DNA of 64,000 nucleotides, taken from positions 2,866-66,865 of the forward strand of contig JAZKBN010000052.1 in assembly GCA_040388605.1 (NCBI GenBank). The letters run 5' to 3'. Shown one piece after another: positions 1-64,000 of the stretch. The position numbers and the translations under genes were made by a program. This DNA is from Bacteroidota bacterium (GTDB taxonomy: Bacteria; Bacteroidota; Bacteroidia; Cytophagales; Flexibacteraceae). How positions within the stretch are numbered: position 1 is the stretch's first letter; each line of letters starts with the position of its first letter. The notes below the pieces were generated by a model. That model was given only the letters and a program-made list of their open reading frames with translations, was not told the origin of the DNA and did no database searches.

Positions 1-568
1 AATCGGTAAAGTATTCAGGGTGCAGGTCGCTTTCGTAACCTTTGTTCAGTTTGAAATCTTTTTGGTTATATACAGGTCCGCCGTATATGCCTAAGCTCAG
101 CTTGTTGGCAATAAGTGTCTGGTAGCCAATAAATGCGCCGCCGCCTGTTGTGTTCAGCTCGCCCTGGCTTTGGTGTTTGCCGGGGTTCGCATCGGTGTTA
201 TTAAAATCGCCCGACATTGACATTTTTTGGTAAAGGAATACCGGGGCTATATAAAGCCCGACAGGCGCTTCGGTATAGTTGAACAAATAATACCTGATTT
301 CAGGCATAACGCCGTAACCGTCGAACTTGTTATTTTTACGTTCCATGATATTGTAAAATGCGGTTATCTGGAATGTAACATGTTTACTTAAAACCCTTTC
401 GTAAGAACCTTCAATCTCACCGAATGCCGGCGTGAGCAGGTTAAACTTTACAATATTATTCGGGTAGGTATAATCCTGTATTCTTTGTGCCGAAGCAGTT
501 TGATTGCCGAAAAACAATGCTGAAAGAAGCACTGCAAGTGAAAGGCAGTTTTTGAATAGTTTTTTCAT
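1..568 (-). CDS. Outer-membrane beta-barrel protein (DUF3575-like), 3' end outside the window
   Basis: Start codon is the reverse complement of 566..568. My own translation gives MKKLFKNCLSLAVLLSALFFGNQTASAQ (signal peptide), followed by alternating aromatic/hydrophobic beta-strand-like sequence (VKFNLLTPAFGEIEGSYERVL..., ...GVMPEIRYYLF...). The frame stays open to position 1. Confidence 0.6.
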   Translation of the reverse strand, partial: MKKLFKNCLSLAVLLSALFFGNQTASAQRIQDYTYPNNIVKFNLLTPAFGEIEGSYERVLSKHVTFQITAFYNIMERKNNKFDGYGVMPEIRYYLFNYTEAPVGLYIAPVFLYQKMSMSGDFNNTDANPGKHQSQGELNTTGGGAFIGYQTLIANKLSLGIYGGPVYNQKDFKLNKGYESDLHPEYFTD

Positions 569-882
569 AGCTGTATAAGCGGGAAGCTTGTTTTGATGTC
601 AGGTTCAGATGTTGGAATTAATACTGCTCAGTTGCAGGTATTCGGCAATTTGAATACTCAAATAATGAATACTGTTTTTACAAAGGCAAAAACCGATCTA
701 TCTTAATAAAACAGGGCATTGCGTAAAAAATTAAGCAATCTGCTTGGTATAAGCATATTGCTTAACGGAAATACTTCAAACAGTAACAATTCCCGGTATT
801 TTAAGAGTGGAAATAATTACACGCATAAGGGCAAACCGTTTGCGCTTGCTACCTTTGCCCCTGCATACAGCCTGCCCAGCCC

Positions 883-1101
883 ATGACCCTGCCCGAATGG
901 CTCATATCGAAAAACATTAATATAGATGCCCTCGGGCAAAACGAACCTGCTATACTTAAAGAGTGGGAAACCCTGTTCCCCCAAATGCACCCCGATGCCT
1001 TTACGGCGCAGAAGAAATTCATGATAAACCCGCTCAGGCGTAAATACCCTGTACAGGTTTATATCAGCGATATTAAATCGGGCAAGCCCGCTGCAGACTG
1101 A
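883..1101 (+). CDS. Small hypothetical protein (72 aa)
   Basis: ATG-initiated ORF in an otherwise empty intergenic space. Composition is non-repetitive and protein-like. No domain recognised. Confidence 0.4.
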   Translation: MTLPEWLISKNINIDALGQNEPAILKEWETLFPQMHPDAFTAQKKFMINPLRRKYPVQVYISDIKSGKPAAD

Positions 1102-1200
1102 TATGCCGAAACATCTTAGGCTTAAAGCACAATAGCCTGTATTCTTAAAATTACCATACCCGGTTTAATGCGCAATTTACCTGCGCTATAACGTTCCCCG

Positions 1201-2421
1201 ATGAAAATTACCGTTTCGCACAGCGGCAAGCAGCACAGCTACCACTTAGCCAAAGCCCTGCTGAACCTGCAAAGCCTCGATGTGTTTTTTACAAGCAGCT
1301 ATGTTGCCTCGCCGGCACTGCAGAATTACTTTATTAAAAGCGGCAACACCTATTTCAGCCGTCGTTTCGAGGAAGGGCTGGGGGGTAGTAAAGTAGATGC
1401 CAACTGGCGGTTTGAGCTCAGGGAAATAATACTGCGGAAACTATACGGTAAAACCGGGCGTACCCAAAACGCCGTTTATGAACGCGATGTAAATTTTGAT
1501 GCTTATGTTGCCGGTAAACTGCCCAACCGTAAAGCCGATGCCTTTTGGGGTTTCCAGGGCAGCTGCCACAGCAGCCTGCAAAAAGCGAATGACTTAGGCC
1601 GCATAAGCCTCTGTGAGCTGGCTACAGCCCACGTTACCGCCGCCCGCCGCATTTTGGGCGAAGAAAGCCTGCTTCACCCTGAATGGGCCGACAGCATAGA
1701 CAACCTGGTTTTCCCGGCCCCTTATGAAAAACGATTGGTCGAGGAGCCGCATATTGCCAAATATGCCGTGGCGGCATCGGCCTTTACCCGGCAGACATTG
1801 CTGGAAGACGGTATTGCCCCTGAAAAAATATTAACCCTGCCCCTCGGTTTCGATTTGCAGCATGTGCCCTACCCGGAACGCAACGACGATATTACCAAAC
1901 GCCCGTTAAGGTTGCTCTATGCCGGCACGCTCACCCAACGCAAAGGACTGCTCTACCTGCTTTCGGCCATGCGCAGCCTGAAAAACGAGAACATAGAGCT
2001 GCATTGCATAGGCGGCATACAGGGCAGCGGCAAAGCCCTGAAAGAATTCTCCGACAATTATATATACCACAGCCCTGTATCACAGGCCGAGCTGTTCGGC
2101 ATGTACGGCGCTTATGATGCACTTGTATTGCCTACTGTTTTCGAAGGTTTCGGGCTGGTGATTGTGGAAGCCATGGCAGCCGGCTTACCGGTGATTACCA
2201 CCCCGCACAGCATGGGCCCCGAATTGGTGCGCGACAATGTTAACGGATGGATTGTACCCATACGCGACATCAGCGCCCTTAGCACAGCCATTATGAAGCT
2301 CCGCCACAAAACCGGCGATGAATACCTGGCCATGCGACAGGCCGCCCGCGATTCTGCCGGTGCTTATACATGGGATGTATATGCGCAAAGGTTGGGCAGC
2401 CTTATTTCAGGGCTGAAGTAA
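1201..2421 (+). CDS. Glycosyltransferase family 4 (GT-B fold)
   Basis: C-terminal GT4 signature EGFGLVIVEAMAAGLPVITT, followed by a NGWIV motif. Length 406 aa. Confidence 0.9.
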   Translation: MKITVSHSGKQHSYHLAKALLNLQSLDVFFTSSYVASPALQNYFIKSGNTYFSRRFEEGLGGSKVDANWRFELREIILRKLYGKTGRTQNAVYERDVNFDAYVAGKLPNRKADAFWGFQGSCHSSLQKANDLGRISLCELATAHVTAARRILGEESLLHPEWADSIDNLVFPAPYEKRLVEEPHIAKYAVAASAFTRQTLLEDGIAPEKILTLPLGFDLQHVPYPERNDDITKRPLRLLYAGTLTQRKGLLYLLSAMRSLKNENIELHCIGGIQGSGKALKEFSDNYIYHSPVSQAELFGMYGAYDALVLPTVFEGFGLVIVEAMAAGLPVITTPHSMGPELVRDNVNGWIVPIRDISALSTAIMKLRHKTGDEYLAMRQAARDSAGAYTWDVYAQRLGSLISGLK

Positions 2422-2461
2422 AAAGCTTGCGGCTTACAGAATGCTGTAGAGGCTCGCAGAA

Positions 2462-3157
2462 CTATAAGAAATTCAAACGCTTCAGAAAAGCTTCCTTATA
2501 GCTGGCGCCAATGGGTATATACTTTTTACCAATTAAGATATTCAGGTCTTCTATGGCTGTAATCTTGGTTTGGTTTACTATATAGCTGCGGTGCACACGC
2601 ACAAAATCTGTGGGCAGCTTGCGCTCCAAAGCCTTCATTGTGCTGTGTACAATGTATTTTTCCTCGGCAGTATGCAGCAAAACATAATCGGCAAGGGCCT
2701 CTACGAAGAGCACCTTGGTGAGGTCTATTTTTACAATGCGGCTCTCGGAGCGCACAAAAATATCTGAGCCCGTGCGGGTATGGTTCAGGCGGTGGGTATC
2801 GTGGTTTTCGCGCGCCTTCATTACCGCTTTCAGGAAACGGGGGTAGGTAACAGGTTTTACAAGGTAATCTGTTACACTGTGCTCAAATGCGCTTACGGCA
2901 TAGTCGCTTTTGGAAGTAATCATGATAATCTGGGGCAGGTTATCAGTAATATCCATCAGCTCAAGGCCTGTCATTTCGGGCATCTCGACATCAAGGAAAA
3001 GCAAATCGACTTTATCAAGGCTGCTGAGGGCTTCAAGCGGGTTGCTGAACTCATAAGCCATTTCAAGAAAATCGGTTTGTGCCACCATGTGGCGAATAAC
3101 GTGGCGTGAAATTGCCTCGTCATCAAGTATCATACAGGTCATACCCGGTGTATTCAT
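2462..3157 (-). CDS. LytR/AlgR-family response regulator (receiver + LytTR DNA-binding domain)
   Basis: Receiver motifs ILDDE and LLFLDVEMPEMTGLEL. C-terminal LytTR motif FVRVHRSYIVN. No histidine kinase gene is adjacent. Confidence 0.9.
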   Translation of the reverse strand: MNTPGMTCMILDDEAISRHVIRHMVAQTDFLEMAYEFSNPLEALSSLDKVDLLFLDVEMPEMTGLELMDITDNLPQIIMITSKSDYAVSAFEHSVTDYLVKPVTYPRFLKAVMKARENHDTHRLNHTRTGSDIFVRSESRIVKIDLTKVLFVEALADYVLLHTAEEKYIVHSTMKALERKLPTDFVRVHRSYIVNQTKITAIEDLNILIGKKYIPIGASYKEAFLKRLNFL

Positions 3158-3296
3158 AGCCGCAGAATTGCTGGGCAGGAGCTTTTCAATAAGTTTTGCT
3201 GCTCAATAAATCGGATAATATTAGCAGCTTCAATTTCACAGAAGGGATTTAAAGCCCTAAATTTGCTCAATTTTTCAGTATAAATGTAACGCAGGT

Positions 3297-4058
3297 ATGG
3301 AATTGGCTTTCAGAACCTCGGGCACAGGCTTCCCGGTGGTTATTTTACACGGTGTTTTCGGCTCGGGCGACAACTGGCTTACAGTAACAAAGGCCCTTGC
3401 CCAACATTACACCATTTACCTGCCCGACCAGCGCAACCACGGTCGCAGCCCGCAATCCGGCGAGTTTACTTACGCCGCCATGGCAGCAGACCTGCTTGAA
3501 TTCTTCGATAAGCACAACCTGCAAAAGGCTCATTTAATCGGCCACAGCATGGGCGGCAAAGTGGCTATGCTTTTCGCAGGCCTTTATCCTGAACGTATTG
3601 AAAAATTAATTGTGGTTGATATTTCGCCGCGCTATTATGCCCCGCACCACAGCAGCATACTGGCCGGCCTGAATGCCATGAACCTTGAAACACTGCAAAG
3701 CCGTCAGGATGCCGACAATCAGCTGGCTCCTTACATACCCGAACCGGATGTACGGGCCTTCCTGCTGAAAAACCTTTACCGCGATGAGAGCAGCAAATTC
3801 GCATGGCGCATTAACCTGCCCGTTATTACAGCCAACATAGAAAACATAGGCGAAGCCCTGCCCCCGCATACCATAATTGAAGTTCCAGCGTTATTCATGC
3901 GCGGCGAGCTGAGCAATTATATAACAGATGCCGATTGGGAAGAAATAAAGCGCATATTTACCCGTTCGCAGCTTGCTACCATAGCCGGTTCGGGCCACTG
4001 GGTGCAGGCAGAAAAGCCGGTGGAATTTGTAAGCGAGGCTATGAAATTCCTGGCCTGA
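3297..4058 (+). CDS. Alpha/beta-fold hydrolase (esterase, YbfF-like)
   Basis: VVILHGVFGS oxyanion region, GHSMGG nucleophile elbow, C-terminal GSGHW (catalytic His). Confidence 0.85.
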   Translation: MELAFRTSGTGFPVVILHGVFGSGDNWLTVTKALAQHYTIYLPDQRNHGRSPQSGEFTYAAMAADLLEFFDKHNLQKAHLIGHSMGGKVAMLFAGLYPERIEKLIVVDISPRYYAPHHSSILAGLNAMNLETLQSRQDADNQLAPYIPEPDVRAFLLKNLYRDESSKFAWRINLPVITANIENIGEALPPHTIIEVPALFMRGELSNYITDADWEEIKRIFTRSQLATIAGSGHWVQAEKPVEFVSEAMKFLA

Positions 4059-4150
4059 GCCACAGGCAAAATGCGCTTAGCTATTGGTAAAATTATTTAC
4101 TGCAATCAAAAGCGCGCATCTGAAAAAGCAATCACACAGCCCGGGCATAT

Positions 4151-5116
4151 TTGGCAAGGCATATAACAGGCAATAACATTCCTTTAAAAAATCAATTGCA
4201 GCTTTTGCATTTACCCCTTTCACATTCGGCGAAAATATTGAAGAACCTGCAAGGCCTGTTCAGGCCCCTGCTGCGTTTGCGCCTGCTGCCCGTATTTATT
4301 TTTATTGTGCTTTGCGCCTGCAACGCCCGCAAATCGCCGGACCAGCTGACCGCCAACGAAGAGAAAAAGCCTTTACTTTATAAAGACACCCTCGACAGTG
4401 ACAAGAAGGTTGAGAAAAAGAAAAAGATAGCCAAAAAGACCTTTTGGGGCATAAAAACCCGCAAGGCCTTTACCCGCGTTAAAGCCCGCAAAGTAACAAC
4501 CACCGAACTTTTCTTCGTGCTTAAAAAACCGGCGGCGCCTACAATTTATGTACAGAACATATATTGGTTCCATACAAAGAAGCGTAAAATAATGGTAGGC
4601 CCTGTGCCTGAAAAGGAGAAAAAGTATGCTGCCATTCTGCACGGACCTTACAAGAAAATTATAGGCAAAACCATAGTTGAGGAAGGCCAGTTTTACGTTG
4701 GCAGCAAGCACGGTCGTTGGGAGCTGTACCTGCCCGGTGATGAAAACATACTCGCCGATAAATCCAAATACTACAAGGGCTTCCCCAAGGAAAGCGAAAT
4801 AAGCTATTATGATGTGGAACGCACCCTTATTAAGGAGGTAAAACCGGTGCAGGAAGGCCGCTATAACGGCGACTATTTCTTTTTCAGTCCCGAAGGTGTT
4901 TTATTGGTTACCGGCAAATATGAGCGAAACATAAAAATCGGGGTTTGGAAAGAGTTCTATAATACCAAGAAGCGCAAAACCAAGAAAACCATTCAGTACC
5001 CTGAGAATGCCTACGCCGAACAAACTGAGCCCTATACCCTAATTGAATACGATGAAAAAGGCTTTGTAACTTACGATAAGGCTGAGGAGGATAAGAAGAA
5101 GCTGAAGAAAAAGTAG
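4151..5116 (+). CDS. MORN-variant repeat lipoprotein (YwqK-like), Lys-rich
   Basis: Repeated G-x-Y/F-x-G-x-K-x-G-x-W motifs (GSKHGRWELY, GKYERNIKIGVWKEFY). Lipobox-like FIVLCAC. The start is uncertain: the track ORF begins at a TTG, and an in-frame TTG at 4238 would give a cleaner signal peptide. Confidence 0.7.
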   Translation: MARHITGNNIPLKNQLQLLHLPLSHSAKILKNLQGLFRPLLRLRLLPVFIFIVLCACNARKSPDQLTANEEKKPLLYKDTLDSDKKVEKKKKIAKKTFWGIKTRKAFTRVKARKVTTTELFFVLKKPAAPTIYVQNIYWFHTKKRKIMVGPVPEKEKKYAAILHGPYKKIIGKTIVEEGQFYVGSKHGRWELYLPGDENILADKSKYYKGFPKESEISYYDVERTLIKEVKPVQEGRYNGDYFFFSPEGVLLVTGKYERNIKIGVWKEFYNTKKRKTKKTIQYPENAYAEQTEPYTLIEYDEKGFVTYDKAEEDKKKLKKK

Positions 5117-5182
5117 GGTTAGCAGCTTCAATTGGAAACATAATTAATGTACGTGATTTTCAAACAATACTGACTTTATTAT

Positions 5183-5380
5183 ATGAAAACGGCGCCAATT
5201 AAGCAAAACTCTTTAGAAGGTCTGACCCAACAGGAAATATTGGAAAAATTAGCCAAACGCTTTAAAGGCAAGCCTGTTTTTCCTGAATAAGTTGAGCGTG
5301 CCCAACGCAATCTTGAAAGGTTGGGAATGTTTAATAAAGCAGGCGGAACTATTAATAACCCACAGGAGGAGAGTAAATAG
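5183..5380 (+). pseudogene. Small ORF interrupted by an in-frame TAA (35 + 29 codons)
   Basis: My own translation gives MKTAPIKQNSLEGLTQQEILEKLAKRFKGKPVFPE*VERAQRNLERLGMFNKAGGTINNPQEESK*. The TAA at 5288..5290 is in frame, and the sequence after it still looks protein-like. Confidence 0.3.
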
Positions 5381-5406
5381 AGATCCAATGTTCTTACACG
5401 ATATAA

Positions 5407-5784
5407 ATGGACGGCTTTTTTCCCACAGCTGAAACAGTCCTGAAGGAAATGGTTCCGGAATTCGTTTCACGATATGACAATGACGATGGCTTTTACATGG
5501 TTCTTGGTGATTTTGCCTTCTTCGTCATAGAAAATTCAGGCAACCATGAATTAATGCAAAGGTGCTTTGGCTTTATTAATCTAGCATTGGAAAAAGGCGG
5601 CGAATATACTGAAGAAGCTATTGTTGTTCAGCTTTTTGAGCTTTTCTATGAAGATCAGGCTATTGTTGAATTAACAAGGCAGAGTTTAAATGCGCATGCC
5701 CTAAAAATTTACGATGACTTTTCGGATGCTTACACGCAAACAAATCTGAAGGCATTAGCGGAGAAAGCCGGTAAACAGCAATAA
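5407..5784 (+). CDS. Hypothetical cytoplasmic protein (125 aa)
   Basis: Clean ATG ORF that is acidic and looks helical (…EEAIVVQLFELFYEDQAIVELTR…). By eye its G+C is lower than that of its neighbours. No domain recognised with confidence. Confidence 0.6.
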   Translation: MDGFFPTAETVLKEMVPEFVSRYDNDDGFYMVLGDFAFFVIENSGNHELMQRCFGFINLALEKGGEYTEEAIVVQLFELFYEDQAIVELTRQSLNAHALKIYDDFSDAYTQTNLKALAEKAGKQQ

Positions 5785-6085
5785 CAGCTGTTATTAATTG
5801 TAAGATTGTTTAAACCCCTGAATACTTACCATTGTGGAAATACCGGTATATATGCCGGAGGCATCGGCAATAAACCAATCGGCACAGTTGGCTGAAATGG
5901 CTTTAACGCCCGTATTTGCCCGTTTTAATTTATAACGGGCTGATTTTTGTATGCCCTCTAAGAGTATCCTTTAAATAAATGCTTCCGGTATAAAACTGCT
6001 CACCGGAAATTTTAAAGTACACACCCCGGCTTACAGCGGCCCGGAAACAACCAATCATCTTACAACGAAGCATTCATTCCTGAAA

Positions 6086-7315
6086 ATGAAAAAACTGTAC
6101 GCTTTTAAAGCCATTGCCTGTCTTACTTTAATTACCTGCCTTTTTGCAATACCGCGAACCGTCCATGCCCAGGATGCCTGCAACGGACGTTACGCCAACA
6201 TGATTTTCGACAGCGTAACCATTACACGCAACATTGTTTTCGGGCAAAACACCACTTATTCGGGCCAAACCCAGGTTTTAAAATCTGATGTTTACTACCC
6301 TGCCGCCGACAGCAATGTAATTAAGCCGGCTGTTTTTGTACTCTATGGCGGCAGCTTTATAAATGGCAGCCGTAACGATCTCGGTGTACCCCAATTTGCC
6401 ACCGAGCTGGCAAAACGAGGCTATGTGGCCATTACCATAGATTACCGCCTCGGCATTCCCTTCCCCCCAAGCGGCACCGAAATGAGCAAGGCTGTTTACC
6501 GCGCCACGCAAGACCTTTTGGCTGCCGTGCGCTATTACCGCGCCCATGCCGACAGCTTCGATATTGACAGCAGCCGAATTTTTGCATCAGGCTTTTCTGC
6601 CGGGGCTATTACATGCCTGCATGCCGCATTCTGGCAGCAAAGCGAGGTACCAACGGCAATTAACCCTGCCGTAATGGGCACCCTTGCCGAAGGCAGCGGA
6701 AACCCCGGCATATCAGGCCGGATTAGCGGCGTAATAAGCGCCGCCGGCGGCATTGGCGATACCCTATGGATTTCTGCCGATGAGAAAATACCTGTTGGCA
6801 GCGTGCATAATGCAACAGACCCAACAGTGCCCTATAACTGTTCCGTTTTGCCTATTGTGAACCTGCCTATTTGCGGCAGCCTGCCGGTTACCAACCGCAT
6901 TAACCACCTCGGTAACGAGGCATGGCTTAAAACCATGAACGTACCGGGCATGCACATTCCTGACTATGGCACACCCGAAGCAGATACCATGGGTAAATAC
7001 ATGGTAAATTACCTGTATCGTATGCAGCCTTGCGCGCAGGGCCCGCTTACTGCCACAAATCAACAACAACCTGAACACTTCACACTTTTCCCGAACCCTG
7101 CTACCGATAAAGTATCTGTAAGTTTCGGAAATGCTGCTGTTGCCGGAACAATTGAATTACTGAATGCCACCGGCCGGGTAATGCTGCGCCAAAACATTCA
7201 GGCAGGCAGCGGAGTTACAAGCCTAACCCTGCCCGAAACCGCGAACGGCTTTTATATGGTTCGCGTAACAGAAGGCGGCCGAAGCACAAGTCGGCATTTG
7301 ATGCTTAACAGGTAA
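6086..7315 (+). CDS. Secreted alpha/beta hydrolase (carboxylesterase-like) with T9SS C-terminal sorting domain
   Basis: Signal peptide MKKLYAFKAIACLTLITCLFAIPRTVHA. GFSAGA nucleophile elbow. C-terminal ~80 aa FTLFPNPATDKVSVSF…GFYMVRV is typical of Por/T9SS type A sorting domains. Confidence 0.85.
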   Translation: MKKLYAFKAIACLTLITCLFAIPRTVHAQDACNGRYANMIFDSVTITRNIVFGQNTTYSGQTQVLKSDVYYPAADSNVIKPAVFVLYGGSFINGSRNDLGVPQFATELAKRGYVAITIDYRLGIPFPPSGTEMSKAVYRATQDLLAAVRYYRAHADSFDIDSSRIFASGFSAGAITCLHAAFWQQSEVPTAINPAVMGTLAEGSGNPGISGRISGVISAAGGIGDTLWISADEKIPVGSVHNATDPTVPYNCSVLPIVNLPICGSLPVTNRINHLGNEAWLKTMNVPGMHIPDYGTPEADTMGKYMVNYLYRMQPCAQGPLTATNQQQPEHFTLFPNPATDKVSVSFGNAAVAGTIELLNATGRVMLRQNIQAGSGVTSLTLPETANGFYMVRVTEGGRSTSRHLMLNR

Positions 7316-7323
7316 AAGATATT

Positions 7324-7351
7324 AACAGGGCCGGTAATTACCGGCCCTGTT
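7324..7351 (+). terminator. Perfect 28-bp palindrome after the esterase gene
   Basis: aacagggccggtaa/ttaccggccctgtt, followed by gcttt. Confidence 0.6.
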
Positions 7352-7438
7352 GCTTTAACAGCAGCCGCATTCAATATCAGCTTGCTGATTTTCAGGCAGA
7401 AAGAACAAGGAAATTACAAACCATATCGACATTCAACA

Positions 7439-8473
7439 ATGAAGTACAAATTACTTGGCAGCAGCGGCCTGCGCGTATCAGAAATTTGCCTTGGCACCAT
7501 GACCTTCGGCGACAAATGGGGCTACGGGGCCGATAAAGAAGGCAGCGAAGCCCAATACAATACCTTCCGTGAAGCCGGCGGAAATTTTATTGATACCGCC
7601 AACCGCTATACTGACGGCGAAAGTGAAAATTTTCTCGGCGATTTAATTGCCCCGCATCGGCATGATGTGGTGCTGGCCAGCAAGTACACCCTGCGCAGCG
7701 GTCCGGCCGGTAATATTAACGACGGCGGCAACAGCCGCAAGAACATGATGCAGAGCATAGAGGGCAGCCTTAAGCGCCTGAAAACAGATTACCTTGACCT
7801 GTTCTACCTGCATGCATGGGATTTTACCACTTCATCGGAAGAAGTTTTACGCGGTATGCAGGACCTTATAAGCCAGGGAAAAGTACTGTACGCCGCCATA
7901 TCAGATACCCCGGCCTGGGTGGTGAGCCGCGCCAATACCATTGCTGAATTACGCGGCTGGAGCAAATTCATTGGCCTGCAAATTGAATACAGCCTGATTC
8001 AGCGTACCCCGGAACGTGATCTTATTCCTATGGCCCAGGCCATGAACATAGGCGTTACCGCATGGGGCCCCATAGCCGGCGGTGCATTAAGCGGTAAGTA
8101 CCTGAACGAAACCGACAGCCCCAAACGCCTGAAAGAAGGCAGCATTCGCCTGAATGAGCGCTCTGCGGCCATTGCCCGCGAGGTGGTTGCCGTTGCCGAA
8201 GAGGCGGGTTGCAGCCCGGTGCATGTTGCTCTTAACTGGCTGCGCCAACAGCAGGCACAGGTAATACCCATAGTGGGCGCCCGCAATGCCGAACAGCTTC
8301 GCAGCAGCCTCGAAAGTGTAAACCATAGCCTGAGCCCTGAGCATATTGCCCGCCTCAGCGAGGTAAGTAAAATTGAGCTCGGCTTCCCGCATGACTTTTT
8401 GCAGCAGCCCGGCGTTACTGAAATAGTTTACGGCGGCAAAAAACCTGATTTCGAGTTTCAGCTCAGGAGCTGA
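7439..8473 (+). CDS. Aldo/keto reductase
   Basis: MKYKLLGSSGLRVSEICLGTMTFG, IDTANRY, and LDLFYLHAWD motifs. I prefer the ATG at 7439 to the upstream TTG of the track ORF (7382). Confidence 0.9.
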   Translation: MKYKLLGSSGLRVSEICLGTMTFGDKWGYGADKEGSEAQYNTFREAGGNFIDTANRYTDGESENFLGDLIAPHRHDVVLASKYTLRSGPAGNINDGGNSRKNMMQSIEGSLKRLKTDYLDLFYLHAWDFTTSSEEVLRGMQDLISQGKVLYAAISDTPAWVVSRANTIAELRGWSKFIGLQIEYSLIQRTPERDLIPMAQAMNIGVTAWGPIAGGALSGKYLNETDSPKRLKEGSIRLNERSAAIAREVVAVAEEAGCSPVHVALNWLRQQQAQVIPIVGARNAEQLRSSLESVNHSLSPEHIARLSEVSKIELGFPHDFLQQPGVTEIVYGGKKPDFEFQLRS

Positions 8474-8626
8474 TAAGCAGGCAGCCGGCATAAATCATGC
8501 ATACAGGGCTTTAACCCCGGATGCTGATTTCAGCGCAAATCTAAAATCGGGGTATGGGAAACCATATCCCGATTTTTGTTGTTTGAATAAGCATAGGACG
8601 TATTAAACAACAGCCTGAATTTTATA

Positions 8627-9535
8627 ATGAACTTACAAAAAGCATACGATGTAATTATAGTGGGCGGCAGCTTTGCGGGCCTTTCGGCAGCCATGAGCCT
8701 CGGCAGGGCCCTGCGCAGCGTACTTGTTATAGACGGCGGCAGCCCCTGCAACCGGCAAACTCCCTTTACCCACAATTTCCTTACCCAGGACGGGCAAAGC
8801 CCGCAACATATAACTGAAACAGGAAAGGCGCAGGTGCTTAAATACCCTACTGTAAGCTTTTGTGAAGGCATGGCCGTTTCCGGCATGCAGACAGCAGACG
8901 GCTTTGAAATTGAAACCCAGCAGGGGGAAATTTTTAAAGCCAAAAAGCTTATTTTCTGCACCGGAATAGCAGACCAAATGCTCCCCATACCGGGATTCAG
9001 TGATTGCTGGGGCATATCTGTTTTGCATTGCCCTTTTTGCCACGGCTACGAGGTAATAAGCGAAACAACTGCCCTGCTGGGTAAAGGCAATACCGGATTC
9101 GGGCTGTGCAGGCTGATAAGCAACTGGAGCAAAAATGTGGTTCTTTTTACAAACGGAGCATCGGACTTAAGCGAGGAGCAGGCTTCTAAAATTGCCGGCA
9201 GAAAAATACAGTTAGTGGAAACCGAAATAGACCACCTGGAGCATGAAAACGGTTACCTGCAAAAAATTGTGCTCAATGATGGTTCACACTGGAAAGTAAA
9301 CGCCATGTATGCACCCGTCCCCTTTAAGCAGCACTGTGATATTCCCGCTTCATTGGGCTGCAATTTCGATGAGCACGGCTATATTGACACAGATGAATTC
9401 AGGCGCACATCGGTACCGGGCGTATACGCTGCCGGCGATAACATTACTACTTACAGGGCTGTTTCTTATGCCGTCTCCTCGGGCTCAATTGCAGGCATTA
9501 CCTGTTCTAAAGATTTAATTGAAGATGAGTTTTAA
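8627..9535 (+). CDS. NAD(P)/FAD-dependent oxidoreductase (thioredoxin-reductase-like fold)
   Basis: YDVIIVGGSFAGLSAA dinucleotide-binding motif, HCPFCHG, and C-terminal GVYAAGD. Confidence 0.85.
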   Translation: MNLQKAYDVIIVGGSFAGLSAAMSLGRALRSVLVIDGGSPCNRQTPFTHNFLTQDGQSPQHITETGKAQVLKYPTVSFCEGMAVSGMQTADGFEIETQQGEIFKAKKLIFCTGIADQMLPIPGFSDCWGISVLHCPFCHGYEVISETTALLGKGNTGFGLCRLISNWSKNVVLFTNGASDLSEEQASKIAGRKIQLVETEIDHLEHENGYLQKIVLNDGSHWKVNAMYAPVPFKQHCDIPASLGCNFDEHGYIDTDEFRRTSVPGVYAAGDNITTYRAVSYAVSSGSIAGITCSKDLIEDEF

Positions 9536-9584
9536 AAGGCCTGAGAAATATCCTCGCTAACCTTCATCTGCATTGTGGCAGGAA

Positions 9585-9614
9585 CAAAAAATGCCGCAAA
9601 AAGCGGCATTTTTC
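9585..9614. terminator. Bidirectional hairpin terminator between convergent genes
   Basis: aaaaaa-ATGCCGC-aaaaa-GCGGCAT-ttttc. A- and T-runs flank a 7-bp stem. Confidence 0.6.
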
Positions 9615-9642
9615 ATTTATGAGTATTGGAACCAATAGCCCG

Positions 9643-11013
9643 CTACACCTGCTCAACTATAGCAGCAATTTTCTTTTCGCGAGGCGCAACTGCTAAAGAT
9701 GCATCTGTCGGTTCGCCGAAAAGATCGAATTCTGCGGTATCGTGAATATGAATATCGGCAAAAGAACCGGTTTTCAGGCGGAAGCGTTTGGCATCTATCA
9801 GCACTTCGTTGTCTACCTCAGGGCTGTCGGCCTCGGTACGGCCAATGTAATAGCCGCCTTCCTTACGGTCTATGAGGGTTTTGAAGGTTTTACCTATTTT
9901 AAGGGTATTCAGTTCGGTGCTTATGCCTTCCTGTATTTCCATAATGCGGTCGGCGCGTTCCTGCTTAAGCTCCTGCGGAATGCTGTCTTCCATGGTATGG
10001 CTGTGCGTTTTTTCCTCGTGGCTGTAAGTGAATATGCCCAGGCGGTCAAATCGCATCTGCTGCACAAACTCTTCCATCTCACGGAATTCCGCTTCACCTT
10101 CGCCGGGGTGTCCGGCAATAAGGGTAGTGCGCAGGGTTATGCCGGGTACAGCGGCACGAATATCGGCAATAAGCTTCTCGGTTTTTTCGCGGGTAATGCC
10201 TCGGCGCATGAGCTTCAATACATCGGAGCTGCCGTGCTGAAGGGGCATATCAAGGTATTTGCAGATATTCTGGCGGCGGGCCATCACCTCCAGCACATCC
10301 ATAGGGAATCCGGCAGGATAGGCGTATTGCAGGCGAATCCACTCAATGCCGGGCACATCGGCCAGGCGATCAAGCAGCTCGGCGAGGTTACGCTTTTTAT
10401 AAATATCGAGGCCGTAATAGGTGAGGTCCTGGGCAATAAGAATAAGCTCTTTTGTGCCCCGGTTGGCAAGGCTCGTGGCCTGCTGCACCAATAAATCCAT
10501 CGGCTGCGACACGTGAACGCCGCGCATTATGGGAATGGCGCAGAAACTGCAGGGGCGATCACAGCCCTCGGCAATTTTAAGGTACGCGAAGTGGGCGGGG
10601 GTGGTAATCAGGCGCTCGCCGGCAAGTTCGGTACGGTAATCGGTTTTAAGGGTTTTAAGCAGGCGGGGCAAATCTGAGGTGCCGAACCATGCATCCACCT
10701 CGGGAATTTCAGGTTCGAGCTCATCTTTAAAGCGGGCGCTCAGGCAGCCGGTAACGTACAGCTTATCTATAATGCCTGCTTGCTTGGCGTCGGCATAGCG
10801 GAGTATGGTATCAATACTTTCCTGCCTCGCGCTGTCGATAAAGCCGCAGGTGTTCACTATCACCACTGATGCATCGTCGCGCTTGCTTTCATGCACGGCA
10901 TCGAAATTATTGCCGCGCAGCTGGGTTAAAATTTCCTCGCTGTCTACGAGGTTCTTGCTGCAGCCCAGGGTAACAATATTTACACGGGTTTGCTTATTGC
11001 CTTTGGTTTTCAT
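9643..11013 (-). CDS. rimO: Ribosomal protein S12 methylthiotransferase RimO
   Basis: N-terminal VNIVTLGCSKNLVDSE (MTTase domain), radical-SAM CDRPCSFC (CxxxCxxC), C-terminal TRAM-like region. Length 456 aa. Confidence 0.9.
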   Translation of the reverse strand: MKTKGNKQTRVNIVTLGCSKNLVDSEEILTQLRGNNFDAVHESKRDDASVVIVNTCGFIDSARQESIDTILRYADAKQAGIIDKLYVTGCLSARFKDELEPEIPEVDAWFGTSDLPRLLKTLKTDYRTELAGERLITTPAHFAYLKIAEGCDRPCSFCAIPIMRGVHVSQPMDLLVQQATSLANRGTKELILIAQDLTYYGLDIYKKRNLAELLDRLADVPGIEWIRLQYAYPAGFPMDVLEVMARRQNICKYLDMPLQHGSSDVLKLMRRGITREKTEKLIADIRAAVPGITLRTTLIAGHPGEGEAEFREMEEFVQQMRFDRLGIFTYSHEEKTHSHTMEDSIPQELKQERADRIMEIQEGISTELNTLKIGKTFKTLIDRKEGGYYIGRTEADSPEVDNEVLIDAKRFRLKTGSFADIHIHDTAEFDLFGEPTDASLAVAPREKKIAAIVEQV

Positions 11014-11145
11014 TATAATACAAAATTAAGCAAAAAAAAGGACAGGAAAGAAGAGTTTATAGGGTAATCAGGCTGAAACAATAACCTTGATTTCGTTTTG
11101 GTAAATTGTTAACTTTACTTTTGAAACTATAAACAAATTAAACCA

Positions 11146-11346
11146 ATGGATAAATTGATAGTAGTCCACCCAGGCAACCAAAGCGAAATGGCTGAATTGA
11201 TTGCTTTCCTTGAGGACCGGAAAATGGTATTTGAGGAGGAGAAAGATATCTATTCGGAAGAGTTCAATGCAAAAATGAAACGGGTAGATGACGATATACT
11301 GGCAGGCAGAGGCGTAAAAATGAATCTTGATGATATATGGAAATAA
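11146..11346 (+). CDS. Putative antitoxin of the YoeB locus (66 aa)
   Basis: Small acidic ORF whose stop overlaps the toxin start (ATGGAAATAA arrangement). Low-GC islet. Confidence 0.65.
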   Translation: MDKLIVVHPGNQSEMAELIAFLEDRKMVFEEEKDIYSEEFNAKMKRVDDDILAGRGVKMNLDDIWK

Positions 11347-11600
11347 TCTTTTTTCCGGACGCGCTGAAAGATTTAGACTATTGGAAGCAAACAGGTCAAA
11401 CACAAATTCTATCTCGCATAAGGGAGCTTACCGAATCAATTATTGAGTCACCGTTTTCCGGAATAGGAAAACCTGAACCATTAAAGCATCAGCATAGCGG
11501 AAGATGGTCAAGGCGAATAAATTTAGAGCATAGGTATATTTACAGGGTTTCAGGTAATATTCTTGAAGTACTCTCATTACGCGGTCATTATGAAAAGTAA
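11337..11600 (+). CDS. yoeB: Txe/YoeB-family type II toxin (mRNA interferase)
   Basis: 87 aa with WSRRINLEHRYIYRV…LSLRGHYEK, the typical YoeB C-terminal catalytic region. Overlaps the upstream small gene. Confidence 0.85.
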   Translation: MEIIFFPDALKDLDYWKQTGQTQILSRIRELTESIIESPFSGIGKPEPLKHQHSGRWSRRINLEHRYIYRVSGNILEVLSLRGHYEK

Positions 11601-11748
11601 ATACAAACCAGCAAAGCCAACAAGGGTTCCTTATATAGATAAGCAAGGTTTGTATTCAGCAAAATTCGTGACTATGATCAAGAAAGCCAGAGATGACTAT
11701 AAATCAGGAAGAACCAAGATAATTGCCTTAGAAGATCTCCGGAAATAA
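11590..11748 (+). CDS. Second antitoxin-like small protein (52 aa from ATG 11590)
   Basis: The ATG overlaps the yoeB stop by 11 nt. The C-terminus AKFVTMIKKARDDYKSGRTKIIALEDLRK parallels EEFNAKMKRVDDDILAGRGVKMNLDDIWK of the first small protein. Confidence 0.4.
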   Translation: MKSKYKPAKPTRVPYIDKQGLYSAKFVTMIKKARDDYKSGRTKIIALEDLRK

Positions 11749-11819
11749 CCCCATGCAATCAAAAGCCCTCACACCTTCAGATTACGTAGCCGAGCTTCCC
11801 GAAGAACGCAAGTCCAATA

Positions 11820-12227
11820 ATGGCTAAACTGCGCGAAGCCATACTTGACAACATCCCCGAAGGTTTCGAGGAGCGCATGAGTTATGGCATGATTGGCTAC
11901 GTGGTACCGCACAGCATTTACCCGGCAGGCTACCACTGCGACCCTAAATTGCCCCTGCCTTTTATGAATATTGCATCGCAGAAGAATTTTATAGCCGTTT
12001 ACCACATGGGAATTTACAGTAACACCGAACTTTTAAATTGGTTCACATCTGAATATATAAAACGCTTTACCGATAAGCTCAACATGGGTAAGGGTTGCGT
12101 TCGGTTCAAAAAGATGGACGCAGGGCATGTGGCCCTTATTGGTGAATTGGCCGGTAAAACAGGCGTTGAAAACTATATTGCAGCCCATTTAAAAGCCCGG
12201 TTGGAAAGTGGTACAAAAGCCAAATAA
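11820..12227 (+). CDS. DUF1801 (YdhG-like) domain protein, probably frameshifted at its 5' end
   Basis: MAKLREAILDNIPEGFEE… matches DUF1801 architecture. The expected N-terminal segment MQSKALTPSDYVAELPEERKS is encoded at 11753..11827 in a different frame. Confidence 0.7.
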   Translation: MAKLREAILDNIPEGFEERMSYGMIGYVVPHSIYPAGYHCDPKLPLPFMNIASQKNFIAVYHMGIYSNTELLNWFTSEYIKRFTDKLNMGKGCVRFKKMDAGHVALIGELAGKTGVENYIAAHLKARLESGTKAK

Positions 12228-12253
12228 ACAGGTGCATATTTTTTAATAACAAA

Positions 12254-12703
12254 ATGACTGTCACCTACAAAATTCTCGGCCCTGGAGATTCTGCCATTGC
12301 CCGGGCACTCACCCATTGGTTTCAAACCGATGACGGCATTGCAGAACCCAATATTCCAACAACAACCTACATGGAAAACCTCCTGCAAAAGGATGATTTT
12401 CATATAATTGTGGCTTACAGCGGAGAACAGATTATTGGCGGAGTAACAGGCTACGAAATGGAAATGTACATGCAGGAAACCCGCGAGCTGTTTTTATACG
12501 AGATTGGCGTACATGAAGGCTTCCGGCAGCGGGGAATTGCCAAAACACTGATTGGCATGCTCAAAGATATTTGCATGAAGCGCGGCGTAAGTGCCATGTA
12601 TGTGGGCACCTGGGAAGGCAACGAGGCTGCCGAAAGGCTTTATGCCGGCTCAGGCGGGAAACGTGAGCTTATCCCTTGGTTTACTTTCGATTTTAATAAG
12701 TAA
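12254..12703 (+). CDS. GNAT N-acetyltransferase, AAC(3)-I-like
   Basis: 149 aa. Acetyl-CoA motif FRQRGIAKTLI. The overall layout (…FLYEIGVHEGFRQRG…AMYVGTWEGNEAAERLY…) resembles small aminoglycoside 3-N-acetyltransferase type I enzymes. Confidence 0.8.
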   Translation: MTVTYKILGPGDSAIARALTHWFQTDDGIAEPNIPTTTYMENLLQKDDFHIIVAYSGEQIIGGVTGYEMEMYMQETRELFLYEIGVHEGFRQRGIAKTLIGMLKDICMKRGVSAMYVGTWEGNEAAERLYAGSGGKRELIPWFTFDFNK

Positions 12704-12898
12704 ACCCCTGTCGGTACATTGCCTTCATACAGGGCTGCTGCAATGCATAAAACAATGCGACAGCCGCATTTGGCATCTGATAACAAAGGCCCCCTTTTAA
12801 TTGTTATCTTTGCACCTTGCTTTCCCTGCATAATGCTCAAAGGCTCCGGCCGAAAGCAAGGTATTTGCTGCCTGATATTAATACACACCCAAATAATT

Positions 12899-13804
12899 AT
12901 GCCCCTCTTATTCAACGATTTCAAAAGCTGGCGTCAGCATTGCGCCGATACCGGGGAACCGCTCTGGAAACCTGTTGTCGCATTTGAAATTGCCCAAAAA
13001 GGAAGAACCGAAGAAGAAATCTGGACGGGCCTGGGCAATGCCTGGGAAGTTATGAAAGAAGCCGTGCTTACCGGCCTCACAAGCGATATGACAAGTCGCT
13101 CGGGCATGATAAACAACGGGGGTAAAAAGGTATGGAACTACCCTACCCCGGTGCTCTCGCAGGAATTTCAGCGGCTGATTGCGCGGGCGCTTGCTGCCAA
13201 GGAGCTTAACAGCTGCATGGGCCGCATAGTTGCCGCACCAACCGCCGGGGCCAGCGGCATTTTGCCCGGCACGCTGGTTACCCTGCAGGAAATTCACCAC
13301 ATGCCCGACCGCGCCATGCTTGAGGCCCTGCTCATAGGCGCAGGCATTGCGCTCATTATTGAGCAAAACGCATCGCTCGCCGGCGCAGTGGGCGGCTGCC
13401 AGGCCGAAACCGGTTCGGCAGCGGCTATGGCAGCGGGCGGTATAGTTTATTCCCTCGGCGGCGACCCGGATATGGTGTTCAGCGCAGTAGCCATAACCAT
13501 TCAATGCATGCTGGGCCTTATTTGCGACCCCGTTGCCGGCCTTGTGGAAGTGCCCTGCGTGGTACGCAATGCAAGCGCGGCTGCAATAGCCTATTCATCG
13601 GCCCAGATTGCGCTGGCCGGTGTAAATGCCGTTATTCCGGTAGACGAATGCGTGGCTGCCATGGGCGAAATTGGCCAAAGCATGGAAACCAGGTACAAAG
13701 AAACCGCCCTCGGCGGCCTTGCTGCCACCATTACCGGCAAGCAGATAGCTGATCGCGTACTTATTCATGATATTGAAATACTGGACGAAGGAACAGAAGC
13801 TTAA
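12899..13804 (+). CDS. sdaAA: L-serine ammonia-lyase (Fe-S dependent), alpha subunit
   Basis: PTAGASGILPG, GGCQAETGSAAAMAA and CDPVAGLVEVPCVVRN align with my memory of B. subtilis SdaAA. I prefer the ATG at 12899 (MPLLFNDF…). The track ORF extends upstream through a hairpin-rich leader. Confidence 0.85.
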   Translation: MPLLFNDFKSWRQHCADTGEPLWKPVVAFEIAQKGRTEEEIWTGLGNAWEVMKEAVLTGLTSDMTSRSGMINNGGKKVWNYPTPVLSQEFQRLIARALAAKELNSCMGRIVAAPTAGASGILPGTLVTLQEIHHMPDRAMLEALLIGAGIALIIEQNASLAGAVGGCQAETGSAAAMAAGGIVYSLGGDPDMVFSAVAITIQCMLGLICDPVAGLVEVPCVVRNASAAAIAYSSAQIALAGVNAVIPVDECVAAMGEIGQSMETRYKETALGGLAATITGKQIADRVLIHDIEILDEGTEA

Positions 13805-13848
13805 CTGCTTCAGGCCCTTCTTCCGAAACAAAAAACAACCCTATAAAT

Positions 13849-14568
13849 TTGCAAGCCCCTAACTTTAAAGACCTCATTATTTTCGAAAGCGAGGACTATA
13901 TTGCCATTAACAAACCGCCCTACCTGAGCACCCTCGACGACCGTGCCGAAGGAGCCTTTAAAAGCCTTTTGCGCATGGCAAAAGATTATGAGCCTGAGGC
14001 ACAGGTATGCCACCGCCTCGATAAGGAAACCAGCGGCGTATTGCTTATAGCCCGCAATCCCGAGGCCTACCGCCACAGCAGCATGCAGTTTGAGCACAGG
14101 CAGGTAACCAAGCGCTACCATGCCGTGGTAGGCGGCATTCATGATTTTAAAGAGGTTAATGTGTACCTCCCCATTTTACCCCTGCGCACCGGTACCGTTA
14201 CAATAGATAAGGTGAACGGCAAGGAAGCCGAAACCATTTTCAATACCATGGAGGTCTACCGTGCACATACACTGGTTGAATGCAAGCCCATTACCGGGCG
14301 CATGCACCAGATTCGCATTCACCTTTCATGTCTGAAAGCGCCCATTGTGGCAGACCATGCCTACGGCGGCGATGAAATTTACCTGAGCGAGATTAAAGGC
14401 AAATTCAAGCTTAAAAAGAACACCGAGGAGCTGCCCCTAATCAGGCGGGTTGCACTGCACGCACGTGCCCTTACCTTCGGTTTGCTGAACGGTGAAGAAA
14501 CTACAGTAGAGGCTGAATATCCTAAAGATTTCCGGGCGCTTATTTCGCAGCTGGAAAAAAACAAGTAA
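13849..14568 (+). CDS. RluA-family pseudouridine synthase
   Basis: YIAINKP and the catalytic-Asp motif HRLDKETSGVLLIA, plus HQIRIH. TTG start. Confidence 0.85.
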   Translation: MQAPNFKDLIIFESEDYIAINKPPYLSTLDDRAEGAFKSLLRMAKDYEPEAQVCHRLDKETSGVLLIARNPEAYRHSSMQFEHRQVTKRYHAVVGGIHDFKEVNVYLPILPLRTGTVTIDKVNGKEAETIFNTMEVYRAHTLVECKPITGRMHQIRIHLSCLKAPIVADHAYGGDEIYLSEIKGKFKLKKNTEELPLIRRVALHARALTFGLLNGEETTVEAEYPKDFRALISQLEKNK

Positions 14569-14747
14569 AACATACGCGTTTCATTTGAAGACAATACTAA
14601 AGCGAGGTTCCGGCAAAGGGGCCTTGCTTTTTTTTGTTCAAGTGCAGATAAATGCAGGCGGTATATAAATATGCAGGTAATTTTTACCGTATTTTACTCC
14701 TTAGAACCCGGCCCGAATAAACCGGCAGTATTTTAACAGGAACAGCT

Positions 14748-16223
14748 TTGCTTTTCAATACCATTGATTTTGCGGTATTTTTCCCGGTAGTGGTCATGCT
14801 GTATTTCAGCCTGCCGTACCGCTTTCGTCCGCATTTGCTGCTGGCGGCAAGCTGTTATTTTTACATGGCTTTTGTACCGGTTTATATACTTATACTGGGC
14901 TTCACCATTGTAACAGATTACTTCGCAGGCATACTTATAGAAGGCAGCGCAGGCAGCAAACGTAAATGGATGCTGGGCCTTAGCATTGTGGCTAACATTA
15001 GCGTTCTGGCGGTATTTAAATACTATAACTGGGCTGCCCTAAGCATTAACCGCATTTTTCAGCTCATGCATACCGATACCCGCCTGGGTATGCTCAGCAT
15101 TCTGCTGCCCATCGGCCTGTCTTTCCATACCTTCCAGGCCATGAGCTATACCATAGAAGTATATAGGGGAAAGCAGAAAGCCGAACGCAGCTTTCTTATT
15201 TACAGCCTCTATGTAATGTTTTTTCCGCAGCTGGTTGCGGGACCAATTGAGCGCCCGCAGAATGTAATTTACCAGTTCTTTGAAAAGCATGATTTCAGTT
15301 ACAGGAATGCCGCCGACGGCATGAAGCTGATTGCATGGGGCCTCTTTAAAAAGATGTGCGTGGCAGATAACCTTTCTCTTACAGTAGAAGGGGTATATAA
15401 AGCTCCGCGTGAATACTGGGGTATTCCCAGCCTTATTGCCACAATATTATTTGCTTTCGAAATCTATTGCGATTTTTCAGGATACTCAGATATTGCCCTC
15501 GGCACGGCGCAGGTAATGGGTTTCAGGCTCATGGAAAACTTCCGCAGGCCTTATGCAGCCCTTTCAGTTACTGAATTTTGGGGTCGCTGGCACATCAGCC
15601 TGAGCACATGGTTTCGTGATTATGTTTATATACCCTTAGGCGGAAACAGGGTATCTAAGCTGCGTTATTACCTGAACATTTTTATTGTTTTTATGCTCAG
15701 CGGCATTTGGCACGGTGCCGGGCTCAATTTTATTATTTGGGGCGCACTGCACGGCTTTTACAGGGTAACAGGTACCGCAAGCCTGCAGCTCCGGCAAAAG
15801 CTGTCGGGTTTAACAGGCTTAACGGCATTGCCGGGCTTACACAGGTTTATTAACCAATTACAAACATTTATATTGGTATCATTTGCCTGGATATTTTTCA
15901 GGGCTGCTTCTTTTACTGATGCCAAACGAATAGCTACCCACCTGTTTTCCGGCTGGGGAAAGCAAATAGAAAGGCTGCAGAATGAACCCGACTCTGAATT
16001 ATGGCTTATTTACGGCGGCGCCCCTGTATATTCGTTTTGGGCAGGGATCGGCTGCCTGGTTCTTCTTGAAACCGTACAGGCTTTTAAAGGCGAAGGCAGC
16101 GGAAGGGCCTGGCTGGCAAAACAACCAAAACTGTTCCGCTGGTCAGCATACTATGGTTTGGTGCTGCTTTTGATTTTGTTCAACCAGCAGCGGGTTGTTA
16201 ACTTTATTTACTTCCGGTTCTAA
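14748..16223 (+). CDS. MBOAT-family membrane O-acyltransferase (AlgI/DltB-like)
   Basis: Polytopic protein with WHISLSTWFRDYVYIPLGG and GIWHGAG (the conserved His region of MBOATs). Confidence 0.9.
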   Translation: MLFNTIDFAVFFPVVVMLYFSLPYRFRPHLLLAASCYFYMAFVPVYILILGFTIVTDYFAGILIEGSAGSKRKWMLGLSIVANISVLAVFKYYNWAALSINRIFQLMHTDTRLGMLSILLPIGLSFHTFQAMSYTIEVYRGKQKAERSFLIYSLYVMFFPQLVAGPIERPQNVIYQFFEKHDFSYRNAADGMKLIAWGLFKKMCVADNLSLTVEGVYKAPREYWGIPSLIATILFAFEIYCDFSGYSDIALGTAQVMGFRLMENFRRPYAALSVTEFWGRWHISLSTWFRDYVYIPLGGNRVSKLRYYLNIFIVFMLSGIWHGAGLNFIIWGALHGFYRVTGTASLQLRQKLSGLTGLTALPGLHRFINQLQTFILVSFAWIFFRAASFTDAKRIATHLFSGWGKQIERLQNEPDSELWLIYGGAPVYSFWAGIGCLVLLETVQAFKGEGSGRAWLAKQPKLFRWSAYYGLVLLLILFNQQRVVNFIYFRF

Positions 16224-16240
16224 AACCAATACAGCGAAGC

Positions 16241-17272
16241 ATGAATAAAGATTTAGGCAGGTTCCTGGTTTCTTTTACCGCGGTAATGGTAATACCTGCT
16301 GCATTGGTACTTTTCTATATAGTATCTGACCCTTTCATGATTATTCGCCGGTACGATAATTATTATGAAAACTATTTCGGCTCAACAAACCGCGATATGG
16401 CCGGAAGCCGCACACTTATTCGGCAAACTGAAAAGGGGGTTCATTATGAGAGCTTTATACTGGGAAGCTCACTTACCCAATGCATACTTGTTCCTGAATG
16501 GGAACGCGTAAGCGGGGTAAAAAACGCCTACCATTGGGATGCCCACCACGAAGGCATTTTCGGTGTTTGGAGCAAGGTAAAATGGCTCGACAGCACCAAC
16601 CATCCCTTTAAAAACGTATTGCTTGAGCTTGACGATATTTTGCTTTCCATAACCGCAAACGGGGGCGGCTTTATGTATTTTAAAGAACCTGCCATAGCCG
16701 GCAACTCTGAGGCGGAAAGGCAATACGAAGCCATAAAATCTTACTTCTCAAACCCGTTTTTCCTGGCGCATATACATTGGTACTTCAGCGGCAAATTCCT
16801 GCCGTATATGGAAAAATACACCCTGAATCCCAACTCTTATTACAGCAACACTAAAACAAACGACCTTTCTTACATACAGCAAATGCATTTGGTTAAAACA
16901 GATTCGGCCGCGTTTTATAAGCGTTTACATGGCATGAGCAATCTTGAACCCGCCTTTATGCCCGGTAACTGCGTGCTCAATAATGAATCAAGGCAAATGC
17001 TAAAAGATATAAAGGCAGTTTTCGACAGAAAGCATGTGAATTATAAAGTTTTGCTTTTCCCCCGAGTTAAACGCCCGGTGTTTTGCGAAAAAGATATCAG
17101 GTTTATTCAATCGGTTTTCGGGACCGAAAAGGTGTATTATGAGCCCAAAACCGCCTACAAAATTACCGAACTGAACGATTTTTTTGATGTTCATCATGCC
17201 AAACCATACTTTGGTACCCGCCTGCTTGAAAAAATGTATAAACCTCAATTGCCGACAGTTCATCTGCCATAA
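16241..17272 (+). CDS. Membrane-anchored hypothetical protein, probable MBOAT partner
   Basis: Lies 17 nt downstream of the MBOAT gene. Has a single N-terminal TM helix (FLVSFTAVMVIPAALVLFYIV). No catalytic motif recognised. Confidence 0.6.
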   Translation: MNKDLGRFLVSFTAVMVIPAALVLFYIVSDPFMIIRRYDNYYENYFGSTNRDMAGSRTLIRQTEKGVHYESFILGSSLTQCILVPEWERVSGVKNAYHWDAHHEGIFGVWSKVKWLDSTNHPFKNVLLELDDILLSITANGGGFMYFKEPAIAGNSEAERQYEAIKSYFSNPFFLAHIHWYFSGKFLPYMEKYTLNPNSYYSNTKTNDLSYIQQMHLVKTDSAAFYKRLHGMSNLEPAFMPGNCVLNNESRQMLKDIKAVFDRKHVNYKVLLFPRVKRPVFCEKDIRFIQSVFGTEKVYYEPKTAYKITELNDFFDVHHAKPYFGTRLLEKMYKPQLPTVHLP

Positions 17273-17322
17273 AAAACAATCAGTAAAATTTGCCTGCTTT
17301 TTAACGCATCAGTCTCAGAAAA

Positions 17323-17365
17323 AACAACAAAGCCGACATGCGATTTACACGAGGGCTTTGTTGTT
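17323..17365. terminator. Hairpin between convergent genes
   Basis: Perfect 12-bp arms aacaacaaagcc / ggctttgttgtt with a 19-nt loop, flanked by an A-run and a T-rich stretch. Confidence 0.5.
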
Positions 17366-17414
17366 TACTTTTCTTATTTCGGGTTGCAGACCCCCGCTGA
17401 ATTTCCTTCATTAC

Positions 17415-20039
17415 CTACAGTTTCTCTTTAAACGTCAGGGTATAGGTGGTGCCTTTATAAGCCACAATTTCAAGACCGGCGCGTATTTGCTTGCTCAGCT
17501 CATAAACCAGTGTCATACCCAAAGATACACCCGGCGCTCTGGCGCCCGGCATGGCAGAATCTGGCAGGCCGGCGCCGTTATCGCTAACGCTAAGGGTGCA
17601 TATATTGTCAACCTTGCTGAAGGATACTACAATATGACCTTTTGTGCCTTCAGGGAAAGCATGCTTGCATGAATTGCTGATAAGCTCATTTACTATAAGC
17701 CCGCAGGGAACTGCATCGGTCAGGTTCAGGCTTGCATTTTCGGCCTTCAGGCTCAGGCTTACCTGCCCTTTGCTGAGGTAAGAGCGGGCAATGTGTGCAA
17801 TCAGGCTGTCGAGGTACTTGCCGAAATCTATAGTGCTGAACGAGGAGCCCTGGTATAATTGCTCATGAATAAGGGCCATACCTTTTATCCGGTTTTGGCT
17901 TTCCCTGAAAATGGCAATGGTATCAGGGTCGCTGAGGTAATTGCTTTGCAAATGCAGCAGGCCAGATATTACGGCCATATTGTTCTTCACCCTGTGGTGA
18001 ATTTCCTTTATGAGTATCTCTTTTTCGTGGAGGCTGGTTTTAATTTGCTCCTCGTTTTTCCTGCGTTCGCTTACATCAGAAATACGCATCAGCAGGAAGC
18101 TGCGGTTCAGAATATCTATGGTGCTTACCGCGGTGCTGCCCCAGAATTTTTTACCGCTTCGGGTTTCGTATTCCTTTTCAACAAACCATACCTTTTGCTG
18201 CCTGAGCTCCGCTTCCATTTCTGCCATAAGGTGATCAAGGCCCATAATGGTACGGAATTCAGGTGTACCCATACCTATATAATCTCCTTTGCTGCGCACC
18301 CCGAACATCATAACCGCCTGTAAATTGCAATTGGTTATGCGCCTTGTTTCGCCGTCTACGAGAAAGAGGGCATCGGCAGAGTTGTTGAATACGGCTTCAA
18401 GCAGCTGCCTGCTTTCGCGCAGTCGCCTTTCGGCCTGAATGCGGTGGGTAATATCAACACACACGCCCAATACGTCCATAGATCCGTCGGGCCCGGTAAC
18501 AGGGCACTTGGTTGTAAGCAGGTGATGCTCTGCCCCCGTTTCCGGGTTCACATACATTTCTTCCCTTATATGTGTTTCGCGGGTTTCAAGCACATATTTA
18601 TCGGTATCAAGGTACTCGCGCAGGGCTTCTTTATTTTTAATAAATACCTGCTCATAAGAACCCTCAATAGATTCAGGCGTACCACCCAAAGTTTCGGCCA
18701 TGGCTTTGTTCACGAGCTCATAACGTCCATCGGCATTTTTAACGAAAATAAGGTTTGGGTCGGTATCAATAATTCTCCGCAGGTAACTTCGGTAGTTTTC
18801 ACGCTCGCGCTCTGCTTTGAGCCTCTGCGTCATATCAGTAATCATAGCCAGGCGAGCAGTAGGGCCGTTGGGCTCAGGCGGCAGCTCATGCGAATAAACC
18901 TCTACTTCAAGCACATCACCGTTTTTCTTCAGGTGCTTCCAGGCCAGGTGGCTTTTTTCGTTAGGTGTGAGGCTTTTAATACGATCGCGAAGTTTATCCC
19001 TTTCACTTTCAGGCCTTATGTTTTCAATATTCATGCTCATAAATTCATTTCGGCTGTAGCCGTAGAGCTGAATGGCGGCATCGTTTACATCTAAAAAGGC
19101 CAGGTTTTCGGTATTAAAAATCCACATCGGCTGCGGATTATTGGCAAACAAATCCCGGTATCGGTGCTCGCTTTCCTGCAACCTGATTCGGTCTTCACGT
19201 TGAGCGGTAATATCTGTAACGCGTACAAGCAGGTGATCCTGTCCGTCGATAAACAGTTTTTTCACATTCATGGCGCCCCAGCGTACATTACCTTTGAATG
19301 TTTTGTACTCTGCCTCCATGTTAAACTCATTATGTTCGGCAGTTGCTTTAATCATTGTCTGCCTGAGTGCATCACTCGGCGGGTTCACATAAAGGTCCTG
19401 AACATTTGTGTTCAGCAATTGCTCCATGCTGTCGGCTTCAAAAAACTCAAGGGCTTTCAGGTTGCAGGTAATGCTCACAGGTGCCAGAGGGCGACGCAGA
19501 ATGAGCACATCGGGCGACTCCTGCACCACCAGGTTCAGCATATTTTCGCTGTGCAGCAGGCGGTCTGCGGCTTGTTTTTCTGCCGTATTGTTATGCAGGT
19601 TCAACATTACAGCAGTATGCCCGGAACGCCTGTGATCATCTGTAATATCAAGCATGCAGCGGAAATGCTTTGCGCCCTGCGTTATTTCTACTGTACCCGG
19701 TAAATTGGTTTCAAGTACATTTAAAATTGCCCTTCGTATTATTTTCCCGTTTTCATCGCCGAAAACCGATTCAGGCTCTTCACTGAAATTAGTGGCTCGT
19801 CTTTCATCTTCCCGGTATGGCGAAATAATGGTTCCTATTCCGGTAATTCCTCTGCCACGGGCAAAATATATGCAGCCTGAATCATCGGCAAGAGCCATTA
19901 ATGAATCGGGCAGAATAATACAGCCTGTTTCCGGTCCGGGTAAGTCCGATGCGGCCGAATTTACCGTTTGCCTGTCTTCTTCGTTGAATTCGCCTGCGTT
20001 GGTGCCCGCAGCAAAACTGTCTGTTGGTAAATGTCTCAT
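17415..20039 (-). CDS. Multi-PAS sensor histidine kinase (HisKA_2-type)
   Basis: Several PAS-like blocks, EIHHRVKNNMAVISGLLHLQ (HisKA_2 H-box), and a DNGAGLP ATPase box. I prefer the ATG start at 20039 (MRHLPTD…) to the upstream TTG at 20114. Confidence 0.85.
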   Translation of the reverse strand: MRHLPTDSFAAGTNAGEFNEEDRQTVNSAASDLPGPETGCIILPDSLMALADDSGCIYFARGRGITGIGTIISPYREDERRATNFSEEPESVFGDENGKIIRRAILNVLETNLPGTVEITQGAKHFRCMLDITDDHRRSGHTAVMLNLHNNTAEKQAADRLLHSENMLNLVVQESPDVLILRRPLAPVSITCNLKALEFFEADSMEQLLNTNVQDLYVNPPSDALRQTMIKATAEHNEFNMEAEYKTFKGNVRWGAMNVKKLFIDGQDHLLVRVTDITAQREDRIRLQESEHRYRDLFANNPQPMWIFNTENLAFLDVNDAAIQLYGYSRNEFMSMNIENIRPESERDKLRDRIKSLTPNEKSHLAWKHLKKNGDVLEVEVYSHELPPEPNGPTARLAMITDMTQRLKAERERENYRSYLRRIIDTDPNLIFVKNADGRYELVNKAMAETLGGTPESIEGSYEQVFIKNKEALREYLDTDKYVLETRETHIREEMYVNPETGAEHHLLTTKCPVTGPDGSMDVLGVCVDITHRIQAERRLRESRQLLEAVFNNSADALFLVDGETRRITNCNLQAVMMFGVRSKGDYIGMGTPEFRTIMGLDHLMAEMEAELRQQKVWFVEKEYETRSGKKFWGSTAVSTIDILNRSFLLMRISDVSERRKNEEQIKTSLHEKEILIKEIHHRVKNNMAVISGLLHLQSNYLSDPDTIAIFRESQNRIKGMALIHEQLYQGSSFSTIDFGKYLDSLIAHIARSYLSKGQVSLSLKAENASLNLTDAVPCGLIVNELISNSCKHAFPEGTKGHIVVSFSKVDNICTLSVSDNGAGLPDSAMPGARAPGVSLGMTLVYELSKQIRAGLEIVAYKGTTYTLTFKEKL

Positions 20040-20222
20040 AAAGCAATACGATTTGTGGCAGGGCAAAGCCCTGTTTTTCGTCGGTTTAAAGCGCCCTGAA
20101 TAATCGGGGCACAAGCGGGTAAACGGGAGTGTTTCAGGCCCGGCTTAAATCAACAATTTAAGAGTGCCGGCTCTTTATTAAATTCTTAAAGTATTATGGT
20201 TCATTAAATGAACCCGGGGAAT

Positions 20223-22151
20223 TTACTCTTCTGTCATTGGCGGAGATTTCCGCCTGAGTTGTTTTACAAGAAAACGTGTGGTATCAACGGTAACCGGGGT
20301 ACTTACATTCTGCTGCTTACTTAAGGTAAGTATTTTAAATTTACCCGTTTCAGGATATATTCTTTGCAGCGGTCCGTCGCCAATCCTGATATCAACGGGC
20401 ATATTAAAGCCGGGTGCATCGGCCGCCCATTCATACATGATATTATCATCTTTCTCCAGGAAAAGCAAAACGGGGGGTTCTTTGTAATGTAAGTATTGGC
20501 GAAAAAAAGAATTGAAATCAGTTTTTGTTTCTACATTAATAAAAGCCACAAGACTGTCGGTTGAGGTTTGCTTACCTCCAAAATGTTGCTGAATGCGCTT
20601 CAGCAGGCTAAAAAATTCAGGGTCGTTATTCATTACACTGCGTAGGGTATGCAGCATCCAGGCGCCTTTATAGTAAATATCGTTATCTGTTCTCTTATGG
20701 AAAGCCACGTTGCGTGGGGCAAGCAGGGGCTTTTTATTTTTAATGTAGCCGCGCTGCATTTCAAGGTAAGCCAGGGCAGAATCTTTGCCTTTTAAACATT
20801 CCAGGTACAGTGTTTCGGAATAAGTGCAAAAACCTTCATGAATCCACATATCTGCAGGGTCTGAAACGCTTACATTATTACCCCAGTACTCATGCCCGCT
20901 TTCATGGATAATTATAAAATCGAAGCCTTGCGTGCGGTTCTTAAAGTTGTTCCCGTAGGCAATTGCGCCCTGGTGCTCCATACCCCAATAAGGGGTTTGA
21001 ACAAGCGCATAGCCGTCTTTTGCATAGGGGTAGGGCCCGAACAAATCCTCGTAGCAGCGCAGCATGGGCTTCACCTGCTTAAAGTGTTTTTGTGCAATTT
21101 CTTTGTTCTTGCGCAGCACGTAATAATCAAGTGAATATTCAGTTATTTTTGCACCGGTATTTGCATTTTTCCGGAGTTCAGCAACCCTTGCAGTCCCGGG
21201 TTTCGGGCCCCTGTACACCTCGCTGAAGTGCACATAATCTGCCACGTTCAGGGTTATATTGTAAGTATTAATAGGGTAAGTAACCTGCCATGTAAAGCGG
21301 GTATAGCCATCGGGCAGCTTTGTGGTTTCAGCCAGGTTTCCGTTGCTTACGCACATAAGACCGGTTGGCACCTCGGTACTGATGGTTGCGCCCCTATCAG
21401 GCTCATCGCTGAGGTGATCTTTGCAGGGGAACCAGATACTTGCGCCCACATCTTCGCAGCTTACACCAATCCAGGGCTTAAGCTCGTTGCTGCTGCTGTC
21501 GGTGGCGAACACGAAACCCCCGTCCCAGGGTGGTTTTGCGGCAAGCATGGGGTTGCCGTGGTAGTAAACCCTTGCCATATTACTGCTTCCGGCCAAAAGC
21601 TTTACCGGTGAATGTACAAATACCGCATTCAGCTCCCGTGTATAATACACGGCATTACCCTTAGGAGCAGGGGCTTGCATAGCCGGGGCTTTAGCTCCGG
21701 CAACTGTTTTTTTGGCGCCGGGCCCTGCCTTTACAGTTAAAGGGGCCGGAGAATACATCAGGATGCTGTCTATGATTAAATTGGCATAGAGGTCAAGCTG
21801 CATGATGCTGAAATCATCGGTGGCTTTAAAAGTAATATCGGTATAGCCGGCTATGCTTTTTTGTTCGGGTACAAGGCGCAGGTGCAGGCCATAATGCTGC
21901 ACATCGAAACAGGTACGATAGGGGCTTAATGCGCCGCGTAAAGTATCGGCGCGGTTAAAAATCAGGTTTGAGTCTATCAGGCGGCCGGGCCGGCCGGGCG
22001 GGCGTGGTATTTGCTTTGGCAGCAGGCTTGGCTTAACGCCCTGGGCAAATACCGAATCAGGTGACAAAAGGCCGGCAGCAAAAGCTGCTGCCATTAAAAC
22101 ACATAGGGACGAAACACGAAAAAGCCCCTTTTTTATATCTCGTAATTGCAA
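20223..22151 (-). CDS. M1-family zinc metallopeptidase (aminopeptidase N-like), secreted
   Basis: HESGHEYWGN (HExxH) and downstream WIHEGFCTY (Glu ligand). The start is uncertain: a TTG at 22151 gives the signal peptide QLRDIKKGLFRVSSLCVLMAAAFAAGLLSPDSVFA, whereas the track ORF extends to 22220. Confidence 0.85.
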   Translation of the reverse strand: MQLRDIKKGLFRVSSLCVLMAAAFAAGLLSPDSVFAQGVKPSLLPKQIPRPPGRPGRLIDSNLIFNRADTLRGALSPYRTCFDVQHYGLHLRLVPEQKSIAGYTDITFKATDDFSIMQLDLYANLIIDSILMYSPAPLTVKAGPGAKKTVAGAKAPAMQAPAPKGNAVYYTRELNAVFVHSPVKLLAGSSNMARVYYHGNPMLAAKPPWDGGFVFATDSSSNELKPWIGVSCEDVGASIWFPCKDHLSDEPDRGATISTEVPTGLMCVSNGNLAETTKLPDGYTRFTWQVTYPINTYNITLNVADYVHFSEVYRGPKPGTARVAELRKNANTGAKITEYSLDYYVLRKNKEIAQKHFKQVKPMLRCYEDLFGPYPYAKDGYALVQTPYWGMEHQGAIAYGNNFKNRTQGFDFIIIHESGHEYWGNNVSVSDPADMWIHEGFCTYSETLYLECLKGKDSALAYLEMQRGYIKNKKPLLAPRNVAFHKRTDNDIYYKGAWMLHTLRSVMNNDPEFFSLLKRIQQHFGGKQTSTDSLVAFINVETKTDFNSFFRQYLHYKEPPVLLFLEKDDNIMYEWAADAPGFNMPVDIRIGDGPLQRIYPETGKFKILTLSKQQNVSTPVTVDTTRFLVKQLRRKSPPMTEE

Positions 22152-22523
22152 AATACAGTAGGTAATACGTTGAAAACACAGCGCAAAGGGCGCAGAAAAA
22201 CAATTAAATAAGCTTGGCAAAATATTCAGATTTGATTTTAAGGCCGGTATTTTATGCCCTTAATTGTTCCGCTCAGGTATTAAAAAAGACCATGCGCAGG
22301 CAATTTATTGCAGGCCAAAGCAGTTATATCGAAATTGGAACATTATTGATAACCGGGGTTTTACCGGGCCCGGCTAAGAAGGAATATGAACAAACCTTGG
22401 TTTCGCAATTGAACCAAGTTCCGGGAATTCAGTCATATAACAAAATCTCTGTTTTTCTGCCCGGCAAATAATTGCGCGGCTTGATTCTGAAAGAGCAATA
22501 AAGGTATAAAAACCTGATAAATT

Positions 22524-23447
22524 ATGCGTCATACCCTATATGTATTATTGGCTTTTTTGCTCCCATACCGGGCGCATGCAGCCGGTATGCAGCAGTATGC
22601 CGACCTTAAAATTACCGAAGAAGTAAAAGAATCGTATTTTGAGTACCCAAGCCCGGGACTTCCTGCCCTGGCCTCCGACCCTGATTCTTCCCGGAGCGGC
22701 GACCCCGACAGCAGCCTGAGCGCAGATTCTCGCAGGCGTATTCGCCGATCGAATATATTTGTTCGCCGAGACAGCACCGGGCATATAATACCTTATTCGC
22801 CTGCCAACCTTTCGTTCTTCGGCCGGCGCGACCCTGCAAGAATTCAACCGGGAAAAACCAATATTCGCCTGGTAGCCAACCTTGATGCACGTAACAGCTT
22901 TATACTCGGCTCGCAGGCCTTTATGCTGGGCGGCAAGCTGGGCCTTGAGTTTAACGACAGGTGGCGCACCGGCATAGGCTATTACTTCCTGCCTAAGGCA
23001 TATATTTACAATTACAGTCCGCCCTCTAATGAGCCGCAGCCCTTGGTGGTGCAACAGAAAATGAGCTTCTCTTATTTTTCCTTATACGGCGAATACGTAA
23101 TGTACAGCAATCGTAAATGGGAGTTCAGCAGCCCTGTTTCACTGGGCTTCGGTAACATTCACATGAGCGATCTTGATTTGAACGGCAGGCCCATAGATAA
23201 GCCCCGCAACCGCCCTGTTTTGCTGATTGAGCCTTACCTGAGCGGGCATTACCGCATTTTCAGCTGGGTGGGCATAGGCGCCGGGGTGGGCTACCGCCAT
23301 GTATTCGATACCCGCAAAAAATTCAAATTCGATAACGATACCCGTCTCAGCCGCGGCTTCGACTCACCCATCTGGATTGTAAAAGTCAAGCTTTTCCCCG
23401 GCGATATATTAAGGGTTTTCCAAGGGAGACAAAGCGTTTGGAAATAG
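22524..23447 (+). CDS. Hypothetical secreted protein, beta-barrel-like C-terminal half
   Basis: Signal peptide MRHTLYVLLAFLLPYRAHA, a Ser/Asp/Pro-rich linker, then alternating-pattern strands (GIGYYF, FSYFSLYGEYVMY, GIGAGVGYRHVF). Confidence 0.6.
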   Translation: MRHTLYVLLAFLLPYRAHAAGMQQYADLKITEEVKESYFEYPSPGLPALASDPDSSRSGDPDSSLSADSRRRIRRSNIFVRRDSTGHIIPYSPANLSFFGRRDPARIQPGKTNIRLVANLDARNSFILGSQAFMLGGKLGLEFNDRWRTGIGYYFLPKAYIYNYSPPSNEPQPLVVQQKMSFSYFSLYGEYVMYSNRKWEFSSPVSLGFGNIHMSDLDLNGRPIDKPRNRPVLLIEPYLSGHYRIFSWVGIGAGVGYRHVFDTRKKFKFDNDTRLSRGFDSPIWIVKVKLFPGDILRVFQGRQSVWK

Positions 23448-23831
23448 AAAACCTAAAGAATTAAAAAAGCTTTTTAAGGGCGCAGCGCATACATAAATGT
23501 GTGCTTTGTGCATGTTACTTCATTACCGGTTTATTTTTTTGCACTTATTCCTATGCCCTTTTCCACAAATTGATATGTTCCCGAATTTCGGAATTTTATA
23601 CCCATCAGAAAGGCTGTATTATTCCCCGGTTTACAGCGTTATATAAAGTAAGCAATATAATATTCTATTTTTTAAGCACGTAGTTTAGAAATGTTCTGCA
23701 TAAGCACATTCTTTAATCTTTTTAAATCTGTTTCCGGGCTTGGGGCGTATGTTTTGTTATGTAAGCCGGGCCGAATATGCTTGTTACACAGCGAAACGGC
23801 TTAAAATAAACCACTAAACAAAATTAAACCT

Positions 23832-24557
23832 ATGAACCAGGACCATCTCTTGGAAAAGCAGGAAACCGATCAGGACCAAAGCCTGGTTAACCTTGCCTCC
23901 CGACCCATCAGTCGTAAAAACTTTATGCTTTTCAGCGGCGCCACTGCTGTTTCGGCCATCCTGCTGCAATCATGCAGTAAAGATGATGACAACACCCCGG
24001 CCTCTGCCGATGTAACCCTCACCAACGACGATTACGGCGTGCTCAATTACGCCTATGCCCTTGAGCAGCTTGAAGCAGCATTTTATACCCAGGTTGTGGC
24101 AACCCCCTATACCGGCATTACCGCTTCTGAAAAAACCATGCTTACCGATATTATGTACCACGAAGTTGCCCACGTGGCTTTCCTGAAAGCAGCATTAGGT
24201 ACAAAAGCCATAGGCAGCCTGACCCCCGATTTTTCAAGCATTGATTTCACCAGCAAAACTTCGGTGCTTACAACGGCACAGACGTTTGAAGACCTTGGCG
24301 TATCGGCCTACAACGGCGTTGCCAAACATATTAAAGATGCCAATTACCTCTTGGCTGCCGGTAAAATTGTTTCGGTAGAGGCACGCCATGCCGCCATTAT
24401 ACGCGAAACACTGAACCCGAATACCGCTGCATTTGCATCGGCCCCAACTGTGGCCACCGCCACGGGCTTAGATACCCTGCATACCGTGCCTGAAGTTTTG
24501 GCCGCAGCAGGAAAGTATATTAAGAACAAAATTACCTCTAACCTGCCCACCACGTAA
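23832..24557 (+). CDS. Ferritin-like domain protein with exported lipoprotein-type leader
   Basis: LNYAYALEQLEAAFY and VEARHAAIIR (di-iron ferritin-like helices). N-terminal SRKNFMLFSGATAVSAILLQSCS. Confidence 0.8.
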   Translation: MNQDHLLEKQETDQDQSLVNLASRPISRKNFMLFSGATAVSAILLQSCSKDDDNTPASADVTLTNDDYGVLNYAYALEQLEAAFYTQVVATPYTGITASEKTMLTDIMYHEVAHVAFLKAALGTKAIGSLTPDFSSIDFTSKTSVLTTAQTFEDLGVSAYNGVAKHIKDANYLLAAGKIVSVEARHAAIIRETLNPNTAAFASAPTVATATGLDTLHTVPEVLAAAGKYIKNKITSNLPTT

Positions 24558-24613
24558 GAGCCGGGGTAATTGCACCTGTTAATTAATATTCACCCAACAA
24601 AAATCTAAGCAAA

Positions 24614-25495
24614 ATGTTACTTCAGAATATATTCAAAATGTTGGACCTCAACGTTATAGACGACGAGACCAACTCAAAATTACAGAGCCGCAGAATGGCT
24701 ATTGAAAAAGCAGGCAGGTTCGGCGCCAAGGTTGCGGCAGCCACCTTGCCGGTAGTGCTTACCATGCTCCCACGAATTGTTAAAGCCCAAACCCAATCGG
24801 CGGTAGATGTGCTTAATTATGCGCTCACCCTTGAGCACCTGGAAGCATCTTTCTACAATATTGCTATTGGCAATGCATCTAATATTGCCAACGGCATAGG
24901 CGCAGTAACCTTAGATGCCAATGCAAAACGCATTGTTGATCTTATTGCCGCCCACGAAACCGCCCACGTTAAATTGCTCCGCGATGCCCTTGTGGCCGCA
25001 AACGCTTTAACTGCCGCTGACCCCACCGTAAACACCTACGACTGGACCGCCAAAGGCAACCTTGGTACCGACAAAGGCGCAGCCTTTGCAGACCAGGCCA
25101 CTTTCCTTACCGTTGCGCAGGCATTCGAAGATACTGGTGTTCGTGCCTATAAAGGCCGTGCCGGCGAGCTTGTTGGCGATATGACCTATTTGCCCATAGC
25201 CCTTTCCATTCACTCTGTTGAAGCAAGGCACGCTGCGGCCATCCGTATGCTTCGCGGGCAAAAAGGCTGGGTTACAGGCGGCACATCCACCTCTAACGGA
25301 ACACCGGCTTTCACCAACGGGGTTTACGCTGCAAGCGCAACATCGCCGGGCGAAGACAACACCACGCAGGCAGGGGTAGATCTTAAAAGCCTATCTGCAT
25401 TAAGCACCTATTCTGCCGGCAGTCTTGGCGAAGCCTTTGATGAACCTTTGGAACCCACAACCGTATTAGCCATTGCCGGCCTGTTCCTGAAATAG
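24614..25495 (+). CDS. Ferritin-like domain protein (paralog of the upstream gene)
   Basis: LNYALTLEHLEASFY and VEARHAAAIRMLR. Tat-like SRRMAIEKAGRFGAKVAAATLPVV leader. Confidence 0.8.
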   Translation: MLLQNIFKMLDLNVIDDETNSKLQSRRMAIEKAGRFGAKVAAATLPVVLTMLPRIVKAQTQSAVDVLNYALTLEHLEASFYNIAIGNASNIANGIGAVTLDANAKRIVDLIAAHETAHVKLLRDALVAANALTAADPTVNTYDWTAKGNLGTDKGAAFADQATFLTVAQAFEDTGVRAYKGRAGELVGDMTYLPIALSIHSVEARHAAAIRMLRGQKGWVTGGTSTSNGTPAFTNGVYAASATSPGEDNTTQAGVDLKSLSALSTYSAGSLGEAFDEPLEPTTVLAIAGLFLK

Positions 25496-25555
25496 GATTC
25501 ACGCGGTTAAATATTGGCCTTGTTTTATTGACGGAAAACAATTAGCATGTTTATG

Positions 25556-25589
25556 AAATGCCTGCAAGCAATTGCAGGCATTTTCGTTT
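25556..25589 (+). terminator. Rho-independent terminator after the ferritin-like pair
   Basis: aaatgcctgcaa-gcaa-ttgcaggcattt, followed by tcgttt. Confidence 0.6.
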
Positions 25590-25684
25590 GTATGCAGCCG
25601 GGTTTAAGGCTAAACACGGGCAAAACCCTTACCTTTGCACCCGAATCAGGGCCATGTTGCAAAATGCGCCCGGATTAATACACA

Positions 25685-27232
25685 ATGGAAAGAGAAGTAA
25701 GGGTTCGTTTTGCGCCCAGCCCAACCGGTTCGCTGCATATTGGCGGCGTGCGTACGGCTTTATATAATTACCTGCTGGCTAAACAGACAGGCGGCAAATT
25801 CATTATCCGTATAGAGGATACCGACCAAAACCGCTTTGTTCCCGGCGCCGAAGAATACATTTTTGAATCATTAGCCTGGTGCGGCATTACCCCTGACGAA
25901 GGCCCCAACGAAGGCGGACCTTTTGCCCCCTATCGCCAAAGTGAGCGCAAGCCTATGTATATGGCTTTTGCCCAACGCCTTGTTGATGAAGGCAATGCCT
26001 ATTACGCTTTCGATACTTCTGAAGAGCTTGACGAAATGCGCGAGCGCCTGAAAATGGCCAAGGTGGTGGCTCCCCAGTACAATGCCATTACCCGGGCCAC
26101 CATGAAAAACAGCCTCACCCTGCCCGAAGACGAGGTTAAGGCCCGCCTCGCAAGCGGCGACCCCTATGTGATTCGCCTGAAAGTACCCCGCAAAGAGGAA
26201 ATTCGCCTGCACGATATGATTCGCGGCTGGGTAATGGTGCACAGCAGCACGCTTGATGATAAGGTGCTCATGAAGTCAGACGGCATGCCCACTTACCACC
26301 TTGCCAACGTGGTGGATGACCATTTAATGGAAATCTCACATGTGATTCGCGGTGAAGAATGGCTGCCATCGGCCCCTACCCACGTTTTGCTGTACCGTGC
26401 ATTCGGCTGGGAAGATACCATGCCGCAATTTGCCCACCTGCCCCTGCTGCTCAAGCCCGACGGTAACGGAAAGCTCAGCAAGCGCGACGGCGATGCCCTT
26501 GGCTTCCCCGTATTCCCTATTGCTTATACCGACCAGGCTACCGGAAATACCGTTTCCGGATTCCGTGAAAGCGGTTATTTGCCTGAGGCTATGGTGAACT
26601 TCCTGGCCTTTCTCGGCTGGAACCCAGGTACCCAACAGGAAATTTTCAGCATGGATGAGCTCGTTAAAGCCTTCAGCGTGGAACGCATAGGCAAGAGCGG
26701 CACCAAGTTCGATATAGAAAAAGCGCGTTGGTTCAACAAGCAATACCTGCACGCCCGTCCCGATGCCGAGCTGGCCGGCTACCTGAAAGCAGGCCTTGAA
26801 GAAATTGGTATCAGCATAGGCGACGATGCCGCCCTGCGTGCCATGACCCTTGTAAAAGACCGCACCACCTACCCTAAAGATTTCGCCACAGAAGCAGCTA
26901 TACTTTTCCAAAAGCCTGATTCTTATGATGAAAAAGTTGCCAACAGCAAATGGACAGATGATGCTGTGGCTGTTATAGGCACTTTAGCCGATGCGCTTGA
27001 AAACCTGCCCTTCGTAACTGCCGCAGATGCCGGGCACCTGTTCCATGAAACTGCAGATAAGCTGCAGATTAAAGCAGGCAAAGCCATGCAGCCCCTTCGT
27101 TTGGCCATTACCGGTAAAGGCGCCGGGCCTGATCTTATGACCATGATAGAAATTCTTGGCCCTAAAGAAACCGCCGCCCGCATTCGTACCGCCATTCATG
27201 AGCTGAAAGGTTTTATACCCGTTAAAGCTTAA
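25685..27232 (+). CDS. gltX: Glutamate--tRNA ligase
   Basis: RVRFAPSPTGSLHIGGVRTALYNY (HIGH) and GKLSKRDG (KMSKS). Length 515 aa. Confidence 0.95.
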   Translation: MEREVRVRFAPSPTGSLHIGGVRTALYNYLLAKQTGGKFIIRIEDTDQNRFVPGAEEYIFESLAWCGITPDEGPNEGGPFAPYRQSERKPMYMAFAQRLVDEGNAYYAFDTSEELDEMRERLKMAKVVAPQYNAITRATMKNSLTLPEDEVKARLASGDPYVIRLKVPRKEEIRLHDMIRGWVMVHSSTLDDKVLMKSDGMPTYHLANVVDDHLMEISHVIRGEEWLPSAPTHVLLYRAFGWEDTMPQFAHLPLLLKPDGNGKLSKRDGDALGFPVFPIAYTDQATGNTVSGFRESGYLPEAMVNFLAFLGWNPGTQQEIFSMDELVKAFSVERIGKSGTKFDIEKARWFNKQYLHARPDAELAGYLKAGLEEIGISIGDDAALRAMTLVKDRTTYPKDFATEAAILFQKPDSYDEKVANSKWTDDAVAVIGTLADALENLPFVTAADAGHLFHETADKLQIKAGKAMQPLRLAITGKGAGPDLMTMIEILGPKETAARIRTAIHELKGFIPVKA

Positions 27233-27265
27233 ATCCGGGAACCCGGCCCCGCTTGCCGGAACTTA

Positions 27266-27802
27266 TTGTTTACAATTTTGCCTATGTGCTTCCGCAACCT
27301 TGTTTCCCGGTTTTGTACCCTTAATGCTTTGGGTACATGTATCGGCATTTCAGCAGTCTGGCTGCTCTTTGGTTGCGGCAGCGCATACGCGCAAAAACCC
27401 GACGACAGCCTCAGCCGATTCAGGCCCCGTTACATTGCCCCTCCGCCGCCTGCCAGGCCTGTAGAAGACCCGAAGGCGCCCGTTGTGCCGGTTAACCAGA
27501 TTAATGCCCAAATTCAGCAGCTCATGGACAGCATTGCTGAAAACAACCGCCGCATTACCGGTTCGCAGGGTTACCGCATATCTGTTTACACCGGCAACAG
27601 CCGCGATATTGCCATGACCGGGCGCGATAAAATTTATAAGCTGTACCCCGAGCTCCGTGTTTACCTTACCTATAAGCTGCCCACCTTCAAGCTTAAAATA
27701 GGCGACTACTTTAATAAGTTCGATGCCCAAAGGGCTTACGAAAAAATTAAAGCTGAATTCCCGGAAGCTGTAATTGTGCAGGACGAAATTAACGTTCGCT
27801 GA
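27266..27802 (+). CDS. SPOR domain protein
   Basis: Signal/TM region, Pro-rich linker, and a C-terminal SPOR-like module (GYRISVYTGNSRD…FKLKIGDYFNKFDAQRAYEKIKAEFPEAVIV). The start is either the TTG at 27266 or the ATG at 27284. Confidence 0.8.
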   Translation: MFTILPMCFRNLVSRFCTLNALGTCIGISAVWLLFGCGSAYAQKPDDSLSRFRPRYIAPPPPARPVEDPKAPVVPVNQINAQIQQLMDSIAENNRRITGSQGYRISVYTGNSRDIAMTGRDKIYKLYPELRVYLTYKLPTFKLKIGDYFNKFDAQRAYEKIKAEFPEAVIVQDEINVR

Positions 27803-27814
27803 TACATTCTTATA

Positions 27815-28207
27815 ATGCCCTTACCCAAACGCATCGTTTCCCGGAAAGATGAAATAACCTCAGATTTTATGAAGGAGGTTGAAATTCACATGCTTGATAT
27901 CCTGGAAGGTCGCGCCACGCACATGTACCGCATTAAGCACTTTGCCGAGCGGCTTTTTATACATCCCACGCATTTGAGCAATACCATTTATTTAACCACC
28001 GGCAAATCTCCCTGCGATTTTTTGGTTGCCCGCTTAATGGAATACACCTATAAGCTTTTGCAGGATCCTGCTATTCCTATTGCAGAAGTATCTGAACGGC
28101 TAACATTTGATGAGCCTACTAATTTTACCAAGTTCTTTAAGCAGAATGCAGGCATTACGCCCCGTATGTACCGCAAACAATTGGGCCTTATGAAGCAGGC
28201 AGCCTGA
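27815..28207 (+). CDS. AraC-family HTH transcriptional regulator (short, HTH-only)
   Basis: FAERLFIHPTHLSNTIYLTTGKSPCDFL…FDEPTNFTKFFKQNAGITPRMYR is a double HTH_18 signature. Confidence 0.8.
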   Translation: MPLPKRIVSRKDEITSDFMKEVEIHMLDILEGRATHMYRIKHFAERLFIHPTHLSNTIYLTTGKSPCDFLVARLMEYTYKLLQDPAIPIAEVSERLTFDEPTNFTKFFKQNAGITPRMYRKQLGLMKQAA

Positions 28208-28424
28208 GTATAGCCTGCATGTAACAGGTTTACCAACGGCTTCCTTTTTTGTAAATTACTAATACCACGGATTTAACACAAAGGCCACTTCTTCTGTTAA
28301 GACTCATTTTCCGAAAGTTATAGGCGTTGCCTGATAAGCTAGTTCATATTTTATTTAAACATTTATCCGGATTGCTTACATTCAGGCCGGAATTCTAATT
28401 CCCCGAACTTATAGAGAACATTTT

Positions 28425-29144
28425 ATGATTCATTCTTTTAAAAACCTGATCGCTTTATGTGCAATTTTCTCCTTTGCAATGTTTTCATGTGCAAGGCATA
28501 ATTACCAGGCACATTTTCCGAATAAAGGCTACCATATAACTGCAGCAGTTAAGCCACCCAACACAAATTTGCAGCGAACCGATTTGAGCATAAAAAGAAG
28601 CAGCGCAAAAACTGCCTTCCTGCCGCAGCAGGCAACAGTTGTAAAAGCGATTGCTAACAAAACAAAGTCCAGGGCCGGGGCAATTACCGCAGCAATGCCG
28701 GATACCAAACCTGTAAAAGCCGATGGACAATTATCAGTATCGGTCATGAGGCAGGTAATGGCGAGAACGCAGGCCAGGCACGCCAGGGTAATAAAGATGG
28801 CAGCTTCGGCATTCAGGTACAATGCCAAGGAAGAGCCGCCTGTGCAAATGAATTTAAAAAGCCAGTTTACGGCACTGGCACTTGCTTTTCCTTTCCTTGC
28901 AGGTTTTTTCGGGATTCACAGGTTTTACCTTGGTTATACCGGTAACGGAATCCTGCGGCTTATAATAGGCATTATTGCCTTTGCCGCAATTATAGCTTTC
29001 GTTTCTACAGGAGATATAAGTGCAATTCCTACTATAATTGTTTATGGTGGCTTTGTATTCATTTGGGCGTTTATAGATTTTCTACGCATTATTGGCGGAG
29101 ATCTGAAACCCAAGAACGGCGGCGATTATATTTATGACCTGTAA
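28425..29144 (+). CDS. TM2-domain lipoprotein (paralog 1)
   Basis: Lipobox FAMFSC followed by ARHNYQAHFP. C-terminal TM2 motif FFGIHRFYLGYTGNGILRLI plus a second TM helix. Confidence 0.8.
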   Translation: MIHSFKNLIALCAIFSFAMFSCARHNYQAHFPNKGYHITAAVKPPNTNLQRTDLSIKRSSAKTAFLPQQATVVKAIANKTKSRAGAITAAMPDTKPVKADGQLSVSVMRQVMARTQARHARVIKMAASAFRYNAKEEPPVQMNLKSQFTALALAFPFLAGFFGIHRFYLGYTGNGILRLIIGIIAFAAIIAFVSTGDISAIPTIIVYGGFVFIWAFIDFLRIIGGDLKPKNGGDYIYDL

Positions 29145-29185
29145 TACCCGGCCTGCTCAGTCACATCATTCGTTAATACCTAGGA

Positions 29186-29619
29186 ATGGACATTTTGAGA
29201 AATGCAGGTTTTCAGAAATCATCAGTTCAGGTGTTTTCGAAATATGCGGGGGTAGTAATTCTGATATGCCTGTCGGCGGGCTTGGTTTCCTGTGACCGAC
29301 AAAATTAGGCTGCGCATTTCCCTCCAATTACATAATGTAAAACCGGAGCAGGCTGATTTACATACAGCTGCATCGTTACAAGGCCGGTTTTCTCCAAAAC
29401 GCAGGCAAGGCATTTACGGGTAATGAAGTTGGCAGCTTCGCTGGTTAACCCGGGTGTTAAAGACCTGGCACCGGGGAGCCTTGGTAATAACAAATCCCGA
29501 TTGCCGCCCGGGCTATAAACGGCAGCCGGTTGCTCGTATGGGCCCTAATTGATTTTATCAGGATTATGCTCGGCAAACTGAAAACTAAAGACGGCAGCGA
29601 TTATATTCATGATTTGTAA
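29186..29619 (+). pseudogene. Decayed TM2-domain lipoprotein paralog
   Basis: The N-terminus MDILRNAG…LICLSAGLVSCDRQN*AAHFPPIT* has an in-frame TAG at 29306..29308 exactly where the paralogs have Tyr (NYQAHFP). A C-terminal remnant in another frame, WALIDFIRIMLGKLKTKDGSDYIHDL*, matches WAFIDFLRIIGGDLKPKNGGDYIYDL* of paralog 1. The TM2 core is missing. Confidence 0.6.
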
Positions 29620-29709
29620 ACCGTTTAAGTAAACTGCCTTTAGCGGCCCTAAACATAACCAACCTGCTTCAGGGCTGTAGTTTTATACACCGGTAACCCA
29701 AATTAAGAA

Positions 29710-30405
29710 ATGACCTTCCGGAATTTTAATGCCTGTAAATATTTACTGCTGATACTCAGTCTGCTTACAGGCTTTAGCGCCTGCCACAGGCATCATTACC
29801 AAGCTCATTTCCCCGGTAAAAAATATGGTTTGCATGGTGCCTCAGTCAGAACGCAACCTTCATCACCTGGAGCTTTATGCACAGAGCCTGTAATTGATCC
29901 CGGAATTGCTGTGAATGCAAAACCGGCAGGTTCGATTAGGCATTCTGACAGTAATAAGAAAAGCAGGTATGCAAACGTCGGCAAAGCCGGAATTGCAGCA
30001 GGTGCATTAACGGCATCAATAAAAGGAAGAAGCAGTAAAAGTGCTGAATCAGCCCTGAAAGGCCTACGAACTTCGGTTCTTACGGCTTCATTAAACAGTC
30101 TTAAATTGGCTTATTATAAGAAGGGCGATAAAAACAAAGGCCTGACCATATTAATTGCCTTTCCGTTTCTTACCGGTCTTTTAGGGGTTTATTACTTCTA
30201 CCTGGGTTATCATAAAAAAGGCTGGCTTTGGCTGGGCATTACAGCATTAACTTTCATTGTCGGCGTTTTAGCTGAAACAGGTGACCCTTTTGCAATTACC
30301 GCAGTGGTTTTGCTTGTCTTAACCATGATGATTCGTTGCTTAATTGATTTTGTTAAAATCCTGTCGAACAACTTAACCCCTGCACACGGAGATTATTACC
30401 ATTGA
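29710..30405 (+). CDS. TM2-domain lipoprotein (paralog 2)
   Basis: Lipobox LLTGFSAC followed by HRHHYQAHFP. TM2 motif LLGVYYFYLGYHKKGWLWLGI. Confidence 0.8.
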   Translation: MTFRNFNACKYLLLILSLLTGFSACHRHHYQAHFPGKKYGLHGASVRTQPSSPGALCTEPVIDPGIAVNAKPAGSIRHSDSNKKSRYANVGKAGIAAGALTASIKGRSSKSAESALKGLRTSVLTASLNSLKLAYYKKGDKNKGLTILIAFPFLTGLLGVYYFYLGYHKKGWLWLGITALTFIVGVLAETGDPFAITAVVLLVLTMMIRCLIDFVKILSNNLTPAHGDYYH

Positions 30406-30697
30406 GCAACATCGCCAAAAGCGCATATTGCTAAGCTATACCTATCTGTATTAAATTTCGGGATTGTTTTCTCTATAAGATTTATGCAGGCTGTGCTGTT
30501 ATTCTTTTAACCGCATACCCGGCTATGTTCAAACCCGACAGCTGCATTCTCAAACTTAGAACTTAACAGGCGAATACAGTAATGGCTTCTTATCCCGCTT
30601 TTTATTCCTTTTCCCAAAATTCCGGCTTTGCCATTTAAAGCCTACCTTTGCTGCCCGAAAGCAAATTGCATCCTTTAAATCCTTTCTGCTACTGTTA

Positions 30698-31951
30698 ATG
30701 CACCCACTCCGCGACCCCCTGAAACTACGCCTGAACAGCGAGTACGGCACTTTAAGAGCCGTGCTCATGCACCGTCCCGGTGTTGAAATTGACCGTTTAA
30801 CGCCTTACAATATAGGCGAATACCTTTTTGAAGATATGCCCTACCTGAGCGTTATGCAAAAAGAGCATGATGAATTCAGGAGCCTCATTAAAGGCGCAAC
30901 CGGGGCCACCGTTTTTCGCCTGCACGAATTGCTTATCGAGGTGCTTATAGATGATAACCTGCTGCACCGCGCCTTCGAGGTAGCCCTTGCCGAAACAAAC
31001 CTGGTTCATTTGGCCGGCGATATTGTGGCCCGCCTGAGCACAGCCGAATGCGCAAACGTGCTTTTGGCCGGTATAAAAGTATATGAGCTTAAACGCAAGC
31101 TGAAGGCCCGCGACCTTGATCGCCTGCCCGACCACAGCTATGTAATAAGCCCCAACCCCAACGTATATTTCATGCGCGATGCCGCAGCCGTTATACAAAC
31201 CGGTATAATCAGCTGCCAGATGAAGCACCCCGTTCGCCACCGCGAAACCATGATTATGCGCCTCATCTTCGAGAATCATCCCTATTTCCGCGACAACTTT
31301 AACCTGCTGTACCCCAATAAGGATCTAAGTCTTGGTGATCGCAAGCAGTTCCCGACTATTGAAGGCGGAGATATTATTGTGCTCAGCGAAAAAGCCCTGG
31401 CAATTGGCAACAGCGAGCGCACCGATCCTGAAGCCATACTCGAAGTAGCCAAACAGGTTTTACGCAGCAACCAGGTAGAGCGCGTGTACGAGGTTTTATT
31501 GCCTAAAAAACGCAACTTCATGCACCTCGATACCGTTTTCACCATTATTGATGAAAACCTGGTGGTAACCTATCCTGATGCTTTGCAGGCAGTTCTTGAA
31601 ACCCGCGTACACCGCAAGGAAGGAGAAGACGAAAACGGCGATACCATACTCAGCACCGAGGTATTGAATGAATCTCTGCTGAAAGTGCTTGAAAAAGAAA
31701 TTGACTATCTCGAAATAATCAGCACCGGCGGCGGCAATCCTGATTACGCCATGCGTGAGCAGTGGTTCGATGGAGCGAATGTTTTTGCAATTGGTCCGCG
31801 CAGGGTTATAAGCTATAACCGGAACATACATACCAACCGCGCCCTGCGCGAGGCAGGTGTTGAAGTGCTCACCATACCCAGCTCAGAGCTCAGCCGCGGC
31901 CTCGGGGGCCCAAGGTGCATGACCATGGCGCTTGACAGGCAGGAGTTTTAG
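30698..31951 (+). CDS. arcA: Arginine deiminase
   Basis: N-terminal SEYGTLRAVLMHRPG, internal MHLDTVF, and C-terminal GGPRCMTMAL (catalytic Cys). Length 417 aa. Confidence 0.9.
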   Translation: MHPLRDPLKLRLNSEYGTLRAVLMHRPGVEIDRLTPYNIGEYLFEDMPYLSVMQKEHDEFRSLIKGATGATVFRLHELLIEVLIDDNLLHRAFEVALAETNLVHLAGDIVARLSTAECANVLLAGIKVYELKRKLKARDLDRLPDHSYVISPNPNVYFMRDAAAVIQTGIISCQMKHPVRHRETMIMRLIFENHPYFRDNFNLLYPNKDLSLGDRKQFPTIEGGDIIVLSEKALAIGNSERTDPEAILEVAKQVLRSNQVERVYEVLLPKKRNFMHLDTVFTIIDENLVVTYPDALQAVLETRVHRKEGEDENGDTILSTEVLNESLLKVLEKEIDYLEIISTGGGNPDYAMREQWFDGANVFAIGPRRVISYNRNIHTNRALREAGVEVLTIPSSELSRGLGGPRCMTMALDRQEF

Positions 31952-32015
31952 AATGGTGTTGCTGCCTTTATCTTCATAAAGATAAGAAAACCAGGTTGCC
32001 TGCATTCAAAATAAA

Positions 32016-32064
32016 CAGCATAAAAAAAGGGTCCTGCCATGCGGCGGACCCTTTTTTTATGCTG
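32016..32064. terminator. Bidirectional terminator with a perfect 19-bp stem
   Basis: cagcataaaaaaagggtcc-(11 nt)-ggaccctttttttatgctg, between convergent arcA and ndh. Confidence 0.7.
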
Positions 32065-32073
32065 TTCTGAAAC

Positions 32074-33420
32074 CTAAACTGACTCAGCCTTTCTTGCCGC
32101 CTTACTTATGGCTTCAAAACTAAAGCCTGTTCGCTCTTTAGGCTTTGCCGGCTTTTTTGGCGACAATATCAGCCTCAGGTTTTGGTCAGATGTTATATAG
32201 CTCCAGGCCCATGTAAAGAACACCGATACCCGGTTTCTCACCCCGAAAATGCTGATTAGGTGCACAAACATCCAAACCGCCCAGGCAAAGAAGCCCTGGA
32301 ATTTGAAGCCTGCAATTTCGGCTACGGCTTTGTTCTTACCAATTGTGGCCATGCTGCCCAAATCTTTATACCTGAAAGGTTTCAGGACTTTTCCCTTCGC
32401 CATGGCCTTGAAATTACGGGCAAGGTTACGTGCCATCTGAATGGCGGGCTGGGCTACCTGCGGGTGGCCGTCAGGGTATTTTTCCTCAGTTGTCAGGGCT
32501 ATATCGCCTATTGCATAAATATCGGGATGGGAGCGCAGGCGGTTATAGGGGTCGGTTAAGAGTCGACCGCCTCTGCCTTTTGCTTCAGCAGGCAGGCCCT
32601 TTATATCTATGGCTTTAACGCCTGCCGCCCAAATAAGCGTATTGCTGCGTATTTTAGTTCCGTCGGAAAAGGTAACATGCCTGCCGTCGTAATCTTTTAC
32701 CTGTGTGCCTGTGCGCACGGTTACACCCATTTCTTCAAGAAACTCCCGGCTCTTCTGTTGGCTTGCGGGAGCCATGGGACCCAGCAGGTTAGGGCCGGCT
32801 TCCACTATGGTTACATGCATCTGCCCGAAATCAATTTCAGGGTGGTCTTTGGGCAATACGGTTTTGCGCATTTCGGCAAGGGTGCCGCTTATTTCAACGC
32901 CCGTGGGGCCGCCGCCGGCCACCACTACATTCAGGAGGCCTTCAAGCTCATCATCGGTATCAGCGGTAATTGCATCTTCAAAATTCTGTAGCAGGGTGTT
33001 GCGCAAGGCCAACGCCTCCGATACCGATTTCATAGGAATGGCATTTTCCGCCACGCCTTTCAGGCCGAAGTAATTGGTGTCGGCGCCCATGGCAAATACC
33101 AGGTAATCGTAAGAAATGGGGCCAAGGCCTGTGCGGATAATCCTGGTTTCAGGCTCAACTTCGTAAAACTCGGTTATACGGAGCACGAAGTTGGGGTTAT
33201 CGCGAAATACGCGGCGTAGCGGGAAAGATATGCTGCTGGGCTCAAGGCCCGCAGTGGCCACCTGGTAAAACAGGGGCTGAAACTGGTGGTAATTGTTCTT
33301 ATCGATGAGCACTACCTGGAATGGTAAGCCTTCAAGCTGCTGTGCCAACTCGAGCCCGCCGAAGCCGGCACCAACTATCACTACACGCTTTAAGCGCGTT
33401 TCAGGGATATTGGGTATCAT
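32074..33420 (-). CDS. ndh: Type II NADH dehydrogenase (NDH-2)
   Basis: Two dinucleotide folds (RVVIVGAGFGGLE and VVVAGGGPTGVE), IYAIGD, and a C-terminal membrane-association region. I prefer the ATG at 33420. Confidence 0.9.
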   Translation of the reverse strand: MIPNIPETRLKRVVIVGAGFGGLELAQQLEGLPFQVVLIDKNNYHQFQPLFYQVATAGLEPSSISFPLRRVFRDNPNFVLRITEFYEVEPETRIIRTGLGPISYDYLVFAMGADTNYFGLKGVAENAIPMKSVSEALALRNTLLQNFEDAITADTDDELEGLLNVVVAGGGPTGVEISGTLAEMRKTVLPKDHPEIDFGQMHVTIVEAGPNLLGPMAPASQQKSREFLEEMGVTVRTGTQVKDYDGRHVTFSDGTKIRSNTLIWAAGVKAIDIKGLPAEAKGRGGRLLTDPYNRLRSHPDIYAIGDIALTTEEKYPDGHPQVAQPAIQMARNLARNFKAMAKGKVLKPFRYKDLGSMATIGKNKAVAEIAGFKFQGFFAWAVWMFVHLISIFGVRNRVSVFFTWAWSYITSDQNLRLILSPKKPAKPKERTGFSFEAISKAARKAESV

Positions 33421-33526
33421 AATCCGATTAAAATTTATGTATGAAAATGTACTCTGCTGAGTACAAATCAACACAATTTTACTGTAAATAATACGGTCCC
33501 GCGCTGCCTGTATGCCTGAAAAGCGG

Positions 33527-34657
33527 CTAAAATATGCTGATTGCCGAAATTAAGGCCCTGATTTCTGCGTCCGTGTTGAATACATGCAGGCAAATTCTGA
33601 GCCGTTCGGTACCAATGGGTACGGTTGGGGCCAAAACCGGCCTAACATCGAGGCCCTTATTGCGCAATGCTTCCGACGCCTGCTTTGCATTTTCGTTACC
33701 GGGTACAAAAAGCACCTGTATGGGGCTCTTGCTGTCGGCAATGCGGTTGCCCAGGCCGGCTTCTGCGGCAGAGTTCCTGAAGGTATTAATGCGGCGCTGC
33801 AATTGGGTGGGCAGCTCAGGGTGCATGCTTAAATAATAAAAAGCTGCATCTATAGCTATAAAGCTGTGCGGTGGCGGGGCAGTGCTGTAAATAAAGGGCC
33901 GCGCAAAATTCACGAGATATTCGGCAAGCAGTGCGCTGCCGGCCACGCAGGCCCCGTGAACCCCCATAGCCTTCCCGAAGGTATGTATGCGCACAGGCAC
34001 CTGGTCTGCAAGGCCAAGCTCGCTTGCAAGACCGCTGCCTGCATCGCCGCGCAGGCCGGTGGTATGGGCTTCATCAAGTATAAGGAATGCGCCGAATTCG
34101 TTGCAGGCTTTAATTATTTCGGCCAGCGGGCATTCATCGCCGTCCATGCTGAAAACGGCTTCGGTTACCACATAAGCGCGGCCTTCTGCCAGCTTTAGTT
34201 TTGAGCGCAGGCTATCAGGGTCGTTATGGCGAAAGGTGATGCGTCTTGCAAAACTCAGGCGTGCACCTTCTTTGAGGCTGGCATGGCAAAGCTCGTCCAT
34301 CACAATGGTATCGCCTTTTTGGGGCAATGAGCTTAAAACCGCGGTATTGGCCGCATACCCGCTCCCGAAAATAAGGGCAGCCTCGGTTTTCAGCGTCATG
34401 GCCAGGCGCTTTTCGGTTTGCAGGGCAATCAGGCTGTTGCCGGAAAGCAGGCGGCTTCCCGTGCTGCCGTTCTGCACATAATCTGCCGCCTCTTCACGCT
34501 GACGAATCTGTCGGGCGAGGTAAGGGTTACGGGCAAGGCCCAGGTAATCGTTACTGAAAAAATCCTGCAAGGGGGTGGCAAGTGCAAGGCTGCGCAGGTT
34601 GCCGGTTTGCTTACGCTTTTGCAGCGCGCTGTACAGGTGTTCGTCTAAGGAAGTCAT
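33527..34657 (-). CDS. bioF: 8-amino-7-oxononanoate synthase-like PLP-dependent acyltransferase
   Basis: FSNDYLGL, DEAHTTG, and HTFGKAMG (PLP lysine). At 376 aa it fits BioF. Kbl or SPT relatives cannot be excluded by eye. Confidence 0.7.
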   Translation of the reverse strand: MTSLDEHLYSALQKRKQTGNLRSLALATPLQDFFSNDYLGLARNPYLARQIRQREEAADYVQNGSTGSRLLSGNSLIALQTEKRLAMTLKTEAALIFGSGYAANTAVLSSLPQKGDTIVMDELCHASLKEGARLSFARRITFRHNDPDSLRSKLKLAEGRAYVVTEAVFSMDGDECPLAEIIKACNEFGAFLILDEAHTTGLRGDAGSGLASELGLADQVPVRIHTFGKAMGVHGACVAGSALLAEYLVNFARPFIYSTAPPPHSFIAIDAAFYYLSMHPELPTQLQRRINTFRNSAAEAGLGNRIADSKSPIQVLFVPGNENAKQASEALRNKGLDVRPVLAPTVPIGTERLRICLHVFNTDAEIRALISAISIF

Positions 34658-34815
34658 GGTTTGTTTGCTGAACTACTTGGTGTATTAACAGGTATTGGTA
34701 TTAGCAGAAGCCAAGTTATGCAAAAAACAGGTTTTGTCTTTAAGCTTAGGTAATAAGCAATATAAAACACCGGAACAGCTTTTATGTATATGCCCCGTGT
34801 TGTAACTGAAAATAA

Positions 34816-35089
34816 GGGACAAGGCAATCCTGTCCAAAACGATTTTTTGTGCCTTCCCCAAGATACATTAAAAGGACTGCTGGTATGAAATTTCCGGTAA
34901 AAATGGTTAAAGTGCTTCCAAGAGCCCCAAATTGCCCTACTAATTGGATAGTTTCACCCATGATTTAATAGCCGTGAGTAGCCCGAAATCCAAAATCAGG
35001 GGGTTGGTTTTGAAATGAGTGCTGAAAACCCTTCCAATTGAGTTATTTCGAGCATTCCCAAAACGTTTTGGACAGGATTGGGGACAAGG
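34816..35089. mobile_element. MITE-like non-autonomous element (256 bp) with TIRs and a 9-bp target-site duplication
   Basis: GGGACAAGG (34816..34824), then CAATCCTGTCCAAAACG (34825..34841), then 222 bp, then CGTTTTGGACAGGATTG (35064..35080, the exact reverse complement), then GGGACAAGG (35081..35089). No transposase ORF lies inside. Confidence 0.55.
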
Positions 35090-36176
35090 CAATTAAATCA
35101 GGGCAAATACTCAGGCGCAAAAACGGCAGCTCAAGAAAATGGTAAGAGAGCGCGGCAATAAGCAGCGACAGGAAGAAAAAAACATAAAACATGCTATCTG
35201 CCTCAATACTAAACCCGGTTCGGAGGGAGATCAGGAAGTAAACCTGGGGAACTACGTTGTGAAACAAATACAGCCCGTAACTGTATAAGCCAAAACGTAC
35301 TAATGGCGCTGAAGTAAGAAAACCTGTAAGCACTTTCGGGGCATTGCCCTTTGTAACCCAATGAATAAGCCCTGCACAAAGTATGGGGAAAACAGGTAAA
35401 ACCTCGTTAAGCAGGTTTTTACCGGGGTATAAAAACGGCCTTTGGCTTAGCAGCACATACACCGGTATAAGCAGCGGCAACCAAGCGAATAACGGGAATT
35501 TTCTATCGGTGAGTTGCAGCCAGGCTACAAAAATACCGGCAGCAAAAAACTGGAACGTTGCCGGCAGAAGCATTGAGGCATATATGATATTATAACCTGT
35601 ATATATAAACAAGAAAACCGACAGCATTCCGGTTAATCCCATGATACCAATTATCCATGGGAACCATGAAGGCTTGGCGGGAAGCAGGCAAAGCGGCAGC
35701 AAAATGTAAAACTGTTCTTCGCAGGCAAGACTCCAGAAGTGATTAACAGGATAGTTGAAGCCTTGGGTTAAAAAAGCGGAAACATTATAGGTATATGTAA
35801 ACAGCCATGGCAGCAGGCTTAAAATATGTTGGGGTACCTTTAAAAATACTACAATGGCAATCAGGAAGTAATAAGCCGGCACAATGCGCAGCGCCCGGCG
35901 GGTCCAGAAACTTTTGGCTTTACTGAAAGGGCTTTGGCCTGCAGCACGCAGGCGCAGATTCTGGCGCATTAGAATGCCCCCTATAAGATACCCGCTCAAC
36001 ACAAAAAAAAGCTGCACACCCATTTTTCCCGGGAAAAGCCATGGCCTAGGGTTAAGCCATTCGGGCGGATTTAAATGCTCCAGCATTACAAGAAAAACCG
36101 CAATTGCACGCAGGCCGTCAAGGGCCGGGTAATAGGCCGGTACGTCTGCTGATACCGGAGGATGTGGCTGGTTCAA
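35043..36176 (-). CDS. Acyltransferase family 3 (integral-membrane O-acyltransferase)
   Basis: LDGLRAIAVFLVMLEH N-terminal motif and about 10 TM helices. The sequence ends …ELPFLRL, followed by a 22-aa tail that is encoded partly by the MITE-like element. Confidence 0.85.
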   Translation of the reverse strand: MNQPHPPVSADVPAYYPALDGLRAIAVFLVMLEHLNPPEWLNPRPWLFPGKMGVQLFFVLSGYLIGGILMRQNLRLRAAGQSPFSKAKSFWTRRALRIVPAYYFLIAIVVFLKVPQHILSLLPWLFTYTYNVSAFLTQGFNYPVNHFWSLACEEQFYILLPLCLLPAKPSWFPWIIGIMGLTGMLSVFLFIYTGYNIIYASMLLPATFQFFAAGIFVAWLQLTDRKFPLFAWLPLLIPVYVLLSQRPFLYPGKNLLNEVLPVFPILCAGLIHWVTKGNAPKVLTGFLTSAPLVRFGLYSYGLYLFHNVVPQVYFLISLRTGFSIEADSMFYVFFFLSLLIAALSYHFLELPFLRLSICPDLIALSPILSKTFWECSK

Positions 36177-36413
36177 GTTTTTCCTGTTCTGTTAATAGGC
36201 GGCAGGAAAAACCCGCAGCAATATGCAATGATGGCAAAGTTAAGTGAATTGCTTAAAAAGAAGAAACGATCATGCGGTACATTGGTTCACCCGGCTCCTT
36301 TAACCCGTATTGTTTCATAAAGCCTGCCGCTGTGTTTTATTTCGATATACTGTGTTTTCCCATTATAGAATAACAGGCATTCCGGTAAAAACGGGCATTC
36401 TGAATAATTCAAA

Positions 36414-37388
36414 ATGCAAAGCCTGAAAATAAAGCTTGTAAATTTCGGGATGTTAAAATGCAGCCGGGTAAACCGGGTATTGGGGCTGTACGGTAAAAAT
36501 CATAACTGTCATAGGGCTGTTAACATGCTTATATGCTGCCTGTGGCTGGTGGTTTTATTCAGCAACGCGCTTGTTAATGCACAAGGCCGGAATATTAACC
36601 AGGATTCTGTCTTGAATTTAAGTCCGCAAAATCGTGTTCCCGGCTTAAGCGTGTTAAAAACCATACCCCTTAGCAACATAACCCGTGTTTCCCTTGACAG
36701 GCAGGACCGCTTTATTGTCTGCACCGAAAAAGGCCTTGTTACCCGTTTCGATAGTAACGGCAATGCCGGCAATTTGTACAGCCCGCGTCGCCCGGCAGAT
36801 GTTACGCTGGCCGAGGCTTGGAACGGCCTCCGCATTTTTCTCTTTTACCGCGATTTGCAGGAATATGTTTATCTCGACCGTTTCCTTACCGAAAGTCCAA
36901 ACAGCCCTGTTCCTCAGGATATTGTAGGTTATGCCCGCATGGCCGCCCCTGCGCAGGACGATAACTTATGGGTAATTGATGAAGCAGATTTCAGCCTGAA
37001 GAAGATTGATCCGGTTGCCGGGTCGGTGCTGCTGAGCACACGCCTTGCCCCCGTTCTGCAAAGCCCGAAAAATGCCGATTTCAGCTTCATGCGCGAGTAC
37101 CAGAACCGTCTTTACATTGCCGAGCGAAATACAGGCATTATTGTCTTCGATAATATGGGAAATATGCAGCGCAGGCTGCCGCTAAAAGATGTCGGTTTTT
37201 TCAGCTTTTCCGGCGATGAAATGGTGTTTACCAAGGGTTCTGAAATCAGCTTTATAAATATTTATACGCTTGCCGAAAGAAACATCAGTTTGCCCGCAGA
37301 TATAAAAGCGCAAAGGGTTTTGGTAAGCGGCAAAAGTGCAGCCGTTTTTACCGATACTGCAATGCTGATTTGCGAATTGTTAAAGTAG
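36414..37388 (+). CDS. Hypothetical secreted protein
   Basis: Long ORF. The likely start is ATG 36525 (MLICCLWLVVLFSNALVNAQG signal peptide). No domain recognised. Confidence 0.6.
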   Translation: MQSLKIKLVNFGMLKCSRVNRVLGLYGKNHNCHRAVNMLICCLWLVVLFSNALVNAQGRNINQDSVLNLSPQNRVPGLSVLKTIPLSNITRVSLDRQDRFIVCTEKGLVTRFDSNGNAGNLYSPRRPADVTLAEAWNGLRIFLFYRDLQEYVYLDRFLTESPNSPVPQDIVGYARMAAPAQDDNLWVIDEADFSLKKIDPVAGSVLLSTRLAPVLQSPKNADFSFMREYQNRLYIAERNTGIIVFDNMGNMQRRLPLKDVGFFSFSGDEMVFTKGSEISFINIYTLAERNISLPADIKAQRVLVSGKSAAVFTDTAMLICELLK

Positions 37389-37435
37389 CCATTAGCGGCA
37401 TACAACAATTCATAATTATACTATAACCCCACCCT

Positions 37436-38203
37436 ATGCGACCACTTTTTAGCCTGCTCTTTTTCCTGCTTATTCCGCTTTTTGGCTTGTATGCCCAGGA
37501 AGATGAAGATACCTGCCGCTTTGTTTTCGACTTTGGGTATGGAGACCAGCGAGAATGCAGCGACAGCCTGATTAAGAAAGGCATATTTACATACGGCAGC
37601 CTGATGCCTAAAAAAATGGCTTTTAATAAAACAGCAATAGACTATTTCCCTTATCAGAAAATCTATAGCTTGCCCGGTATTATAATAAAAGCAAAGTCTA
37701 ACCTTATTAGCCTTAAAAAGCCCGGAAATAAAAATTGGCAGACTGTTAACATAAGGAAACATTTCAATCTTGATTTAGATACTTTGTCCGGACCTATGGA
37801 TGAGGTAATTGTGTGGTCGGCATATAGTTTTAAAATGAACGGGCACCTGTATTATGTACTCTTTATTGGGCCCGATGCCCCGCCGCGTTATTACACCCCG
37901 TATAAACCAATCCTGATTGATATGTCGGGAGGCTTTATAAAAGTAGTGCCTATGCCGGGGTTCCAACATTCAACTTCACCGGGCTCTATGAATTGCGTAG
38001 TGCGGCAGGGGAAAGAGTGCTTAGTATATTACCCTTTAAATACACAGCTTAGTGAAGGACCTGACGATTTAAAAGTATATCTGTTCAGCTACATAAACGG
38101 CAAATTCATAAAAGACAGGACTAATTATCTGAAATTAGTATCTGATGCAGGTCCCTTCATTTACCGCATAGATTGGCGGGCGTCGAAATGGGATTTTAAA
38201 TAA
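37436..38203 (+). CDS. Hypothetical secreted protein (low-GC gene)
   Basis: Signal peptide MRPLFSLLFFLLIPLFGLYAQ. My hand count of ~100 nt gave about 34% G+C. No domain recognised. Confidence 0.6.
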   Translation: MRPLFSLLFFLLIPLFGLYAQEDEDTCRFVFDFGYGDQRECSDSLIKKGIFTYGSLMPKKMAFNKTAIDYFPYQKIYSLPGIIIKAKSNLISLKKPGNKNWQTVNIRKHFNLDLDTLSGPMDEVIVWSAYSFKMNGHLYYVLFIGPDAPPRYYTPYKPILIDMSGGFIKVVPMPGFQHSTSPGSMNCVVRQGKECLVYYPLNTQLSEGPDDLKVYLFSYINGKFIKDRTNYLKLVSDAGPFIYRIDWRASKWDFK

Positions 38204-38242
38204 TTATACCCGGCTTCAGCAACTATTTCCATACAAATAAAA

Positions 38243-38267
38243 AACGGGGCAATTTTGCTGCCCCGTT
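38243..38267. terminator. Bidirectional hairpin between convergent genes
   Basis: aaaa-AACGGGGCA-attttgc-TGCCCCGTT-aaa. Confidence 0.55.
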
Positions 38268-38305
38268 AAACCGAATAGTATTTATTAGCACCGGCAAGCT
38301 CTGCC

Positions 38306-38950
38306 TTACCCATTGGTTTCCAACAGCCTTTGCACATTTCCGCTGCAAATAAGGTGCAGGTTGGCCATAATTTTTTCCTCGTTCCAGTTCCACCATTTCA
38401 GCTCAAGCAGGCGTTCAACTATGTATTCTGGGAATCGCATGCGCAGCACATGGGCCGGGTTACCGCCTACAACAGCATAAGGCGCCACATCTTTTGTAAC
38501 TACGGCACGGGTGTTAATAATGGCGCCGTCGCCAATGCTTACGCCGGGCATTATAACAGACTCGTAGCCTATGCTCACATCGTTACCAATATGAATATGC
38601 TGAATCGGTTCAGCGCCTTCGTTGGCTTTGTGGCTCCAAATATCGCCGAGCATGCTGAAGGGGAAGGCGCTTACTCTTTCGGAATGGCGTGCGCCGGCCG
38701 ACATATTAAACTTTACACCGCTGCTTATTGCGCAGAATTTACCTATGGTCAGGGTTTCAGGGGCATCATCGGCATGGTTTAATACATTTTTTAAAAAGTC
38801 TTCAGCAGCCGGGTATGCTTCCGGGCTTTCATAAAATGAATAATTACCAACAAGAATGTTAGGTGATGAGATGCTGTCTTTCAGGGGCAGCATGTGTCTG
38901 CGTACCGATTGGGTCAAATTTCCTTTATTAATTGAGCTGTGCATGAACAT
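38306..38950 (-). CDS. Xenobiotic acyltransferase (CatB/Vat-type hexapeptide-repeat acetyltransferase)
   Basis: Left-handed beta-helix repeats IGNDVSIGYESVIMPGVSIGDGAIINTRAVVTKDVAPYAVVGGNPA and the XAT-typical C-terminal KWWNW motif. Confidence 0.85.
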   Translation of the reverse strand: MFMHSSINKGNLTQSVRRHMLPLKDSISSPNILVGNYSFYESPEAYPAAEDFLKNVLNHADDAPETLTIGKFCAISSGVKFNMSAGARHSERVSAFPFSMLGDIWSHKANEGAEPIQHIHIGNDVSIGYESVIMPGVSIGDGAIINTRAVVTKDVAPYAVVGGNPAHVLRMRFPEYIVERLLELKWWNWNEEKIMANLHLICSGNVQRLLETNG

Positions 38951-39269
38951 AGAGTTTCGTAACCGGCAGGTATGGGCTTAAGCACAATTTCTTAGTACCC
39001 CATGGCAGATTACGCTCTTAAAGTTAGCGAATTAAGTACATAAATATTAAGATATTAATATGAATTTTCATGGAATTATATAATTTCATTGAAATGTTTT
39101 ATTAATTTATAACTATTCAAATTCTGTTTAAAATGTACCATATATGGCCTGCTTATTTTAGCCTGGCTGTAAACAAACAATAGAGATACCTTAAGGGTTA
39201 AACCCTTACTTGCATTTCACAAGGTTCGCATGTACCTTGCGCATGTTTAAAATCAGTCTGAATAAAGAT

Positions 39270-39509
39270 ATGAGGAAAATACCCGAAACAGACCGCAGTG
39301 CCGCCGACCTGGCCATTGGCGAAAAGGGCCTGATTACCGGTTTTCGGGATGCTGAGCTGTCGCTGAAGCTGTTGGAAATGGGTTGCCTGCCCGGCTGCGA
39401 AGTGGAGCTTTGCGGGGTGGCGCCATTAGGATGCCCTTTCAACATAAGCGTGAGCGGCTATCACTTATCCCTGCGAAAAGAAGAAGCGGCGGCTATTTTG
39501 CTTCAGTAG
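39270..39509 (+). CDS. feoA: Ferrous iron transport protein A
   Basis: FeoA SH3-like pattern LAIGEKGLITGF…LLEMGCLPGCEVEL…ISVSGYHLSLRKEEA. The start is chosen at ATG 39270. Upstream in-frame candidates are the ATG at 39243 and the TTG at 39210. Confidence 0.8.
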   Translation: MRKIPETDRSAADLAIGEKGLITGFRDAELSLKLLEMGCLPGCEVELCGVAPLGCPFNISVSGYHLSLRKEEAAAILLQ

Positions 39510-39673
39510 AACAGGGCATTCGAAGATTGCGCAATTGAACGGCTTAAGCAATAAGAACAGCATTTGCCGGAGCATTGGCCTATACTCCGCCCCTGATTTA
39601 TCTCATTCCATCCTGATTCGGACCCCTTACATATTGCGGCTTAGCTTTTTACGGGCCGCCTTTTAAAGCCTGC

Positions 39674-41785
39674 ATGAGCCAACCTAAATTAACGGTGGCA
39701 CTGGCCGGAAACCCAAATGCCGGCAAGACCTCCCTTTTTAACCAGCTTACCGGGCTGAATCAAAGAATTGGAAATTTTCCCGGTGTTACCGTGGAAAAGA
39801 AAACCGGTACAACCTGGCTCAACAACAATACCGCCTGCAACGTAACAGATTTACCCGGCACCTACAGCCTCTACCCGAAATCGCCGGATGAGCAGGTGGT
39901 GTTCGACGTTTTACACAACACTGCAGACCCGCTTTACCCCGATATAGTTGTAGTGGTGGCCGATGCCGGCAACCTGAAGCGCAACCTTTTACTTTTTACG
40001 CAGATTGCCGACCTGCAGATTCCCGTTATACTGGCCCTCAACATGGTAGACCTTGCCGAAAAAGCAGGTTGCGTGTTTGATTTGGAAGTGCTTAAGCAAC
40101 GCCTGCAGGTACCCATTGTGCGCATTAACGGCCGAACCGGCGAAGGCCTCACAGATCTCAAGCAGGCCATCCTGAAATTCAGCTTTGTGCCCCCGAACCC
40201 CTGGTTCAGGCCGGAAGATGCCGCGCCTGAATTGGTTAACAAAGTACGCGATCGCTTTAACCTCGATAACAGCTACCGTGCATTCCAGCTGGCGCACCAG
40301 TACCGCAGCATGAGCAGCCTGAGCGCCGCCGACAAGCATTTCCTGGATGATATAACCCTGCGCTATGAATTCCGCAACCTGAGTTTCCAGGCCGCAGAAA
40401 CCATATCGCGCTATGAGGCAATCAACAAGGCGCTTTTCGATGCCATGTTTATTACCCCGCCTGCCGGCTCGTCGGTAACTGAGCGGCTCGACAAGGTGCT
40501 GACCCACCGTATATGGGGCTACCTTATTTTCTTCGGGATTTTAACGGTACTCTTCCAGGCCATTTTCAGCTGGGCATCTTACCCCATGGACCTGATAGAT
40601 ACAGGCATAGGCGCCCTGAACACCTGGCTCAAAGGCGTTCTCCCCGCCGGCCCCGCCACCGACCTGCTCACCGACGGCGTAATTGCCGGCCTTGGCGGCG
40701 TGCTTATATTTATACCCCAAATTGCCCTGCTCTTCGCCTTTATTGCCGTCCTTGAAGAAAGCGGCTATATGGCCCGGGTTATGTTTATCATGGACCGTGT
40801 TATGCGCAAATTCGGGCTGAACGGGCGAAGTGTAGTACCGCTGATATCGGGTGTGGCCTGTGCCGTGCCCGCCATTATGGCCACCCGCAGCATAGATAAT
40901 ACCCGCGATCGCCTGGTTACTATTTTTGTAACCCCTTTAATGAGCTGCTCGGCACGTATTCCGGTTTACACCGTACTTATTTCATTGGTAGTGCCGCAGC
41001 AATTCTTTTTCGGCATTATTAATTTGCAGGGCCTGGCCATGATGGGCCTGTACCTGCTCGGTTTTTTGGCGGCTGTGGGTTCGGCCTGGCTGTTAAAGCA
41101 AATGGCGGTTACAAAGGCCAAACGCAGCTTCTTTATTATGGAGCTGCCCAGCTATAAAATGCCCCGCTGGGGAAATGTGGGCTATACCATTGCCGACAAG
41201 GTAAAAGCCTTTGTTTTCGAAGCCGGGAAAGTGATTGTAGCCATATCTGTCATACTTTGGGTGCTGGCCACATACGGCCCCGGCGATGCCATGAAAGCAG
41301 CTGACGATAAGGCTGAAGCCCTTGCCAAAACACAAAACTTAAACGATACCCAAAAGGAAAACCTGATTGCCGCCGGCAGGCTTGAAGCAAGCTATGCAGG
41401 TCATTTCGGCAAAGCCATTGAGCCCATAATTCGCCCCCTTGGTTTCGACTGGAAGATTGGCATTGCCCTGATTACCAGCTTTGCTGCCCGCGAAGTGTTT
41501 ATTGGTACCATGAGCACCATTTATTCCATTGGCTCAGACCAGAATGAAGATACCGTACGCGAGCGCATGGCCGCAGAACGCGACCCCCTCACCGGCGGAC
41601 CCATGTACACACCTGCGCGTTCATTCTCACTGCTTATTTTTTACGTATTCGCCATGCAATGCATGAGCACACTGGCTGTAACTTACCGTGAAACCAAGGG
41701 CTGGAAATACCCCCTGCTGCAAACCTTTTATATGACCGGCCTCGCATGGGTGGCAAGCCTGGCTGTTTGGCAGATATTCGGGTAG
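39674..41785 (+). CDS. feoB: Ferrous iron transporter B
   Basis: G-domain motifs GNPNAGKTSLFN, DLPGTYSL and NMVD, followed by a large polytopic permease region. Length 703 aa. Confidence 0.95.
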   Translation: MSQPKLTVALAGNPNAGKTSLFNQLTGLNQRIGNFPGVTVEKKTGTTWLNNNTACNVTDLPGTYSLYPKSPDEQVVFDVLHNTADPLYPDIVVVVADAGNLKRNLLLFTQIADLQIPVILALNMVDLAEKAGCVFDLEVLKQRLQVPIVRINGRTGEGLTDLKQAILKFSFVPPNPWFRPEDAAPELVNKVRDRFNLDNSYRAFQLAHQYRSMSSLSAADKHFLDDITLRYEFRNLSFQAAETISRYEAINKALFDAMFITPPAGSSVTERLDKVLTHRIWGYLIFFGILTVLFQAIFSWASYPMDLIDTGIGALNTWLKGVLPAGPATDLLTDGVIAGLGGVLIFIPQIALLFAFIAVLEESGYMARVMFIMDRVMRKFGLNGRSVVPLISGVACAVPAIMATRSIDNTRDRLVTIFVTPLMSCSARIPVYTVLISLVVPQQFFFGIINLQGLAMMGLYLLGFLAAVGSAWLLKQMAVTKAKRSFFIMELPSYKMPRWGNVGYTIADKVKAFVFEAGKVIVAISVILWVLATYGPGDAMKAADDKAEALAKTQNLNDTQKENLIAAGRLEASYAGHFGKAIEPIIRPLGFDWKIGIALITSFAAREVFIGTMSTIYSIGSDQNEDTVRERMAAERDPLTGGPMYTPARSFSLLIFYVFAMQCMSTLAVTYRETKGWKYPLLQTFYMTGLAWVASLAVWQIFG

Positions 41786-41914
41786 GGAAATGCCTAAATG
41801 TGCCAGGAAAATTGATTTTAGTATTCCAGGCAGGCCGAAAAAACTACAAAAAGTAAGTAATTAGCCGGCTTCCCGAGGAACTGCGGAATTAAATCCGTTT
41901 AAAAGATAGTGTTC

Positions 41915-41962
41915 AAAATAAACATGCCTGCCCGGGAAATCCGGCCAGGCATGTTTATTTTT
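41915..41962. terminator. Bidirectional terminator after feoB
   Basis: aaaataaacatgcctg-(15 nt containing ccgg/ccgg)-caggcatgtttatttt. The arms are a perfect 16-bp match. Confidence 0.65.
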
Positions 41963-42058
41963 ATCTTTTGACAACCAATAAGCAGCATGCAATCATTTAT
42001 AAAGCCCGCATTGCATGCGTAAACTAAACGCCAACTATTTTCAGGTTGGTTAAGCCGC

Positions 42059-43201
42059 CTAATAGCAAACAGCGCAGGGCTGCTTTCCGTAAGAATAAAC
42101 TGCCACATAGGGCGATACATTCAAAACAGAAATACCATCGCAGGTGCGTTTAAAGTGTTTGCAGTCTTTATCCGCATGATATTCGGGGGCATTTTTGCTC
42201 AGGCAAACAATAACCTTGCGGCCTTCCTCCACATGGCGCTCAAACTTGTCTACAAGGTCTTCTTTGACGATTGTTTGAGAAAAGTCTTCCTTTGGCTCGG
42301 CGCCTGCGCTTTGATTATTGCTGTTCCCGGGCATACGTTCACTGTAGCCGGAATTTGAGGCGTTTTGAGCGGGCTCTTCTTCGGATTGGTATCCTGTTTC
42401 AGAATCGTCAAGACTAGGGTCATTCAGCAGGTCTGCTACTTTTTCTTCGCGTATTGAAGCACGGTTGCCGCCTTTTGCATAGCTGCCGCGTGATGATATT
42501 TTAGTTCTGTTGCTGTTATATGAAGGTTCTTCAGCCGGCCTGCGGGCTGCCCTGCTCTGCACTGAATTACTGTTTGCATTGCCGCGCTCGTTCAGCAAAT
42601 CAGCTACCGATTCAGTTACCGGTCCTGAAAACGCCTGTTCGTCGGCAGCCGGTTGCTGCGATGCCTGCGAACGCGTTTTAGCTTGCGTACGCACAGGCGC
42701 CGGGCTTTCCGACTGCTCACGTGCCTGGGTTTCCGGCTCGGGTTGCTTTATGTATCTTGTCTTTTTTACTTTCCGCTGTACCGGGCTGGCTTTTACCTGC
42801 TCGCTGTTCACGCCTTCACCTTCAACACCTGTAAGCCCTGCCGAGGCTATTTCCCATTCGCCGCTAAGCACCTTGCCCCTTGAATATTGCAGATGTGGGG
42901 TATCTGCAGAGAGTTGCAGGTCTGCGCCATTGCGGGTGGTTAAACTGCGTAAAATATACCCTGTACGGCCTGAATAGGCCACATATACAAAGTTACCCTT
43001 AGATTCTTCAATAGTGTAAACCTTAGAGCCTGCAGGTAATTGAAGCATAACCCTGCTTTGGGCCGATGCCTCGGTGTACAAAGTGGCATTTTTTGCTACC
43101 GTAAGCTCAGTTTGAGCCCAAGCGCTGCCGGCAAGCAGCCATGCAGTTAACAGCAGGAAGCAAAAAGGTAAATAATTTTTATAGCCGGATTGTAAGCGCA
43201 T
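42059..43201 (-). CDS. Secreted SH3-domain protein with a long low-complexity linker and a Cys/His-rich C-terminal module
   Basis: Signal peptide, an SH3_3-like block (AKNATLYTEASAQSRVMLQLPAGSKVYTIEE…GYILRS), a Ser/Gln/Pro/Glu-rich region, and a C-terminal …EYHADKDCKHFKRTCDG…GKQPCAVCY. Confidence 0.7.
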   Translation of the reverse strand: MRLQSGYKNYLPFCFLLLTAWLLAGSAWAQTELTVAKNATLYTEASAQSRVMLQLPAGSKVYTIEESKGNFVYVAYSGRTGYILRSLTTRNGADLQLSADTPHLQYSRGKVLSGEWEIASAGLTGVEGEGVNSEQVKASPVQRKVKKTRYIKQPEPETQAREQSESPAPVRTQAKTRSQASQQPAADEQAFSGPVTESVADLLNERGNANSNSVQSRAARRPAEEPSYNSNRTKISSRGSYAKGGNRASIREEKVADLLNDPSLDDSETGYQSEEEPAQNASNSGYSERMPGNSNNQSAGAEPKEDFSQTIVKEDLVDKFERHVEEGRKVIVCLSKNAPEYHADKDCKHFKRTCDGISVLNVSPYVAVYSYGKQPCAVCY

Positions 43202-43666
43202 TGCATCAAGGGGTGCCCAAGGCAGACTAATGCCTCATAAAGGTTATTGTTCTCAAATATTCAGGGTTATAGCGTAAAAAAAGGCACTGCGTGTAAATGC
43301 AGGGGCGCATCGCAACAAATTTAGCATAATTCATGGGAAAACAGCAACAACACTTTGTTGAATAGTTTTAACATGTTTACTTATTTGTTTAACTAAGCCC
43401 GCTTAAACTTTTGATTCATAGCTATAAGCAGTTGGCGGTACATGCATAATTTTCATTGCTTTACCGAGGCCGTTATACAATAGCTTCTGCCCTAATCTGC
43501 ATGGTAAGTATTTTACCAGATTGACAAACTACTCCCGCAATGTTGATTTTGTGCCTTGTAATTGGAAAACGTTTCTAAAGCACGCCTGTTAATTTCTGCC
43601 ATAAATGCTTTGCAACAGCGATGCCAATAACGCAAAAAACGTGAGCTCCGGGGTTAAAATGCGGCC

Positions 43667-45025
43667 TTATTGCCCTTTCGGTATTTTGAGCAGGGTTTGC
43701 TCAAGTTGCTTAGCCGAGAGCCCCTGGTTCACAATACGCCCCTGCCTGTCAATAACGTACCAATATGGGAAATCGGTTACCCCGTACTTGCGGGTAATGC
43801 TGCCCTGCGGATTACCTAATTCCATCCAGTCGTCAAACGAATAAAACGCATGGGCATTGTCGCATGTGTAGTCAAGTCCGGCGGCTTTCCAGTAGGCGGC
43901 ATCGCCGAGATCACTGAACACCACTGCTACCGACGGGGCATTGCCTCCAAGCTTTTCATTTATAGTGTGCAGCGAATCGCTGAAATTATAAAAGTCATTG
44001 GTTGGAAAAAAGGCGAACCAAAGCACAACTGTCGAGCCTGCGAACACGCTGTCGGTGGGCCTGGTAGTACTTCCGTAATCCTTTGTAAGTTTGAATACAG
44101 GGGCGCGTGTTCCCGGTTTCAGGCTTTTTCTGATATTTGCCAAAGTATCGGCACGGGACTTTTCGGCAGCAACGCAGGCCTTATATTTTGCTGATTGATA
44201 CTTGAACGCTGCAATACCGGTTCCTGTTACCCGGCTTTGCTCCATAGCGGCAACAAGACTGTCGCTGAAATCAGAATCACTGAAGTATAACCAATCATAA
44301 GCATATGGGGCCATAAAAGTGGGCCAAAGTGTCTTTAAGGGCCGGCGCATGCTCTTATTTATTTTACTGACAAGCAGTGTGTTTTTGAGGTCTTCTTTCA
44401 TAACGCCCCGCACCCAATCTTCGTCGTAGGTGTACTCCACCTTAGATTTTTCAAATGGCAACATTTTAATAGCATATCCGGCCTTTTGCAGGCAGAAGCG
44501 CTGCCAAAGCTTCATAGACGGGCTATGGGTATTTATTGAAACGCCGCCTGATTTATCAGCTTTCTTTTTATACGGGCCGCCTGTTAAGGTAATAAGGTGG
44601 CTGTCTACAGGGAACATATTTTGATATGAGTCCGGCGCAAAATATGTTTCATCAGAATATCTACGTGAATTCAAAACGGTATACATGCCATAAACGGCAA
44701 GTTTGCCCTTAAACTCGAAATTGCCGTTTTTGTCGCTGCGGGTACTGTCAATAATTTGCATCGGCGCCAAATTTTTGCCGTCAGATGTTTTTAAATATAT
44801 CTTTTTATTGCGCCAGCCTGGCCTTAACCCAAACCTGCCGATTATGTGATATGGCCCGCCACCCCTTACGAGGCTGTCATCTTCAGCAATGCCTGAGCTT
44901 GTGGTTTCTGTTTTATTTCCGCTGCATCCGAAGCTGACATAGGGGGAGAGAAACAACATGAATGTAATAAAAAGTTGAACAAAGCTGTATGTAACGGCAA
45001 CAGGCCGCGTGATGCTGATACTCAT
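43667..45025 (-). CDS. Lipoprotein with a C-terminal thioredoxin-like (TlpA/redoxin-like) fold that lacks the CxxC motif
   Basis: Lipobox SFGCSG. The C-terminal ~140 aa follow the redoxin pattern (PGTRAPVFKL…VVLWFAFFPTNDFY…FPYWYVIDRQGRIV), but the position normally holding WCxPC reads FPTND. Confidence 0.6.
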   Translation of the reverse strand: MSISITRPVAVTYSFVQLFITFMLFLSPYVSFGCSGNKTETTSSGIAEDDSLVRGGGPYHIIGRFGLRPGWRNKKIYLKTSDGKNLAPMQIIDSTRSDKNGNFEFKGKLAVYGMYTVLNSRRYSDETYFAPDSYQNMFPVDSHLITLTGGPYKKKADKSGGVSINTHSPSMKLWQRFCLQKAGYAIKMLPFEKSKVEYTYDEDWVRGVMKEDLKNTLLVSKINKSMRRPLKTLWPTFMAPYAYDWLYFSDSDFSDSLVAAMEQSRVTGTGIAAFKYQSAKYKACVAAEKSRADTLANIRKSLKPGTRAPVFKLTKDYGSTTRPTDSVFAGSTVVLWFAFFPTNDFYNFSDSLHTINEKLGGNAPSVAVVFSDLGDAAYWKAAGLDYTCDNAHAFYSFDDWMELGNPQGSITRKYGVTDFPYWYVIDRQGRIVNQGLSAKQLEQTLLKIPKGQ

Positions 45026-45185
45026 TCTTAAAGCTGATATAAGAGTTAGGGTAAGCTGTAATTAAAGATTTTGAAACGGGTAAGCGAACTGTTGTCGGTC
45101 TGCTCACCTTTCAGGGGCCAAGTTGCAATTGTTCTTTGTAACAAGCAAATATTTTAGGGGGCCGCGCCTTGGCCAAATATACTCC

Positions 45186-45527
45186 CTATTTATCTTTCCC
45201 GCTTTGCAAAATGCTGTTTACCAGCGACAATATAAAGCTGAACATAAGCGCCCACCAAAAGCCGTCTACCTTAAATCCGCTGAAGAGGGCATCGGTGATG
45301 TAAACCATTAACACATTAAGCACAAGCCAGAAAAAACCGAGCGTAACAATGGTAATCGGCAGGGTTAGCAGGGTCAGAACGGGCCTTACAACAGCGTTCA
45401 GGAAGCCAAGCACTATGCTTACGCCAATGGCAGTTCCCAGGCCGCTTACATGCACACCCGGCAACAGCTTGGCAGAAAGGAATACGGCAACGCCGGAAAG
45501 AATGAGCTGTATAATGAAAGAGATCAT
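45186..45527 (-). CDS. Phage-holin-4_2/DUF360 (YvlD-like) small membrane protein
   Basis: 113 aa with 3-4 TM helices. Motifs LNAVVRPVLTLLTLPITIVTLGFF and FWWALMFSFILSLVNS are typical of this family. Confidence 0.75.
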   Translation of the reverse strand: MISFIIQLILSGVAVFLSAKLLPGVHVSGLGTAIGVSIVLGFLNAVVRPVLTLLTLPITIVTLGFFWLVLNVLMVYITDALFSGFKVDGFWWALMFSFILSLVNSILQSGKDK

Positions 45528-45622
45528 AACAGTATTATGGTTGTTGGTGAATAATTACCGGCTGCATGGCCTGTCGCGGAAAATATATCAAAGCAAGGCT
45601 TATGCCATGCCTGTTATAAAAT

Positions 45623-46993
45623 CTAAAAAGGGCCGGAAGCCAGCAGGGGCCGCAGCCAGTGGGCCACGCTGAAATAAACGGTAAGGCCCAGCAAGTCGTT
45701 AGCGGTGGTAATAAAAGGGCCCGATGCAAGGGCCGGGTTAACCCCGTACCTGTCGAGCACAAGCGGGGTAACGGTTCCGGTTATGGATGCCAGGATCACT
45801 ACCGAGAACAGCGCAATGCTAACTACCAAAGCCAAACCGAAAGGCCTTCCGTACAGCAGGAAGAACACAAATACGATAAGCGATATGGTAATGGCATTTA
45901 CTACTGCAATACCGAGTGCGCGAATTATTTTCTCGGTGCGCTTGTTACCGCTGAACACATCGCGGCCCAGGCTTTGCACCACTACGGTGCTGTTCTGAAT
46001 ACCCACATTGCCGCCGGTAGCCGTAATAAGGGGGGTAAAAAGGGCCAGGGCTGTTATCTCTTTCAAATCGCCTTCGAAGAGGCCCATAAGCTGTGCGCCT
46101 ATAAGCCCGCCGGCCATGCCAATGAGCAGCCAGGGCAAACGCGCACGCACGCTCCTGAAAACACCGTCGTCTTCCTCGGCCCCCGCGCTGATACCGGACA
46201 TGGCTGCAATATCCTCTTCGGCCTTCTCTGTAATCACATCCACAATATCATCAATGGTGATGCGGCCAAGCAGGCGGTTCTGGATATTTACAACGGGTAT
46301 GGCTTCAAGGTCGTACTTCTGCATCAGGTCAGATACTTCTTCCTTGTCGCGGTAGCTTTCTACTGATATTAAGTCGCGGTCAAAAATATCGGCAATGCGG
46401 GTATTGGCTTTGGCAAGCAGGATGCGCTTTATGCTCACCTTGCCCAAAAGCCTTTCCTGGCTGTCGACCACGTAAATGGTATGTATCTTCTCTACGTTTT
46501 CGGCCTGGCGACGAATTTCTTCAATGGTTTGCACCACGTTCCAGGTATCGTAGGCCTTTATTAATTCCTTGGCCATAAGGCCGCCGGCGCAGTCTTCATC
46601 ATAGTGCAGCAGCTCTATGATGTGCTCGGCGGTTTCCCGGTCGTCAATGAGCGCAATAACTTCTTCACGAAACCTTACAGGTTGGTGATCAAGCAAATCT
46701 GCCGCATCATCGGAATCCATATAGGGTACCAATGCCGCAATCTCTGCCGATTCGAACACGCGTAAAAAACGGCGCGTGGTTTCCTCATCCAAATTGCTCA
46801 GGATTTCGGCGCTCACCTCAGGGGGCAACAGGTCTATTACGTATTTGCTTTGCGGGGTATTGAGCTCATCAAGCACCTGGCTTATATCTGCCGGGTGCAC
46901 GTCTTCCATGCTCTCCCTGATGAAGGCAACATTCTGCTCCTCGATGGCAGCTTCCAGCTTTTCGAGGTATTCCCGGGTATTAATCGGTTGCAT
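45623..46993 (-). CDS. mgtE: Magnesium transporter MgtE
   Basis: N-terminal MgtE_N domain, tandem CBS region, and a C-terminal TM domain with TGGNVGIQNSTVVVQ and PFITTANDLLGL. Confidence 0.95.
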   Translation of the reverse strand: MQPINTREYLEKLEAAIEEQNVAFIRESMEDVHPADISQVLDELNTPQSKYVIDLLPPEVSAEILSNLDEETTRRFLRVFESAEIAALVPYMDSDDAADLLDHQPVRFREEVIALIDDRETAEHIIELLHYDEDCAGGLMAKELIKAYDTWNVVQTIEEIRRQAENVEKIHTIYVVDSQERLLGKVSIKRILLAKANTRIADIFDRDLISVESYRDKEEVSDLMQKYDLEAIPVVNIQNRLLGRITIDDIVDVITEKAEEDIAAMSGISAGAEEDDGVFRSVRARLPWLLIGMAGGLIGAQLMGLFEGDLKEITALALFTPLITATGGNVGIQNSTVVVQSLGRDVFSGNKRTEKIIRALGIAVVNAITISLIVFVFFLLYGRPFGLALVVSIALFSVVILASITGTVTPLVLDRYGVNPALASGPFITTANDLLGLTVYFSVAHWLRPLLASGPF

Positions 46994-47105
46994 TGGCCTT
47001 GCGTTGTTTGCCCTTTTTTAAAAGCTTAAATAAAAGCCCGGTATTTAGGGTGGTCCGGTATTAAGAAAACAGCTTTTGCTAAGGTACCTGCATAGCATGC
47101 AGGAA

Positions 47106-47972
47106 TCAGGCTCCGGCAGAATCGGCAGCTTCAGCGGCGGCAGCCTCCGCTTTCAGGTACAGCTCCCATTTCACGCACATGAGAATGAAATCGTCGGAGC
47201 TCAGGGCTTCGGCCCTTAGGTCCATTACGGGGTCGGCTTGCAGTTCAGCAGGCAAATTTAGGCTTTTAAGGGCATTACGCAAGGTTTTCCTGCGCATGTT
47301 AAAGCCTGTTTTTACCAGTAATGTCCATCTTTTTTCATCACATGGTAATTCAGTGCGGCCATTGGACTTCAGCCTGATTACACCGCTCTGCACATTTGGC
47401 GGCGGCAGGAAGTTGGAAGCATCTACCGTGAAGCCGTACTCAATGTTATAAAAAGCCTGTAACAGCACGCTGAGTATGCCGTAATCGCGCCCGCCCGGCG
47501 GCGAAGCAAGGCGTTTGGCCACCTCGTACTGCAGCATACAAACCACCTCGGGCACCCGGCGACGGTGATCAAGTATGCAGAAAAAAATCTGGCTGCTGAT
47601 GTTATACGGGAAGTTGCCTATAACGGCAAAAGGCTCCGGGAACAGGGTGTCGAGATCAGCGGTCAGGAAATCGGCAAGCAGGGTACGGCCGGCGAAAGCA
47701 GGAAAATGCTTTTTGAGGTAAGCTATAGATTCCTCGTCTATATCGAGCAGCCATGTTTCAAACTCGGTACGTTTGGCCAGGAACTTGGTGAGCATACCGG
47801 TGCCGGGGCCAATTTCGAGCACAGTCTTATAATTGCCGTGGCCGGAAAGCAGGTCGGTAATATCCTGGGCAATGGCATCGTTGGTGAGAAAGTGCTGGCC
47901 CAGGTGCTTTTTGGGCCTTACGGGAGAATGGTCGGTGCGTTCCTGGTAGGGTATGGGTTTGCGGATTTTCAT
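47106..47972 (-). CDS. rsmA: 16S rRNA (adenine1518/1519-N6)-dimethyltransferase
   Basis: KKHLGQHFL, LEIGPGTGMLT (SAM binding), and GNFPYNISS. I prefer the ATG at 47972. The C-terminus has an Ala/Glu-rich tail. Confidence 0.9.
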   Translation of the reverse strand: MKIRKPIPYQERTDHSPVRPKKHLGQHFLTNDAIAQDITDLLSGHGNYKTVLEIGPGTGMLTKFLAKRTEFETWLLDIDEESIAYLKKHFPAFAGRTLLADFLTADLDTLFPEPFAVIGNFPYNISSQIFFCILDHRRRVPEVVCMLQYEVAKRLASPPGGRDYGILSVLLQAFYNIEYGFTVDASNFLPPPNVQSGVIRLKSNGRTELPCDEKRWTLLVKTGFNMRRKTLRNALKSLNLPAELQADPVMDLRAEALSSDDFILMCVKWELYLKAEAAAAEAADSAGA

Positions 47973-48077
47973 TAAGGGGGGTATGCGGCAGCGGATGAAC
48001 CAATCGGTAAATAATAACATCGCAATACCCAAAGGTACCCTGTTTAAAGCAAACTTTCCCTGAAACGGTTCAATAGA

Positions 48078-48452
48078 TTAAGCTGAGACGGGGCTACCTT
48101 TTTTAAATCGCGGAGCACCCAGCCTGCCCTTAGAAACTAAATCATCAATATGCTCAACAATGGCTTTATTAACATCACTTAAGCTCTTAAACCACATAAG
48201 GCTTTCTTGCGGAACTTTAAGAATATCATTTTGCGAATAAAAAACTAAGGTGTCTTTAAACGAAGGCAGGTAATAGGCCTGCACCAAAACTTGGGAAGCA
48301 TCGTTAAATTTGCTGATTATTAAATCACAAAACATATAATCATCCGCCTGGCCGGTAATTTTTTCGAACAGGTCATAAACTTCTTTATCAGTAACTCCGT
48401 AAGTTTTTACTTCAAGTTTGTATTTCCTAAGTGTTTTTGTAAGGGTGTCCAT
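48078..48452 (-). CDS. Hypothetical 124-aa cytoplasmic protein, partner of the EEP gene
   Basis: ATG ORF 15 nt downstream of the EEP gene on the same strand. AT-rich. No signal peptide or TM helix, and no recognisable domain. Confidence 0.6.
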   Translation of the reverse strand: MDTLTKTLRKYKLEVKTYGVTDKEVYDLFEKITGQADDYMFCDLIISKFNDASQVLVQAYYLPSFKDTLVFYSQNDILKVPQESLMWFKSLSDVNKAIVEHIDDLVSKGRLGAPRFKKGSPVSA

Positions 48453-48467
48453 TTAAGTACAATACGG

Positions 48468-49295
48468 TTAAATGTTAATTTCAAATACCAGCGGAAAATG
48501 AGCCTTCCTGTCGGGCCTGGCCTTTGTATGTACTTTACATACAGTCAGGGAGTCAAAGTTAAATTTAGGTATAATTTCTTCTGAAATCAATACCTGATCA
48601 ATGAAGGCCCAGCTGAATTCACCTATTTTGGGATTAGGGTATGAAAAAGTACCGTTTTTCATGCCCTCTTTCAATATTCCATCGCTAAACAAAGTCCATG
48701 TTGGATTATATAACTTCATATTTTCTGGCTCCCTGCGCAACTTACGATTTGGTACTATACGTTTTACAGGACCTTTTCTATTAAAAACATATGTCGCATT
48801 AAAGGAATAGGGATGTGTGAGAGCCTGTTCCCAGGGGTGTATATTGAAATCACCTGCTATTACCACAGGAAGGGCTTCCGATTTTTCTTTGCCTGCACCT
48901 CGGAAATGGTTATTAATTGAGCGTGCAGCCTGCTGAGCCATCACAAATCTGTTTAAATCATCGTAGTTAAGCCTGTCAACCAAATGAACTCCATAAAATA
49001 CAGCATCAATATCTTTTACTTTTAAATAAGCTGTCCTTTTGCTTAAGCTGTCGGGTACCTGCCCTACAGTACATTTTTCAGGCAGAATGCTCATGGAATG
49101 TATACAAAAGCAGACTTTTTTACCCGGCTTGTATATTTTATAAATATCCGGTAAAACGCTTAGTTTTATCTCACCGCCTTTGTCTTCAGAACTTTCATAC
49201 TCTGTGAAAATAATAATATCAGGCCGCTCGTGCTCAATTGTCTTTTGAATTTCTTCGGGCTCCCATTCAGCAATATTCCATGCAAGTATCTTCAT
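48468..49295 (-). CDS. Endonuclease/exonuclease/phosphatase (EEP) superfamily protein
   Basis: EEP motif series in the canonical order: MKILAWNI, IIIFTEYE, FYGVHL, VVIAGDFNIHPW, FIDQVLIS, and KAHFPLVFEI. No signal peptide. My hand count of ~100 nt gave about 39% G+C. Confidence 0.8.
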   Translation of the reverse strand: MKILAWNIAEWEPEEIQKTIEHERPDIIIFTEYESSEDKGGEIKLSVLPDIYKIYKPGKKVCFCIHSMSILPEKCTVGQVPDSLSKRTAYLKVKDIDAVFYGVHLVDRLNYDDLNRFVMAQQAARSINNHFRGAGKEKSEALPVVIAGDFNIHPWEQALTHPYSFNATYVFNRKGPVKRIVPNRKLRREPENMKLYNPTWTLFSDGILKEGMKNGTFSYPNPKIGEFSWAFIDQVLISEEIIPKFNFDSLTVCKVHTKARPDRKAHFPLVFEINI

Positions 49296-49516
49296 TGTAC
49301 ACAGGTAACCATGCAGAGGTTAATTTTATTTCGGAATAATACATATAATCTGCATATTATACAAAATCAGGCAAGGGCTATTCTGCCCGAACATCACCGA
49401 TAAAAACCATGAAGCATGGCCTTTAACCTTCTGCCAAAAATCATGAGATTACATAATTCAAACATTTACTACCTTAGCCCCTCACAAAAGCCACGGCTAA
49501 AACCGCTTTTTTATAC

Positions 49517-50251
49517 ATGGAAAACACAACCGGCAATCAGGCCGCTGTAGAAATAAAGGATATCCGGAAGAGCCTGGGGCGAATGCCTGTGCTGCACGGT
49601 GTATCATTAACGCTGCAAAAAGGACAGGTTTGGGGCCTTGTAGGTCCTAACGGATGCGGTAAAACCACCCTGTTCCGTACACTTTTGGGCTATTTACAGC
49701 CCGACAGCGGTACCACAACCGTACTTGGCCGCAGCAACCCTGATGATTATCGCAGGCATATCGGCATAGCACTGGATGATAACGGCTTCGACCCGCATCT
49801 TTCAGGGCGGGCTAACCTGGCAGCAGTTGCCACCATAGCCGGTGTTCCCGATCTCGAAGTAAGGGACTGGATAGATGCTTTCGATATGGGCCCTGCTATA
49901 AGACGTCAGCCTGCCACTTACAGTTATGGTATGCGCAAGCGCCTGGGCCTTATAGCCGCCTTTATGAGCAAGCGCCCCGTGCTCCTGCTCGATGAGCCGG
50001 CCAACGGGCTTGATGTGGCAGCACAAGCCATGCTCCGCCGGTATATTATAGACGAGGCATCGGCCGGAACCACCGTTTTTATGAGCAACCACAGCATGCA
50101 TGATGTTGAGCAAACCTGCACACACATTGCCATGATGCACAAGGGCGTAATACTTGCCCGGGGCACCCTTGAAGAAGTGGTGGAAGGATATACCAATTTG
50201 GAAGACAGTTTTATAAAACGCACACAGGGAGCCCGCAATGCCATACGCTGA
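49517..50251 (+). CDS. ABC transporter ATP-binding protein
   Basis: Walker A GPNGCGKTT, a degenerate signature YSYGMRKRL, Walker B LLLDEP, and an H-loop SNHSM. Confidence 0.9.
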   Translation: MENTTGNQAAVEIKDIRKSLGRMPVLHGVSLTLQKGQVWGLVGPNGCGKTTLFRTLLGYLQPDSGTTTVLGRSNPDDYRRHIGIALDDNGFDPHLSGRANLAAVATIAGVPDLEVRDWIDAFDMGPAIRRQPATYSYGMRKRLGLIAAFMSKRPVLLLDEPANGLDVAAQAMLRRYIIDEASAGTTVFMSNHSMHDVEQTCTHIAMMHKGVILARGTLEEVVEGYTNLEDSFIKRTQGARNAIR

Positions 50252-51029
50252 TACATTAAAACAATTCATTAACCTGCTTGCCCTGCAATTCCGCAATTGG
50301 CGCTTTGTGATTTGGCTGGCGCTTACGGTGCTTATTTTATCGCTTTGCCTGGGGCCGGTATTTATTACCCGTGTGGCCGTTATGAGCATGAACCCCAATG
50401 AAATGAGCTTCCCGATGGTAACCAACCCCATTGAGCAAAGGGTGAATTCCTTAAAAGAATGGATACCTGTTTCATCTATGCTCATGTTTGCGCTGGTAAG
50501 GCTGCTGCTTACAGGGTATCAAAAAAATGTGTTCCGCACCTACCTTTCATCGGGCTGGAGCCGGGGGCATTTGGCATGGTTCGGCATTTTCCTCATAACT
50601 GCATTTTCACTTACAGGGGCTTTAATGTTTATACCTGCCATTGGCTTAAACGCTTTACGCAATGCCGCCGACGGCGAAATGCTGCCTGTAAGCACTCTTT
50701 TGGGCATACTAAGCTTCCATTTCTTCGATATGCTCTTTTATTTCCTCATGGTGGCCGCTGTAGTCGGCATGCTCAGGAATGCTTTTGCTTACCTTGTTCT
50801 ACTGCTTTGGGTTCCTTTTGAATTCATACTGCCCCAGCTGCTGGCCTATATTTTCAAAAGCGATAAATTTGTAAATGCTGTTCACTATATGCCCCGCAAC
50901 AGCACCAACTGGGTAATCAGCAATATTACCCGCTTAGAAACAGAACCGTTTAGGGCTGTTGCATTCCTCGGCTGGACAGCCGTTTTCATTTTCCTGCACC
51001 TCGTGGTCATGAAAAAGAAAGATATGTAA
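50238..51029 (+). CDS. Polytopic membrane protein, probable ABC-2-type permease partner
   Basis: Overlaps the ATPase gene by 14 nt. About 6 predicted TM helices. No conserved motif recognised. Confidence 0.7.
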   Translation: MPYADTLKQFINLLALQFRNWRFVIWLALTVLILSLCLGPVFITRVAVMSMNPNEMSFPMVTNPIEQRVNSLKEWIPVSSMLMFALVRLLLTGYQKNVFRTYLSSGWSRGHLAWFGIFLITAFSLTGALMFIPAIGLNALRNAADGEMLPVSTLLGILSFHFFDMLFYFLMVAAVVGMLRNAFAYLVLLLWVPFEFILPQLLAYIFKSDKFVNAVHYMPRNSTNWVISNITRLETEPFRAVAFLGWTAVFIFLHLVVMKKKDM

Positions 51030-51154
51030 GGCAGCACCCCGCTCGACTATGCCGGCATTATTCATGCAGAAAAACGGATAATCGGCCTGCTGTTGAAAAG
51101 CACAACTATACCGAAGCAGGCAACAAACACCAAAACCTTTTCATTTCAAAACAG

Positions 51155-52045
51155 ATGACAGTTACAGTAATTGGCGCTACCGGCAATATAGGCAGCAAGC
51201 TCACCCAAATTCTGCTCACCCTGGGCCATACCGTAAGGGCCATTGCCCGCCATGCCGAAAAGCTGCAAGGCATTAATGACCCGAACCTTGAACCAACCAT
51301 AGGCGACATTGCAGATACCGCATTCCTTACCCGGGCATTCACCGGCGCCGATGCCGTTTATACCTTTATTCCGCCAAACCCGATGGCGCCCGATTTAAGC
51401 GCTTATTCCGATTCTGTAAGTAACAGCATTCTATCGGCTGTTAAGGCATCGGGCGTAAAAAAGGTAATAAACCTGAGCAGCCTGGGTGCGCAGTCAACAG
51501 AGAAGATGGGTGTAATTACCGGCCTTTCCCGTAACGAAGCCGCATTGAACACCCTGCCTGAAAACGTTACCGTGGTGCATTTGCGTCCGGGCTTTTTTAT
51601 GGAAAACAGCTTCAGCAGCGCGGCCATGGTGAAACACATGGGCTTTACAGGCAGCACCGTTGACCCCAACGTAAAAATAAGCATGATTGCCACTGCCGAT
51701 ATTGCCGCCTACGCTGCAAAACTCATAGGCGACGAAAAGGTAAAAGGCCATGTTGTAGCCCCGCTCCTCGGCGCTTACGATCTTACCCTTACAGAATTCT
51801 GGGAAAAGCTGGGCCATGCCGTTGGTAACCCGAATATAAAATATACCCAAATATCAACGGAGCAGCAGGTTGAAGGCCTTACCAAATACGGCTTAAGCCG
51901 TGATTTTGCCGAAAACATGGCCGAAATGGGGCATGCGGTAAACGAGGGTAAAATGGCTGTTCATCCGCGTACGCCTGAGAATACTACGCCTACAACTGTT
52001 GAAGAGTTCTCAAAGCAGTTTAAGGCTGTTTATGATGCGGCTTAG
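51155..52045 (+). CDS. NmrA-family NAD(P)-binding protein
   Basis: N-terminal Rossmann motif MTVTVIGATGNIGSKL. Length and layout are typical of NmrA/HSCARG-like proteins. Confidence 0.85.
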   Translation: MTVTVIGATGNIGSKLTQILLTLGHTVRAIARHAEKLQGINDPNLEPTIGDIADTAFLTRAFTGADAVYTFIPPNPMAPDLSAYSDSVSNSILSAVKASGVKKVINLSSLGAQSTEKMGVITGLSRNEAALNTLPENVTVVHLRPGFFMENSFSSAAMVKHMGFTGSTVDPNVKISMIATADIAAYAAKLIGDEKVKGHVVAPLLGAYDLTLTEFWEKLGHAVGNPNIKYTQISTEQQVEGLTKYGLSRDFAENMAEMGHAVNEGKMAVHPRTPENTTPTTVEEFSKQFKAVYDAA

Positions 52046-52422
52046 TTAAGCTTGACCTTTCCTTTTTTGCAGCCTGTTTTGTACCGGTTTGGTTAAAGGA
52101 CGGGCTTATAAAAAAAACAAAAGCGAGGAACTTAACCGGTGAAGGCTGCAGGAATTTTAATTCCTGAAAGCGGATTTACGGGTCGGGGTCCTCGCTTGTT
52201 TCTTATATACGGTTAATACCCTGTGCCGGTTTGATTGTAAGCCGACCCATGATAATAATGCATACAGCTACATACATGCAATTAGCATGCTGCTTATTCA
52301 GATTCCCGTAAACCATTAATTAACAGGGAAGTTCTTTACTTAAGATTTCAAGCCTGGCTTTCATATTTGGCAATAGGGGCTTGAATTTCACTTCAACGCA
52401 ATAGGGAAGTCCATGCCGGTTA

Positions 52423-55074
52423 TCAGCTCCCCAGCTTTTCCAATGCTTTGGCAATGTCGTTTCCTTCACCGAGAACGGCCTTAAACAAATCACCTTTTTT
52501 CTTAAGGCGCGCGGGTATGTTTTTAATGGTGAAATCTGTGGGGAGCAGATCGGGCTTAAGCTCTTTCCAATCGAGGGGCGTACTTACGCAGGCTCCCGGC
52601 ACCGGCCTTACACTGTATGCCGAAGCCAATGTTTGACCCGACCTGTTTTGCAGGAAATCAACATAAATTAAGCCCTTACGCTCCTTCTTGCTTCGCGTTA
52701 CCGATGTGGTATCGGGTAATTGCTCATGCACCATGTTGGCAATTAATTCGGCAAGGGCGCCGGCCTGCTCAAAATCATACCGGGCAGCCAGGGGAATAAA
52801 AATATGTATGCCCGTGGCCCCGCTGGTTTTGGGATAGCACTTAATACCGGCTTTATCAAGCACTTCTTTTACAACCAGGGCGGTTTCAACCACCTGCGCA
52901 AAGGTATTGCCATCGTCGGGGTCAAGGTCTATAACTATGTAATCGGGGTTATCTGTATGGCCGAGGCTGCTGTTCCAGGGGTGCAGCTCTATGCAGCCGA
53001 GATTTACCATATAGAGCAGGCTTGCGGCATCGGGGCAAAGCAGGTAGCGCACATCCCGCTCAGCAGAATCGCTGTGGATTTTTACGGTTTGCAGCCATTC
53101 GGGCAACTTGCCCTCCATATTCTTTTGGAAAAAGCTTGAGCCCTTTATTCCGTTCGGGTGTCGGTGCAGGCTCATGGGCCTGTTTTTAAGGTAAGGCAGA
53201 ATATAGGGTGCCACGCTTAAATAGTACTCCGCCAAATCAAGCTTGGTATAACCTTCTTCAGGCCAGAAAACCTTATCGGGATGGGTAATCAGGCTTATGG
53301 GATTTTCAGGAGCATCTACAACTCCGCCGATAATGTCATCGGTCTCATGGGTTTCATGCCTGGCCTTTGTTTGGTGTATGCTCATGGTTTTTGCAGGTTC
53401 AGGGCTTTCGCCCGCTTCAGTATTATCGCTTTTCTGATGTGCGGCCTTGGTATCGGTAAGCTCGCGTTTAACGGCTTTTGCGGGTTTGTCTTCACGTAAG
53501 CCGTGGAAAATGGGCTGTCGCATAATGCCATCCTTGGTCCATTCAGCGAAAGACACCTCGCAGACAAGCTCGGGCTTTACCCATGTTACAGGGGCATTCA
53601 CATTTGGCTCCTTGGCTAAGGGACAGGTTTTGCGTTCAAGGGGCTGCAATTTATCATGCACCATCTCTAAGCTTTTGGTATTAAAGCCGCCTCCGCAATG
53701 ACCTATATAATTCAGGGTATCGCCATCATATAAGCCCAATATAAGGGCACCCAGGTGCTTGCGGCTATTGCGCGGTTCGGTATAGCCGGCAATAACGGCT
53801 TCCTGCCGAAGCTCTGTTTTCAGCTTTATCCAGTTGCGGCTGCGGGCCCCGCTTTCGTATGGGCTCAGGGCAAGCTTAGCCATTATACCTTCAAGCCCTG
53901 CTGCCCGTGCCGTATCGAAGAAATCTATGCCATGGCCTGTAACATGATCGGAGTAGCGTATATGATTTGATTTGTTCTTTTGGAGCAAGGCCTCTAACCT
54001 GCTCTTGCGTTCGGTAAGGGGCAGGCTGCGCAGGTCTTCGCCATTGAGCAGCAGCAAATCAAAAGCCGCGAAACACAAAGTGCCCTCATGGCTTGTGCTT
54101 TGGTTTTGCAGGTATTGGAATCGGCTTCGGCCTTCATGGTCGAGCGCCACCACCTCTCCATCGAGAACGGCGCTGATTTTTAAATCGGCGAGGGCTTTAA
54201 TTACCGATGGATATTTGCCGTTAAACAGCAACCCGTTGCGGGAAACCAAGTCGGCCGATTCGCCGTCGAGCAGGGCAATGGCGCGGTAGCCGTCCCATTT
54301 AATTTCGAAAATGAAATTATCGTCATCAAAGGGCTCATCGCCCAAAACGGCCAGCATAGGTTGCAGCATTTCAGGCAATGCCGATTTTGCAGCCTTTTCA
54401 GCAGGCTCAGGGTCGGCGGCTTTTTCGCTTTTTTCTTCGGCTGTCGGCTTTGCAGCTTTGCTGCGCGTTCCCCTTGCAGCCGCTTTGCCTTTTGTTGTCG
54501 CCACCTTCCCAAACGTGCTGTGCGCCGACATTTTTACCGGCTTTACCTGCTCAATATCGTACTCCTCATCCTGTGCGAATTTGTCTTTATGCTTCAACAG
54601 CAGCCAGTTTTTGTCGCCCCGGCCCTTCATTTTCACCAAGGCAAACTCGCCCTGCAAATGTGTGCCGTTGAGCACAAATTTCAGGCTTCCGTCTTGCAAT
54701 TCCTGTAACAGCAGGGCTTCCTCCTCTTTTTCCTTAACCTCGGCTAGGGGGGTATAGGTGCCTTCGTCCCAGATGTCTACTTCGCCGGCGCCGTAATTAC
54801 CTTCCGGAATGCTGCCGGCAAATTTGCGGTATTCAAAGGGATGGTCTTCAACTTCCACGGCCAGGCGCTTGTCGCCGGGGTGCATGCTCGGGCCTTTGGG
54901 TACGGCCCAGCTTTTTAGCACACCTTCCATTTCAAGCCGGAAATCATAATGCAAATGGCTGGCATCGTGGCGCTGAACTACGAAACGAAGCTTGCCCTTG
55001 CGCCTTGCTTCCTCGGGACCCGGCTCGGGCGTGTTGTTGAAATTGCGTTTCTCTTTATAAGCTTGCAGCGACAT
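52423..55074 (-). CDS. ligD: DNA ligase D (phosphoesterase - ATP-dependent ligase - polymerase/primase domains)
   Basis: N-terminal PE motif RFVVQRHDASHLHYDFRLE, a Lys/Ala/Glu-rich linker, ligase motif I FEIKWDGYRA, and a C-terminal LigD polymerase domain (…GATGIHIFIPL…). Length 883 aa. Confidence 0.95.
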   Translation of the reverse strand: MSLQAYKEKRNFNNTPEPGPEEARRKGKLRFVVQRHDASHLHYDFRLEMEGVLKSWAVPKGPSMHPGDKRLAVEVEDHPFEYRKFAGSIPEGNYGAGEVDIWDEGTYTPLAEVKEKEEEALLLQELQDGSLKFVLNGTHLQGEFALVKMKGRGDKNWLLLKHKDKFAQDEEYDIEQVKPVKMSAHSTFGKVATTKGKAAARGTRSKAAKPTAEEKSEKAADPEPAEKAAKSALPEMLQPMLAVLGDEPFDDDNFIFEIKWDGYRAIALLDGESADLVSRNGLLFNGKYPSVIKALADLKISAVLDGEVVALDHEGRSRFQYLQNQSTSHEGTLCFAAFDLLLLNGEDLRSLPLTERKSRLEALLQKNKSNHIRYSDHVTGHGIDFFDTARAAGLEGIMAKLALSPYESGARSRNWIKLKTELRQEAVIAGYTEPRNSRKHLGALILGLYDGDTLNYIGHCGGGFNTKSLEMVHDKLQPLERKTCPLAKEPNVNAPVTWVKPELVCEVSFAEWTKDGIMRQPIFHGLREDKPAKAVKRELTDTKAAHQKSDNTEAGESPEPAKTMSIHQTKARHETHETDDIIGGVVDAPENPISLITHPDKVFWPEEGYTKLDLAEYYLSVAPYILPYLKNRPMSLHRHPNGIKGSSFFQKNMEGKLPEWLQTVKIHSDSAERDVRYLLCPDAASLLYMVNLGCIELHPWNSSLGHTDNPDYIVIDLDPDDGNTFAQVVETALVVKEVLDKAGIKCYPKTSGATGIHIFIPLAARYDFEQAGALAELIANMVHEQLPDTTSVTRSKKERKGLIYVDFLQNRSGQTLASAYSVRPVPGACVSTPLDWKELKPDLLPTDFTIKNIPARLKKKGDLFKAVLGEGNDIAKALEKLGS

Positions 55075-55195
55075 AAGAAGGGAGGGGTGGGGATAATTGT
55101 GCCTCAGGAGCCGGCGGGGCTGGGGAACGATTTTTTTATTTGGTTTGGCGTTCTGCTTGGTTGGTGTTATGCTTCGTTTTGTTGGTTGGTAATCA

Positions 55196-55262
55196 GGTGG
55201 TTTGCAAAAAGGTGGTTTGCAAATAGGTGGTTTGCAAATAGGTGGTTTGCAAATAGGTGGTT
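55196..55262. repeat. Tandem 15-bp repeat, 4.5 copies
   Basis: ggtggtttgcaaaaa, then ggtggtttgcaaata three times, then ggtggtt. Each unit contains the palindrome TTTGCAAA. Degenerate GGTTGGT-type copies extend upstream to about 55141. Confidence 0.9.
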
Positions 55263-55305
55263 ATTCTCTCCCCGGAATGGGCGCTCAAACGCCGCGCAGG
55301 CTTTT

Positions 55306-55408
55306 GGCCTTTCACTTTTCGGGCGTGATCCTGCCGGGACGTCTGCTACGCAGACTCCGCCCCTTACGGGCGGCCCGACAGTTCCAAATGCCCGAAAAGT
55401 AAAAGGCC
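55306..55408. other. Multi-stem palindromic element (candidate structured RNA or extragenic palindrome) in the ku-ligD spacer
   Basis: The outer arms ggcctttcacttttcgggc / gcccgaaaagtaaaaggcc are complementary at 18 of 19 positions. The inner arms ctgccggg / cccgacag match at 7 of 8. Two hairpins lie inside: gtctgc-tac-gcagac and ccgccc-cttac-gggcgg. A run GGTGTTTTTC follows on the + strand only. Confidence 0.35.
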
Positions 55409-55468
55409 GGTGTTTTTCAACGACGTTCGCTTTCTGTACCTAATTTGGGGCAGGGGTACATTTATTAC

Positions 55469-56242
55469 CTACGACGCCTTCCGCTTTTCCTCCAAACTGG
55501 CTTTCAGCTGCGCCATCAGGTCTGTTGATTTGGCTGTGCTGATATGCTTTTCGGTGGCAACGGGTTTTTTGCCTTTCGCTTTGGCTTTTATGTGTTTCAG
55601 CAATTCCTCGGTATAGGTATCTTTAAACTGCTCTGGCTTGAATTTGCCGCTGTAGTTTTCTATCAGCTTAATGGCCATTTCAAGTTCCTGTCCCTTGGGC
55701 ATGGTGCGGCCCGGCAGCTCCAAATCGTTCGCCGAACGAATTTCATCGTTATAACGTATGCGGTTCAGGAGCAATACATTATCGAGGGCCTTCAGTATGG
55801 CAATATGTTCGCGTTCCCGCATTACATACTGCACAACGCCTACCTTGCCGCTTTTTCGCAGTGCTTCACGCAACAGGCCGTAGCTGCGCGCGCCGCCTTT
55901 ATCGGGTTCCAGGTAATAGGGCTGCTCGTAGTATATAGGGTCTATCTCGGTTTCATCCACAAACTCGAGTATTTCAAGCGTTTCGCTTTTTTTGGCAGAT
56001 GCTGCCTTAAAATCATCATCGCTGAGCACTATATACTTATCGTCGAGCTTATAGGCTTTAACAATATCGGCCCATTCAACCTCTTTGCCGGTTTTTTCGT
56101 TTACACGCAGGAAACGTATTTTTTCCTCGTCGCGCTTATCAAGCATATCAAGGTCTATGCGGCTTTCACCGGTGGCAGTGTACATTTTTACAGGCACATT
56201 CACCAGCCCGAAACCGATTGCCCCCTTCCAGATTGATTTCAT
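55469..56242 (-). CDS. ku: Ku protein (non-homologous end joining)
   Basis: MKSIWKGAIGFGLVNVPVKMYTAT is the canonical bacterial Ku N-terminus. Basic C-terminal tail. I prefer the ATG at 56242. Confidence 0.95.
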   Translation of the reverse strand: MKSIWKGAIGFGLVNVPVKMYTATGESRIDLDMLDKRDEEKIRFLRVNEKTGKEVEWADIVKAYKLDDKYIVLSDDDFKAASAKKSETLEILEFVDETEIDPIYYEQPYYLEPDKGGARSYGLLREALRKSGKVGVVQYVMREREHIAILKALDNVLLLNRIRYNDEIRSANDLELPGRTMPKGQELEMAIKLIENYSGKFKPEQFKDTYTEELLKHIKAKAKGKKPVATEKHISTAKSTDLMAQLKASLEEKRKAS

Positions 56243-56467
56243 TTTTTTGGCGTTTATATGCCGGTTAAGCTTCAAAAAATCTGCCGGCAGAAGCACGGCC
56301 TGCAAATGGGTAAGGGCTTGCGCAGGGGGCGGTATTATATTATTGCCGGTAAGGGCGGCAGGGTTGCTGCATTTGTTAAAGGCTCTGCATTGTTTTGTTT
56401 ACCAAATGCCTGTAAAAACATACATAAGGGCATAAGGCTTTGCAAAAATTCATAACTTGCCGATGTC

Positions 56468-57802
56468 ATGAAACACCTGCCCATAGCCCCCGCATTGTTT
56501 ATTCATAACCGCAAGCTGCTCGCCGATAAGCTGGCGCCGCGCAGCATTGCCATTATAAATTCAAACGACATACTCCCCACTTCGGCCGACGGCACCATGC
56601 CCTTCCGCCAGAATGCCGATATGTTTTGGACCACCGGTGTAGACCAGGAAGAAACCATTCTCATGCTCTTCCCCGATGCCCCCGAACCCAAGTTGCGCGA
56701 GATACTTTTCCTGCGTGAAACCAGCGAAAAAATTCTCACCTGGGAAGGCTACAAGCTCAGCAAAGAGCAGGCCCGTGAAGCCACCGGCATAGAAACCATT
56801 TTCTGGACCACGGAGTTCGATGCCGTGTTCCGCCGCATGATGGCAGAGGCCGATAATATTTACCTGAATACCAACGAGCACATTCGTGCCGATGTGGTGG
56901 TTGAAACCCGCGATGCCCGTTTCCTGGATCGCTGTAAAAAGCAGTTCCCGCTGCATAATTACAAACGCCTGGCCCCCATCATGACGCAGCTGCGCATGGT
57001 GAAATCTGAGTTCGAGGTGCAGCAACTGCGCGAGGCATGCCGCATTACCGGGCTGGCCTTCCGCCGCCTGCTTGAGCGCATGCAGCCGGGTATGTATGAG
57101 TTCGAAGCCGAGGCCGAGTTTACCTATACTTATATCCGCAACCGCAGCAAAGGGCATGCTTACGACCCTATTTTTGCATCCGGGGCAAATACCTGCATTC
57201 TGCACTACATTGAAAACAGCCGCGTTTGCGAAGACGGTACCCTTATTCTTATAGACGCCGGTGCAGAATATGCCAACTACAATGCCGATATGACCCGCGT
57301 TATTCCGGTAAACGGCAAATTCACACCCCGGCAAAGGCAGGTTTACGAAGCCGTTCTGCGTGTGCATAAGGCTGCTATAAAAATGCTGGTTCCCGGCACC
57401 CGCTTCGCCGATTACATAAGGGCCGTGGCCGAGCTTACCAATAAAGAATGTATAGGCCTGGGCCTCTATACCGCCGAGGACGTTAAAAAGCAGGATCCTG
57501 AAAACCCGCTGTATCGCAAGTACTTTATGCACGGCGTAAGCCACCACCTGGGTCTGAACGTGCATGATGTGAGCAGCTTCTATACCGATATGAAAGCCAG
57601 CATGGTGCTTACTGTTGAGCCCGGCATTTACATTTGGGAAGAAGGCATTGGCATTCGAATAGAAAACAACGTACTGATAACCGAAACCGGGCAGGAAGAC
57701 CTGATGGCCGATATTCCCATTGAAGCAGATGAGATTGAAGCCATTATGGCATCAGCCAGGTTAAACGGGGTTAGCAGCAATAAAGCCGAAGCGCTTGCAT
57801 AA
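56468..57802 (+). CDS. pepP: Xaa-Pro aminopeptidase (M24B) with aminopeptidase-P N-terminal domain
   Basis: [30 protein letters not shown], and [12 protein letters not shown] metal-ligand motifs. Confidence 0.9.
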
Positions 57803-57804
57803 GC

Positions 57805-58245
57805 ATGATAACAGCCGTTAAAGTAATTAATACATCGGGCCACGCGTTGCCTGAATACGCCACCGCCCTCAGCGCAGGCCTCGATTTGCGGGCAAGCCTT
57901 CCCGAACCAATAACCCTGCAATCTTTGCAGCGCGCACTTATACCCACAGGGCTGCGCATAGAATTGCCGCCCGGACTAGAAGCGCAGATTCGTCCGCGCA
58001 GTGGTTTGGCCCTCAAGCATGGCCTTACCGTGCTCAACAGCCCCGGTACCGTAGATGCAGATTACAGGGGCGAGATTAAAGTGCTGCTCGTAAACCTGAG
58101 CGCCGAGCCTTTTACCGTGCAGAACGGCGAACGCATTGCCCAAATGGTAATTGCCCGCCATGAAAGCATACAATGGCATGAAACCGAAGCCCTCGGCGAA
58201 ACAGAGCGGGGTACAGGCGGCTACGGCAGCACAGGCAGACATTAA
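57805..58245 (+). CDS. dut: dUTP diphosphatase
   Basis: [17 protein letters not shown], and C-terminal [10 protein letters not shown] motifs. Length 146 aa. Confidence 0.95.
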
Positions 58246-58248
58246 TTA

Positions 58249-58282
58249 TTGGCCGGGACATTGTTCCGGCCAATTGCTTTTT
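58249..58282 (+). terminator. Rho-independent terminator after dut
   Basis: ttggccgg-(9 nt)-ccggccaa, followed by ttgcttttt. Confidence 0.65.
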
Positions 58283-58475
58283 AGCTGTTACTGTTACTTA
58301 TGGCACTTATAAAGAAACTGCTTTTTCAACCCTGTTTTTTGCAGGTTTGTTGGCATAATTGAGCCGGCGCTTTTTGCAACTGCCTGCAATGCAACCTTCG
58401 GAGGTATAATAAGCAGCGCAGTTGATTTAAACGCTAGTAAACAAACCCATGCTCTGCCGGTTTATTGTTCATCGG

Positions 58476-60593
58476 CTATTCTTTAATAAGCCTTAAAAGG
58501 TTTTGGCCCGCCCTTACCTGGTAAATGCCGGCAGGCAGGTGTTGCAGGTTTATATCATAGCCGTTATAGTTGTCGGTTTTATATATATTCTGCCCATGCA
58601 TATTAATAATGCTTAAATCGGTACCGGGTTTTAGGCCTGTCACCCTGAAAACCTGCTGAACAGGGTTCGAAACAATGGATATGGCCGTGTTGTTAATTTT
58701 TTCAACACCCGTAACAATATAAGGAGGTGAAGGCAGCGAAACGCAGAATCGGGCATCGAAATATGTAACCGTATAGCTGCCGGGCCCCTGTGAATTCATA
58801 GTGCTTTCATTTTGGCCTGAAAGGAGCGTATTGTTTTTATACCATTGGTAAGCCTGCCCCGTGGCGTTTTCTGCTACAAGGGTATTGCCGTTTAAAGATA
58901 TGGTTGTGGCCGGCGGCCTGAGATAAACATTAGCTACCACATAATTAGAAATTGCGCTTGTGCAGCTTGCATCGCGGGTGCGAACAAAATAGCGGCCCAG
59001 CGTGTGTACATAAATCTCCTGCGCAGTATCGCCGTTGCTCCAAAGGTTACCGATAGCAACTGAAGATGTAAGTTTCAGGCTGTCGCCTGAACAAAAGCTT
59101 GTGGGGCCCCCTGCGGTAATAACCGGGGTACTGTCCTGGCTTACAATTACATTAACCGGGTCGCTTTCGGCGGTGGTGCAGCCTGCTATTACAAGGCGCA
59201 GGCTAAATATTCCTGAATGCGAGGTACTGACCGTTTTTGCCCTGCTGCCATCAGACCACAGGTAGCCTTCCGGGCCCTGCCTGAGCACAACTTTCCTGAC
59301 CTTGAAATTGTAAATATCGCCTACGTAATAATTCCCGTTATTATCTGAAGTAAGGCTGTAGGGGTGATCGAAACGGGCCACTCTGCCTTTGCCGTTTACA
59401 TAGCCAATGGCTGAGCCGCCGGCAATTGTGCTCACCATGCCGTTAATGCCGAGTATTCGCAGGCAAGCATTATCTATATCAGTAAATACATAATTGCCGT
59501 CCTGGTTAATGAAGAGGTTGTAAGGGCGTGCAAAGGAAGCTGTTAAAGCAGGCCCCTCTGCATGGCCGGTTGCGCCTGAGCCGGCAATGGTGCTTACAAT
59601 GCCTGCCGGGGTAATTTTCCTGATACGGTTATTGCTCATGTCGCAGACAATAAGGTTGCCGGCCGCGTCTGCTTTAACATCGGTGGGGCTTAAAAACTGT
59701 GCGCTGTCGGCATTGCCGTCCCTGAAGCCGCTTCCTGTTTTTCCGGCAACGGTGCTTACAATGCCGTCGGTGCTTATTTTCCTTATCCGGCTGCCGGTTA
59801 GTTCAGCCACGTAAATATTACCGGCGGCATCACGGCAAATGCCTCTGGGACCGCTGAATTTTGCGCTTGCAACCGGGCCGTCGGTATAGCCGGCAGTTGA
59901 GCCGGCAATGGTGGTTACGGTGCCGTCCTGCAGAACCTTACGTATGCGGTTGTTCAGGTAATCTGCAACGTATAAAATACCGTTTGCATCTATACCCAGG
60001 TTAGAAGGTGAAGCAAACCGGGCTGCTGCTCCCGTGCCGTCGGCAAAGCCGGTGGCACCGCTGCCCGCAATGGTGCTCACTATGCCGGTGGGTGTAATTT
60101 TCCTGATGGTATGGCTGCCCATATCCGACACAAAAACATTCCCGGCCCCGTCGCAGGCCACGCCTGCAGGCGTTGAAAACTGCGCCAGCGCCGCCGATCC
60201 ATCGGCATAACCCTGTGCATTACCGCCATAAGTGCTTACAAGTGTATCGGTATTAAAAACAGGGGGCGAAAGCGTAATGCTGCCGCCTGTGCAAAACCTT
60301 AAAGGCCCCGATGCCCTGATTACAGGCTTTTCGCAGGGCGTAACCGCTGATGTTCTTAGGGCGGCTATGCTTGAAACTTTACCGCTCTTTAAATTTACTG
60401 CGCCACAGGGTACATATATCACGTTTTTATTTTTAGTTCCCTTTAATTGCTGCCCCGGGCTTTCAGTATTAGCGTTTGCGGAAACCCGGCCTGTGTTGTT
60501 GCCGATCATGGGAATATCAGCAGCTGTAAGTGCCTGCAGCAAACCGTTTAAGCTTAGGTAAACGGCAAATAAGAGAATGGAAAATCTTTTCAT
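58476..60593 (-). CDS. Secreted NHL-repeat beta-propeller protein with Ig-like modules and T9SS C-terminal sorting domain
   Basis: Signal peptide. About six repeats of ~47 aa of the form VSTIAGSGATGFADG…A.F..P..…D..GN.YV.D..N.RIRKI. The C-terminal tail …VFRVTGLKPGTDLSIINMHGQNIY…GIYQVRAG is T9SS-type. Confidence 0.8.
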   Translation of the reverse strand: MKRFSILLFAVYLSLNGLLQALTAADIPMIGNNTGRVSANANTESPGQQLKGTKNKNVIYVPCGAVNLKSGKVSSIAALRTSAVTPCEKPVIRASGPLRFCTGGSITLSPPVFNTDTLVSTYGGNAQGYADGSAALAQFSTPAGVACDGAGNVFVSDMGSHTIRKITPTGIVSTIAGSGATGFADGTGAAARFASPSNLGIDANGILYVADYLNNRIRKVLQDGTVTTIAGSTAGYTDGPVASAKFSGPRGICRDAAGNIYVAELTGSRIRKISTDGIVSTVAGKTGSGFRDGNADSAQFLSPTDVKADAAGNLIVCDMSNNRIRKITPAGIVSTIAGSGATGHAEGPALTASFARPYNLFINQDGNYVFTDIDNACLRILGINGMVSTIAGGSAIGYVNGKGRVARFDHPYSLTSDNNGNYYVGDIYNFKVRKVVLRQGPEGYLWSDGSRAKTVSTSHSGIFSLRLVIAGCTTAESDPVNVIVSQDSTPVITAGGPTSFCSGDSLKLTSSVAIGNLWSNGDTAQEIYVHTLGRYFVRTRDASCTSAISNYVVANVYLRPPATTISLNGNTLVAENATGQAYQWYKNNTLLSGQNESTMNSQGPGSYTVTYFDARFCVSLPSPPYIVTGVEKINNTAISIVSNPVQQVFRVTGLKPGTDLSIINMHGQNIYKTDNYNGYDINLQHLPAGIYQVRAGQNLLRLIKE

Positions 60594-60940
60594 GACAAAA
60601 CAAAGTACCGTAAATTTTCAGAAAAACAGTATAGCTATAGGAAAATTTCAATGCTTCCGGCTTTTAACTTTAACAGCCGCTTGGTCTTTGGCTTATTTGA
60701 TTGTGTTTTCACAAGCCCGGTACCTGCAATGCGCCCGGCCGATTAATGTATTAAAAACCGGCTTTAATTTAATTGCAAAATATAATTAAACCTATTGCGC
60801 ACTCAATACCTGCCCTGATTTTCAGTACTTAAAATTGGCTTTTATTAATAAATTAACCTGTCTTAAATGTGCCTTAGAAAAAAAGGCCTTACTTGCGGCC
60901 TCAAGCAGGGTCTAAGCTTTGCGGGCCCGCCGAAACGAAC

Positions 60941-61753
60941 ATGACGTTCTATATTTTACTTTTTCTTACCGGTCTTCTCGGCGGCTTCATCGGCGGACTC
61001 ATAGGCGTAGGCGGCGGCATCATTTTCATTATTATTTTACCCCAGGCCCTAACCCACCTTGGCGTTCAGCCTGCAGAGCTGGCCCAGTACCAGATTGCAA
61101 ACTCGCTGGTCGCTATGATGGCAGCTTCCTTTTCGGCCAACTATACGCATATAAAAGGGAAAAATTTTTGGCCGAAGCAAATTGTCAGCATATCGGTTAC
61201 GGCAATGCTTACCGGGCTGCTTACCCAGTACTATATTGTTAATACCCCCTATTACGACAAAACCACTTTCAACATAATCATTCTCATATTGCTGGGCTAT
61301 ATGGTTTTAAGAACCATTATGTTTGCCCGCAGCCCCGGTACTGCGCAGCCCGGCGATATACCTGCATATAAGCTCAGCCTGGTGGGCCTTGTAAGCGGGG
61401 TGGTAACATCGCTTTCGGGCCTGGGAGGGGGAATTATTATTATTCCGCTGCTGAATACCGTTTTTAAATTACCGGTTACCGCGGCGCAGAGCATCAGTAT
61501 GGGCACAATTGGTATTATGGCAACGGCAGTATCAATAGGCAATGTATTTGCCCACCCGGCAGGGCCGCATATTGCAGGGAGCTACGGGTATATTGTTTTG
61601 CCGGTGGCTTTGCCTCTGGCTTTTGGGGTTGCGCTTACTTCTTCTTTGGGCGTTACAACTTCTAAAAAACTGCCTTCTCATGTAATCAGCTATACTTTCT
61701 CTGCCTTTATAATGCTTACCATTCTTAAAACCATTTGGGAGCTTGTGAAGTAA
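60941..61753 (+). CDS. TauE/SafE-family sulfite/anion exporter
   Basis: Gly-rich TM helices (LLGGFIGGLIGVGGGIIFI and LSGLGGGIIIIPLL), repeated in two halves. I prefer the ATG at 60941. Confidence 0.85.
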   Translation: MTFYILLFLTGLLGGFIGGLIGVGGGIIFIIILPQALTHLGVQPAELAQYQIANSLVAMMAASFSANYTHIKGKNFWPKQIVSISVTAMLTGLLTQYYIVNTPYYDKTTFNIIILILLGYMVLRTIMFARSPGTAQPGDIPAYKLSLVGLVSGVVTSLSGLGGGIIIIPLLNTVFKLPVTAAQSISMGTIGIMATAVSIGNVFAHPAGPHIAGSYGYIVLPVALPLAFGVALTSSLGVTTSKKLPSHVISYTFSAFIMLTILKTIWELVK

Positions 61754-61965
61754 TATATACTATTGCCTGCCCGTTAATACATTACAATGCCCAAACCTAT
61801 TCAGGTGTGCGCATGATAGCCCGGTAAAGCCCTGTCTCATTTATTTTCAGGTTCAGCGCTTACACAAAGGCTCTTTTCAGAATTAACAACAGTAATGCCC
61901 TTGTTTAAGAATTTGCAGCTTTCAGGCTGCAGGCGTAAATTTGGGAACCAATACCTAAGCTATCT

Positions 61966-62730
61966 GTGAAAAAGCTACCTGTTTTTCTTATTGTTTTCCT
62001 TTTCCTCGTAACGTCGGCTATTGCCCAAAAGGCCAAAATCCGCTTCGAGAAAACCGTGCATGATTTCGGCCAGATTGTTGAAAAGGGCGGAAACCGTAAC
62101 TACCGGTTCATATTTACCAATACAGGCGATGTACCCGTAGTTATTACCAAGGTTATTGCCAGCTGCGGCTGCACAACCCCCGGCTGGACACGCGAAGTTA
62201 TTGAACCCGGCAAAACCGGTTTCGTAAACGTAAGCTATAACCCTACAGGCCATGTGGGGCCCCTGGAGAAAACCGTTACAGTTATCAGCAACGCCCAGCC
62301 CGAGCTGCTGCTTATTAAAGGTGAAGTGGTATCTGTTGACCTGGCTCCCGTGCCCCTGCCCGATGAGTACATACAGTATTTCCCCTATAACAAAAACGTT
62401 ATCCTGGCATCAGATTCGGCCTTCAGCACCTTTGTGAAGAAGCTGTTGCCGCGTATAGATAAAACCGGCGTGCTCAATATTGCCATAGAAAGCAGCGCAT
62501 CGCATGTGCCTACCAAGAAATACAAAACCAACGAAATTCTTACCGAAACCCGCGCCGAAGAGGCCAAGGAAAAAATGATTGAGGTGCTAACCAAAAAGGG
62601 TGTCGACCGGGCAAGGCTGAATTTTGAAACGTCAAAAACCCTGATTCAGGGCCCGGCCTACCGCAAAGACAGTAAAGAAAATATGGACGAGTACGAAAAA
62701 TACCAATACATACGCATTACCGTTTTATAA
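61966..62730 (+). CDS. DUF1573-domain protein with an extra C-terminal domain
   Basis: Signal peptide, then FEKTVHDFGQI…FTNTGDVPVVITKVIASCGCTTP (DUF1573 signature). GTG start. Confidence 0.8.
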   Translation: MKKLPVFLIVFLFLVTSAIAQKAKIRFEKTVHDFGQIVEKGGNRNYRFIFTNTGDVPVVITKVIASCGCTTPGWTREVIEPGKTGFVNVSYNPTGHVGPLEKTVTVISNAQPELLLIKGEVVSVDLAPVPLPDEYIQYFPYNKNVILASDSAFSTFVKKLLPRIDKTGVLNIAIESSASHVPTKKYKTNEILTETRAEEAKEKMIEVLTKKGVDRARLNFETSKTLIQGPAYRKDSKENMDEYEKYQYIRITVL

Positions 62731-62958
62731 GCTGCAAATTAAGACTTTATAAGCCTGTACCGTGGCAGTTTACAGCTACCTGTACCAGCTTATTATTTTT
62801 GCCGATACCGGGTTTTGCACCGGCAATACAATAAAAAACTAACTTGCGCTTCCTGCAGCGCTTCGGCCGAAGCAAAGGGACCGCTGTTTCGGTTCGTAAA
62901 CCTGATCAGCGGCTTACAATGTTTGGCTTAAACGTATTATTCAAGGCAGAACGCATAC

Positions 62959-64000
62959 ATGCTATACTATCTTTTCGGCTGGCTCGATAAGCACATGGAC
63001 CTCGTGGGCGCCGGTGTTTTCCGCTATATATCTTTCCGGGCAGTGTCGGCCATTATAGTGGCCCTGCTTGTAACCTCGGTATTCGGCAAAAACTTTATTG
63101 ACTATTTACGCCGCAAGCAGGTTGGCGAAACCATTCGCGATCTCGGCCTTGCCGGCGAAACTGCCAAAAAAGGCACTCCCACTATGGGCGGGCTTATTAT
63201 TATTACCGGCATTTTGCTCCCTGTCCTGCTATTCTGCCGGCTCGATAATATCTATATTATCCTGATGGTGGTAAGCACCATCTGGATGGGCTTCATCGGT
63301 TTTCTTGATGATTATATAAAGGTATTTAAACACGATAAAGCCGGCCTGAAAGGCATTTTTAAAGTGGTTGGGCAGGTTGGCCTGGGCCTGATTGTAGGCC
63401 TCACCCTGCATTTTAACGACAGTGTGCGTGTGCGCGAGTTTATGGGCAGGCACCTGAGCGTAAACTCTACTCAAAATGAAAACTTTGCCGCCAAGCTCGA
63501 TAATGCCGCCCGTACATCTTTCGTTTACGAAGACAGGCACAGCAGTGTAACCACCCTGCCGTTCTACAAAAACAATGAGCTTGACTACAGCCGCCTGTTC
63601 TCTTTCCTCGGCGAGGATTTAAGCTGGATTGGCTATGTGCTCATAGTCATTTTCATAATTACCGCCGTAAGCAACGGCGCCAATATTACCGATGGTATCG
63701 ACGGGCTCGCGGCAGGTACCTCGGCCATTATAGGGCTTACCCTGGGCATACTGGCTTACGTATCTGGCAACGTAATTTTCAGCGAGTACCTGAATATTAT
63801 GTACATACCTGATTCAGGTGAGCTTGTGATTTTCTGTGCCGCCTTCGTAGGGGCCTGCATTGGCTTCTTATGGTACAACAGCTTCCCTGCCCAGGTTTTT
63901 ATGGGCGACACCGGCAGCCTGAGCATAGGCGGCATTATTGCCGTTTTGGCCCTGAGCATACGTAAAGAGCTGCTTATACCGGTTCTATGCGGTATTTTCC
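62959..64000 (+). CDS. mraY: Phospho-N-acetylmuramoyl-pentapeptide transferase, 3' end outside the window
   Basis: This ORF is absent from the supplied track because it has no stop in the window. My own translation gives [12 protein letters not shown]…[10 protein letters not shown]…FLDDYIKV…[15 protein letters not shown]…[13 protein letters not shown]. The frame is open to position 64000. Confidence 0.9.

Follow-up and report, generated by a model that had tools for sequence, protein, structure and literature searches.

A candidate mobile EEP-partner module ahead of rsmA and mgtE in a Bacteroidota genome

Two small genes of foreign base composition lie between the housekeeping genes rsmA and mgtE on one side and a divergent ABC transporter gene on the other, in the 64,000-nucleotide stretch of Bacteroidota DNA that was analysed here and is called the window throughout. 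One encodes a protein of the EEP fold and the other a short companion, and an earlier note, made from the letters of the sequence, had read them as a horizontally acquired effector with its modulator, either a toxin and immunity pair or an anti-phage pair. How did such a pair come to stand at the head of a housekeeping operon, to which group of genes does it belong, and what might it do there? On balance we consider it probable that the segment at about 48.0–49.6 kb is an acquired operon and a rare member, on a deep branch, of a group of mobile EEP-partner modules that is widespread yet absent from the catalogues and that may act like toxin-antitoxin, abortive-infection or exclusion modules. 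From its context and by analogy, we infer an effector/modulator role for the pair, of the toxin/immunity or anti-phage kind.

A low-GC insert ahead of rsmA and mgtE

The features of the locus are collected in Table 1. Several statements of the earlier note concern this layout, and they hold up well: the two open reading frames are co-directional on the minus strand, the spacing of 15 nt between them was exact on recheck, and Pfam confirms RsmA, MgtE and a divergent ABC ATPase as the neighbours, so that all immediate neighbours of the cassette are housekeeping genes and none is a defence gene. The hand-counted G+C contrast of about 39% against 59% is reproduced almost to the digit (38% over the final 100 nt of the EEP gene, 59% over the 3' 100 nt of rsmA). 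Over whole genes, G+C is 38.5% for the EEP gene and 37.1% for the partner gene, against 53.0% for rsmA, 52.3% for mgtE and 53.5% for the ABC ATPase gene. The GC3 values of the pair, 0.355 (EEP) and 0.352 (partner), are the two lowest among the 51 long open reading frames of the window and lie 2.6 sd below their mean (0.526, sd 0.066), and the GC profile likewise puts its minimum on the cassette, the lowest 1.4-kb value across all 64 kb being 0.377, in the segment starting at 48101. Flanking direct or inverted repeats and tRNA-like or att-like ends were looked for around the cassette, and none of note was found.

Table 1. Features of the cassette and its surroundings in the window
Feature	Positions	Strand	Description and basis
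EEP-fold gene	48468..49295	-	275 aa; predicted Mg2+-dependent phosphodiesterase/nuclease; open reading frame, PF03372 and family alignment
Partner gene	48078..48452	-	124 aa; no known domain; open reading frame
Spacer from EEP stop to partner start (operon junction)	48453..48467	-	15 nt; sequence
Intergenic region from EEP start to divergent ABC-ATPase gene	49296..49516	.	221 nt, 37% GC; presumed promoter region
Low-GC block (about 38%), presumed acquired segment	48001..49560	.	1.5 kb; boundaries approximate; 60-nt GC steps and profiles

The intergenic region ahead of the EEP gene is presumed from its position to hold the promoter of the cassette; a promoter scan of the cassette region returned consensus-level matches only, at chance frequency. 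A terminator scan between the cassette and rsmA also stayed at chance level and made no terminator evident, so the cassette may simply share a transcript with rsmA and mgtE. A tblastn search of the rsmA loci of 80 genomes, the nearest that were available and with an RsmA no more than 64% identical, found neither cassette protein; in these related genomes mgtE usually comes after rsmA. Foreign composition, absence at rsmA in these 80 relatives and the presence of a related pair elsewhere (the L181 locus, described below) together sustain the earlier view of a tight two-gene module gained by horizontal transfer, and do so more strongly than the letters alone could. Every computational check by which the earlier note would have abandoned its idea was carried out, and none went against it. 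The copy in the window is a clear case of a small horizontal-transfer event heading the rsmA-mgtE operon.

The enzyme and its small partner

The EEP gene is correctly read from the ATG at 49295, as 377 phmmer relatives align from residue 1 of the resulting protein, and the same 275-aa call is also present in another source (P0268). The NCBI call, of 208 aa beginning at M68, would cut off the catalytic residues N7 and E32. The earlier note had described the enzyme as motif-complete, and all of the motifs that it named are indeed present in the order that it gave (WN at residue 6, TEYE at 31, GVHL at 102, GDFN at 148, IDQ at 232 and AHFPL at 265), with N7, E32, H104, D149, N151, D233 and H266 occupying invariant or near-invariant columns of the family alignments. 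The claim fails at the Asp before the catalytic His: the near-invariant S-D of the family that precedes the last His is K-A in the window, and the terminal D-H pair has its Asp, which fills at least 90% of that column, replaced by Ala265 here and by Gly in L181. Judged from the alignment, this substitution could leave the EEP activity reduced or altered.

Pfam PF03372 matches the protein slightly below its gathering score, at 24.2 bits against 24.5 (E=3.3e-5) and over residues 6–178 only, and relatives of the protein score 19–29 bits against the same model. An AF2 model built on a 50-sequence alignment (pTM 0.81, pLDDT 76.8) has Tdp2, nocturnin, APE1 and ExoIII as its top PDB matches by Foldseek (E of about 1e-10). 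Altogether 230 PDB entries match it at E<=1e-3, the 50 listed being all EEP enzymes, B. subtilis ExoA included, and its matches in BFVD are mostly annotated as EEP proteins. The predicted structure shows the four-layer alpha/beta-sandwich EEP fold for the window protein; because the matches in PDB and BFVD are generic for EEP proteins, no substrate is assignable from them. A PDB sequence search with the EEP protein gave nothing meaningful. The EEP protein consists of a catalytic domain alone, with no hydrophobic segment and no signal peptide, and the earlier observation that neither protein has a transmembrane helix or signal peptide agrees with maximal Kyte-Doolittle 19-mer values of 0.92 for the EEP protein and 0.84 for the partner.

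The partner had been called an orphan, and searches of Pfam, NCBIfam, PADLOC and PHROGs assign it to no family; it is nevertheless not a true orphan, for a full-length homolog exists in L181. It has a pI of 6.6, a net charge of -0.4 and a basic C-terminal tail (charge +3), and neither Pfam nor NCBIfam detects an HTH, RHH or AbrB domain in it. A single-sequence AF2 model was unusable (pLDDT 45), and PDB sequence searches with the partner, with a profile of the mainstream partners described below and with a window-type partner profile returned nothing meaningful. A PADLOC match of the partner to JetA (E=0.0046, 13.8 bits) was judged to be noise.

L181 carries the one full-length relative of the window pair. 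Its EEP protein is 33% identical to that of the window (E=4e-60), and its partner of 127 aa, the sole full-length homolog found, is 38% identical (E=6e-28) and encoded 4 nt downstream of the EEP gene, compared with 15 nt in the window. The L181 pair stands beside sucA/sucB, a different site and again a low-GC island, and no non-coding similarity was found between the two cassettes; the two genes have stayed together at two chromosomal sites that are unrelated to each other. While both proteins are only about 35% identical between the two loci, their full length, their other catalytic residues and their adjacency have been kept, which argues for long-term purifying selection on both genes, and the loss of the Asp, being common to the window and L181, is thus an old and tolerated feature of the branch. 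Two further candidates did not hold up. L081 seemed a second independent relative and is identical to part of L181. The outlier partner of L160 matches the window partner by BLASTP (E=2e-5 in the pairwise comparison, 8e-4 against the set), but hhalign gives the two a probability of only 4.5%, and L181 against L160 reaches E=0.048. The window-type branch is known from only two full pairs and one partial EEP lineage. Word-indexed homolog searches with either cassette protein gave self matches only, scans of viral contigs with the single cassette proteins gave no match, and a metagenome scan with the sub-branch alignment retrieved 76 mainstream loci and no new member of the sub-branch.

A diffuse family of mobile gene pairs

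The family to which the window EEP belongs is diffuse, with 377 representative clusters found by exhaustive phmmer searches (E<=1e-3). Its mainstream members match the window EEP at E values from 1e-13 to 1e-6 and have in common the motifs WN, HL, GDFNxxP(F/W)(E/D), (F/Y)NP.W and DQVL, and in a neighbour-joining tree the window EEP forms a long, deep branch within the family. A match to the partner HMM lies directly downstream of the EEP gene in 73 of 76 loci and nowhere else at these loci. Together with the L181 partner this bears out the systematic adjacency to EEP genes for which the earlier note had wished to see the homologs of the small protein checked. The gap between the two genes has a median of 1 nt in the wider family, and 30 of 64 pairs overlap. 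Loci that seemed to have no downstream open reading frame turned out to be misses of start-codon calling, and the sole mainstream-clade EEP gene without a downstream partner gene, L136, is no more than a truncated remnant without the catalytic His. A small downstream partner is shown by these counts to be near-obligatory across the EEP family, and the classes of partner follow the EEP clades.

Mainstream partners are small (100–190 aa) and mostly acidic (median pI 5.0), many of them with acidic tails, as is expected of nuclease inhibitors that mimic nucleic acid, and they are marked by the motif W..P..IL.EQ...YP...SLL.QS. Five of them, from four EEP clades, have the C-terminus (D/E)(D/E)(I/L)PF, which is the motif of the SSB C-terminal tip (SSB-Ct, DDDIPF; PMC5872125), and the sequence of these tails suggests docking to the SSB interactome. 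The window partner has no detectable homology to the mainstream partner HMM (hmmsearch E=1.2), and hhalign gives probabilities of 0.08% with the single sequence and 0.41% with the two-sequence profile of the window type. Since it is also non-acidic, what is inferred for the mainstream pairs transfers to the window only by analogy of architecture.

Members of the family travel widely on mobile elements. Klebsiella ColRNAI plasmids of 3.5 kb carry nothing but the pair as cargo, and so does pEC904, a 3.1-kb plasmid of E. coli that is mentioned in the literature only as a known 3-kb plasmid (PMC8190604); the complete genomes of E. coli hold no copy of the plasmid-type pair. The pair stands immediately upstream of the terminase gene in a Clostridium phage-plasmid, occurs within housekeeping operons, separates hemB from hemL in Clostridium sp. 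P21, and elsewhere adjoins integrases and IS3, IS200 or IS66 transposases or lies in prophages. Twelve IMG/VR contigs carry family members, and in an Acinetobacter phage the EEP gene is apparently frameshifted. The window, L181 and L172 are solo chromosomal inserts without other mobile-element genes. Among 142 neighbour open reading frames at about 22 family loci, a few, as a raw count, match defence models (SIR2-HerA, SspH, DRT reverse transcriptase, PDC-S09 and mad8). Association with mobile elements is the clearer signal, and adjacency to known defence genes appears weak.

Possible roles and likeness to known systems

In the reading that we favour, the EEP protein would be the effector, a bare Mg2+-dependent phosphodiesterase, most probably with nuclease activity on DNA or RNA. 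Its small companion would be made from the same transcript in a fixed proportion to the enzyme, and would bind it and restrain or gate it. The two together would then work in the manner of a toxin-antitoxin, abortive-infection or exclusion module, to the advantage of the mobile element or its host in genetic conflicts. For this module we infer partner binding and inhibition, a nucleic-acid substrate and a toxicity or phage phenotype. The lack of a recognizable DNA-binding domain in the partner, its near-neutral charge, the altered Asp, the housekeeping neighbours, the small number of PADLOC matches among neighbours across the family, the missing terminator ahead of rsmA and the rarity of the branch are points against a toxin-antitoxin or defence role. 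A more far-reaching proposal, which we put forward tentatively and hold to be somewhat doubtful, is that EEP and partner form a new and widespread class of mobile conflict systems, of the abortive-infection/exclusion or plasmid-addiction kind. Here a stand-alone EEP nuclease would be restrained by an inhibitor that is translated along with it and imitates nucleic acid or the SSB C-terminal tip, until an invader perturbs SSB or ssDNA transactions and so releases the enzyme. In the window the inhibitor would have been swapped for, or have diverged into, an unrelated non-acidic protein and the terminal D-H dyad of the enzyme would have changed, which would imply a different trigger or mode of control.

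Other explanations have to be weighed against these. The module may serve the mobile element directly, with an EEP that processes nucleic-acid ends, adducts or signalling nucleotides in repair, anti-restriction or anti-defence, and with the small protein as a targeting or adaptor subunit that docks, for example, on the SSB-tip-binding proteins of the hosts. Enzymes that process ends or lesions, namely Tdp2 and AP endonucleases, are among the top structural matches, and the SSB-like tails of the five mainstream partners and the location of pairs in phage moron slots and on plasmids also speak for such a service. However, the Foldseek ranking among EEP enzymes is unspecific (TM of about 0.6), the window partner has no SSB-like tip, the three solo chromosomal inserts are hard to explain if a phage or plasmid benefits, and carriage as sole cargo on 3-kb plasmids would be more typical of addiction or exclusion; we consider this explanation unlikely. 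It is more improbable still that the cassette of this genome is an inert or decaying passenger, left from an old insertion, with an inactive EEP and no current function. The substituted near-invariant Asp (SD to KA before the catalytic His), the extreme rarity of the branch and the decayed copies in the family (the L136 remnant and the frameshifted EEP of the Acinetobacter phage) would fit a passenger, but both open reading frames are intact, the comparison with L181 indicates purifying selection, and the same comparison makes the Asp loss old and tolerated.

There is very little to recommend a secreted or contact-delivered interbacterial toxin with its immunity protein, of the polymorphic-toxin or bacteriocin type. 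The order of effector and then immunity gene and the carriage on small ColE1-type plasmids recall colicin operons, and toxins of the EEP fold exist, CdtB being one, but the EEP here is a bare domain of 260–300 aa that lacks an N-terminal delivery, receptor-binding or translocation domain as well as a signal peptide, and neither the 3-kb plasmids nor the surroundings of the cassette in the window hold genes for lysis or secretion. As for a native housekeeping DNA-repair nuclease of the Xth/ExoIII type with an incidental small open reading frame, the protein does resemble the xth models weakly over its N-terminal 166 residues, and some sources automatically name its relatives 'exonuclease III'. 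Its scores nevertheless fall far under the cut-offs (20.7 bits against 99.05 for TIGR00633, 15.1 against 182.55 for TIGR00195), which sets it outside the Xth housekeeping clade, its relatives form tiny and scattered clusters, the small open reading frame is conserved together with it, and both the foreign composition and the absence at rsmA in the 80 relatives argue against a native gene. We regard this last explanation as effectively refuted and give it almost no credence.

If the role favoured here is true, bacterial conflict systems gain an enzyme class; so far as we know, no two-gene defence or addiction module has been described in which a stand-alone EEP phosphodiesterase is the effector. 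A ready test system is offered by the plasmids on which the pair is the sole cargo, 3.5 kb long in Klebsiella and 3.1 kb in E. coli, and the SSB-tip-like tails of partners suggest a checkable link of the module to the ssDNA machinery of host or phage. There is also a consequence for annotation, as EEP-partner pairs are now labelled 'hypothetical', 'endonuclease' or 'exonuclease III', and the mis-started EEP of this MAG has two catalytic residues lost from its call.

Among known systems, those against phages (PADLOC-DB 2.0, with its PDC and HEC candidates) resemble the module as gene pairs with a predicted nuclease effector, in prophage and plasmid carriage and in the occasional SIR2-HerA, SspH or DRT reverse transcriptase neighbour. 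They differ in that no PADLOC model covers either protein of the module, whose association with defence islands appears weak: PADLOC-DB 2.0.0 gave no match to the window EEP and 0 matches to mainstream EEPs and partners. This agrees with the statement of the earlier note that no established two-gene defence system is known to combine an EEP protein with such a small partner. The module is uncatalogued in PADLOC 2.0 and Pfam, and the searchable literature holds no description of a stand-alone EEP with a small partner.

Type II toxin-antitoxin systems, barnase-barstar and the DNase colicin-Im pairs share with the module an operon of two genes that overlap or nearly touch, a patchy distribution over plasmids, prophages and solo chromosomal sites, a co-divergence of partner and enzyme, and the regular presence of the second gene, in that no intact mainstream EEP was seen without an adjacent small co-directional gene. 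Unlike these pairs, the module has no sequence tie or demonstrated structural tie to a catalogued toxin or antitoxin, its enzyme gene comes first, and its partner has no recognizable DNA-binding domain of the HTH or RHH type. Xth, APE1 and Tdp2 have the EEP fold (Foldseek E of about 1e-10, TM 0.55–0.6) and the metal-binding and catalytic residues in common with the window EEP, but this protein scores under the equivalog cut-offs, is 11–18% identical to them in structural alignments, and is neither syntenic nor conserved in relatives, being mobile, patchy and always accompanied by a small partner gene.

The closest likeness is to the unnamed mainstream operon of an EEP gene and a small acidic partner, as seen in the Klebsiella pneumoniae 3.5-kb ColRNAI plasmids (WP_032419557, 'endonuclease', and WP_032419556), in E. 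coli pEC904 and in the PHROGs families phrog_24714 and phrog_10179 (both 'unknown function'). The window differs from it by a non-homologous, near-neutral partner without an acidic or SSB-like tail and by an EEP on a long, deep branch in which the S-D ahead of the catalytic His is gone. The two have in common an EEP of the same family, the order of EEP gene first with the gene for a small protein (100–190 aa in the mainstream) immediately downstream on the same strand, and a lifestyle of solo inserts and mobile elements.

The cassette and its enzyme

As the earlier note had described, the cassette consists of two co-directional minus-strand ORFs separated by 15 nt, the first coding for an endonuclease/exonuclease/phosphatase (EEP) protein and the second for a small partner. 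Pfam confirms the neighbours it named (RsmA, MgtE and an ABC ATPase), and its hand-counted G+C was right, at 38% for the 3' 100 nt of the EEP gene and 59% for those of rsmA. Over whole genes, the EEP gene has 38.5% and the partner gene 37.1% G+C, against 52–53.5% for each of rsmA, mgtE and the ABC ATPase gene, and the two cassette genes have lower GC3 (0.355 and 0.352) than any other of the window's 51 long ORFs (mean 0.526, sd 0.066). The 1.4-kb GC minimum of the entire 64 kb (0.377) is found at 48101, and in 60-nt steps the low-GC block extends from ~48001 to ~49560. Across 185,579 species representatives, identity to the RsmA of the window peaks at only 64% (Larkinella, Pontibacter and other Cytophagales), thus the source MAG is without a close sequenced relative in that collection, and synteny arguments from the rsmA loci (L001-L080) are limited by this distance.

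Several ORFs elsewhere in the window are also lower in GC and GC3 (GC3 0.37–0.45 vs 0.53 on average), the cassette being more extreme than any, and these may be further small acquired genes. A complete NHEJ pair is located 3 kb from the cassette, and a Phage_holin_4_2 gene of native composition has a similar gene near rsmA in just 2 of 80 related loci.

Coordinates of features in the window and in compared loci
Feature	Position	Strand	Remarks
EEP gene	48468-49295	-	275 aa
Partner gene	48078-48452	-	124 aa
Low-GC ORFs	5407-5784	+	GC/GC3
	11068-11403	-	
	28425-29144	+	
	29710-30405	+	
	37436-38203	+	
NHEJ pair	52423-56305	-	LigD (883 aa; phosphoesterase, ligase, primase-polymerase domains), adjoining Ku gene
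Phage_holin_4_2 family gene	45186-45527	-	113 aa, four-TM, E=6e-32; directly downstream of mgtE
L181 EEP gene	9391-10341		
L136 decayed copy	3918-4916		
L172 pair	10001-11250		Clostridium sp. P21, JABBNI010000047.1
L175 block	6989-13250		
L180 EEP region	4495-5824		PP359530.1
Partners with SSB-tip-like ending	L177 2241-2678		
	L176 2207-2527		
	L093 6393-6881		
	L159 3613-4053		
	L083 8830-9261		

The Pfam Exo_endo_phos model matches the N-terminal two thirds only of the EEP protein, at 24.2 bits (0.3 under the gathering score), and nothing significant was found in PADLOC or PHROGs. In a word-indexed search of 5.8 billion clusters the protein matched nothing but itself, and the same holds for the partner. 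Exhaustive phmmer gave 377 representative clusters at E<=1e-3, mostly stand-alone proteins of 260–290 aa, many of which align from residue 1. N7, G148, D149, N151 and P154 are invariant in the 17- and 50-member alignments alike, and W6, E32, H104, D233 and H266 vary in at most 10% of these sequences, if at all. NCBI annotates the gene in the source MAG (locus tag V4543_14590) as a 208-aa protein starting at M68, which omits the conserved W6-N7 and E32 and hence two metal-binding residues. The family alignments and a 275-aa version in another source (record P0268) place the true start at the ATG at 49295; judging by the sequences, the 275-aa start is the right one and the 208-aa call is wrong. 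All six motifs from WN to AHFPL occur in the order claimed, although the label "motif-complete" was slightly too generous, as the near-invariant S-D-H-x-P ending of the family reads K-A-H-F-P here, with K-A in place of S-D before the terminal His; the closest relative has K-G-H-Y-P.

From the alignment of 50 sequences, AF2 produced a model (pTM 0.81) that matches in the PDB, at E~1e-10, EEP enzymes exclusively (Tdp2, nocturnin, APE1 and ExoIII; TM 0.55–0.6, 11–18% identity), and its BFVD matches are just as generic, which establishes the fold and active site and leaves the substrate unassignable. Fold and active site place the protein in the EEP superfamily. It is not Xth: the xth equivalog models give 20.7 and 15.1 bits, far under their cut-offs of 99 and 183.

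Linkage of the enzyme and its partner

The partner had been regarded as an orphan, and this view has to be abandoned. A 2.4-kb contig encodes the closest EEP relative, P0003 (36% identical); the next gene there starts 4 nt past the EEP stop and breaks off after 22 codons (MKALSKFLKQHTLEVKTYGVSK; counterpart in the window partner, MDTLTKTLRKYKLEVKTYGVTD). P0266, from the same 90% cluster, is encoded on a 10.9-kb contig (L181), where a complete 127-aa gene begins 4 nt past the EEP gene, and its product is 38% identical to the window partner over 119 residues (E=6e-28); the two EEPs share 33% identity (E=4e-60). The L181 pair is a low-GC island (37–44% vs flanks of 50–60%), divergent from sucA-sucB and near uvrC, a site different from that in the window, and no non-coding DNA common to both copies was found. 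The two genes have each drifted to ~35% identity, yet at these unrelated sites they are intact neighbours of foreign composition, and thus constitute one unit in movement and in selection. A further candidate, L081, is a 100% identical sub-stretch of L181, which leaves one independent relative.

The broader EEP family was sampled in 76 metagenome and 12 IMG/VR loci, 20–33% identical to the window EEP. The gene immediately 3' of these EEPs almost always encodes a protein of 100–190 aa, and 56 of 60 unique downstream sequences form a single family, whose HMM matches the reading frame right behind the EEP at 73 of 76 loci (those with at least 400 nt of room past it) and never elsewhere. The gap has a median of 1 nt, with overlap in 30 of 64 pairs. 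Two exceptions, L095 and L160, carry a different small overlapping ORF; the third, L136, is a decayed copy, in which ~70% DNA identity to close relatives ends at ...MLDQVIT* and unrelated sequence replaces the last ~45 EEP residues, including the catalytic His, and the entire partner gene. No intact EEP lacking an adjacent small co-directional gene was seen among the family loci examined. These mainstream EEPs and partners have no match in PADLOC 2.0 or Pfam, the Klebsiella-type EEP and partner fall into PHROGs whose function is unknown, and the partner profile found no relative among PDB sequences.

In a rough NJ tree the EEP clades track partner classes, and the window and L181 occupy a long, deep branch, surrounded by other divergent lineages with divergent partners of their own. 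About 15 billion proteins include just three EEP lineages of the branch, which makes it very rare. Whereas mainstream partners are mostly acidic (median pI 5.0), with long acidic tails in one clade, the window partner is near-neutral with a basic tail and has no detectable kinship to their family (HMM E=1.2; hhalign probability 0.08% alone, 0.41% with a profile of two sequences); it may be a replacement, or else a homolog that has diverged very far. Its weak resemblance to the outlier partner of L160 was lost under profile testing, and its single-sequence structure model was unusable.

Genomic settings of the module

Chromosomal copies are solo two-gene inserts amid unrelated genes. One follows murA, one adjoins an IS200-type transposase, one lies 5 kb from IS66 and DruA, and one is directly followed by an IS3 transposase. 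The L172 pair is a clean solo insertion of mainstream type between hemB (ALAD) and hemL, apart from which the heme/cobalamin biosynthesis cluster is contiguous. In L175, the pair and an IS3-family transposase (HTH_Tnp_1 + rve) are flanked by an 882-aa Phosphoesterase (PF04185) gene and a 168-aa ORF faintly matching the same family, and this block may have inserted into, or beside, a duplicated phosphoesterase gene. On 3,541-bp ColRNAI plasmids of many Klebsiella pneumoniae isolates (L177, a ColE1-type plasmid, NZ_CP041089.1; 17 PLSDB records) the pair is the sole cargo besides Rop and replication functions, and the E. coli plasmid pEC904 (L176, 3,066 bp, NZ_AY589570.1), likewise ColE1-type, has nothing else annotated; blastn detected no copies in E. 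coli complete genomes of RefSeq. The pair also adjoins an integrase on a 500-kb Bacillus cereus plasmid and lies just upstream of terminase genes in a Clostridium estertheticum phage-plasmid. In Acinetobacter phage vB_AbaSI_1 (L180) the EEP directly follows the integrase and looks split, possibly by a frameshift, the annotated CDS having 173 aa and a C-terminal-half tblastn match continuing just downstream, before a 151-aa hypothetical gene. Among 142 neighbour ORFs, many phage or mobile-element families turn up (portal, terminase, Mu F, RecT, antirepressor, integrase, resolvase) and only a handful match defence models (SIR2-HerA, SspH, DRT, PDC-S09, mad8); the consistent signal is thus mobility and selfish or accessory status, not defence islands.

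Possible functions and known systems

We lean towards the view that the cassette was acquired horizontally as an operon, in which the EEP phosphodiesterase would be the effector and the cognate small protein would bind and control it, so that the pair would function much like toxin-antitoxin, abortive-infection or exclusion modules. In favour of this are the architecture, the obligatory linkage, co-divergence, the finding that every intact enzyme seen has a partner gene, minimal plasmids on which the pair is the sole cargo, and the acidity of most partners, which makes them resemble nucleic acid; binding, inhibition, substrate and phenotype are what we infer.

The main rival, which we consider rather unlikely, is that the module benefits the mobile element itself by end or adduct processing or by anti-defence, with the partner as adaptor. 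The C-terminal tip of bacterial SSB docks many genome-maintenance proteins. Its conserved sequence is DDDIPF (PMC5872125), and this rival is kept alive by five mainstream partners from four EEP clades that carry this signature at their end, (D/E)(D/E)(I/L)PF (...DDDIPF, ...DDIPF, ...EDDIPF, ...YDDLPF and ...ADLPF). About 20 more partners have long acidic tails without the PF ending, and the window partner has neither feature. The remaining readings are less likely: an inert remnant would be quite unlikely for a pair still intact at two sites, and a secreted toxin/immunity pair is very improbable, the EEP being free of any hydrophobic stretch, as is the partner (maximum KD-19 0.92 and 0.84), in agreement with the earlier note, which saw no signal peptide or TM helix. 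A housekeeping Xth, given the equivalog scores, is hardly credible.

Taken alone, the window copy is a small, rare insert with function unproven, and it led to a widespread, uncatalogued module, for which the Klebsiella and E. coli mini-plasmids carrying the pair as only cargo offer a ready experimental system. The claim that no established defence system combines an EEP with a small partner stands for PADLOC 2.0, where the cassette matches no model, and for the full-text literature searched, where no description of such a stand-alone module was found. Type II TA modules typically have a DNA-binding antitoxin, of which Pfam and NCBIfam show no sign in the cassette. The cassette would be a conflict module of two genes, a nuclease and its partner, in which the effector is of an unusual class and the partner is unrecognised.
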